Position numbers and translations under genes: made by a program | NCBI RefSeq assembly: GCF_963921235.1 | Contig: NC_086107.1 | Location: forward strand, 102,674,001-102,738,000 | DNA: 64,000 bases | Source: Mobula hypostoma | Lineage: Eukaryota | Direction of reading: 5' to 3' | Notes under the pieces: model-generated | The model's input: only the letters and a program-made list of their open reading frames with translations | Database searches by the model: none | Told to the model about the DNA's origin: nothing | In this document: piece by piece, positions 1 to 64,000 of the stretch | How positions within the stretch are numbered: the first letter of the stretch is position 1 | Layout: the number at the start of each line of letters is the position of its first letter

Positions 1-39
1 ACCACTCTCTGAGTGATGTACCCCCTCATTTATACAACA

Positions 40-285
40 CAGAGTAGGCTTTTCGAGCCGCGTTGACCCAGCAATCCCACGATTTAATCTGGGACAATTT
101 ACAGTGACCCATTAACCTGTCAACTGGTACATCTTTGGACTGTGGAGGAAACTGAAGCACCCGGAGGAAACCCACAGGGTCACGGGGAGAAGGTACAAAC
201 TCCTTCTGGGCGGCAGTGGGAATTGAACCCTTGGTCGTTGGTCCTGTAAAGCGTTGTGTTAGCCACTAAGTTACTGTGTTGCCCC
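40..285 (-). mobile_element. tRNA-derived HE1/V-SINE-like SINE
   Basis: Reverse complement shows A/B-box-like head (ggttcaattccc) and the central GGGTTTCCTCCGGGTGCT..GTTTCCTCC..CAGTCCAAAGA domain. Confidence 0.75.
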
Positions 286-489
286 TTAAACCCTTAAACC
301 ATGACTCAGTGGAAAAAAAGCCTGCTTCCATTTAGCTTATCTATGCCCCTCATAATTTTATATACAATTGCAGATGCTGCAGTTCTTCTCTTCGGTAAAG
401 TGTTTGCGACTTTCACTCTCAGGACTGAGACCACTTAATCCCCAGGTCAGGAATTATAGGCCTAAAGCCTACCTCCAGTGCTGGCTGAA

Positions 490-1345
490 GAAACATAGAA
501 ACCTACAGCACAATACAGGCCCTTCGGCCCACAAAGCTGTGCCCAACATGTTCTTATTTTAGAAATTATCTCAGGTTACCCATAGCCCTCTATTTTTCTG
601 AGCTCCATGTACCTATCTAGGAGTCTTTTAAAAGACCCTATGGTATTCACCTCCACCACCGTCGCTGGCAGCCCGTTCCATGCACTCATCACTCTCTGCG
701 TAAAAAAACTTATCCCTGACATCTCCTCTGTACCTACTTCCAAGCACCTTAAAACGGTACCTTCTCATGCTAGCCATTTCAGCTCTGGGGAAAAGCCTCT
801 GACTATCCACACAATCAATGCCTCTTATCAACTTACATGCCTCTCTCAGGTCACCTCTCATCCTCTGTCGCTCCAAGGAGAAAAGGCTGAGTTCACTCAA
901 CCTATTCTCATAAGCCATGCTCCCCAATCCAGGCAACACCCTTGTAAATCTATTCTGTTATCCTTTCTGTGGTTTCCACATCCTTCCTATGGTGAGGTGA
1001 CTGAACTGAGCACAGTACTCCAAGTGAGGTCTGACCAGGGTCCTATATAGCTGCAACATTACCTCTCGGCTCCTAAACTCAGTCCCACGATTGATGAAGG
1101 CCAATGCACAGAGTCTTAACCACAGAGTCAACCTGCGCGGTAGCTTTGAGTGTCCTATGGACTCGGACCACAATATCTTCCGACCCTCCACACTGCCAAG
1201 AGTCTTACCATTAATACTATATTCTGTCATCATATTTGACCTACCAAAATGAATTACCTAACACGGATCTGGGTTGAACTCCATTTGCCACTTCTCAGCC
1301 CAGTTTTGCATCCCATCAGTGTCCCACTGTAACCTCTGACAGCCC
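490..1345 (-). mobile_element. CR1-clade LINE, 5'-truncated ORF2 C-terminal fragment
   Basis: ORFs 958-1233 (LYRTLVRPHLEYCAQF) and 628-939 (MLPGL..RLSELSLFSLERQRMRGDL) are typical CR1 RT C-terminus, frameshifted. Confidence 0.9.
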
Positions 1346-2136
1346 TCCACACTATCCACAACCTTCACACTATCCATTATCACTATCCTCCACACTATCC
1401 ACAAGATCTAGTAAAAATTTACAACCTTTTAAGGCTGATAGAATATAACTTTTCCCATTACGATAAATGTAATAAGTCTGACTTAAATGTTGGAGTGTAG
1501 GTATAGATCTCTCCTGTACACTTACAAATGCTGCAATGAGTTAGGACTGAACTTCTACAGCTTTAAAATCTGTGCAAAATAATGGTTTTGCACCAGCTAC
1601 TCGATATTAAGAGTTAAAAACAGTCATGCTGACCTATTTTCACACTAAATCTTGTGACTGAAAAAAGTCAGAAAACGCTACAGATGAAGGAAATCTGAAA
1701 TACAAATGGAAAATGCCAAAAAATACAAAAATAAGAGTGAAGAAGAACTTTAGCTTCGTAGCACAGCTTCATTTGTTCTGATAGGTTGAATGAAGAGCAG
1801 TGAGCAGAAGCTTATGCAGTGCAAATACTGGCACTTATCTTTGGTTCTAGATAGTCTGTTAATTTTAGAGTAAATTTTGTTCAGGGTTATGATAGAGAGA
1901 ATGAGTATCAGTTTTTCAGGAGCTCAAGATAAATAATGACGATCATTTTTGTGCCTCACCAGTATCAAGACCAATGACACCAAACAACAACAAGGGCGTA
2001 TCAAGCAGCTTCCCTTTGGTGAGTCCCTTATGTTCATTACACCTTCTTTATTGCAGTTCGACTTATGTTTAGTCCAGGGAGCATATTGGTCCTGAAAACC
2101 TTTGATTGAATTAATTGTCACAAGCCTTTCCATCAG

Positions 2137-2231
2137 TTGCCTCCACGCATTTTACCGAAGTCTCTGAGCTGCGATTCAATCCTTTTGCGACCTTGATGAG
2201 CAAGGATGGAGGCCATGCCCAGATTTTGAAA
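2137..2231 (+). CDS. Candidate upstream coding exon of the ZC3H7 gene (..ASTHFTEVSELRFNPFATLMSKDGGHAQILK)
   Basis: Open frame ending AAA|gtgaga in phase 0, which fits the phase-0 start of exon 3830. Acceptor is either CAG (start 2137) or AAG (start 2125). No conserved motif recognised. Confidence 0.4.
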
Positions 2232-3829
2232 GTGAGACAATCTCAGTCCGTTCTCACCTGGTCGCCATTCTACCTGCTTTCTGGCAAAAGGCAGTAGGTA
2301 ATAGTCAGGGGCCACTGAGGTTCAAAGATCAAGCGATTCAGATTAATTCAGTTTTGGCGATGGGCATTTATTGAATGGGTGGTGATGGTACTTTCTTGTA
2401 ACTCTGTGGTCATTGTTCTCCCACAGTGCTGTTGGGTTATAGTTCCAGTATTTAGACTTGGTAATGATCAATGGACAGCAAGTTTTTTAAAGCAAAATGC
2501 TGGAGGAACTCAAAAGGGTCAGGCATCATCCACTCTGTATCTCAATAAATAAATCTGTGGAAATGAATAAACAATTGATGCTTCAGTCTGAGACCTTTCA
2601 CCAGGACTGGAAAGGAAGGGGGCAGGTCAAAGTAAGGGGTATTTTCATTTGATTTGATTTATTACTCTTCCAATTATTTCTTTTCGAAGTTTTAGATTTG
2701 ATCAGAAAGTCGTATCCTCAGAATGGACTACCCAGTCCCCGTTTTTCCCCCTCTTTTCTTATAGTGTAGTGTTTTTTTTCTTCTCCTTTAAAAAATTGTA
2801 AGTTTTTTTTCTCTCCCTATGAATTGATAAGAGGAGAATTAGTTGTCTTTATTATATATTACGCATTTGCTTAATACTATGTATGATTTTGATAATGTCT
2901 ATTTCACTTTCTGTTTGTATTGTTATTGATAATTATATTTGAGAAAATTCTCCTCTTGTTTGTATATATGCCCTTTCTAAATCAATAAAAAGATTAATAA
3001 AGGAAGAATGAATGTAGTTTAAAATAAAAAAAAGAAGCTGGGGGAGTAGAAGAGATACAAGTGAGAAGGTGATAGGTGAAGACGAATGAGGGAGGGGGGA
3101 TGAAGTAAGAAGCTGGGAAGTGGAGAAGGAATCTGACAGGAGAGGAGAGTGGACCATGAGTGAAGGGGAAGGAGGGGGAGGTGATTATGCAGGTGAGGAG
3201 AAGACAAGGGCCAGAGTGGGGAAATGAAGAGCGGGGAGGGAGAAATTTTCAGCTTTCCACACCTGATGGAAATTGGTAGTGAAGGATTGGGGTGGATTTG
3301 CTGTCAGAGTCCACCTAAGTAAGAGTCATGGTCACCATCCAGACCCTGCTGTCTTCTCATTGGGCAGGAAGTGCAGGAGCCTTGGGTCCCACTCCCCCAA
3401 GTTCTGGAACAGTTATCACCCCTCAACTGCCAGGCTCCTGAATCAGAGTGGATAACTTCATTCACCTCAACTCTGAACTGAAATCACAACCTATGCACTT
3501 GCTTTCAAGGACTCCACAACTCACGTTCTCATTAGTTAGTTATTTATTATGTTGTTTTATCTTTTTATATTTTGCACATTGGTTGTTTGTGCATCTCTGT
3601 TTGTGTGTTGTTTTTCATTGATTCTATTGTGTCTCTTTGTATTTACTGTGAATGCCCGCAAGAAAATTAATCACAAGGTAGCGTGCGGTGACATGTATGT
3701 ACTTTGGTAATAAAATTTACTATGTACTTTGTACAATGTGAGCCATCAGACAACAGTAGTCTGCAGGAGAGTGTAAGGAGATCCAGAATTTTGCTCCTTC
3801 CTAACGATCACCCCCTCTTTCTGCGTCAG

Positions 3830-3989
3830 GTTAAGCAAGTGAACTGCCTGCCTGCATCAACCCACCCTGCGGCTCTACTTGGATTAGTGCAAAGAGGCAG
3901 TGAAGCAACCCCGTCGCCGTTGACAAAGAACCCACTCAGCGATACGCACAATCTGCGCCAGGCCTGCTCCACCTGCTTCGTAAAATCAG
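3830..3989 (+). CDS. ZC3H7A: ZC3H7 coding exon (VKQVNC...NPLSDTHNLRQACSTCFVKSG)
   Basis: ctaac branch point at 3801, pyrimidine tract, cag|GTT acceptor, G|gtaaag donor (phase 1). NPL..TH..RQAC..CFVKSG resembles the recalled ZC3H7A sequence. Confidence 0.88.
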
Positions 3990-4789
3990 GTAAAGAAAGC
4001 GCTGTGGCTAGATTCCTGATGCTCAACATTGGGCCTGCTGGTTGATGGGCTGCTAACAGTCAGCGGATCGTAGAGTCACAGAAAAGTACAGCACAGAGAC
4101 AGCTCATCTAACCCGTGCCAAAGCATTTAAACCGTCTAGTCCCATCAAACTGCATCCAGACCACAGACCTCCACACCCCTCCCATCATGTACCTATTCAA
4201 ACTTCTCTTAAAAGTTGAAATTGAGCTTGCATGCACCACTTGCACTGGCAGCTCATTCCACACTCTCTCCATCCTCTGGGTGAAGAAGTTTCCCCTTAAA
4301 CTTTTCACCTTTCACGCTTAACCCATCACCTAGTTGTAGCCCCTCCCGAACCTCAGTCTAAAAATCCTGCTTGTGGGTACTCTGTCTATACCCCTCATAA
4401 TTTTGTATACCTCCATCAATCTTCCAAGGAATGAAGTCCGAACCTACTCAATCTTTCCATATAACTCAGGTCCTCCAGTTCCAGAAACATACTTGTAAAT
4501 TTCCTCTGTACTCTTTCATCCTTATTTACATTCTTATGAGATCTTATGATGATAGGTCTGATTGCCTGTCATTTCCAAGACATGAAGCATGTACATACTG
4601 CTGGGCTGCAGGGTACAGCTCTGGCTGTAAGGTTGGGATTCAATTCCCACTGCTGTCTGTAAGAAGCTTATATGTTCTCCAAGTGACCACACGGGTTTCC
4701 TCCACATACTCTGGTTTCCCCTCTCACTCCAAAGGCGTACGGGTTAGGGTTAGTGTTAGTGAGAATCAGAATCAGGTTTAATATCTCCG

Positions 4790-5270
4790 GCATATGTTGT
4801 GAAACTTGTTGCTTTTTCTTGCCCTTTCTGAAGTCCGCAATCAGTTCTTTGGTCTTAACTAACATTGAGTGCAAGGCTGTTGCTATGACATCACTCAACT
4901 AGCTGACCCATCTTGCTCCTGTACGCCTTCTTGTCACCGTCTCAAATTTGGCCAACAAGAGCTGTGTCATCAGCAAACTTATAGATGGCATTTGAGCGGT
5001 GCCTAGCTACACAGTCATGGGTGTAGAGAGAGTAAAGCAGTGGGTTAAGTGCACGTCCCTGAGGTGTGCCAGTGTTGATTGTCAGCAAAGTGGAGATGTT
5101 ATTTCTGATCCGCACAGACTAAGATCTTCCGGTGAAGAAGTCAAGGATCCATTTGCAGAGGGACGTACATAGGCCCAAGTTTTGGAGCTTTTCAATCAGA
5201 GCTGTAGGAATGATTGTGTTAAACACTGAGATATAGTCAATAAACAGCATCCTGGCATAAGTATTAGTGA
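4790..5270 (-). mobile_element. Rex1/Babar-like LINE RT fragment
   Basis: [29 protein letters not shown] and KTKELIADFRK motifs. Confidence 0.75.
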
Positions 5271-6557
5271 ATTGTGAACATGCAGTGTTGGTGCCAGAAG
5301 TACGGTGTTCACTTGCCCGACACAATCCTCGCTGATTTGATGCAAACAACGCATTTCACTGTGTGCTTCAATGTACCTGTGAAAAATAAAACTAATTTTT
5401 ATCTGATAGGACAATAAACTCAGCACTATCCAATATTCGGTAGCAATGTACTACAGGTGACTATGCTAACGAGTGGGGGAAAAATAAGTGGAGTTGTCAT
5501 TATTGAAGAGAGGGGAATTCTGACTTGCTCCACAGTAGGGTTTTGCTGTTTTTTTCAAAATGTACTGCATTTAATATTGGTTTCACTGGTAGTACAGGTG
5601 GACACTAACTAGTTTTCCTCAGAAAGGATTACTCTTGTCTAATATCCATTAATCACAGATGGCAGTATTAGCTGAGAAACACCAGGCATCCATTAGGCAA
5701 TGGAGGGAATCATAGAGGTGAGTGTGAAAAACTGATGGTGTTGCAACTCAAGTAGCTAACGAGCTGCATTTGTAGTTGCCTAGACTCTGACCCGCTTTTA
5801 GGGTCTTATGCCATTTCATTGAAGCCCAGTGGTATAGTTCCTCATCTACTGACTAGACATGTTACAGGCTCGGAGCTCGACATTGGATCAACGATGTCAT
5901 ATAACCGGCCTTTCCAGGTTGGTGTCAGAACTGTACAGTCTTGGTACATAGACATCAATCTCTAACCTTAACCCTGTTTTTCTTTCTGTACAGATTCTGC
6001 CTAACCTGCTGGGTATTTGTCTGTTTTACATGTTTCAGCAAATGCTGTGTTTTATGTCCCACACATCCCACATTTTTTGTTTCTTTCTCTCTGCATTCAC
6101 GTTCATCTCCCTGTATTTCCAGCCTGTCAGGACAGACCAGTTGTAGTCAGCAAGCCTTTTTCACCTTCTCTCAGCGCCATCTGTGTCATTAAGCTTCCCT
6201 TGGCCTCCACCTTTCTGCAGACATTCCCTTTGTTCTCTCCACCTCTCTCCTTCCTCTGCAACTTTAAACATGTTTGTTTTCTAACATTTGCAAGTTCAAA
6301 TCTCTCATTCCCCCCGTACAGATGCTGCCTGATCTGCTGAGTTATTTTGGCATTTTCTGTTCATCTTTGATCACCTCTATTTTGGGTCAGCAGATGGTGC
6401 TACGTTGGACTGCATTCTGATGCCAGGAGTAGTCCCACATACCTGGAAGAGAATGAAAGCTTCACCAAAAAAAAAATGATGCAGTTTATATCAACTAGGA
6501 GAGACCGAATTAGAAGTGGTTGATACTCTTTGGAATTATATAAAAAGATGAGAGTGA

Positions 6558-6835
6558 GGCAGCACAGTAGTGTAGTGGTTAGCACAACGCTTTGATGTAC
6601 AGGCAACCCAGGGTCAATTCCCGTCACTGCCTGTAAGGAGTTTGTACGTTCTCCCCGTTACCGCCTGGGTTTCCTCCGGGTGCTCCGGTTTCCTCCCACA
6701 GTCCAAAGACGTACCGGTTGGTAGGTTAATTGGTCATTGTCAATTGTCCCGTGACTAGGCTAGGGTTAAACTGAGGCGTTGCTGGGCAGCGTGACTCGAA
6801 GGGCTGAAAAGACCTATTCCACGCTGTATCTCAAT
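6558..6835 (+). mobile_element. tRNA-derived HE1/V-SINE-like SINE (further copies near 19290-19565, 26165-26390, 42890-43200, 55845-56180 on +; 56750-57020 on -)
   Basis: A-box TAGTGTAGTGG, B-box-like GGTCAATTCC, V-domain GGGTTTCCTCCGGGTGCTCCGGTTTCCTCCCACAGTCCAAAGAC, CR1-like 3' tail and A-rich end. Confidence 0.85.
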
Positions 6836-7315
6836 AAAAAATTAAAATATGTTTTTTAAGTGTTTGAAATTCCCGAGAGTTAGATGGTGTACCTGAGAGT
6901 TGGATGGTGAAAGGTTTTTTTCCTCTCTCTAGCTGAAGAGTCCAGAACCAGGAAATGGTGAACCTAAGGGATGGGGCACGTGTGACTGAGATGAGATGAT
7001 TTTCACTTGGTAGGCTGAGGATCATTCTCAACCCTAGAGGGCTGAAAATGATCGGTTCAAGGCTGAAGTACTTAGATTCCTGGACACACAAGGGTTAGGG
7101 AGACATGAATCCTTGAGGAAAACTGGATGAGATGCAGTTTTTTTTTATCTATGATTTTATTTGAAAGATGATGCGTGTTTTATATGGTTTACCTGTCTTC
7201 CCATTCCCAATGTTTTAAAATCCATTTGTTTGTACCAGTTTCCCGACCTTGTCCTATTACGCCAACTTTGGTCTAATTACGTTTTTTTCTCCCCGTGTGT
7301 TTTGTCTTTTTTTAG

Positions 7316-7477
7316 GAGCTAAGGCATTAGATTTCACTTATAACCCTGACCTAGATCATAAATGTAAAAAAGATCTTTTGATTGGAAGACTGAACAATTC
7401 AACGGACTCACGATGGAAGAAAATCAGGCCCAGACCTACCCGGAATAATTATGGAGGACCATACTACTTGTGTAACG
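7316..7477 (+). CDS. ZC3H7A: ZC3H7 coding exon (AKALDFTY...HKCKKDLLIGR...WKKIRPRPTRNNYGGPYYLCN)
   Basis: T-rich tag|GA acceptor, G|gtatgg donor, phase 1/1. WKKIRPRPT is a ZC3H7A/B motif. Confidence 0.95.
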
Positions 7478-7649
7478 GTATGGTCGGGCACGTAATTCCA
7501 TTCTACTTATAAGGGAGACCTAAACCAGCGGTTGTACATATGCAGTATACAACAGTAACTTATAAATGCAAAACTGAAATGAAATAGTTTAAATAAGAAT
7601 TGGCTGCTGCTGGAATAATTCTGTTGAACAGTGTGGAGAAGTGTACGGT

Positions 7650-8640
7650 CATACTCTTTGGTAGAAGGAATGAAAGCATAGATTATTTTTAAACGAGGAA
7701 CAAATTCCTAAAGTGCAAAGGGTTTTGGGAGTCCTTATGCAGGATTCCCTAAAGGTTAAGTTGCTGGTTGAGTTGGGAGTAGGGAAAGCAAATGGAATGT
7801 TAGCATTCACTTCGAGAGGACTAGGATAGGAAAACAAGGATGTAATACTGAGGCTTTATAAGGCATTGGTCAGACCATATTTGGAGTACTGTGAGCAGTT
7901 TTGGCCCCCGTATCTAGGAAAGGATGTGCTGACATTGGAAAGAGTCCTCTGGAGGTTTACAAGAATAACTCTGGGAAATGAAAGGGTTAACATATGAAGA
8001 GTGTTTGTTGGTTCTGGGCCTGTACTTGCTGGAGTTTAGAAGAATGAAGAGGGATCTCATTGAAACCTCCAAATATTAAAAGGCCTAGATACAATCCAGG
8101 ATAAGTCTAGGACCAGTAGGTTCAGCCTCTGAATAGGAAGATGTCCCTTTAGAGCAGAGATGAGGAGGGATTTCTTTAGCCAGAGGTTGAGAAATCTGTT
8201 GAGTTCATTGCCATAGACAGCTGTGGAGGCCAAGACTTTGGGTATAATTAAAGTGGAGGTTGATAGTATTGTGTATTTGATATTTCAGTCATACTTGAGT
8301 AATCTTTTATATATAGTTTGATTAAGTATTTTTGTTTGTTTAAACAAAATTAATTACAGGTTATACATCATCACGCTACCATGTGATGTGTGCGTGCCCC
8401 ACTTAAAATAAAGAAGATAGACTCGTTTCTGCAGACTCTCATGCCTTCCCTTGAATTAGTTCAATGTTTTGAAGTTACAAAAGATAACAAGTAGCTTCTT
8501 GGTTAATCAGGGCATCAAATGTTATGGGGTGAAAGCAGGCGAATGGGCTTGGGTGTGATAATAAATCAGCCACAATCGAATGGTGGAGCAAACTCGATGG
8601 GCTGAATGGCCTAATTATGCTCCTATGTCTTATGACCTTA
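7650..8640 (+). mobile_element. Degenerate CR1 LINE 3' end, interrupted by an insertion at about 8270-8510
   Basis: LYKALVRPYLEYCEQFW-like sequence near 7855-7905; CR1 3' UTR ending cctatgtcttatg. Confidence 0.8.
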
Positions 8641-8963
8641 AGACAATGCTTTAAGAAGAAGTTGGATCACTGTTCTGTATTAACTCAACTGTCTTTGCTG
8701 AACCAAGCTCAGAGTTCGTGGTAGGAAGACGATAGAAATTTAAGAAAGGCCCAGGGAGTGTTTCTGGCTCAACAAAAATCCACAGGTGTGTGGATGTGTG
8801 AGAGGCAGAATCCACTAATTATTGTTGTAAAAGTGGTATTGAAAAACACAAGATGCTGGGAATGCACAACAGGTTAGGAGGCATCTGTGGGGAGAGAGAG
8901 AGAGAGGGTTAATATTTCAAGTCCATGATGTTAAGAAATACCCAGCCTACTGAATATCTGCAG

Positions 8964-9171
8964 CACACATAAAATTTGCTGGTGAACGCAGCAGGCCAGG
9001 CAGCATCTCTAGGAAGAGGTGCAGTCGACGTTTCAGGCCGAGACCCTTCGTCAGGAAACGTCGACTGCACCTCTTCCTAGAAATGCTGCCTGGCCTGCTG
9101 CGTTCACCAGCAACTTTTATGTGCATTGCTTGAATTTCCAGCATCTGCAGAATTCCTGTTCTTTGTGTTTT
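8964..9171. mobile_element. Fold-back Penelope-derived element with 13-bp TSD
   Basis: Inverted arms around a short loop; tgaatatctgcag repeated at 8951-8963 and 9172-9184. Confidence 0.8.
9022..9056 (-). ncRNA. Minimal hammerhead ribozyme core (Penelope-associated); 5' strand of stem I displaced
   Basis: Minus strand reads CUGACGA-AGG gucucgg CCU-GAAAC-GUC-gacug. Confidence 0.6.
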
Positions 9172-11059
9172 TGAATATCTGCAGTGTTGTCTGCTAATGA
9201 AGTACTATTGATTTGCGGTTCCTGTTCTGTTTTTGGAAGGTTGGTAGTCAATTTGCCACCCACAATCTGCAATATGATTATAACCACATAATTTGCTGTA
9301 TTTGTATATAGTGAAGATAAATATTAACGAGGATGCTTAAGGAGAGAATCCCCACCCCCTTTACAAATAGTGCTATGGGATCTTTTTATGGGAGTAGACG
9401 GCACATTATTTCAACATCTTTGCCCAAAGGTACACCCTCCATGCACTGTTTTTTGTGCTGGTCTGGTGCAGGACTTAAACCTTCTGATTCAGAAGCAGGA
9501 GCTAACTCGCTTTGTCACAGCTGATACCTCCAAATAGAGTCATAGAGCCACACAGCATGGAAAACAAGCCATTCAGTCCAACTCGTCCATCCTAGCCAAA
9601 TTGTCCAACTGAGCTAGTCCCGTTAACCTGCATTTGGCCCCTCCTCAAACTGTCCCTTTCCATTCACCTGTCCAAATCTCATAATTGTACCCATTTCTAC
9701 CACTTCCTTTGTGGAAAAGACTAGAGCAATTGAAGTCTTTTTTTGCTGATGAATGCCATCAGAACTTGTAAGGATCAATATTTATTCTGCAGAATGATGT
9801 AAGTATACACATCCATACTCTGGTCATTCTACAGGTGCACTTAGAGAGCATCCTAACAAGCTGCATCACTGCTTAGTAAGGAACCTGCATCGCGGCAGTC
9901 AGGAAGACTCTACAACGGGTAGAGCCCAACACCAGCACCACCCTACCCGCCATCAAAGACATATATACAGAAAAGCGCTGGAAGAGGCCCAGTAACAACA
10001 TGAAGGATCCCACCCACCCTGCTCATGGACTGTTTGTCCCACTCCCATCATGGAGGAAGCTACGTAGCATCCACACCAGGACCTCTAGACTCCAAAAACC
10101 AGTTACCTTCCCCAAGCAGTAAGACTGATCAACACCTCCACTCACTAACTCCACCAAGACTTTATTATTTCCCATCAGTCACTTCATGTACAGTCTAGCG
10201 TCACTTTACAGACATAAAAGCTATGTAGATACAGTACATAAGCTATCTTATGTACTTATATTTATGATGTGTTATTATTATTGTAGAAATTTATTTTTCC
10301 TCAGCTCAAGCTGGTAAAAATCTGAAGTATTGAAGCACACTCATTTCTCCATTGCTATGTTCCCCGTTGCTTGGAACTCTCAGTGAGCCGTGTTCTTCCC
10401 TGTCATTTCTGTAACCTGCTCTGGTCTTTTTGTGTTTCCCTAATTTTAATAGACTATTCTAGTGGTGTTTAGTATTGTGGCATTCTGAAGATTTACATAG
10501 ATATTGCTGAGTAATCCTAATTGTTTAATACTATTGTGTAGTGACTTTGGAATGATACCTGTTGTAGACATTACCATCAGGACAATATATACCCTGTTCA
10601 TATTTCATAGTCTTACAATTTCCTCTTTTAATTGTGCATATTTCTGGTGTTTTTCACTTCTTGATTTCTGTAAGTTATGTGTGTTTGGAATGGCCATATC
10701 TACTGAGTAAGTTGTCCTTGCCTGTCTATTCTTTATGGTTATTATTTGTGCTGCATCAGATCCAGAGTAACGATGATTTTGTTCTTCTTACATTTGTGTA
10801 CAGGAAACAACATTAAACAATCTTGAATCTTCTGAGAGAGTTGTGGTGTTCAATGGTTTTCACAACAGGATAGATTATCAATACCCACTGATAATGTGCT
10901 AACCTGTAGAGTAGTGACTTGAGAATGTACTGGTTGCAGAAGTTAATCCCTTTTGGGAATAGAGATGGGTAAATTGACGGAAAGCGGGAAAAGGGTGACA
11001 GATCATAGTGTGAAACATAATCAATTCATGAAGATGTTCTCAATTTTTTTTACTTGCAG

Positions 11060-11265
11060 ATATAGTGAGTAAGGGGGAATGCAAGTTTGGAGATCGCTGT
11101 ACGTTTGCGTACAGTCAGGAGGAGATAGATGTTTGGACACTGGAGCGTAAAGGGGCAATAAACCGCGAGCTACTCTTCGATCCACTTGGGGGTGATACCA
11201 GATGCAGCCTCACGGTAGCTAAGCTGCTGAAGGAACATCTTGGCCACTTTATGTACCTTTGTGAG
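11060..11265 (+). CDS. ZC3H7A: ZC3H7 coding exon completing the degenerate C-x7-C-x5-C-x3-Y finger (DIVSKGECKFGDRCTFAYSQEEIDVWTLERKG...YLCE)
   Basis: ttgcag|AT acceptor, GAG|gtgaga donor, phase 1/0. Motif CTFAY.QEEIDVWT.ERKG. Confidence 0.95.
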
Positions 11266-12586
11266 GTGAGATACCGTAGCACAAGTGCATGCCTCTTAAT
11301 GCCAACATCTCTTTGCTCTATTTCAATTAACGCAACACCTCAATGTTATGTTCCCTGTGGCTTGGATCTCTCAGTGAGCCCTATTTATCTCTGTAACCTG
11401 CTCTGGTCTTTTTGTGCGTCCCTGATTTTAATATTTCCCAATGTTTCCAACTCCCATGGCTTGGAGCTATAAAAACTTCCCCCTAAAGCTCTGCCTGTCT
11501 ACCTTTCTCTTTTTCTATCTCACTTCAGCTGCAATGCTCATTAAAATATACCTTCCTGATGAGGTTTATCTATCCTGGTACTTCCTTCTTTGGTGTCTTA
11601 AGTGTATTCATTAGTAATAATCATGATCATTACTTTGCTATGTAAGTGGTGCCTAATAAATACAAGTTGTTACTGGTTCACTTGTCAGTCCATTACCAAA
11701 TATAGAGCACCGAACATTCAACCTATTCTACCAGTTTTTAACTATACACTCTTCTTCCTTTTATTATCTAACTTTTGCCTTTTCCCTCATGTATTTGTGT
11801 AGCTTTCCCCTTAAATAAATAGTGCCAGTTGGCACTGTATATATCATATCAAAAACTTTTGTGTCTAAACACCAAGCACAAAGCAGTCATAATCGGGCTT
11901 GCGTTCCCAAGCCACACGCACAAAGGGAGCTGGAGGAACTCGGCAGGTCAGACGGCATCTACGGAGGGAAATGGACAGTCAACGTTTTGGGTCGGGACCC
12001 TTCATCACTGAAGCAGCGCCATAGGACCCTTCACCGCCGACCTGAAATGTCAACTGTCCATTTTCCTCCATAACCCGCTGTGTTCCTCCAGCACAGTTTG
12101 TGTGTTGCTACAGGTCTCCAGTATCTGCAGTCTTTTGTGTTTTCATTCCTAATACTGCCTTCTTTTTATTGTGACTTTAGAATGTGCTCAGAACATCTCT
12201 CCATCCCTGGCATTCCCTGCCATAAGGGTGGATGCTGAGTGAATGAGTATATTAGGGGCTGAGACTCATAGGTTTTCAGACACTACGGAGATACTGTTAG
12301 GACTTCCTCTGTTAGCGTACAGACACACTAATTCTCATCGGGACCATAAATGCCACGTGGGCTATTGCTGCAGGTGATAGGTTAATGTGACGTACATTTT
12401 ATGTAGTACCAGCTTTGGGAGAAGTGGGGCTTTTTGAAGCAATTCTAGTGGCATAGAGATGAAATCTCCATGGCAGCTCCAGTACCATATAGATTGTGTG
12501 TAAGCATGAGGAAGTTGGTAGATGCTGGAAATCCAAAGCAACACGGGGGGGCGATCTCAGCAGGTCAGGCAGCAGCTATGGAGATT

Positions 12587-23520: not shown

Positions 23521-25388
23521 CTATCAGGCAGTGTGATATGGAGAAACTACAGATGCTGGAACCTGGAGCTAAGAAATGAAACTGCTGGAGCAACTCAGCA
23601 GATCACAGAGCATCTGATGAACTTGGGCTTGAAGGATCTTGAACTGTAACATCGGTGGTCCTTTTCCCTCCTCGGATGCTGCCTGACCCTGAGTTCCTCT
23701 AGCACTTTGTTTTTGACAGCGTAATCTGAAGCTCATTATCTCTGCCCATTACATTAAATAAATTATACTTGGATGTTGCCTCTACATTACTGGGAAGTTT
23801 TTACCTTTATTATCATATCAGATAAACCTATTGAATATTGAAACGCTTAGATAGAGTGGACGTGGAAAGTATGTTTCCTGTGGAGGGGGAGACTAGGACC
23901 AGAAAGCACAACGTCAGAGTAGAAGAATGCTCCTTTAGAACGGAGATGAGGGAGAACACACACAAAATGCTGGAGGAACTCAGCAGGTCAGGTATCATCT
24001 ATCGAAATGAAGAAACTGCTGACATTTAAAGCTGAGATCCTTCTTCAGGACTGGAAGGAAATGGAGAAGGTGCCGTAATAAAAAGCCTGGGGGTGGGGTG
24101 GTGGGGGGGGGAGAGGATTAGCTAGAAGGTGTTGGGTGAATCCAATCGCAAACGAAAGAAAATCTGCAGATGCTGGAAATCAAAGCGACACACACAAAAT
24201 ATTGGAGGAACTCAGCAGGCCAGGCAGCATCAATGGATGAAATGTACAGTCGACATTTTGAGACCCTTTGGCAGGACTGGAGAAAAAAATGAAAAAAAGG
24301 TGTTAGGTGAAGCCAGCTGGCTGGGAAAGGTAAAGGGCTGGAGGAGCAACACATTCCACACCATCTAGGCAGCCTCCATCCTGATGGCATGAACATTGAT
24401 TTCTCCTTCCCGTATTTTTTTTCCTCCCGCCCCCCCCCCCCAGTCTTCTATTACCCACTCTGGCCACTTACCTCTTCTCATCTGCCTATCACATCTCCAT
24501 GGTGCCCCTCCTCCTTCCCTTTCTCCATGTATCACTCGCCTCTCCTATCAGATTCCTTCCTCTCCAGCCCTTTATCTTTCCTACCCCCTAGGCTTCACCT
24601 ATCATCCTCTAGCTAGCCTCCTTTCCCTCCACCCACCTTTCTATTCTGGCATCTTCCCCCATTCTGAAGAAAGGTCTTGGCCCGAAATGTTGACTTCTTT
24701 TCTAAGGATGCTATTTGACCTGCTGAGTTCCTTCAGCATTTTGTGTGTGTTGCTCTGGATTTCCAGCATCTGCAGAATCTATTCTTAAGAAATGAGAAGG
24801 AATTTCTTTAGCAAGAGGGTGGTGAACGTGTGAAATTCATTGCCACATGCGGCTCTGGAGGCCAAATCATTGGGTATATTTAAAGTGAAGGTTGATAGGT
24901 TCTTGATTAGTAAGGGCATCAAAGGTTGGGGAGAGAAGGCAGGAGAATGGGATTGAGAGGGATAGTAAATCAGCCATGATGGAATGGTGGAGCAGATTCA
25001 ATGGGCCGAATAGCCTAATTCTGCTTGTATGTCTTATGGTTTTCTAGTCTTACAACTTTTCATAGTTTAAAATGTTCTATTAGTTTTTACGAAGAGAGAG
25101 GCAATCAGCGTAATGTTAAGTTTATGACAATAGCATTTTGTTCAACGAAGGTATTAAAGGATATGGAGCTATTGAAAGTGAGCCATAGATGAACCATGAT
25201 TGCATTGCAGGCTGGAGTAGACTCCAGTGTTCTTGCCTCTCAGCTCTAATGGGAATTCTCCAGCTTCTCCAATCCATCCTTCTGAATGTAATCCCTATTA
25301 CTGGAACCATTCCACCAGACCTCTTCCATACCCCCCTCAGAATCGTCGCCTCTTCCTGAAGAGTGACGCTACTCTTCTTTTTGTGCAG

Positions 25389-25494
25389 GTGGACTAAAGA
25401 GCGCCGGGTGATGCTGGTTATGTCGAACGAGCGCAAGAAGTGGGTTGCCATCCGTCCTCTGCCACCTTGCAAGAACATCCCACAGCAGTATGAT
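25389..25494 (+). CDS. ZC3H7A: ZC3H7 coding exon (WTKERRVMLVMSNERKKWVAIRPLPPCKNIPQQYD)
   Basis: gtgcag|G acceptor, GAT|gtgagt donor, phase 2/0. Confidence 0.95.
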
Positions 25495-26099
25495 GTGAGT
25501 AAAGAGAAGGTGTTCTTTTCTATCGCTGCTCTAATCGCCACCACACCCCTCCCCCCACCTCTTACAAACGCCCAACCTGAATACACAAGTTTGGGAGACT
25601 GGTGGGATAGATCTTCCGGATGCTGTGAGGCTACAGGCAACTGTCCTTGACAATAACTGGAATTCTGCCTGATGGATCTCAAGAAGAATGCATTGTAGTT
25701 AACATGTTGTCGTCCATTTTGTGAATCCTATTCAGAGACTTGCCAGCAGCAGTGTCCTCAACTCGTCTGCAGTGAAATTTTTTAAAAACAATATCGTTAT
25801 TAGCCCAAGATGCTATATTTGATTTAAATGAGATTTAAATTGCTTCTCCTGAACATATTTATTCCTTTGGTAAAAACTACCTCTGCGGGCAATTTCTGCT
25901 GTGTGGGAACTTGGTTCATTGCCACATTTTCAGATTAAGAACGGTTCTCAGGTCCGGGATCCTGATGTAACCTGGGGCTGATCATTACTTTACAGCCAAT
26001 AATGTATTTGTGAAATGTAGTCTGTGGCCTGGGGCAAGTGACAGCCCAATCCCAGAAACAGTGATGATGCAATGTTGGTTTTAGTGATGTTGTTCTGGG

Positions 26100-26640
26100 A
26101 TGACTATGAACTTGAGCAGAAGAGAGACCTTGCTGTACTCTCAAAGTAATGCATGAGATCGTTGGGGTGGCAGGGTAGTGTAGTAGTTAGCATGATGCTA
26201 TTACAGTGCCAGCGACCCAGGGTCAATTCCCACCACTGTCTGTAAGGAGTTTGTACATTCTCCCCGTGACCCCATGGGTTTCCACCAGTGCCTCGGTTTC
26301 CTCCCATGTAATAAAGACACATGGGTATAGTTGAGCAGCATGGACCCATTGGGCCTGAAGGGCCTGTTAATGTTTTGTATTTTTAAAGTTATCTATCTGA
26401 GAGGACACATATTTAAAGGGCTTTCGAAGTTTAATTTGGGAGATCCCAGCCTTCTTTTATGCCATGGATCCCTACCATTAACCAAGGGTTGGGAACCCCT
26501 GGTTTAAATTTTCTCTCTGTTTAAAGCCTCATCCAAAAGATCGTGATTCTGACAGTGCAGCACTCCCTCAGTATAGTGTCAGTACTATGTAGACTTTTTT
26601 ATTGAAATGACCGGAATGTAACTTAAATGCAGAACCTCCA
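26100..26640 (+). mobile_element. Old DeuSINE-like element split by a SINE and a MITE (similar remnants near 9320-9500 and 32070-32140)
   Basis: gtttaaagcctcatccaaaaga..ctgacagtgcagcactccctcagta here, and aatagtgctatgggatcttt near 9367, resemble the recalled Deu domain. Confidence 0.55.
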
Positions 26641-26738
26641 TGGCAAAGTCTGACAATTGAACCAAACCTCTTGCTCAGATTCGTCCTGGAGTGTGAGTAA
26701 TCATACTGTTCCCACAGCAGTGTACTTGATCCTTAATG

Positions 26739-27465
26739 TAGCGGTCCTCAACCACCGGGCCGCAAAGCGTGTGCTACCGGGCCGCGAGAAAACGATATGA
26801 GTCAGCTGCACCTTTCCTCATTCCCTGTCACGCACTGTTGAACTTGAACATAGGGTTGCCAACTGTCCAGTATTAGCCGGGACATCCCATATATTGGGCT
26901 AAATTGGTTTGTCCCCTGCTAAGGTAGAGCGTTCCTATGAAACCTTTCGTGCCGAAATGGAGTAAAGCGAAGAAGCAATTACCATTAATTTATATGGGAA
27001 AAATTTTTGAGCATTCCCAGACCCAAAAAATAACCTACCAAATCATACCAAATAACACATAAAACCTAAAATAACAGTAATATAGTAAAAGCAGGAATGA
27101 TATGATAAACACACAGCCTATATAAAGTAGAAATAATGTATGTACAGTGTAGTTGGGAAGATTAAGTCAAAACTGGTGTGGAAAAAAAAACACGTACGCG
27201 CATGCACAAGTCACGCATGCGCACGCAGGTGCCCGCGCAAGGCTTCATGGTCATGGTAGTCTTTCTCGGGGTAAACACTGTCCCGTATTTGACTGCTACT
27301 TTTGTCCCTTATTTGGGAGTAAGAAAGTTGGCAACCCTAACTGTAAAAGACATGTTGAGATGAGTTTAACCCTACTTGAACACCCCTCCCCCCAGGTCAG
27401 CCCGTCCGCAAGAATATTGTCAATATTAAACCGGTCCACGGTGCAAAAAAGGTTGGGGTCCCCTG
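26739..27465. mobile_element. hAT-type non-autonomous element containing a nested hAT-type element (26851-27374)
   Basis: Outer TIRs tagcggtcctcaacc / ggttggggtcccctg with 8-bp TSD ccttaatg/ccttaata. Inner TAGGGTT...AACCCTA with perfect 8-bp TSD cttgaaca. Confidence 0.85.
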
Positions 27466-28149
27466 CCTTAATACACTGTCTTTCAGACTGGTGCAAAAGG
27501 AGATTAGTGTTCAGCTAGATAGTCTGAATGTAGTTCGTGTAGCCTTCCAGACTGATTAAATACTCAGTTGTTGTCAGTCTCCGTTGCTGGTCTGTATTTG
27601 TGCATAAGGATTTATCTGCAATTAAACAAACCACACAGGTGTTGCCAAACCAAATGCTAGCATTCTTGAGTTACAGAGGAAAATGTTGTTGGGTAGCCGG
27701 CTGCAGGATGCCACACAAATAGGTATCAGTGACAGGCAGAAGCAGGGACAAAATGAATTTAGGCAGCTAGGCAGCTATTCTAAGGGCAGGACTTCAAATC
27801 TCTGGGCTGCTTCTTGGCTACATACTGGTGAGTACCGGACTAGATAGATAGATATGTCAGATGAAAGGTGGCTGAAGGAATAATGCTGGTAAATAGGTTT
27901 TAGGTTCTTGGATCATCAGGGTAACCAGAGTGAGACCAACGTCCTTGCTGGGAGATTTGCTCGTGCTGTTGCAGGAGAGTTTAAACTGAGTTGGCAGTGA
28001 ATAGAGGCTCTGAATAGTTGTTCAGACGGAGTGATAGGGATGGGCAATAAATGCTGGCTTAGCTGGCAACACCCACATTCCATAAATAAACGTTAAAAAA
28101 TACAGTCGCCTAGAAATGAACTAGGAAGTCCAGTAAGCAGAGCAAACGA

Positions 28150-29935
28150 GAAAGTGCACGTCAAGTGATTTAAAACTAAATTACATTGATTTGAATATAA
28201 GGATCTTAATAAGTAAAGTTGATGAAGTCAAAATTATAATTAACACGGGGGTCTACAATATTATTACCATTGCTAAGACACGGTTAAAGGATGGGCAGGA
28301 CTGACAACTTACTGTAGTCCATTGTACAGAATTTTCAGACAAGGTAGAAGGTAGTGATGGGGGAGAAGGTTTTGCACTGTTGGTTAAAGATTATATTATT
28401 ACAGCCTTGAGGAAGGTTATCCTAGAAGGCTCCTTAACCAAGGCCATATGGGTAGAGATTAGAAACAAAGAATGCCATCTCTTTGCTGGGGGTGTATTAC
28501 AGACCTTTCAAAGTCGATGAACCGATTATGTAGGCAAATAGCAAAGAGATGCAATAAAAATAGGGTTATCGTACTGGGGGATTTTAATTTCCCAATTATT
28601 AACTCGGATTTAAAGGCTCAGAGGGGTAGAATTTTTGATATGTATCCAAGAGTGCTTTTTGATACAGTGTAGCTAGACCAATGAGGAAGGAGCATTACTG
28701 GACCTTATCTTGGAAAATGTAACTGGTCATATTGAGGCAGTGTCAGTGGGGGATCGCTGACAATCGGAGATAACCAACATGGCTTTGTCAAGGACATATC
28801 AGTCTGACCAACTTGACTGAATTCTCTGAAGAACGAACAAAGTATATTGATGAGACAGGACAGTCAATGCTTTTACATGGACTTCAGTAAGAAGTTTCCA
28901 CATGTGACACTAGTTCAAAAGATTAGGCCCATAGAATCCAAGGCAAGTTGGCAAACTGGATCTAAAGTTGCTTAGCAACAGGAGATGGAAGATGCTGGTG
29001 GGTGGTTTTCCACTGGATGCCTCTGACCCACATGGATTGGTGCTGGTGCCCTTGCTGTTTACAATATATGTGAATAACTTGGATGTGGGAGGCATGATCA
29101 GTAATGTTACAAGTGACAAAGATCGGTGGGGTTATTGGCAGTGGGCTGCAAAGTGTTGGCAATATGTCGGTGAAGTAGGCTGAAAAATGGCAGATGAAGT
29201 TTAATCCAGACAGATGTCAGATGATGCATTTTGGGAGTAGTATTGAAGCTAGGGTATACACCATGAATGGCAGGTATTGAGGAATAGAGGGACCCCAGAC
29301 CCTGGACAACATGGTAAGGAAGGCATATAGGATACTGGCATTCATTAGTCACTGGATACAGAAGTAGTGAAGTTAAGCTCCGACTTTCTAAAGCCTTGAT
29401 CAGACCTTAGCCAGAGTATTGCATGTAGGTCTGATTGCCAGAGTATAGGACGGATGTGAAGGCACTAGAGAAAGTACAGAGGAAATTGACTAGGATGCTG
29501 CCTGGAATGGAGCTGTTTAAGTTATGAGAAGATACTGGAGAAGCTAGGTCTTACTTCCCTGGAGTAGGGGAGGTTAATACGAGACATGACTGACATCTAT
29601 AAAGCCTTGAGGAAGAAGATAGGATAGACTTCAGAAAACATTTCCTCATATCATGGGTAGATAAAACTAGAGGTCATAGATTTAGTGTAAGGGGGAAGAG
29701 ATTTAGAGGGAATATGAAGGGGTCTTTCCTTCACCGAGCAAATGGTGAGTACCTAGAACACACTGCCTGAAAGTTGAAGCTGGGTCAATAGCATTCGAGT
29801 TTTTAAGTGAGCCCTTGAATTGCTTAGGCATAGAGGGTTATGGACATAGGACTGGTTGGTGGGTTAATCCAGAAGGGTGCCCACTGGTCAGCATGGGCTA
29901 GTTGGGGCAGATTTCCATGCTGTATGACTCTATGG
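28150..29935 (+). mobile_element. Old, internally deleted CR1 LINE (endonuclease plus RT remnants)
   Basis: VLGDFNFP, QHGFVKD, PLLFTIYVNNLD and WQMKFNPDRC motifs with many disablements. Confidence 0.85.
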
Positions 29936-30668
29936 TAATATTGTCCGCTGAACCCAAGCACAAGGATCACAGTATGAATTATATAGCCCGATGCCATTGA
30001 AATGAATGGTCCCATTCATGTATGTTCATGACATCTGGTAACACAGCAGGTTTGCAGGGTAATTTTCACTAGATATTATAACAAAGAATCAAAAAGACAT
30101 AGAGTGAATCTGTTCAAAAGCGTTTTTATTACCTGCAAGAAAAAGGCCACCTCCACTCCTCAATGGATAGCCAGTGGCTTCTGTTTTACAGCTTACAAAG
30201 GTCATTTTTTTATACAAGCTTTCAGGCTATTCTTTGGCTGTTACCTGTTCTGGGAGTCAGCTCCTCCACAGCAGCTGCACTGTTCAAAGCCACGCAATGC
30301 ACTGACCTTCCCTTAGTTACACAATAAACAATGATCGAAACATTACATGCCTCCTGCCACGTACACTCTTAGCATATAGCAAAGCACTCTGGGATTATAC
30401 AGATTCCTTTTTGTCACATTATATGATTAAATACATTTTTAAAAATCTCAAAGTTTCAAATATATTTCCACGGTTTCCACCAAAGGACAGCAGTTTCAGG
30501 TGTTTCTCCTCATAGAGTCATGCAGCACAGGATGAGGTCCTTTGGCCCATCAAGTCCATGCCGAGCACCCATTAACAATAATCCTACACCGCTCCCCTGT
30601 TTTCCATTCTGCTCACATTCTCATCAACTCCCCTCAGCATCTACGTACCACTCAGCTACGCCCTGGAG

Positions 30669-30749
30669 CAGGGCTTTCCAAACTTTTTTATGCCCATGGA
30701 CCCCTGCCATTAACTGAGGGGTTCATGGACCTCAGGTTGGGAACCCCTG
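30669..30749. mobile_element. Short (~80 bp) hAT-type MITE (other copies near 26440-26501, 35895-35982, 53904-53977, 59916-59993, 61712-61775)
   Basis: CAGGGG..CCCAACC / GGTTGGGAACCCCTG-type termini. The copy at 53904 has flanks ctccagca/ctctagca (8-bp TSD, one mismatch). Confidence 0.8.
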
Positions 30750-31073
30750 TCCTAGACGTAATTTACAGTGGCTAAGTTACCAACTTTGGGATGTGGGAAG
30801 AAAGTGGAGCACCCAAAGTAAACCCATGTGGTCACTGGAAGAATGTGCAAACTCCACACAGACTGTGCTGGAGGTCAGGATTGAAGCTGGTTGCTGGAGA
30901 TGCTGTGCTGACAACTGTGTATTGTGCTGCATTTGACTAGTGATTGTAGTTGTGCCAGAGGCTGGCAACAAGAGAGACTAGTACCCGAAGCCTGTCTTTC
31001 ACCCGAGACAGGGTTTGCTTAGCATTTCCTATGGGGATCAGCCCTCAAGTATGTCCGTCTGTCTCCTTTCTAG

Positions 31074-31182
31074 TTGTGTACACATGTGGCAAATGGGAAG
31101 AAGTGCCAGTATATTGGAAACTGCTCATTTGCGCACAGTGTCGAAGAGCGTGACGCCTGGACCTACATGAAAGAGACTAAAA
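31074..31182 (+). CDS. ZC3H7A: ZC3H7 coding exon with CCCH finger (LCTHVANGKKCQYIGNCSFAHSVEERDAWTYMKETK)
   Basis: tttctag|TTG acceptor, A|gtgagt donor, phase 0/1. C-x8-C-x5-C-x3-H finger. Confidence 0.95.
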
Positions 31183-32930
31183 GTGAGTAGCTTTGATTTT
31201 TCAATGGCTTTTATTTTTCCCGATTTCTCCCCCTGTGGGGGTGTCCACACTTGTTGGGTCTGTTCTAAGAGAAGCAGTACCCTTTCAAACCACCCAGCCA
31301 TCTGACTCCACCTTCTCCTTTGGCAGCGTTTTCTAGATATTAGTTCAAAGATTCAAAGTACATTTATTATCAAAGTATGTACATGGTATACAACTGTGAG
31401 ATTCATCTTCCCACAGACAGCCACGAAACAAAGAAAACCATGAAGCCTATTTAAAGAAAAACATCAAACCCCCAATGTGCTTTTAAAAAAAGAACAAATC
31501 ATGCAAACGGCAAAAAACGAGCGAGAAACAAAGAATACAAAACACCAAATGACAAAGTCATATCCAGGCATATTCAGATAATTATTCTCACCAAACTCCC
31601 TCGGAAACAGGAAAGTTTTATGTTTGTGAAACAAAAACTTACCTTTCAGATCTCCTTTAAATCTCCTACACTTCACCGTAAAATTATCTCTTTTGTTGTT
31701 GATAACCCCACCATACAAAAAAAATTGATGATCTAATTATGCCTCTCACGATCTTGAATACCCCTCACAGATCACACCTTACTCTCTTTCATTCTAGAGA
31801 AGCCTAATGCAGGCGATCCAATCTTCCCCAGTTGCTAAATCCTCCAAACCAAACAACACCTGGTGAATGTCCTCAGCATTTTCACCAATGCAATCACTGG
31901 TTTCTGGTTTACCCCATCCTTGTGATTTTCACAACCTTGTTGGTCCAAAATGCAAATTTAAATGCATATTAAAGTGCAGTGTCTGTGATGTTGTAGGGAA
32001 CAAAGGGACCAATTTGTGCATCACAAGCAATGCCATAACAAACAGATAATCTGATTAAGTGGAGCTGGTTGAGGGATGGAAATTGTCCTGGGCCTCGGGA
32101 GAACTCCTCCATTCTTCCAATGGTGCAGTGAAATCTCTTAACATAAAACAAGAGCACAAGAATATAGAACCCCTCGGTACAATGTAGTCTGTGCTAGTCT
32201 CAATTCCTCTTCTGTTCCTGTTCTCTGTAACCCTCAAATCCTTGATCTTTCAGATATTTATCTATCTTCATCTTTAGTATCTCTAGTGATCTGGCCTCCA
32301 CCACCCTCAGGGACGGGGAATTCCAGATATTCACCATCCTCTGAGAGAAGAAACTTCTACACACCTCCATTTGAAATGTCCACCCCCTTATTTTGTAACT
32401 GTGTCACCTTGAGTATCTCCTGTTAGTGAGAAATGTTTTCACTAACATCTCAACATTCATTCGATCAAGCCCCTTTAGAATCCTAGAAGTTTGAATAAAG
32501 TTGCTCCTCATTTCTAAGCTCTTGAGGAATACAGACTCAAGTTATCTTGCTCCTCTTGATAAGACCACCCTCTCAACCTAGTAATTAGCCTGATGAATCT
32601 CCTTTGGACTGCTTCCAATGTAGTTGTATCCTATTATAGATAAGTGGACTATTTGCATCTGCTTTTGAGAGGACAGATAGAAACCTTGGTTTTTATTTTT
32701 TTCCCATAACCTGGCACATGAGGTAGTGAGGTGCTGCAGCAGTATTGTGTTTGAAGGTCTCTAAAGTTGGATGTGAACTCACCAATTTTTTAAACTAGGA
32801 GATGAGATGTTACATTGTGCCTCAGCCAACACAAAAAATAAAAGCCATCAGCACATAAAATTGGAGCTGAGACTCAAGAGTATTGCTCTATGTATCTCGA
32901 GTTTTTACATTTGGCATGTCTTTTGTGCAG

Positions 32931-33064
32931 TGCATGACATGCAGCAGGTATATGAGATGTGGCTGAAGAGTCAGAAGCCAACGATGACCGGAGGGGCAAC
33001 AGAACTCTCCGCCAAGCAAAGTGAGAAGCAGATCCACATGCCCACGGATTATGCCGATGTGGGG
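32931..33064 (+). CDS. ZC3H7A: ZC3H7 coding exon (MHDMQQVYEMWLKSQK...EKQIHMPTDYADVG)
   Basis: gtgcag|TG acceptor, GGG|gtaagt donor, phase 1/0. Motif KQI.MPTDYA. Confidence 0.95.
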
Positions 33065-33458
33065 GTAAGTATAGGGTCTAAAATTCATCACCCACTTCAT
33101 AAAAGTGTGCTCTCACTAATGGTTTATTCTAGGTTTCTCTCCTTGCTGTTCCTTATGTCTCTTGGCCATCTTTTCCTTCCCTCTCCTGTTTGTCTTCTGT
33201 CAGTCTGCTTTCCTTTTGTTTGTCTCTGCACTCATTCTATTTCTGGTGTTCCCACAACCGATGGTCTCACTTTAAGGACTCTTTATCTTGTTATTTCACA
33301 CTCCTTCAGTTCATGTTTATTTCATTCTCGTAATTTATTGCTTTTTGTTTATATTTGCACAGTTTGTTGTTCAATGATCCTGTTTACAGTTACTATTCTA
33401 TAGATTTGCTAAGTCTGCCCACAGGAAACAGAATCTCAAGGTTGTATGTGGTGACATG

Positions 33459-34426
33459 TGTAACGTTCCGTTATATTGGCTCGTATATGTCTAGGGGAAA
33501 TCCCACCCAGCACCTGCCTCAACACTCCCCACAGGGTCGGTTGCCGCCCGAATCAAGCCCAAATATCAATCATCAGCCAGCACACCCAGTAAATTTTAAC
33601 AAGTATACTTTATAGATATTACTAATTCTATGACATTGATATAAATTCGATACAGAAAGGGAAGTAATGGAAAAAAAAGGCGCCAACACTTATCAAAGTC
33701 CAAGTTCTTCGCGCGCTACCGTTGGAGCTCAATCGATTCCGGACGACCACCCGAATTCCGTCGACTCACAGCTTGGGACCACCCGGAGTGATCGACCGGA
33801 GCCTCTCCGCACGTCTGCCGTCCTCCCCGTCTCTCCTCCGACTCCCCGTCAAAAACCCCGTCCACCGTCCTCCCCGTCTCTCCTCCGACTCCCCGTCTCT
33901 CCTCCGTCCTCCCCGCCTCTCCTCCGACTCCCCGCCAAAAACCCCGTCCGCCGTCCTCCCTGTCTCTCCTCCGACTCCCCGTCTCTCCACCGTCCTCTCC
34001 GTCTCTCCTCCGACTCCCCGTCCCCAATACTCCCCGTCTCTCCTCTGACTCCCCGTCTCTCCACCATCCTCTCCGTCTCTCCTCCGTCCTCCCCGTCTCT
34101 CCTCCGACTCCCTGTCTCTCCACCGTCCTCTTCGTCTCTCCTCCGACTCCCCGTCTCTCCTTCGCTCCCCCCCAAAAATCCCATCCACCATCCTCCTCAT
34201 CTCTCCTCCGACTCCCCGTCTCTCCTCCGACTCCCCCCAAAAAACCCCGGTCCACAGTCATATGATGTAGCATGGTATCCGAAAACAAAACAATACATGA
34301 CCACCCATTGGTTAATAGCACCCTGCTGTCTATAATAACCCAAGCAACTGTCTAGTTAGAGACTTTCTCAGCATTCCCCAGTATAACATAACAAAAGAAG
34401 CCATTTTAAATTTAACAAAAAAGAAA
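33459..34426. mobile_element. LTR-like insertion containing a minisatellite
   Basis: Starts TGTAAC, interrupts another repeat, and has gacatg on both sides. The terminal CA is not clear. Confidence 0.5.
33815..34250. repeat. C/T-rich minisatellite, core unit ccgtctctcctccgactcc with variants
   Basis: Many tandem, shuffled copies read directly. Confidence 0.95.
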
Positions 34427-37064
34427 GACATGTATATGCTCTGATAATAAATTTTACTTTGAACTTTAATTCCTCTCCTGAGCTCCAATCACAGAACCAA
34501 ACAGAACAATTTGTTCCTATGTGGACTTCCAGTCAACCTGCTTAGCTTCCTGAAGGAGGCATACAACAGACACAAAATCAGGGATTTCCCTTGTCCAAAA
34601 CTCACTGCAGGAAGTAGAGTAAATCTCCAGCCCGCCTTCTCCTGGACTCCAAACACTCACTACTGCGATTAGAACCATTCGCCTTTGCAACCCTATATGT
34701 GCTCTTTCCCTTTTCTCTATGCCCCAGTGTCTAACACAACTCTCCAGCCTTGCACTGACCTGTTGCCACACCTCACCACCCCCCCCGCCATTCTCCAACC
34801 CTCCAAACGAAATGGACCTATGGACCACATAGAATGGGGCAGTTGATTGCAATCTCCCCCAGTGAGGTAGTAAATTTACACTGAACCAGGAAGATCTCGC
34901 TGCAATCCTTGGTCCGTGACAATTCAGCTAATTTTCCATGGGATGGCTTCAGAGGTTAAAGAAGGGCTTGTTAGCCTGGCTTATATCCTGACGTCAATGC
35001 TAAAATTCTCACTGAAGGGTGGATATTGCTACAAAGCCCCTGCAATCATTACCCGTATAGATTCCTTTCTAAGTCATGTGCATGAGGTTGTGTCACAGGC
35101 GGCCACTTGAGTGTGTTGATTAGAAATTCAATGAGTGAAACAGCTTGTTAACAAAAGAAAACCTTGTGTTTGTGTTAATGAAAGAATTCAGATTTCTAAA
35201 GTGATATTTGTGCCCTTGTGATACGAAAGAGTAGGGACATTACGTTGCACTGGTTAGACCAGGGGTTCCTAACTTCATTCTTACCCTCAGTCATTAGGCT
35301 TTATAATGAGTCAATCTATAGCTGGAGAAGTGATGACCCCTTGCTGTTAGACTGTTTGAGGTAACTTATTTTCTATTCTTTCGTACTTCTCTTCTAATAT
35401 TTGTATATCTGTGCATTTATAATGCTACTGTGACACTTTGGGATCAATAAAGTATCTATCTATCTCATCTTTTTTATGCTATGGACCAATATCATTGAGC
35501 AAGGGGTCTGTGGAGCCCTGGTTGAGAACTGTATTTAAGAATATTTTGTACAGTTTCGGTTGCCTCACTACAGGAAGAATGTTAGCAATAGAGATTCACC
35601 AGGATGTTGTTTGAAATGGTGGCTGGTCGTTACAGCAGAAGAAGATATTGGATAGCCTGGGCTTATTCTCATTGTAGGAGAGAGGGAGGTTTATGAGATA
35701 CCAGTGGTCGGATTCTTTGTCCCAGGCCAGCTGAGGAGAACTGGAGAGCGCAAGTCAGAGGTGAGAGGGGACAAATTTAAAGTAGATGTGAGGGGTAAGT
35801 TTTCCATGCAGGGAGCGTGGTGAGCAAGCTGCCAGAGGAGCTGGTAGAGGCAGACACAGCAGTAATGTTTAAACTGCACTTAGGGACAGGTACGCAGGGG
35901 TTCCCAACCTGGGCTCCACGCACCCATTAAGCCCCTTGCTTAATGGTATTGGCCCATGGCATGAAAAAGGTTGTGAACCCCTGGTGTAGAGGGATAAGGG
36001 CTGATTGCTGGCAAATAGAGTTGGTGTGGACAGGCATTATGATTGAGATGCTCCAAAAGGATCTGTTCCTGAGATATATAATTTTTATAATTTAAAGTAC
36101 TTTACAATGGTTGAATACTTGCAAGGTGTGATTTTTGGTAGAGAATAGTAAATTAAGCAGATGGTTTATCTCTACCCAGATCTCACAAATAGCAATATGA
36201 TAACTTTAGTGATAATGACGGACGAAGTGGGAGTTCCTCTCCACTTCAAGTAGTACCCTGGGATGTTTAGCATACTTTTTAGAGAAAACCTGCAGATGCT
36301 GGAAATCCAAGCAACACACATGAAATGCTGGAGGAACTCAGCAGTCCAGGCAGCAACATTTTTTTCCTCCTGTCCTGATGAAGGGTCTCGGCCCAAAACA
36401 TCGACTGTACTTTTTTTCCGTAGATGCTGTTTTTTCCATAGATAGCGCCCTGGCCTGCTGAGTTCCTCCAGCATTTTGTGTGTGATACTTCTGAGAGGCT
36501 GGGTGGACCTGGTTCAATGAATCGTCTGCAGGATGATTGCATTGATTCCTCTGTACTGCCACAAGATGTCAGTGTAGGTCGACGTGTTCAACCACATGCA
36601 TTCATGAAGCACCGTGAGCATGGTTGAGAGCTTCAGCAACAGGTTTATTGAGGTGTTGGACAGAATGGGAGGTGCCTGTAACATGATGCCAGGTGAGGTA
36701 GTGGAAGTGGATACCAGAGAAACATTTACGAGACGTTTAGACAGGCCCATGAAAGTGGGGAATGGAGGGAGCCAGACCACGGGCAGGCATATGTAGCTTC
36801 TTACTCAACATGGATGTCGTAGGCTGAAAGATTTGTTACTGTGCAATGCTGTACTGTGCTCTATGTCCTAAAACTCGACTCAAGAGTCAAATGAAATTCT
36901 GAAAGTAACCTGGATTTATGTTTGGTAGTTAGTAAGTTAGTGATAATTTGAGGTTTAAAAAAATAATGGTACAGTTTCCTCCTGAGACTTTACAGTAAAA
37001 CATATTAATGAAGGAGTTTTTAAAGATGTGATATTTAACAGCAATTATAATACACCAGTTACAG

Positions 37065-37245
37065 CCGGCTGGTGGTGTAGTGGCGTCAGCACCAGACTTC
37101 AAGGCAAACGGTCCAGAGTTCAAATCCGGCCAGCTCCTTTCCATCTGTGTTGGGTTGAGTGTTGAGCTGGCAATTTGGCCTCGTAAAAAAAGTTAAAATG
37201 CTGCCCAATGTGTCACAAGGCACGGAAAGGAACAACAGCAACAAC
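37065..37245 (+). mobile_element. Short tRNA-derived SINE with (AAC)n tail
   Basis: A-box TGGTGTAGTGG, B-box GAGTTCAAATCC, tail aacaacagcaacaaca. Confidence 0.75.
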
Positions 37246-38030
37246 ACACCCATTACTAAACAACAGACAGATGCTGGCTCTTGCTCATGGTTTTTAAACT
37301 TTAATTTATGCAACTTGCTGTAATATCGGAGTTCACTTCTCTTATCCACCATCTGTACCTTTCTGATTCTGCAAGAAATTTGAACAAATTCTTGCATGCT
37401 TCACAATGTGCCTGCATCTAATTTAATTTTTGTAACAGTTTTAGGGAATTCTTTTCCTTCCTCAGACCCCAGTAACTTATTATTTATATCATAAATTGGG
37501 CATGTCGTGGATAAGTGAATTCTAATTACTAGTCTGTTTTTTGAAACTACTGCTAACTTTGCATTTTAGTTGCTTTCATAATACCCCTACAGAAAAAAAC
37601 TAGTCCTACAAAGTTGCCTGCAAACTTCATTTCAAAGAAGATTTAAACAAATCTTTGATCTCTGAACTGTTGGCAGTGTAACAGTTCTATAATTATCCGT
37701 TGAGATGGCTTAACCTTTCCTTAATCCTGTTTCCTGCTCTAATTTCTCACTATAAATTCCCATTTATTTATGTATTGAGCCTTTGCAGTGCACATTGTGG
37801 TAGGGATTGGAAATACGTAACTGCAGCTCTTTAATCTTACGGGTGACGTCCTTCCCAGAGAGACGACTTCTAATCTTAGTCCAAAGGATCAGTGCTAACG
37901 TGTCACACAGCGCGGCTGGAGGTTCACTATATTGATGAGGGGGAAGAGACAGATGATCTCACATTAGTAACTAAGTGTTTATTAGCTGGGAATAAAGATA
38001 AAAGAATTTAAGGTGATGGTTTGTAGTTAG

Positions 38031-38668
38031 TGAAATGCCACTGGTTTCCTTGGCTGTGTGACACACTCCAGACCTGCTAAACCCATGAGATTGAGACGAC
38101 TCTCCCCTTCCCAAACCCCGGTTTGTGTGGACGCTGTAAAATTTGCTACCCTGTTACAACTCAGTGCTAAGGAATAACAGCACACTGCATACGACTAACG
38201 GAATTATATCTATGAATCTTACTTAACTAAAGGGTTAGTAAAGATAAGAAAAAAAGCAAAGAGGGCCCATTCTAATTAAACAGTCAAATGTGCACAAGTT
38301 TGAGCTCATCTTGAACTTCTCAGTCAGTCACGCGCCGGACCCTCGGTCAACATGAAAGCACACACCACCTTCCGAACGTCGCTCGCAATCCATCTCGAAC
38401 AAACGGGTCTCCCACTAGGTCGTAACCTATGACCGGTTCCTTCCAGAGTCTTGTCTCTTCCTCTCCCACCGAACAAAAAGAAACCCAAGACCAGCCTTAG
38501 AGCCCCTCACCAAGAAAACCTCCCCCTAATTGGATGGCCCACATTCCTTATCATCCCTTATCTTCAACAATAACCCAAACAGGCTGAAAGCAGAACAAAC
38601 TGCTCTTACAGAACTGCTAAATGAAATACCTACAGCATAACAGTAAAGATGCGAACCGGGGCATTACA
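38031..38668. mobile_element. Solo LTR, possibly Gypsy-type
   Basis: TG...CA termini with an imperfect inverted repeat (tgaaatgccactggttt / gaaccggggcattaca); flanks ttag/taag. Confidence 0.65.
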
Positions 38669-40265
38669 TAAGAATAAACTGGGGTTAATTTGCCTCTGAA
38701 ATGGTCCAGCAATCATGAAAAGTATTGGTGAAGAGGACCCCAGCTCAGTGGAGCTCAGTGTGATCCATCCTGAAAGAGGGATGATAAATTCAATGTGTCA
38801 GTTCTGGTAAAGTCTACACTGGTTAGCCTTGCAGAAAAGAAGCTTGTGGTCATTCCATTAAAGCGGGCAGAGCTGAAGTTTTGTTGTAAATGGCAGGGAG
38901 GTGGTTGTTAATGGATCAGTAGCTGCAGGACCATGATAATATAACGTTTTAATCGTTTTGAAATTAAAAGCCTCATGCTCTGATCTGTCATTGTCCGACA
39001 AAAATATGCCAGCATCAGAGCAAAATACTTCAGGCCAATTTCCACTGAGGTCAGGTGGGACTGCAACCAGAGCTCATGGGTTAAGGGTGAAAGGTGAAAA
39101 GTTTAAGGGGAACATGAGGGGAAACCTCTTCACTCAGAGGGTTGTGAGAGAGTAAGATGAGCTGCCAGCGTAAGTGGTGCACGTGAGCTTGGTTTCAGTG
39201 TTTAAAAGAAGTTTGGATATGTACGTGGATCGTAGGGGTATGGAGGGCTATGATTCTGGTGCAGGTCGATGGGAATAGGCAGTTTAAGTGGTTTCAGCAT
39301 TGGGCTAAATGGGCTGAAGGGCCTGTTTCTGTGCTGTGCTTCTCAATGACTCTATGACTAGCTCTGTAACTCCTCCCATTTAGTTTTTCCCATTTCTCGT
39401 CGCCTCTAAATGTAATTCGCCTACAGCAAGTGCTAAACAACTCAACAACTTCCACAATTACCCGCAGACGTTTTTCTCGTCTGCCTTTCCCGCAGCTTCC
39501 TACGTTAGAGTTCACCATAACAATATTTCACATGTGGATTTATTCAACAAGATGACAGGTTTTGGGAGATTACACACTCAGTCTGAATTGCCCAATATTC
39601 AACCCACAGCAGATGCTGACTAGAACCTGCAATCTTGACTGATTTTCCTTCCTTCTTTTAACCAAGGCAGGAGGGCAAGGCTTGGTGCAGCACTCTCATT
39701 CACTCCCTAAACTTAATCAGTTCCACAGACTGTGGGATGATCTATCACCTGTGACTGCAGTGTGCTACATTTACCAAATGTGCCAACGGTAGTTTATATC
39801 AGTTTTATTGCTGTCATTTTCCTCCTCCTGCTCCTCCATAGAAGAGTCTTATCTTTAACCTTCGCCCTCAACCAATAGCCTCAATTGTAACATCATTTTA
39901 AGCAAGGTGGAATGCCCAACTTTCTTCCAAAAATTGACATTGAGCAACGGGCAGTTGCAAGAAAAGTTGCCAAGGGCATGGCAGAGAGGTGGCCTTTGGA
40001 AGGTGAGGAAGGGTGAAAGAAGGTAGAGGAATTGGAAAGAGAATTTTAAAGTGATGTGGTCTCTACTTCTGGAATTGAGAATGATTCAGAAGAACAAAGT
40101 GCAAGCTGCACTTCAGGCGGCAGGAAAGGTACGAGCCAGTTTTTGCGTGGGAAGGTACAAGTTGATGGTAACTGGTGCCACCACAGCGATCCTGGCTCAG
40201 GGGTGCGCACTTGATCCGTTTTATCCTCTTCTCCTTTAACCTGGTGTGTGGTTGCATTTGGACAG

Positions 40266-40429
40266 ATCGGCTACCACTGCTGGCTGTGTGGGAAGAACAG
40301 CAACAGCGAGAAGCAATGGGAGAAGCACATCACGTCGGAGAAGCACAAGGATAAAGTGTTCAACTCCGAGGATGATCATAACTGCTGGCAGCACCGCTTC
40401 CCTATGGGAGAGTTCAAACTGTGTGAGAG
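40266..40429 (+). CDS. ZC3H7A: ZC3H7 coding exon with C2H2/matrin-like finger (IGYHCWLCGKNSNSEKQWEKHITSEKHKDKVF...CWQHRFPMGEFKLCER)
   Basis: gacag|ATC acceptor, AG|gtgaga donor, phase 0/2. Confidence 0.95.
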
Positions 40430-43289
40430 GTGAGACGTGGAGAAAGAGTTCACAAATCAAGAGCTGCATAGTCAACATTAGCTGTTTAAAATAAGTCCTC
40501 AGTCATTATTTGCTTATTGGTGTAATGCTGTTCTTACTCATGCTCATATGGCCATCCCCTTGCAAAGGGAGGAAAAGCCATGAAATTCTCTCTTGGGATA
40601 TGGGTGTCCTTGGTAAGGCTGGTATTTATTCACCATCCACCACTGCCCTTGAAATACTGAGGAGTATCCACAAAAGTTCTTGTGGTTAAAGCTGCGGTGG
40701 CAATTTTCACTAGCTCAGCTGTTTCAAAAACAGTTAAAGCTCAGCCACTTCTCTCTGGGTCTCAAGTGACGTATGATCCAGACTCGATAAGTTTGGCAAA
40801 TCTCCTTCCCTAATAGGGTTAACTGCAACCACGTGATTTCAGACTCATTGTTACCAATAACAGCTTTTTAACGTAGTTATTCATTTTTGAGATTCAAGTA
40901 TCACTGTCAGGCCCTGCATTTATTGTCCATTCCCAGTTGTCCTTGAGAAGGTGATGATGATCTGCTGCTCTGAACTGCTGTCGTCCTTCTGGTTAAGGTG
41001 ACTTCACAGAGTTCCGGGATTTAGACCCAGTGAAGGTCTGGCAACATATTTCCAGATCAGACAGTGTATCACTTGAAGGGGAATCTGCCCGTAGTGGGGT
41101 TTCTTTGCACCTGCTGCCCTTGTCCTTCCTAATGGTAGTGATTGCAGGTTAGGAGTAGCTCGAACAAGTAATTGCAGGGCATTTTGTGCATGGTACTTGA
41201 TGATGAAGGGAAGGGTGGTTGATAGGCACCAATCAAGTGGGTTCCTTTGTCCAGGATTGTATTGAACTCCTTGATTGTTGTTGGAACTCCATTCATCCAG
41301 AAAATGAAATTTATTCCATCACGCTTCTGACCTGTGCCACTAAGTTTACTGTTGTTCTCCTTCAGGGAGCTCATTGGCCAACATGTGTATTGGCCGAAAT
41401 GCACCCATGTGCCTGTCCCGGCATTGAGTTCTTCTTGAACTTCGTAGCTTGCTTCAGTCACAAGTCATAGGAGTGAAGGCAGCTGCTCCTGTGTCTTGTG
41501 AGTGAAGTTACAGGCTCTCCACTGACTGGTGCTGCTGTATAATCGTCAGGGATCCCTGAGGGAGGGAGTGAGAGGGGTGGGAGGGATAGGGAGTTTAAAA
41601 ATAGGTATAAATAGAAGGAGACCAGGGAATCAAGGGCGATGGGGATTAGGTGGGATAATGACGTTTGAGGTGGAACATCAGTCACGGTCTTGTTGAACAG
41701 GCTTGAAGGTTGAATGGCCTGTTACTGCTAGTTAATATTGAGAAGGATGAGCAGACAAGGCGTATTTTCTCTCAGACACCAAATCTGGATCAGACCCCTC
41801 TCTCACCCGAACTTGGCTCTTTTGATTGAAAACTGGTGCTCGGTTTGATTTGCTGCCCTCTCATTCACCTCAGGACTTGAGATATTTGCCTCAGCTCCAG
41901 GACTGATGGACCATCTCATTCTGGGTCTGCAGCTTAGCTTGGACCCAGATCTGATCTGGTGTTGATTCACACAATGTCCTGTCTCTAGTCCTTCTTGGTG
42001 TGGTAAGTCACCAGCACCCCAGATGAGGTACAGTCAAAGCCCATTGGGAGCAGGACCCAGACCTGAAGCTTATTGCTCCTATCTCCACTAACCAAGCCTC
42101 TCTGTAAGTGAAAATCCTCACACATACTGCCTATGTCTTCTCACTGAGCTAACCAAGTTCACACTGAGCTAGATGTTACTTTTTATAATGCAATGGTGTT
42201 AAGTAAGCACTGAATGGTATCCTCTATTTTCTTAGAAGATCAATACATTTCCCCAACACATGGAAGGAGCCATTTGATACTGATTCACAGAGCAAACCCG
42301 TTCCTCCAATAATTTCTCTTTAACTTATTTTCTTCACTTTCCCATCAACTGCCCCTGAATTTTGCCACTAACGTACACCAGGTGCAATTTACAGTTACTA
42401 ACCAATATTCCTTTTTGGGGGCGGGGGGACAGAAGCACCCAGGTGAAACCCACTTAAATATGGGGACTTTAAACTCCAGCAGGAATTTAAACCCAACAAG
42501 GCCAGCAGCCAAGGTCGGGATTGAATTGGGTCACTGGAACCGTGAGCAGCTCTCTGAGTGGAGTTTACAACCTCTCACTTTGAATCCTTGCTGTACATGC
42601 CTCAAATAAATAGACTTTTAAAAATCATTTATTAGTGTGGACAATTCAGCTCCGCAAAATATCCTTCAGGATGATGAGTAGCCACTCTAGGTATTAACCT
42701 GGTAAACGTCTGGACTGTTTCCAACACATTCTTTCTTAACTATGGAGACCACTATTGTACACAATACAGTGTATGCGGTCTTACTAATATCCAATATAAT
42801 TGAAGCATAACCTCCCTACATTTATATTTAATCCACCTCATTATATATAAATTCAATAATGTTTTGTTACAATCGAGACTGATGAACATAACACAGTGGT
42901 TAGCATAATGCTTTATAACACCAGCAATCACCAATCGGAGTTGAATTCCCACCGCTGTCTGTAAGGAGTTTGTACGTTCTCCCTGTGACCGTGTGGGTTT
43001 CACCTCACATTCCAAAGACGTACGGTTAGGATTAGTGTTGGTGAGTTATCGGTATGTTATGTTGGCGCCAGAAGTGTGGCGACACTCGTGGGTTCCCCCC
43101 CACCCAGCACAGTCCTCCGACGATGACGCAAACGATGCACTTCACTGTATGTTTTGCTGTTTCAATGTGCATGCGACAAATGAAGTTAATCTCTTTACCT
43201 TTTGTTTCATCGGGTATAAAGGATATGACGTTTTTGGACTGGAATGGAACGGAAGAAATCAGGATAAGAAGACGTGGGGAGGGGGGCAG

Positions 43290-43705
43290 GAGGAGAGATT
43301 GAATAGGTTAGGACTTTGTGCCTTGGAATGTAGAAGATTAAGAGGAGACTTGATAGAAGCATACAAAATTGTGAGGGGGTGTAGACAGGGTAAGTGCAAA
43401 GAGGCTTTCCACTGAGGTTGGGTGAGCCTGCAACTAGAGGTCATAGCTAAGGGTGAAAGGTGAAAATTTTAAGAGCAACATGAGGGGAAACTTCTTCACT
43501 CAGAGGGTTGAGAGAGCTGCCATCGCAAGTGGTGCATGCGAGCTCGATTTCAACGTTTAAACGAAGTTTGGATAGGTACGTGGATGGTAGGGGTACGGAG
43601 GGTAATAGTCCCAGTGCAGATCGATGGGAGTAGGCTGTTTAAATGGTTCAGCATGGACTAGATGGGCCAAAAGGCCTGTTTCTGTGCTGTACTTTTCAGT
43701 GACTC
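43290..43705 (+). mobile_element. CR1 LINE 3' fragment (related copies at 39045-39360 and 63315-63690 on +, 4075-4520 on -)
   Basis: ERLNRLGLCALECRRLRGDLIEAYKI and GNFFTQRV motifs, followed by a CR1 3' UTR. Confidence 0.85.
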
Positions 43706-44072
43706 TAAAACCTATGTGTATAACTGGAGCCAGTGAGGAATGTAAATGGAAGCTGGGTAGATATGGGAGGGAGAAGAGTAAAGGAGACATTGATAATGAG
43801 AAGATGAGAGGTGTAGGGGAATTTCTGTGGAGCAGAGACACAACTGTAGACTGTAGAAGGGTTTCGGCCCGAAACGTCGACTGTATCTCTTCCTAGAGAT
43901 GCTGCCTGGCCTGCTGCGTTCACCAGCAACTTTGATGTGTGTTGTAGACTAGTTGCCTGGAATGCTTTGCTTACTAATGCACTGGGAAAGGTGGAGGGCC
44001 TAGAGGGGCTGAGCGGCGTCCTGTTCCCTTGTTCCTGTCCGAATGACTCTCCCACTCTTCTCCTTCCCCCAG

Positions 44073-44262
44073 AGAAAAGAAGAAATGCTGCCCTGACGGC
44101 GACGACTGCCGGTTTGCCCACAGCCAGGCGGAGCTGAACGAGTGGCTGGAACGCCAGGAGATCTTGAAAATGAAACTTGCCAAAGCCAAGAAGGACATGT
44201 TGATCACGCCGGACGACAACGACTTTGGCAAATACAGTTTTTTGATGAAAGACTTAAATTAA
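44073..44262 (+). CDS. ZC3H7A: ZC3H7 terminal coding exon, completes the last CCCH finger (EKKKCCPDGDDCRFAHSQAEL...DNDFGKYSFLMKDLN*)
   Basis: Pyrimidine tract, cag|A acceptor (phase 2), TAA at 44260-44262. The C-terminus matches the recalled ZC3H7A end (DNDFGKYSFLFKDLN) and lacks the ZC3H7B tail. Confidence 0.95.
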
Positions 44263-47200
44263 TGGATAAAACCGGTTCAGTTTAATTATCACTGAAACCT
44301 TTAAATTTAACAAAAATTGATTTTGGTAACATAATGGATAGTCATGAATTGTGACGTCATTACACTGAGGTGACCTTTGTTACCTCACTTACTGCATCTT
44401 TACTCCTGTCTTAAATGCAGTTGTTAAAGGATGGGAGCGTCTGTAAGCAGATGCTAGTGCTCACAACTGCTGCAGGAGAGGTATGATTGAGCTGGGGTTT
44501 GGGTGGGTGCGGGAGGTGTGAGGTCAGTGGGCTAAACATCTGTACTTTGACAGGTTTAAAAACCCATGCAACTGCGTAGTGCTGGATAAGGGATAGCCCA
44601 GTGAGTTTCCCCGACAGAACTTGGGGGCATAAGCACCTAGGTTCAATCCACATTCTTCACTGCGTTAGCTGATTGCTCAAAAGAACCCAATTGCCTTCAA
44701 CAGTGTTAGTATTGGAACTTGGCCAGGGTTTTTTTTACCTCTGATAGTTGACCAAAAAAATACCTTTAGGTGTAAAAAAAAATGACGATATTAAGAAATG
44801 GACACATTACCAGTGGGCACAGTACCCTAGTGAGGTTGTAGTGTTTTGGGAAGGTAAATGTGAGGGAGAAATAATGCCAAAGATTATAGAGAAGGCAATA
44901 CAATGCCCATGTATTATTACCAGAATGAGTAATGTCACACTTAGTATATTTTTGAGCTTTTGTGTGTGCTTGTCTCAGGTCAGCAAAGCTATTTTAGAAA
45001 GAATAGGTAGCGTCTGTTGTCATCTGCTAAAAAAGCTACTGATATGTCAGCCTGATTACGGTTCACATGCACTCAACCCACCCGAGCTGGTTTAAAGCAG
45101 CCAGTGCCCAGCACTAATATCCCATTTTCTTCCTTTTCCCCTGAAGTCCTGCAGAGATTTACGGTCTCCGTAAGCTGACCCATTTGGTCACTATTATGCT
45201 GTGAATCTAGCTGGCAGGGCAGGTGAGGTGCAAGCTTTCAAACCGGCCCTGCCGTCTGAGGTTCACATCAGCTGGACTACCTGAAGGATGACCGAGTAAT
45301 TATCGAAGGTAAAACCCTGACTGAATTGGTTTCCTGCCCCCACTGTGACGCTGAGGGTGGTTGTTGTATTATAGGCCTGAGATCAGCTAACCCAACACAC
45401 ACCTCCCTGCTCCCTACCTTGGGTCTACACCAGTTGTAACAAAAGAGCACTGAGACAGCGTTAGTCTACTGAGCAAAAGGCTGTGGTCCATACCAAACTC
45501 CTCAAGATGCTGTAACTGCTCAGTTTGTGTTTAAATGACCTTGTCGTCCAAATATATTTGGGGGGAGAATGTTGTATTTTGTAAATCCCTTCCCCCAAAG
45601 GAACTTTCTCTTAATTTTAATTGATTTGTTATTAACAAATAGATCTGTGAAATCTAAACCCACTCTTTTAAGTGCAAAACTCATCATCTTCTCCTATCTT
45701 CCTCCTCACCTGTATTTGGTTTCTCTTTCTATTGTCTGTCTAATTTGTCCACATTGTGTCTTGCTGGGAAATCTGTTCCCTGCTCAGTTTTACACATTCA
45801 GTAGTTAACTACCGTAGTTGAACTCCCTAGTTCATTAAGCAACTGGGTCCACCACCCTGTCAGGAGTTTGTGCATGGGTCAAACTCATTATAAAGAGCTG
45901 AGCTGAATAGTCTTCCTTCCATTGTGTTCAGTCGGTTACTTAACTCTGTACTTTGATAAGCATTTCCTCTCCCCACTGTTCATAGGACAAGGTCAGCTTT
46001 TTGCTCCAAGTCTTTGTGATAGTGTCCTCATAACGACATTGAGTAGGAAATGACAGCAATGTGACAAGGTAATGATGAAGAAGTAACTTTGTCTAAATTA
46101 GCTGTTAGTTGACTTGGAGAAAAGTGTGGACACGATTGGTTACTCTTTTCTTTCTCTTAGTACCCGAGCTTGAGAGGCTGAGTGGAATTGCTATTGCGCT
46201 GATTTCCATTTCGTGAGCTGGCCATTGAGACCAACTGCTGTCCGCCAGGGTTTATGCTCTTATCCTGCCTCATCTAAGCTCCATCAGCACATCTTCCATT
46301 TCTAGCTCCCTATGACCATTCCTAGTCTTCCTTTCAATTGCAACATATGGTCGTCAGAGTTCCATATCCTTAACACTTAAAAAAGAAGTTTTCTCTATTG
46401 ACTTCAGTTATGCCCCTTTTGCTTGGACTTTCCACAGTGGAATTTTTTTTTCCCACATCTGCCCTATAGTATTACTTTATAGTTCTGAAGACCTTTTCTC
46501 CAATGTAATTGTTTGAGTGCCAAGCATGGTACAGACTGACACAATGATCAGTGTAGCACGATATGAAACTTAAGTCGAGTTTGTACTCAGTGCATGTCCC
46601 ATCTCTGGCATTGTGTTGCTTGCTCTATTGCTGTTAGCAATGAAAAATTACAGCTTTCTGTAATGTTGATTCTTGTATACTTTTAACTGCTGAACGTGCA
46701 ATCTACACATCCTCAATTTAAATTGTTACATACGTTGTGCTCTGTGCTTAGAACTTCCCGTGTTAAAGTTAAATCTTTGCAAGAAAGTGCAACATCAGAG
46801 AATGCTACATAACATTTTGAGCCTGAGGAATGAGACTAATGCCAACATGATTTTACACTGCCATAGGTGGGTCCATGTTGCTGACAAGTGGACGCGTCGA
46901 ACATGTTCACTGGCTTTGCTCTGCTCTAGAGCCTGAGCTGAGTGGGACAGGCATAAGCCAGAGTCGAAAAGAGAGGATGGTAGGGGGTGCTTTTGAGGCA
47001 GGGACGGTTACTGAATTAGGCTGAAATTTTAAGGAGGCCAAGTGTGAACTTTGGGTTGGAAACTGTCAACCCTAAGTGCAACTAAATCAGACCAGCCCTT
47101 CAGATCTGTTCCTTTTCCTAACTATGTGCGCACACACTGCAGCCTCTAATACTTTTCAAAAATACCCCAGCCTGTACCCCCAGTGAAAAATGCTGTTGGA

Positions 47201-50200
47201 CCATCTGCTGTCTTTCAGTGCCAGGTATGGCTGAGAGCAGCATGCACATTTGGATCACTTGGTTGGGTTGAGTTGAAGCTCTACTTTGCAGAGCAGCAGA
47301 AGCCAAAAGAACGTTTCAAGTATAGGAATTTGCGGATTTTGCCCAAAATCACCTTCCTTAGTATATTTAAGGTGGGGGGAGTGAAAGAACTGAGATATCT
47401 TTATGATTTTTCACTTTGAGTAGTTAAGAAAGGGAATTTTTCCGAGCTAGTGATTTGATTGATGAGCCAAAATAACCAGCTGCCTTGAGCATTGTTTTGA
47501 GTACAAGTTAAGGGCTTTCTTACTACCCTGTTCATACGGGGACTTGTCTTCACAAAACATGGTTTAGATGTGCTTCACAATGTAATAAGTATCAGATCAA
47601 GTGATTTTGTCCAGATCATGTTGGAGTTTATTGTTTGCAGAGTCTGCAAAAGATGTTCCAAGGATGGAATCAGTTGGCTGGACAGCACACTCTACTTGAA
47701 AGTGGAAATTCATGGGTTTCTTTCTCAGTACAATTGCCCTAGGGTCCAGGAATTACTCTCCAGGACATTGCTATGTACCAATCATGCAGAAAAATCAGAG
47801 TGCGATTTCAAAAAAAAATCCTTTTTATTTTGCATCTTAGGCCTATATCACATTCTGCCTGGTGTCATCAATAGGTTGTCATTTGCAAAGTTAAGGTGAA
47901 TAGGTGTAAGTGGTTTTTTTTTTAGGAAGTTTGCTGGTTACCAATCTTTTACCAATTTTACTGTTTCTAGTAAACTTTTCTATATAGTTTGAAAAATATT
48001 AGATGTGCTTGTGCTTAGATAGCTAAGAATCATCCAATTGGGTATTAAGTCATATTACTTTCCTATTGGTTTAGGAAGGTTGGGTTGTGAGATTGGAAGT
48101 GTTTAACAGGAGTGTTGGACAGGGCATTTATTAAGAGACCATGTGGTTCCACCTCCAAGAGTATGACCATTCAGAATTGGTCATCCCCAGGGCAGAAGCA
48201 ACTGAAGGATACAAGACCTCTACGTAATACAGAAGTGGAATTTTGCTACCTAGCTCGCAATATAAAAATCTTAAGATTTAAGGCAAAGCTGCACTTGTTA
48301 CAGAGCCAAACAGAGATGTTTGAGGAAACATGGTGGGTCTTGGTGCACAGGAGACAGTGCACGCATTAATCATATTATCACCCAGGCAGAGAGACTGCAA
48401 ATTATTATTAGAGAAAAGGGGAATGATCTTCTTCCTTTATATCCCTGATAATCAACTGTTAAATAAGATTTGATAAGTAAGTTTGGCGCAAGGCCACAGT
48501 TAACAGATAACCTGGTTCAGTTAATTTTGTTTTCTGCAACCATTTCTTACTTTAGGAATCTAAGTAAGGTGTGAATTTAGGAAATTATGAAATAAGATTT
48601 TACTACAGATGCACATTTCAAATGTTATAAATATTATAATATCAATGGCATTAGGTGATTGTCGGGAATTGTACTCAAAATCATTGGAGATGTGACTAAT
48701 CTTTTTTCCATTAAACTTGTCCTGCTTTGCATTGGGCTGACAATCAGAGTGTCAGGCATGAACGAAATAAATCAGAAATATTTGGTAATCAAAAGAAAAA
48801 AACAAAATGAGAAAGGTGGAAAGTGTATTCGGCTAAGAATTGGTTATCAAGACCAGACCTCGGCTGTAATGCTGTTGACAGCCTTCAGGATCAAATGCAA
48901 GAGTTATGAGAAGGCTAGAAGGCTGTTTCAAATGGGTTTGCTAATTCACAATGTGTTCCTGGATTCTGCAGTAGTCCTGAATCTCCCCACGTCATTTTGT
49001 CATGCTGGACCCCTTGACATCAGGACAAGCTGGCAGAAGCCTGCAGTACTGCAAAATCCTGGAGGCACTTGGTGGGTTTGGCAGCATCTATGGGTGGGGG
49101 TGGAATGGTTACTTGGTGTTTCAGATCAAGCCTCTTCTTCTGGACAGGTTGAGACCCTTCATCTGAGTCATTCCGAAATGCCGACTGTCCATTTTCCTCC
49201 ATAGATGCTGCCTGGCCCACTGAAATCCTCCAACAGTTTTAGTGTTGCTCCTGATTCCACCACCTTGTAGTCCCCTCTGGCTCCAAAATCCTGGAATATG
49301 CCTTATGGAATACACTTGCACCAGGATTACACTGATGAATGGGAAATGGTTACAGATTTAAAAGACAGTCATTGTAAATGAACATCTTATTTATTTTAGA
49401 CCAAAATAAATCCTAATAATTCAGGTTGGTTTAGTACAGAATCCAGAATATGTTAATTCGATATGGCATTATCGAAGAAGCATTAGTCATTCAGTCTGGA
49501 GAAAATGAGATTGTTTGCATTAGAAAAAAGATAATCAGATTGGCATAATTGTATTTATGAAATTATGTTATATAAATCATAGTGGGGGAAAACTGGCTGA
49601 ATAATAATTCAAATTATGAATTACTAAAGGTGAGATTAAGGGAACACCTTTGTAGAGAGTTTTTAAGTTATTAACTGTATTATGAAAACACGATTGTTTT
49701 TAAATTGCTAGTAGATAAAGATCTAAAATAATTTGTTTAAATGGCTGTGGGGAGAGGGCAAGACCACGAAGAGAGCTCCACAGTCTGTACAGAGCGGTGA
49801 ACACTCTGGGATAATAAAATTGTATTGGACCTACATTCTGAAATATTCATTTCTGAAGGTATGACGAAGAGGGTTTATAGTATGGCAGTCTTCGATCCCA
49901 CCTATGTCCCAAGTCCATAACTGGGTGACTCTGACAGTGCTAGCCAGATATCGGTCATCTACAGACCGGAAATGTATTTGGAGGTCTGGGTGACAGGTGG
50001 TGGGGGGGGGCAGCTTCGTGACAACGTGCAGCTTAAAAGTCAGGGTGTGTCAAAGGGTCTTGACTGGAGACGTGGAAGGGGGAAAAATCTATAACTTTGT
50101 TGGAAGGGAACTGAAGTGCTAACCAAGGAGACATAACCCTGACACGTACCCCTCAGCCATACTGCAGGTTAATCAGCACTCTAGCCACTTCCTCCATGGT

Positions 50201-52100
50201 ACTTTAGGGATGACCAAAGCTGGGTGGAGGAAACCTGATGAGAGCTAAGAACAAGCTTGGGCTTATTACCGATTAGTCAGCAAATTAGCACAGGAGTAGA
50301 GGGGAAAACTGAAGGTTAATGGAAAAAAGATTGGGGTCAAGATGAGGGATCCTTTTTCTCCCTCTCTTGTTTAGAATCTCTGAATACTCATTACAGCCTT
50401 TTATCTTCTTATCATTAAGATCATATTTACTTGTTTATATATATATATATATATAAAAATATATATAATTATACATATAAAGTCCCTTGCTATGATAATG
50501 CTTGGGGCCGTCCGTCACTGTGTCGAGTCTACAGGATGTTGACAGACTGAAAATGTTTTACTTTAATGTCCTTTTTAACTTGCTTCAAGAGCATGTGAAC
50601 AGCAGGTCGGCCCCTCCCAGAATAAAGAAAGTAAGCGTAGTGATATATTATAGGCCTATGTTGATGCAGAGGCTAGTTTGGTGAATATGTAAATGTAAAA
50701 TTCATCACTGATGTGGATTAGTAATCCTGATTTTTTTGAGATATAATTGAAGACTATAATGGAAACTAGTATGAACAGGGACTTGTAATAGTACTGCATG
50801 CAAAGGATAATGTTAAAAGTGTTATTAATGTGTTTGTACTTGCAGAGAAACCTGCTTAAATGGTCACTTTCATACTAAATTACCATTGTACTGCGAACGT
50901 GGCTGGATGTGGCCTTTGGTCAGAGCTGGAAAAACTTCTTCAGAAATAGGATCCCCTCAGCTGACTCCAACCCCATCAGATCCCATTCCTGTTAGAGCTT
51001 CACCCACCCATAAACCCCCATTTCCTGGCCAAAGGCCATCATCGCTTCTGATCTAAATGCAACCCCCATTATACACTCCATAGAGAGACTCACACCCCTG
51101 AACAAAACCAAAACTCGTCACAGCGTCCAAAACAGCACTCGAGAAGCTGGTCTATCAGCTGGTCCCAGGAGCTAAAACCGGGATCTGCTGTAGAACAAAG
51201 ACAGAAATGAAAGTTACGGAATTGTACAGCTCAAAAGAGGCTATTTGGCCATCAAGTGATTCGGAGAGCAGCTCCAATAATGCCACGCCTTCCTGTAGTT
51301 TATTTTTCTTTTCAGGTATACATTCTTTCAAAGTTACTCTTCAACCTGGTTTCTGGGCAGTATGTTTCAGTTTATAATATTGTTTAAAATAATCCTGCCC
51401 CCTCTCCTCTTTGCTTCTTTAGTTAATTCTTCTGGGCTTGCCAGTTGCCCAAGTCCTCCCTTTCCTAAACTGCTCCCTGTACTGTACATCTACCATAGAA
51501 GGTTGCCACAAACCATGAGACTAGATGATATGTTGGGGTTGATGCAGATGGAGGGGTGGTTATGAGGTGAGGTATAGAGGTATCTGTCACCCTCAGCTAT
51601 AAAGGTGGCTTGTGGCACAGGTCACTAACTCAATTTTATGAAACTTCTGTACCCTCCTGGTCACCAACTTTTGGAGAGCAGTCCTGAGCGATAATGTAAG
51701 TAAAAATAGGACTCATGTTCTCGAACAAAAACTCACCTCCACCACACCAGACGTCGCCTTCCTGACCCTAACCTCCCACAGTTATGTGCTGTAGACTAGG
51801 ATAATGAGATTGAAGTGTTTTGGGGTCAAGTACAAGGGAGAGAGCTCACATTTGGACCCACAGGTGTCCATATAATGCAGGTTTAACTGTAAGTCCATTG
51901 GATCAGCCTAGTCCATTAATGGAGCAGGTTTATAAAACGTGTGTTTTATCGATGTGGGGGCTTAATCCCCAGACAGTGTTGGTAAATTATGTAGGAACAT
52001 TCCTGTTAAGAAATTTTATATTTCACTTTCCAGTAAATTTGTTTCTCTTTATTTGAATCCAAAGCTGTGGAATATACTTCGTTTATTAAAATTATTCAAA
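44263..52100 (+). other. Putative long 3' UTR / repeat-poor region downstream of the stop
   Basis: Few recognisable young TEs. Candidate poly(A) signals: ATTAAA 48710, AATAAA 48766, 49405, 49813, 50621, ATTAAA 52085. True end unknown. Confidence 0.45.
50436..50478. repeat. (TA)n microsatellite
   Basis: Direct reading of the sequence. Confidence 0.85.
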
Positions 52101-52343
52101 CTTCAGATAATTGGTACAAAAGCGAACACCTGCAGATGCCAGAAACCTGAAATAAAAACAGGAAATACTGTAAGTGCTCAATGTGGGGAAATGAGAGATC
52201 AAGTTTCAACAGCAGTTACAGAATAAGCAAGTAAAGAATCAGAGAAAGGGTGGTAGAGAAGAAAACCAATAATCTGACATAGACTGGCATCCAGAGGTGA
52301 TTTAAATGGATAAAAGATGTATAACAATCTACAGATAATACTC

Positions 52344-52795
52344 AAACACGAGGAAATCTACAGATGCTGGAATTTCAAGCAACACACATAAAAGTTGCTG
52401 GTGAACGCAGCAGGCCAGGCAGCATCTCTAGGAAGAGGTACAGTCGACGTTATTTATATACACACATTCTTTTCCTCTCTCTCCTTTTTTTCCCCTCTGT
52501 CCCTCTGACTATACCCCTTGCCCATCCTCTGGGTCATCCCCCCCCTTCCTTCTCCCTGGGCCTCCTGTCCCATGATTCTCTCATATCCCTTTTGCCAATC
52601 ACCTGTCCAGTTCTTGGCTCCATCCCTCCCCCTCCTGTCTTCTCCTATCATTCTGGATCTCCCCCTCCCCCTCCCACTTTCAAATCTCTTACTAACTCTT
52701 CCTTCAGTTAGTCCTGACGAAGGATCTCGGCCCAAAACGTCGACTGTACCTCTTCCTAGAGATGCTGCCTGGCCTGCTGCGTTCACCAGCAACTT
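52344..52795 (+). mobile_element. Penelope-derived insertion: inverted terminal segment, 3' UTR and hammerhead-like motif (52710-52745), 14-bp TSD
   Basis: tacagataatactc at 52330-52343 and 52796-52809. 52390-52450 is inverted relative to 52736-52796. The body is the reverse complement of 59030-59375. Confidence 0.88.
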
Positions 52796-55700
52796 TACAG
52801 ATAATACTCTATAGATGGAATGGAGTGTGTGACTTGCCTTACAGCAAAGTCTGGAAGACAAAACAAATAAAATTTATTCATTGAAAATTCTATTTAAACA
52901 TCTAGAGAGGGATTCAGAACTGCTTCAACTCCTGATAAAAGGGTAATCTCTCAAGAAATCTGTGCTGAATGAAGGATAGATGCACATTTCTACCTGAAAG
53001 GATTAGAAGGATATAGGCTGAATTCAGGCAACTGGGACTAGCTCAGGTAGGCATCTTGGTCGGCATGGATGAGTTGGGCCGAAGGGTCTGTTTCCACGCT
53101 GCACAATTCTATGACACTAGAATTGGTCTCAATCCATTTGATTACCAGGTTTGATTGACAGGCAAATGGCCCAATCATAGTCATCTCTGTTTAGCAACCA
53201 ATAATGTGAAATCAGTAAAGAAATTAAAGCTGGATTAAGGAAGGGCATAAATAGAAACAGCGAGACCAGCTCCTGTTCAGAGCAGCACTGATACCAGTAC
53301 TAAACTGTTAAAATTTAATGTCAAAACCAGATCTGTAGATAAAATAATGAGCTATTACATCAACATAGAACAGTTAAATCTTTTACACAAGAGATTCTGC
53401 AGATGCTGGAGATCCAGAGCAACACACATAAAATGCTGGAGGATCTCAGCAGGTCAGGAAGCATTTATAAACATGAATAAACGGTTGGTGTTTCTGGCCA
53501 AGAACTTTCATCAGGACTGAAATTTTTAAATTTCATTCCATATAAAAAATTATTTAGATAAATTCAATTGCTTAGATATATCTGTATAACTGTATCTAAA
53601 ATTATTCCATTTATCTATTTATCTTCCATCCCATTAGCAGATGTGATCATTTTGAATGGTGGGGCAGGGTCAAGTGGTTTACTCATACTCTGCTCCACTT
53701 GCTCATAGAGTAGCAGCACGCAAACACCCCCTTCAGCCCAGCTTGTCAATGCCAACCAAGATGCGCATCTAAGCTAGTCCCATTTACCCATGTTTAGCCT
53801 ATGAACCTAAGCAGAGTCATAATTTGGACAAAGGAAAGTGGCTGTGGCTGTTGGTGACCTATCATCTAAGTTTCAGGACATCAGCCTGACCTTCCCTCCA
53901 GCACAGGGGTTCATTTTTATGCCATGGACCCTTACCATTAACTGAGGGGTCTGTGGACCCCAGTTTGGGAACCCTTGCTCTAGCAAACAGAAGTAGGGAT
54001 GTTCACTGTTGAGTGTAGATGTTTTAGTTCCATTCACAACCCCTCAGCGATGGAAGATATCCTTACTTGTATGCAATAAGATCAAGTCAACATTCAGGTG
54101 TGGGCCTGTAAATGGTAACAGTCGCACTACAAAAGTGTGGTACAATGGCTGTCTCCAACGAGAGGGAAACAAGCTACCTACGCTTAACATTAAATGATAT
54201 TTCCATCACTGTGTCCCCTTTTAATATTCTGGGAGTCACCATCAATGATGTGACTACAAGAACCGGCTGGGTTCCATAATGATCGCATTGGGAGGGAGCT
54301 GCCATTTCACCCTGCGCTGATGCTGAAAGAATCAAATGAGGATAAATATTAGCCTTCCCACTCTTAGACCAGGAGGTCCTTCAAAAGAGTTTACTTACTA
54401 AAGTCCAAGTGGAAAACTATTGGACATCCACTGTAAGAACTGGATTATTTCTTCAAAGTACGGTGGCGATGCTAGCTGCACTAGCCTGCAAAACTGAGGC
54501 CTCTGAGTCATTGTGTCTGCAACGTTTCAACTCGCCTCACCAGATGGCACCTGACCATGGGACCCAGCAAAAGAGTTATCACTCACGTTCACATCAGAGA
54601 GGACATGCAGGAGCTTGAAGACTTGCCCGATGTTTTAGGAATAGCTACTTCCCCTCCGCCATCAGAATTCTGAATAGGCAATGAAGCAACCCATTGCCAC
54701 ACCATTTTGCCCTCTTTTTGCACTACTTGTTTAATTTATATGTGTAATTCGCAGTATTTTTATGTATTGCATTGTGTTGCTGTTGCAAAGCAACAAATTT
54801 CATGTAATACATCAGTGATAACAAACCTGATTCTGATCCGGCTGGTGCATTTTGGGATCTCTGAGGCAGTAGAATCCATGAATGCTTTATTGTTCATCTG
54901 CTGACATTTCCTGGCTAATCTGATTCATGGGTGCCCCCTGACCCGGGGATGCTGTCTTCAACTGTACTGGGCATTTCACTCAAGCCCTCATCCCTATACC
55001 CACTGCTGTCCCTTCCTGGACACCCTATCAGTGTGTATTAATGGTTTCAAATCCAAACCAGGCTGATCTTCCCCGGTTATTTATTAAGGCTTTGTCACCA
55101 ACACCGTGTCGATTAAGCAAACCAGAAAGTGGATCAGATTTCATTCAGTTCGTTGACTCAGACTAGTGGCACCTACCGTTGTATTTCTTCACCTTTCTAC
55201 CCGTTGAACTAATTGTGATGCCTGGGAGCTTACAAAGAACAGGTTTGAGATCGTTTGGATGACAAATTTGCCATGTGTAACACTGACCCAGTTTCTGATT
55301 GGCTGCAGCAGTGAGAATTTCACAAATCAGTCTCCTCCCATACCCGTCAGCTGCTTGGGCAACTGAAAAGTTCAGATCTAATTAGCTAGTTGCACGCATC
55401 CTCTGAAATCAACACTTGATGTTGTATAACAGGAAGGTTCCATTTACAGAACCAGACTGTATCTAATTCCACTCCCTCCTGGGTGGCAGTCCCTTTATAT
55501 GTGCAATAAAAAAACACAAAATGCTGGAAACACTCAGCAAGTCGGACAGCATCGGCACAGAGGGAACCTTTCAGAGCAAAGACTTTCCATTAGAGTGCAA
55601 TAGTCATCAATTGTCGAAACTTGCGCTGGGAAATTCTGATGTATTTTACAGAACAAAATATCCCAAGGCGCTTCAAAGCAATGCGTCTAAGCAATATTTC

Positions 55701-58413
55701 ATTCTTAGCGGCATATTAGGAAAGAAGGTGAGAAGCTTTATGGAGCATCTTAAAAAAAAAATGAAACTCAGAAGTACATTTAGGGAAGAGGTTAAGGGGG
55801 GGAAGTTCAGGTAATAGTGCCATGGCATCAGAAGACAGCCATGGCTGCATGGTAGTGCAGTGGTTAGTGTAACGCTATTACAATGCCAGCGATTAGTGAC
55901 TGGGGTTCAATTCCCACCACGGTCTGTAAGGAAATTGTACAGTCTCACCACGACCACATGGGTTTCTTCCAGGTGCTCTGGTTTCCTCCCACAGTCCAAA
56001 GACTATAGGTTAGAGTTAGTAAGCTGTGGGCCTGCCACACTGGCACCAGAAGCATAGTGACACTTGCAGGCTGCACCCCACCCCCTGCCCCAGCACATAT
56101 TTGGACTGTGTTGCAAATGACGCATTTCACTGTATGTTTCAATATTTTGAGTACGTGTGAAAAACAAAGCTAATCTTGACCTTAAATCTAAAGTTAGGAA
56201 AGTGGTAATTGTCACAGTTCCAGGTATGGAAATGATATCAAGGACCATATATCCCTGGAGACACAAGACACCATAGACACTGGAACCCAGGAGATCAGGC
56301 AGCACCTATGGAGGGTAATGGACAGTCCAAGCTTCAGGTGGAAACTCTTCATCGTGTACCTTTGACCTCTCTTGACTTGTTATTAGAAGATATTGTATGT
56401 GCCACACTTAAGGGATCATACCTATCCACTATACATATTCTGTGGTTTGGAATTAGAGCACAGCAGAAACCCATGTACCCCATTGTGCAAGTGACTGCTC
56501 CTTGAACTATTACTCTAAGCCTCTGCTCTTCCCAGAGCTCTGTTGCCTCTATGACTACTTACCCAATTCACTTTTGAAAATTGAAATTTGGTTACACAGC
56601 CCTTTCAGTAGTTACAATCCAGGTGGTGACACTTCGTGAAAACAATTCTCTACCTCCCTCACTCTCCGGTTTGTCAATGCCTCATGCAACTACAGGAGCT
56701 TTAGTATACATGCTTCTGCTTATTTTTTATTGTTTATTATTTATTATTGAGAGACAGCATGAATAGGCCCTTTTGGCCCTTCGAGCCATGCTGCCCAGCA
56801 ATCCCCCGATTTAATCCTAGTCTAACCATGGGACAATTTACAATGACCAATTAATCTACTAACTGCTACATACTTGGACTGTGGGAGGAAAACTGGAACA
56901 CCCAGAGGAAACCCATGTGGTCACAGCAAGAACGTACAAACTCCTTACAGGCAGCGGTGGGAATTGAACCCTGGTCTCCTGTGCCGTAAAGCATTCTGCT
57001 AGCCACTTACACTACCATGCCAAGAGCCAAACCCTCCCTCAAGATGATGTCATTTTTACTCCTTCCAATCTAATACAATGCATTCAGTGCCCATAATGTG
57101 GTTTCCACTGCACTGGAGAAAGCAAACAGATTAGGCTACTCCTTTGCAGAAAATCTCCATTAGTCTGCTAGGATGGCCCTGGTCTTTTACCTGTCTCTGG
57201 CTTTAATTCCCCATCCCACTCCCACTCTGCTGTATCGTTGGTCTCTTACACTGTTCCAGTGAAGCCCAACATTGACTCAAGGAACTGCATCTCATCTTCC
57301 ATTTAGGTATGCTACAGGGTTCAACTCTTGTCGACCAGATAGATGAAAGATCATCGAACAAGTATATCAACTCTCTTTCTCTCTCTCTCACCACAGATGA
57401 AGCCTTACCTCGTGAGTATTACCACCACTTTTTTGCTCATTTTTCGGATTTCCAGCACTGCAGTTTTTGGAATTTCAGTCCTAAAAGGTTCTAACTTTTA
57501 TAAGGTCTTGGCCCGAAACATTGACTCTATTCCTTTCCATAGATGCTGCCAGACATGCTCCAGTGTTCTGTGTGTGTGTGTGTTACACTTAATGTTTATA
57601 AAATGCACACAGGTCCTAGTGGATATTAGATTAGATTATGAGGACATGCAGTCCTCTTTTATTGTCATTTAGTAATGCATGCATTAAGAAATGATACAAT
57701 GTTTTTCCAGAATGATATCACAGAGACACATGACAAACCAGGACTGAAAAACTGACAAAAACCACATAATTATAACATATAGTTACAACAGTGCAAAGCA
57801 ATACTGTAATTTGATGGAAGAACAGACCATGGGCACGGTAAAAAAAAAGTCTCAAAGTCTCTCGAAAGTCCCATCATCTCACGCAGACGGTAGAAGGAAT
57901 AAAAACTCTCCTTCCCATGAACCTCCAGCGCCGCAAACTTGCCAATGCAGCACCCTGGAAGCACCCGACCACAGCCGACTCTTGAGTCCGTCCGAAAACT
58001 TCGAGCCTCCGACCAGCCCTCCGACACCGAGCACCGAGCACCATCTCTGCCGAGCGCTTCGACCCTGGCCCCGGCAACAGGCAATAGGCAAAGCCGAGGA
58101 TTTGGGGAATTCCCCTCCGGAGATTCTCAGGAGAATCAAAGTTTACATCTCAATCTTTCTCACCCCTCTGGTCCTTTATCCAATCTAATGGTCGTTTTTG
58201 TGCTTTGTTTATACTATTTTTACACTCTACTGACAAAACCATACCCTTGTGCTAGATAACTATTCATCATCTGCAAGCAGATTAGTGTTTTACATAACAG
58301 CTCAAACAAACCAATTATTTTATTTAGACCAAAGAAGGTTAATAGATTTAATAGAGGTGTTGAAAATTATGAAATTAAATTAGTTCCAAGAGAGTCAGTA
58401 AACAAATTACATA

Positions 58414-58749
58414 GTAGTACTAGGCAGCCGTCGATCCCAGGAAATCACGGGTTTGTGCCTCTGTGGACTGTGTCCTCTCCAGGGCGCAAAGCTGGGCGGA
58501 AAGATTTGTTACCCATGCAGCGGGCTCCCCCTCTGATGTAGTCCAAGGGAAGGGCAAGTGCTGATGCAGTTTGGCACCAGTGTCATTGCAGAGGTTGCCA
58601 GAGTGAAGTTGTAAACAACATCAAACTGCCTGAGGGACCCCGGCTCCGGATTTCCTACTTGGGGTTTACTCCCGAAGCCCACCCCATGGGTGGGTATAGC
58701 CGCAAGGCAGCGGAGGTTTAAAATCAGAGCTTTCCTTCTCCAAATAAAC
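58414..58749 (-). mobile_element. Non-LTR retroposon fragment (RTE-related or SINE) with 14-bp TSD
   Basis: aaacaaattacata at 58400-58413 and 58750-58763; short trinucleotide tail at the left end. Confidence 0.7.
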
Positions 58750-58983
58750 AAACAAATTACATAACTTTAAGATAACCGCCAGAAGTGTGAGTTTTCATTT
58801 CGGCCAGTTAGCAAAGACGTGAAAGAAGATTCAGATGGGAGAGGCAGATTCAATTGACTCCTGGATTACAACAGGATATTAGATGTACCGAAAAGCAGGA
58901 AATAATCCTCGGGGCGGGCGGGGGAAGAGCAGAGAACTGGCAACATGTTTCTTTCCAAAGTCTGCACAGGAATAATGAGCAGA

Positions 58984-59606
58984 CAACAGGAATTCTGCAG
59001 ATGCTGGAAATTCAAGCAACACACATCAGTTGCTGGTGAACGCAGCGGGCCAGGCAGCATCTACAGGAAGAGGTACAGTCCATGTTTTGGGCCGAGACCC
59101 TTCGTCAGGACTAACTGAAAGAAGAGCTAGTAAGAGATTTGAAAGTGGGAGGGGGAGGGGCAGATCCGAAATGATAGGAGAAGACAGGAGGGGGAGGGAT
59201 GGAGCCAAGAGCTGGACAGGTGATTGGCAAAGGGGATATGAGAGGATCATGGGACAGGAGGCCCAGGGAGAAGGAAAAAAAGGGGGGGGAACCCAGAGGA
59301 TGGGCAAGGGGTATAGTCAGAGGGACAGAGGGAGAAAAAGGAGAGAGAGAGAGAAAGAATGCGTGTATATAAATAAATAACGGATGGGGTACGGGGGGAG
59401 GTGGGCATTAGCGGAAGTTAGAGAAGTCAATGTTCATGCCATCAGGTTGGAGGCTACCCAGACGGAATATAAGGTGTTGTTCCTCCAACCTGAGTGTGGC
59501 TTCATCTTTACAGTAGAGGAGGCCGTGGATAGACATGTCAGAATGGGAATGGGATGTGGAATTAAAATGTGTGGCCACTGGGAGATCCTGCTTTCCCTGG
59601 CGGACA
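58984..59606 (-). mobile_element. Penelope-like retroelement 3' end: GIY-YIG endonuclease C-terminus, pyrimidine-rich UTR, hammerhead-like motif
   Basis: ORF 59408-59626 LPVATHFNSTSHS..LRLEEQHLIFRLGSLQPDGMN is characteristic of PLE endonuclease ends. Minus strand reads agtc CTGACGA agggtctcggccc aaaac atg gact at 59077-59112. Confidence 0.88.
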
Positions 59607-60069
59607 GAGCAGAGTAACTCATTCATAATGTATGAATTATATAAATATACATTATGTTTATGTCATTCTAATAGAACTATATATATACATAATATATGCT
59701 TCTGTAATTCCAGTAGAACAAGACCGAAGCTGTGGCCTTGCTGATCCTCGTGGTTCAATCCTACACTGAAGATCACACTCTCTGAAGGAAGGCCACCACT
59801 GTTACAGTCTATATTTATTTTTAAGCATACATCCCACAGATCAGAAAACTGTATGCAAACTCCATTCTAATGTCAGCTTTACTTTAGAGACTTCTGTAAC
59901 AGAGAGCTGCTAAGGCAGGGAGTCCCACCTTCTTTATGCCATGGACCCCTACCATTATCCAAGGCGTCTGTGGACTTCGGGTGGGAACCCCTGTTCTAGG
60001 GCCTCTTCTGGAGAAATCTGAATGTCTGAGGCATCCCAGAGTTTGTCATACCGCCCCCCCCTTAGGATG

Positions 60070-60968
60070 TATGTACAAGGATGAAACAGCCTACAGGCTT
60101 GAGGTGGATCATCTGACGGAGTGGTGTAAGGACAACCACCTGGTCCTTAACACTTCTAAAATGAAAGAGATGATCATTGACTTCAGGAGGTCAAAGGACA
60201 GAGTACACACCCCCCTCCATATACATGGAGAGGTAGTGGAAAGTGTGGAAAACCTAAAGTTCCTTGGAGCTATGTTGTCAAAACAGCTGACATGGACCAC
60301 CAACACCTCGTTGCTTGTAAAAAAGGCACAACAAAGACTCTTCTTCATCAGAAAGCTGAAACAGGCCAAACTCCCACAAAAGCTGTTGCTTAACTTCTAC
60401 AGAAGCACAATTGAAGAACAGCACCACAGTGTGGTGTGCCAGCTGCACAGCCGCTGAGCGACAAGACCCGCATCGCGTGGTGAAGGCGGCCCAGACGACT
60501 GTCAGGATGGAGCTCCCAGGACTGGACACCATCTATTCCAGCAGACTCAGGAGGAAAGCAATCAGCATAACCAGAGACACCACACACCCCGGCCACACCC
60601 TGTTTGACCTGCAGTCGTCCAGCAAAAGGTTCAGGACACTAAAAGCCAGAACAAATAGACTGAGGAACAGCTTCTATCCCAGAGCCGTGGCCTCCATCAC
60701 ACCACTCCCACAGAACAATGACTGAAACTGTGAGCACAGACATGCCCACACAAGGACTCAAATAGTTGCACTAACGGCACTTTGTGCATTACTGTGATAT
60801 TCTGGTGCTGCTGCAACTTATTTTCTGTTACTTACCTATTTAATATTGTTTTTCTATTACTGTCTTGTTTTTATCTACCGCTCTATTTAATAGCCTGAGA
60901 GGAAGCCAGAGTTTCATTGTACCGATGTATAATGACAATAAAGATCATTCAGTTCAATTCAGTTCAAC
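60070..60968 (+). mobile_element. Rex1/Babar-like LINE 3' portion with short tandem tail
   Basis: DETAYRLEVDHLTEWCKDNHLVLNTSKMKEMIIDFRR, KKAQQRLFFIRKL and RTNRLRNSFYPRAV; ends aataaa..(ttcag/ttcaa)n. Confidence 0.88.
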
Positions 60969-62249
60969 TTATGTCATTAGAAGCTTGAAGGCTGCACTTG
61001 TTAATCATTTAATGATTAAAATAAAGTAGTGAAACGACACACTGCACACAGTCTTCATGTGCCTTCGTTCCATTTTCGCTCAATAGGCTGCTGCCCTTCT
61101 CCTGGGCTGCCTCCATCTCCGATGGCTTCTCGTTTCATCCTTGTTTTCAGACCCTTCCACCAACTCAGCCCCTCAAACTTTTACAGCAGCCTCCAGCCCT
61201 TCTGCCTGCAGAGATTCCTGCAGTCCTCCCTTTCTGCCCTTTGCTCCGTCACTGGCGGCTGTGTCTATACCTCTGACTCCCTGCACCCAGGAAATCCCAG
61301 CTGATAATTCCCCTCTGTAATGTTCCTTTCAGGATGCTTTGGTCACAAGCTCACCCTTACTGGGGCATCGGCCACTGACAGCAGGTCGCCAGAGTCCTCT
61401 GTGCTGGGCCAGTCTTTCGGACTGTCCCCAGGCTTAGCCCATCTTTGATGATCTTTCCTCTCCCAGGGATGTTTCTGGCATTTCTGCAGCATTGGGTTTT
61501 TATGGAATGGTGTTGCTAGCCCTTCTCCTTTCACATCTGCGTTTGGGACCCTGCGTGGCGGAGTTACGTTTTGGTCAGCTGTCCTAATATCCTCAGTCAC
61601 AGATTCTGAATCCCTCCTTTAGGATATTATACTCTGTTTAAAGGTGTTACATATATACAAATATTTATGACAAAGGTTTTTTCTACTATCAAGGATCTGA
61701 AATGAAACTCAAGGATTCCCAACCTTGGGTCCACGGACCCCTTGTTTAATGGTGTTGGTCTGTGGCATAAAAAAGATTTCTCCATTAACCCCACTGGACG
61801 GTGAGAGTCAGGCACAGCCAGGGGCCATGAGACCCGCTGACTCCGGCCACTCACTGAGACAATTAGCATGCATGTAAAACAGCCGTAAATAGTCGTGTTG
61901 TGCAGATTTACGAGAGTAGGCTCGGCATCAAGAAGCACCTGAGGTTAGTGGGCTGGTCATCTGAAACTTCCAGTAAATGATGATTAGTCTCAAGACCATT
62001 ACTTCCAGAACCTCAACAGAAAATTCATAGGAAAAATGGTTGTTACTTTTACATTTTGTTTTAATGTATTGTTAAGGTATTGGCAATGGTGAGAATCACC
62101 TCAGAATCAGAATTAGGTCTATCATCACTGACTTATGTCATGAACTTCGTTGTTTCATGTCAGTGCAAAACGTAAAAATTATGCTCACACCATTTAAAAA
62201 GTATCAGATATTTGAATTGCCAAGACTGCTGTGTACATACATCTATTGA

Positions 62250-62898
62250 TGCCTCTGGACACATCTTCAGTGATGTTCCTGGAATCATCGGGTGTTTCGG
62301 GTCTTTCAACATCATACAACCTCCTCCAGGTGACCCAGCCGGGGCTGATCAGACCCCAGCTTGTGTCCAGATGGCTAGCTACTTATGACTCCATGGCTCC
62401 CCTCTATTGAGCCACAGCCATCTTGAGGCCCTCTCTGCCGCATCGGTGGTACTGCGGATGGCTCTCCTCTTCCTCTCTCCCTCGATGCCCAAAATGCTGA
62501 AGGCTCTAACTAAGGAACGGGCTACGAATCCCCTACAACCAACCTCCGCTGGGAGACACCTCGCTCTCCATCCAGCCTGCTGACAGTTACTGACCAGTCC
62601 TGTGTACTTGGAGAGCTTCCTTTCAAAGGCCTCTTCCAAGCTATCTTCCCATGGGACTGTCAGCTCCAGCAGCACCACTTGCTTAGTAGACTCAGACACT
62701 AGGACAATGTCTGGTCACAGGGTGGTGGCTGCGATATGGTTGGGGAACTTCAGCTGCCCTTCGAGGTCCGCCAACAACTGCCAGTCCCTTGCAGTGGTCA
62801 GAATGCCTGCAGATGTTCTTTTGGCAGGTATTGGCTGCTCCCCAGCTCTGACAAAGGCAATGGACTGCTTGGAGGGTGGGGACCGCTTCACCCACTCG
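62250..62898 (-). mobile_element. 3' end of a restriction-like endonuclease (RLE) non-LTR retrotransposon, HERO/NeSL/R4-like
   Basis: PDIVLVSESTKQVVLLELTVPWE..AFERKLSKY..L..EVGCRGF, a PD-(D/E)xK-type domain; in-frame stop just before PD. Confidence 0.8.
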
Positions 62899-62953
62899 AC
62901 TAAAATCTAGTGGGGTTAATGTGGGAGGACGGTGTGAGTAGAATGGAGGACTA

Positions 62954-63100
62954 CGTCAGGACTACGAAGGGTCTCGGCCCGAAACGTCGACTGTACCTCT
63001 TCCTATAGATGCCGCCTGGCCTGTTGCATTCACCAGCATTTTTTATGTGTGTTGCTTGAATTTCCAACACCTGCAGATTTCCTCATGTTTACTGTTTTTG
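62954..63100 (+). mobile_element. Penelope-derived terminal fragment with the 3' half of the hammerhead intact
   Basis: cgaagggtctcggcccGAAACGTCgactg followed by the family tail. Confidence 0.8.
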
Positions 63101-64000
63101 CAATTCTGATTTGGTTCTAATGGAATCAAGTCTCCTGCAATCATTTGCTTGCACTTTCTGCAAGTTGGGCAAAACACCACTGTCTCACAACAGCCTAATC
63201 CCAGCCCAGGTTCCCTATCAGTGGGTGAAAAATCCAACGCTTGGTGAATTCTGCTGCACAATGATAGGAAGAGCCAACATCAAAGAATCAAAAAGTGATA
63301 TTGGGGAGATCGTATAGAAACATATAGAAGTATTAAAGGAATAGGTAAGATAGAGGCAGGAAAGTTGTTTGCACTGGTAGGTGAGACTAGAACCAGGAGA
63401 CATAGGCTCAAGATTCGGGGGAGTAGATTTAGGATGGAGATGAGCAGGGAACTGCTTTTCCCAGAGAGTGGTGAATCTGTGGAATTCTCTGCCCAGTGAA
63501 GCAGTGGAGGTAAATATATTTAAGACAAGGTTGGATAGATCTTTGCATAATAGGGGAATTTAGGGTTATGGGGGAAAGGCAGGTAGGTGGAGATGAGTCC
63601 ATGGCCAGATCAGCCATGATCTACTGAATGGTGGAGAAGGCGCAATGGGCCAGATGGCCGACTCCTGCTCCCATTTCTTATGTTCTTATGTTATGCAAGT
63701 TCTCTTGTATGATTCTGCTATTCGGACTGCCCAGTAACCCTTGCCACTGATTATTACATTGTCACAAAAATAATAAATATTGCAAAAGAGCAATAATGAG
63801 ATAGTGAGGATGGTTCTAAACTTCTGAGGGTCTTCAGACTCTCGTACCTCCTCCCCGATGGTAATAATGCAAAGAGGGTATGTCCCAGATGGTGAGGGCC
63901 CTTTGATAATGGATGCCCCCTTCTTGAACAGCAGGCAAGGATTGTCCAGTTAACTACTGAAGGATTTCATTACTTTCAAATTAGTAGTGGAAGGTGAGTG

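What the first reader, a model, noticed from the sequence alone, without database searches (positions are those of the whole stretch)
52710..52745. Dispersed Penelope-derived family carries a minimal type I hammerhead ribozyme
Seen: about a dozen copies share one motif (+ strand near 14056, 24661, 36372, 43856, 52710, 62965; - strand near 2580, 9022, 11977, 12590, 14436, 24022, 53490, 59077). The consensus is AGUC-CUGAYGA-A-GGGucucggCCC-GAAAC-GUC-GACU. This gives stem I (AGUC/GACU), the CUGANGA core, stem II, GAAA, a stem III reduced to the palindrome ACGU, and a GUC cleavage triplet. At 59077-59112 the motif lies downstream of a GIY-YIG endonuclease C-terminus, tying it to Penelope-like elements. 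Known: PLEs carry minimal hammerheads with palindromic stem III, thought to act as dimers. Inference: this is a very high-copy ribozyme-bearing retroelement system in this fish lineage, with copies inside a protein-coding pre-mRNA. No single copy here is fully intact; the consensus is assembled from several.
Basis: partly seen in the sequence, partly recalled or inferred. Interest (0 to 1): 0.8.

Follow-up and report, generated by a model that had tools for sequence, protein, structure and literature searches.

The report
Decayed hammerhead copies from Penelope retroelements
This is a mutated, dead copy of the small self-cutting "hammerhead" RNA motif that Penelope-like jumping genes carry near their ends; the family is real and enormously abundant in this genome, but it is a kind of element already described in other animals.

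Summary

The family is the 3' end, or pseudo-LTR, of an endonuclease-bearing Penelope-like element (PLE). [quoted passage not shown] It is flanked by two direct copies of the motif 3,516 bp apart.

The motif fits the published "minimal hammerhead" of metazoan PLEs feature by feature (PMC4209133). Rfam's hammerhead models do not detect it.

None of the 17 window copies that span the motif is complete.

Cleavage was not tested, and no RNA data could be used. No insertion in my sample starts at the predicted cut site (0 of 36).

Verdict: a new member of a known kind, of modest interest. Side observations are single-event inverted insertions with target-site duplications, and 5' ends that pile up inside the ribozyme.

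The parts
52710..52745 (+). Focal decayed min-hammerhead. Helix I 5' strand is 52710-52713, the CUGANGA box 52714-52720, the unpaired A 52721. Helix II is 52722-52725 paired with 52730-52733, with loop 52726-52729. The GAAA box is 52734-52737, with G12 mutated to A at 52734. The ACGU palindrome is 52737-52740, C17 is 52741, and the helix I 3' strand is 52742-52745. There is a second change at 52724 (G to A in helix II).
52344..52795 (.). The whole insertion that holds the focal copy. It is a head-to-head inverted pair made in one event: an inverted arm at 52344-52451 (- strand; runs from just before the cut site out to the 'tail') joined to a forward 5'-truncated arm at 52450-52795 (3' UTR, hammerhead, short 3' end).
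52330..52343 (.). Left copy of the 14-bp target-site duplication. The right copy is at 52796-52809.
52796..52809 (.). Right copy of the 14-bp target-site duplication.
58959..59622 (-). Longest window copy: the last ~70 codons of the element's ORF, the 3' UTR, a decayed hammerhead (59077-59112; G12 to A and further changes) and the 3' end with tail.
59411..59662 (-). Open frame of 84 codons. Residues 15-84 are 96-99% identical to the C-terminus of the element's RT/GIY-YIG protein in many genomic copies.
8964..9171 (.). Second single-event inverted pair, flanked by a 13-bp target-site duplication (8951-8963 and 9172-9184). It holds the only window hammerhead with all core letters (9027-9054, - strand), but this copy lacks the helix I 5' strand. 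As RNA it would be a ~146-nt perfect hairpin, and it matches miRNA-precursor models for that reason alone.
2571..2638 (-). Old, decayed copy (older subfamily with C at helix I position 2.5).
11896..12135 (.). Decayed inverted pair (11896-12011 -, 12038-12135 +).
12550..12667 (-). Old decayed copy.
13973..14093 (+). Old decayed copy (G8 to A).
14332..14480 (-). Old decayed copy (A13 to G).
16634..16828 (.). Inverted pair of 3' ends; one arm has the tail and one does not.
23955..24278 (-). Two decayed copies in the same orientation, ~90 bp apart (23955-24059 and 24145-24278).
24583..24782 (+). Old decayed copy.
36282..36487 (.). Inverted pair. The forward arm carries a hammerhead near 36372-36410 with G12 to A.
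43851..43945 (+). Young copy 5'-truncated at the first core box, which is also mutated.
49080..49145 (-). Weak, decayed copy (E 0.058).
53380..53519 (-). Old decayed copy.
56266..56353 (-). Old decayed copy.
62963..63093 (+). Young copy 5'-truncated inside the first core box; carries the tail.

Best explanation
The motif is a fossil copy of the minimal type I hammerhead (min-HHR) that lies in the pseudo-LTR / 3' UTR of a very abundant, recently active Penelope-like retroelement. The element has an endonuclease and a Neptune-type Cys linker. SHOWN: In master copies the motif lies ~300 nt after the stop codon. It lies ~55 nt or ~95 nt before two alternative 3' ends (the PLE 'tail'). It occurs again in the upstream pseudo-LTR, ~60 nt before the first in-frame ATG. 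The window copies are 5'-truncated retrocopies, often made as head-to-head inverted pairs in one insertion event with 13-16-bp target-site duplications. All of them have lost core letters or a helix strand, mostly through CpG decay. INFERRED from published PLE hammerheads: In transcripts of intact elements two motifs pair through their ACGU palindromes to build a shared helix III. They then cut after GUC, probably slowly and with help from the element's own protein. What the cut is for remains open. My sample argues that cutting is not on the path to insertion. Every retrocopy carries the uncut site internally, 55-95 nt from its 3' end, and none begins at the cut site.
For: Family and abundance: there are 114,221 genomic matches at 2 or fewer mismatches against 0 for the reversed control. 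The ORF C-terminus gives 160,793 first-look candidates, of which 150 were scored, all with E<=2.7e-39. The unbiased sample (window plus 16 random 10-kb loci, 224 kb) has 34 hits and 5.7% coverage.

PLE identity: L021 has an open frame of 1,064 codons. Pfam gives RVT_1 at residues 555-717 and GIY-YIG at 967-1041, in that order. ADKGG, YIDD, C-x4-C-x2-C and GVIY...YIGET motifs are visible. Two direct motif copies lie at 2033-2060 and 5549-5576 inside ~335-bp direct repeats. L023 has the upstream copy inverted. The 3' ends are bimodal: 11 at model positions 320-348, 16 at 355-385 and 7 elsewhere, out of 34. Language-model look-alikes are animal RT/GIY-YIG clusters scoring 0.96-0.98 (a lead only).

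Hammerhead fit: the CUGANGA and GAAA boxes and the GUC triplet are present. Helix I has 4 bp plus a fifth pair, which is U.G in one subfamily and C-G in the older one. One nucleotide is unpaired after A9. Helix II has 4 bp, closed by G-C or G.U. ACGU stands in place of helix III. These are the features listed for metazoan PLE min-HHRs in PMC4209133 (results and discussion read).

Conservation: in contigs from runs of four coded organisms, sequences that share the block lose likeness exactly at its two outer ends. The counts are 89, 58, 3 and 16 contigs just before L021 5545, and 113, 59, 5 and 17 just behind 5581. The only two sites inside the block that vary at 20% or more are position 11.1 (C/U) and position 17 (C/U), both tolerated by hammerheads.

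Sister families: the same genome holds other min-HHR families with the same boxes but different helices. On 16 copies, helix II is paired in 90.6% of cells. Two pairs change on both sides (U-A/G-C in 11/5 copies; A-U/U-A in 6/5). Slid controls pair in 24-45% of cells.
Against: No cleavage or RNA evidence exists here; no listed run is on record as RNA. Rfam hammerhead models give no hit at the window copies or on an intact master copy even at E<=10 in 121 nt. A covariance model built from the sister families scores the main family at only 11.4 bits, E about 2. Within the main family, helix II does not vary and helix I shows only one one-sided change, so the family's own helices lack true covariation. 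The density of variable sites in the block (2 in 37 nt) is not clearly lower than in the flanks (30 in 315 nt upstream, 6 in 79 nt downstream), and both variable sites are CpG transitions. Nearest-neighbour folding does not favour the active fold. The monomer MFE (-11.0 kcal/mol) pairs part of the first core box with the cut site. The double hammerhead evaluates at -11.5 to -12.9, against a dimer MFE of -30. The Pfam RT and GIY-YIG scores are below the curated cut-offs (23.2 against 29.6; 20.4 against 22.6). 0 of 36 sampled copies begin at the cut site.
Confidence: 0.88

Rival explanations
1. The 37-nt block is kept for a job other than cutting, and its hammerhead likeness is vestigial or parasitic. 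It could be a folded RNA element that the element's RT/EN recognises. It could be a roadblock or switch point for reverse transcription. It could be a promoter-proximal element of the pseudo-LTR.
For: 5' ends and inverted-pair junctions pile up in the 5' half of the block: 16 of 36 sampled copies start at model positions 931-972, and 6 of the 21 with 30 bits or more start at 948-972. None starts at the cut site. Folding favours a rod-like inactive hairpin. An Inr-like TCAGTT lies 5-10 nt upstream of the first core box. In the sister families a TATAAA lies ~40-45 nt upstream. In print, PAc hammerhead mutants still insert in vitro and no RNA-seq ends were seen at the site (PMC11167929, passages). 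HHR-less Naiads proliferate well, and the authors remark that HHRs may 'simply parasitize PLEs' (PMC8557442, passages).
Against: The exact catalytic boxes, the ACGU palindrome and a GUC triplet are retained across subfamilies, across sister families with different helices, and across species. A mere protein-binding site or promoter would not require that. Published PLE hammerheads do cut, although weakly or only with protein help (PMC4209133; PMC11167929).
Confidence: 0.15
2. Chance resemblance: a repeat that happens to contain the short hammerhead boxes.
For: The boxes are short. A loose descriptor matches 2,572 places in the genome, but its reversed control also matches 1,177.
Against: The position is the same in both pseudo-LTRs of a bona fide PLE. 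All the published min-HHR extras are present: the unpaired nucleotide, the G10.1 closing pair and the palindrome. Conservation boundaries coincide with the ends of helix I. Sister families show compensatory helix II changes.
Confidence: 0.01
3. A host-recruited ribozyme that processes the host pre-mRNA at this locus.
For: At best a possible host exon lies at 11032-11469 (+), with sub-threshold CCCH zinc-finger hits.
Against: 0 of 17 window copies are complete, and the focal one has G12 to A. The copies lie on both strands. Minimal hammerheads are not expected to act as single copies (PMC4209133).
Confidence: 0.01

Closest known systems
Minimal hammerheads (min-HHR) in the pseudo-LTRs of metazoan Penelope-like elements, including Xena, Poseidon and Neptune of fishes (Cervera & de la Pena 2014, PMC4209133)
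   Same: Type I topology, with a 4-5-bp helix I and one unpaired nucleotide between A9 and 10.1. A G at 10.1 closes helix II. There is no helix III hairpin, only a palindromic ACGU, so action as a dimer is expected. One motif sits in each pseudo-LTR, and most genomic motifs are solitary copies on truncated elements.
   Different: Helix II here is short (4 bp plus a 4-nt loop), whereas 6-8 bp is described for many PLE min-HHRs. The youngest copies close it with G.U instead of G-C. Copy number is far higher than the ~4,000 (coelacanth) and ~9,000 (Xenopus) quoted in that paper. This particular family was not found in print by my searches. Repbase and Dfam could not be consulted.
PAc, Poseidon element of Anolis carolinensis (Mob DNA 2024, PMC11167929; passages read)
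   Same: Both are EN+ PLEs with a hammerhead in the pseudo-LTR close to the start of the ORF. Both have two alternative 3' ends 30-40 bp apart (the 'tail'). Both show evidence that both target strands are used: in vitro for PAc, and here as single-event inverted pairs with the tail on one arm only.
   Different: In PAc the ORF starts inside the ribozyme. Here the first in-frame ATG is ~60 nt downstream of the cut site. PAc activity (protein-assisted cleavage) was measured; nothing was measured here. The Cys linker points to the Neptune type rather than Poseidon.
Non-LTR retrozymes: short tandem repeats with type I hammerheads, proposed non-autonomous derivatives of PLE pseudo-LTRs (PMC7229834 abstract; bioRxiv 10.64898/2026.07.22.740005, results read)
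   Same: Both use the same class of ribozyme and have a PLE-derived sequence context. A sister family in this genome does form a 120-bp tandem array with one min-HHR per unit (L036 274-624, 2.9 copies).
   Different: The family of the finding is dispersed, not tandem; the window has no array of it. It is the end of an autonomous, coding element.
Rfam RF00163 Hammerhead_1 (canonical type I)
   Same: The same catalytic boxes and the same order of helices.
   Different: The model expects a closed helix III. No hit was found at any threshold tried.

Membership tests
Minimal type I hammerhead of metazoan PLEs (min-HHR) | CUGANGA box, GAAA box and an NUH cut-site triplet in type I order | tested here: met
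   Met in the family consensus and in master copies. NOT met in the focal window copy (G12 to A at 52734). 0 of 17 window copies are complete.
Minimal type I hammerhead of metazoan PLEs (min-HHR) | Open helix I of 4-5 bp | tested here: met
   There are four Watson-Crick pairs plus a fifth. The fifth pair is U.G in the young subfamily and C-G in the older one (loose-end consensus).
Minimal type I hammerhead of metazoan PLEs (min-HHR) | One unpaired nucleotide between A9 and 10.1, and a G10.1-C11.1 closing pair of helix II | tested here: met
   The unpaired A is present in all intact copies. The closing pair is G-C in one variant and G.U in the full-length copies L021, L023 and L024.
Minimal type I hammerhead of metazoan PLEs (min-HHR) | No helix III hairpin; palindromic 15.1-16.1 (ACGU) that can pair between two copies | tested here: met
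   Read directly from the sequence. Note that an overlapping 6-nt palindrome across the cut site offers a competing, non-productive dimer register (inference from the sequence; for energies).
Minimal type I hammerhead of metazoan PLEs (min-HHR) | Located in both pseudo-LTRs of a PLE | tested here: met
   L021 carries it at 2033-2060 and 5549-5576, 3,516 bp apart, flanking the ORF.
Minimal type I hammerhead of metazoan PLEs (min-HHR) | Helices supported by compensatory changes | tested here: inconclusive
   In the main family there is one one-sided change in helix I, and helix II is invariant. In the sister families of the same genome there are two two-sided changes in helix II, with 90.6% of cells paired against 24-45% in slid controls. 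A model built from the sister families does not score the main family significantly.
Minimal type I hammerhead of metazoan PLEs (min-HHR) | Self-cleavage after H17, as a dimer | not testable with these tools
   No RNA run is listed, and contigs cannot show RNA ends.
Rfam RF00163 Hammerhead_1 | Score at or above the gathering cut-off (34 bits) | tested here: not met
   There is no hammerhead hit at any motif copy in the window. There is none on the intact L021 5500-5620 at E<=10 or on the sister-family loci.
EN+ Penelope-like element (Neptune type) | Single ORF with RT followed by a C-terminal GIY-YIG endonuclease | tested here: met
   Pfam gives RVT_1 at 555-717 (23.2 bits, cut-off 29.6) and GIY-YIG at 967-1041 (20.4 bits, cut-off 22.6), both below their cut-offs. 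YIDD and GVIY...YIGET are visible in the translation.
EN+ Penelope-like element (Neptune type) | DKG motif, and a CX2-5CxxC linker between RT and EN (the linker marks the Neptune and Nematis clades) | tested here: met
   ADKGG and C-x4-C-x2-C are in the L021 translation. The criteria come from passages of PMC8557442.
EN+ Penelope-like element (Neptune type) | Pseudo-LTRs from partial tandems; an adjacent inverted 5'-truncated copy; an optional 30-40-bp tail, often at one end only | tested here: met
   L021 has direct ~335-bp repeats. There are 5 head-to-head pairs among the 34 hits of the unbiased sample, each with a short 3' end on one arm and a tail on the other: 4 by model coordinates and 1 by its target-site duplication. 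The 3' ends are bimodal, ~38 bp apart.
EN+ Penelope-like element (Neptune type) | RT groups with PLE RTs in a phylogeny | not tested
   No reference PLE proteins were on hand. The language-model look-alikes are only a lead.
Non-LTR retrozyme | Short non-coding units in head-to-tail arrays, each with a hammerhead | tested here: not met
   There is no array of this family in the window; its copies are dispersed or inverted. Sister family D does form such an array.

The most novel reading that the evidence does not exclude
The hammerhead block folds on the template RNA in vivo and acts mainly as the place where reverse transcription stops or switches template. This would create the head-to-head inverted insertions typical of PLEs, while self-cleavage would be off the insertion pathway. 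With on the order of 10^5 copies, this genome would be the best natural data set for reading the function of PLE hammerheads from insertion footprints alone.
Probability: 0.2. Interest if true: 0.5.

Novelty: new member of a known kind. Interest (0 to 1): 0.25.

Why it matters
As it stands this is annotation: a high-copy PLE family with the expected minimal hammerhead, and a window full of its dead copies. Three things give it some value.

(1) Scale. Over 10^5 near-consensus motifs sit in one vertebrate genome, compared with the thousands quoted in the founding paper.

(2) Footprints. The insertion footprints bear on the open question of what PLE hammerheads are for. No insertion starts at the cut site. 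Every insertion was copied across an uncut site. 5' ends and inversion junctions cluster inside the ribozyme.

(3) Mechanism. Single-event inverted pairs, with target-site duplications and the tail on one arm only, are genomic support for the two-strand, two-start-site mechanism seen in vitro for an Anolis PLE.

Practically, such hairpin-forming pairs mimic miRNA precursors in model scans and should be masked.

Tried and rejected
- Rfam: the gathering and E-value scans of the window, and small-region scans of an intact master copy and of sister families, gave no hammerhead hit. The one Hammerhead_1 row (6927-7039 +, 19 bits, E 9.9) is unrelated noise.
- Hairpin artefact: in a small-region scan, the 8982-9107 hairpin matched many miRNA-precursor models below their cut-offs. 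This is an effect of the inverted pair, not a miRNA.
- Covariance model R1, built from sister families C/C2/D, scored main-family copies at only 11.4 bits, E about 2, which is not significant.
- RNA evidence: no RNA holder is listed. The four runs laid are contigs, which cannot show RNA ends or strand.
- PDB sequence search of the ORF found nothing meaningful. Pfam on the 84-codon fragment alone found nothing.
- Shared 5' start: several loci appeared to share a 5' start at query position 91. I rejected this as an artefact, because the query (the window copy) itself starts there.
- Candidate families rejected as hammerheads: 'family E' (L038-L040) has only 2 bp of helix I and lies in a larger hairpin; L041 is a single copy with a poor helix I.
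- Fuzzy-regex script: timed out and was replaced by blastn and nhmmer.
This leaves the 5'-end and tail statistics small: 34 and 36 hits.
- Papers: Lunse, Weinberg & Breaker (RNA Biol 2016/17), on PLE hammerhead dimers, is not held. I know it only from the reference list and text of PMC6765202 (passages read).
- Host gene: the 50 longest of 182 open frames of at least 75 codons were scanned. The only hits were a sub-threshold CCCH finger (11032-11469 +) and a DDE_3 transposase piece (21808-22152 +).

Full report
WHAT IS AT THE COORDINATES. In order it has a 4-nt helix I strand, the CUGANGA box and one extra A. Then come a 4-bp helix II with a 4-nt loop, the GAAA box, the palindrome ACGU, C17, and the complementary helix I strand. 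It differs from the family consensus at two places: 52724 (G to A in helix II) and 52734 (G12 to A). G12 is the general base of hammerhead catalysis (established knowledge).

THE FAMILY IN THE WINDOW. The 31-letter consensus pattern hits 6 window sites at 3 or fewer mismatches, with 0.00 expected from 100 shuffles. A blastn of 52450-52950 against the window gives 19 further pieces. A profile built from 20 genomic copies gives 32 rows, 26 of them with E<=0.01. Of the 17 rows that span the motif, only 9027-9054 (-) keeps every core letter, and that copy lacks the 5' strand of helix I. So 0 of 17 are complete. Most damage is CpG decay: G12 to A in four copies (12011-11900 -, 36372 +, 52594 +, 59228 -), G8 to A, and loss of the ACGU palindrome.

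THE CONSENSUS IS REAL AND VERY ABUNDANT. The window's own genome (G000; 3.48 Gb; window = contig 45) holds 57,199 + 57,022 matches to the pattern at 2 or fewer mismatches. The reversed control gives 0 + 0. The 100 rows shown are all perfect and lie in the first 45.3 Mb of contig 1. In an unbiased sample (the window plus 16 arbitrarily placed 10-kb loci, 224 kb) I find 34 hits to the pseudo-LTR region. Of these, 26 span the whole core, and 5.7% of the bases are covered by the last ~1 kb of the element. The 16 random loci alone give 15 hits in 160 kb. By extrapolation that is a few hundred thousand pieces genome-wide, but the sample is small.

IT IS THE END OF A PENELOPE-LIKE ELEMENT.
- The open frame 59411-59662 (-), directly upstream of the 59077-59112 copy, gives 160,793 first-look candidates in the genome. 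The 150 that were scored are 83-100% identical, and some sit at the end of open frames of up to 1,064 codons.
- I fetched four such loci. L021 has an open frame at 2055-5246 with motif copies at 2033-2060 and 5549-5576. These are direct and 3,516 bp apart, and lie inside ~335-bp direct repeats.
- Pfam sees RVT_1 (555-717) and then GIY-YIG (967-1041), both just under their curated cut-offs.
- The translation shows ADKGG, YIDD, a C-x4-C-x2-C linker and GVIY...YIGET.
- The DKG motif, the Cys linker of the Neptune and Nematis clades, pseudo-LTRs, adjacent inverted 5'-truncated copies and an optional 30-40-bp tail are the hallmarks given in PMC8557442 (passages read).
- L023 has its upstream motif inverted.
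- The 3' ends in the sample are bimodal: 11 at model positions 320-348 and 16 at 355-385, out of 34, which puts them ~38 bp apart. This is the 'tail' that PMC11167929 (passages read) explains by two internal start sites for reverse transcription.

FIT TO THE PUBLISHED MINIMAL HAMMERHEAD. PMC4209133 (results and discussion read) defines min-HHRs of metazoan PLEs by these features:
- a short helix I (4-5 bp);
- a conserved G10.1-C11.1 pair;
- palindromic 15.2-16.2 without a helix III hairpin;
- location in both pseudo-LTRs;
- mostly solitary genomic copies;
- weak cleavage in vitro, and only as dimers.

All the structural features are met here. One nuance is that the full-length copies close helix II with G.U.

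Rfam's hammerhead models expect a closed helix III. They find nothing at the window copies or on intact master copies.

COMPARATIVE EVIDENCE. Contigs from runs of four coded organisms hold this pseudo-LTR in hundreds to thousands of contigs in three of them and in 31 in the fourth (X9). A second lineage shares the block but loses likeness exactly at its edges. The counts are 89, 58, 3 and 16 contigs just before L021 5545 (the first nucleotide of helix I) and 113, 59, 5 and 17 just behind 5581 (the fifth pair of helix I). In that lineage the fifth helix I pair is C-G instead of U.G.

Inside the block only two sites vary at 20% or more. These are position 11.1 (C/U) and position 17 (C/U), both tolerated by hammerheads and both CpG transitions. 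The density of variable sites is not clearly lower than in the flanks: 2 in 37 nt, against 30 in 315 and 6 in 79. The argument therefore rests on the boundaries and on which sites vary, not on rate.

A loose descriptor that excludes the main family matched 2,572 places, against 1,177 for its reversed control. It uncovered sister min-HHR families with the same boxes and different helices. On 16 copies, helix II is paired in 90.6% of cells and has two pairs changed on both sides. Slid controls give 24-45% paired. Helix I has only three solid pairs. One sister family forms a 120-bp tandem array of 2.9 units, which is a retrozyme-like arrangement.

HOW IT MOST LIKELY WORKS. Shown: the positions of the motif relative to the ORF, the 3' ends and the repeats. 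Inferred from the literature: in transcripts of intact elements, two motifs pair through ACGU and each cuts after GUC, slowly and perhaps only with the element's protein (PMC4209133; PMC11167929). Nearest-neighbour folding does not favour this. The monomer MFE (-11.0 kcal/mol) pairs part of the first box with the cut site. The double hammerhead evaluates at -11.5 to -12.9, against a dimer MFE near -30.

The genomic footprints say that cutting is not on the way to insertion. The 3' ends lie 55-95 nt downstream of the cut site, so every retrocopy was made across an uncut or re-joined site. In addition, 0 of 36 sampled copies start at the cut site. This agrees with the PAc report that hammerhead mutants still insert in vitro and that no RNA-seq ends map to the site (PMC11167929).

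ANATOMY OF THE FOCAL INSERTION.
- The focal copy belongs to one insertion, 52344-52795, flanked by a 14-bp target-site duplication at 52330-52343 and 52796-52809.
- The insertion is a head-to-head pair. An inverted arm at 52344-52451 runs from a few nucleotides before the cut site out to the tail. It is joined to a forward arm at 52450-52795, which ends at the short 3' end.
- The pair 8964-9171 has the same build and a 13-bp duplication. A pair in L053 has a 16-bp duplication. Overall 3 of the 8 pairs examined have duplications of 13 bp or more.
- In all 5 pairs found with the pseudo-LTR query, one arm has the tail and the other does not: 4 by model coordinates and 1 by its duplication.

A SIDE OBSERVATION THAT MAY BE NEW. 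5' ends and inversion junctions pile up in the 5' half of the ribozyme. Of 36 sampled hits, 16 start at model positions 931-972, where the first box starts at 950 and the cut lies after 977. Of the 21 hits with 30 bits or more, 6 start at 948-972 and none at 772-947. Some weak hits start there only because older subfamilies diverge upstream. Possible causes are a stop or template switch of the reverse transcriptase at the GC-rich helix II, or a transcript 5' end just upstream. An Inr-like TCAGTT lies 5-10 nt before the first box. The sample is too small to decide between these.

NOVELTY AND VERDICT. The kind has been in print since 2014. Vertebrates, including one cartilaginous fish, were surveyed for related retrozymes in 2026 (bioRxiv 10.64898/2026.07.22.740005, results read). 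I found no paper on this particular family. I could not consult Repbase or Dfam, and supplements of the cited papers were not read. I rate it a new member of a known kind, with interest 0.25. The claim that copies lie in a protein-coding pre-mRNA remains unverified.

Noticed in passing
window 8964-9171 and 52344-52795; L053 8418-9764; L045 3275-3672: Head-to-head inverted pairs of the element are single insertion events. Target-site duplications of 13, 14 and 16 bp flank 3 of the 8 pairs examined. In each pair one arm ends at the short 3' end and the other carries the ~38-bp tail.
   Followed up: partly
model positions 931-972 of L021 4600-5646; e.g. window 43851, 62963, 9056, 52451; L045 3589: 5' ends and inversion junctions cluster in the 5' half of the hammerhead (16 of 36 sampled hits), and none lies at the predicted cut site. 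In three tight hairpin-type pairs (window 9056, L002, L008) the inverted arm starts 18-20 nt downstream of the start of the forward arm.
   Followed up: partly
L025-L037, L042-L044 (genome contig 1): Further min-hammerhead families have the same core boxes but different helices. Helix II is 6 bp with compensatory changes between families. A TATAAA lies ~40-45 nt upstream of the ribozyme.
   Followed up: partly
L036 274-624: A 120-bp tandem array (2.9 units, 87% matches) with one min-hammerhead per unit: a retrozyme-like arrangement of a sister family.
   Followed up: partly
window 8982-9107: The inverted pair folds as a ~146-nt near-perfect hairpin. It scores 40-59 bits against several miRNA-precursor models (all below their cut-offs), so it is a likely source of false miRNA calls.
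   Followed up: yes
window 63158-63380 (-): A fragment like eukaryotic large-subunit rRNA (65.6 bits; model positions 2391-3003 with large gaps) lies next to the element copy at 62963-63093. Its origin is unknown (retrocopy or rRNA-derived repeat).
   Followed up: no
window 59900-60457 (+): An open frame of 185 codons matches Pfam ALKBH8_N (64.5 bits). It looks like the C-terminal part of a LINE-type reverse transcriptase ORF and is unrelated to the Penelope-like element beside it.
   Followed up: no
window 21808-22152 (+): A piece of a DDE_3 (Tc1/mariner-type) transposase (35.1 bits).
   Followed up: no
window 11032-11469 (+): An open frame of 146 codons has sub-threshold CCCH zinc-finger hits (21.2 and 19.4 bits) and weak look-alikes among chordate CCCH proteins (0.85). 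It may be a host exon.
   Followed up: partly
window 33818-34248: A C/T-rich minisatellite (periods 19-86) that creates long spurious open frames on both strands.
   Followed up: no
L021 2121 and 2199: The first in-frame ATGs of the element's open frame lie ~60 and ~139 nt downstream of the upstream cut site. The first one falls in the stretch that forms the short 3' end of retrocopies.
   Followed up: no
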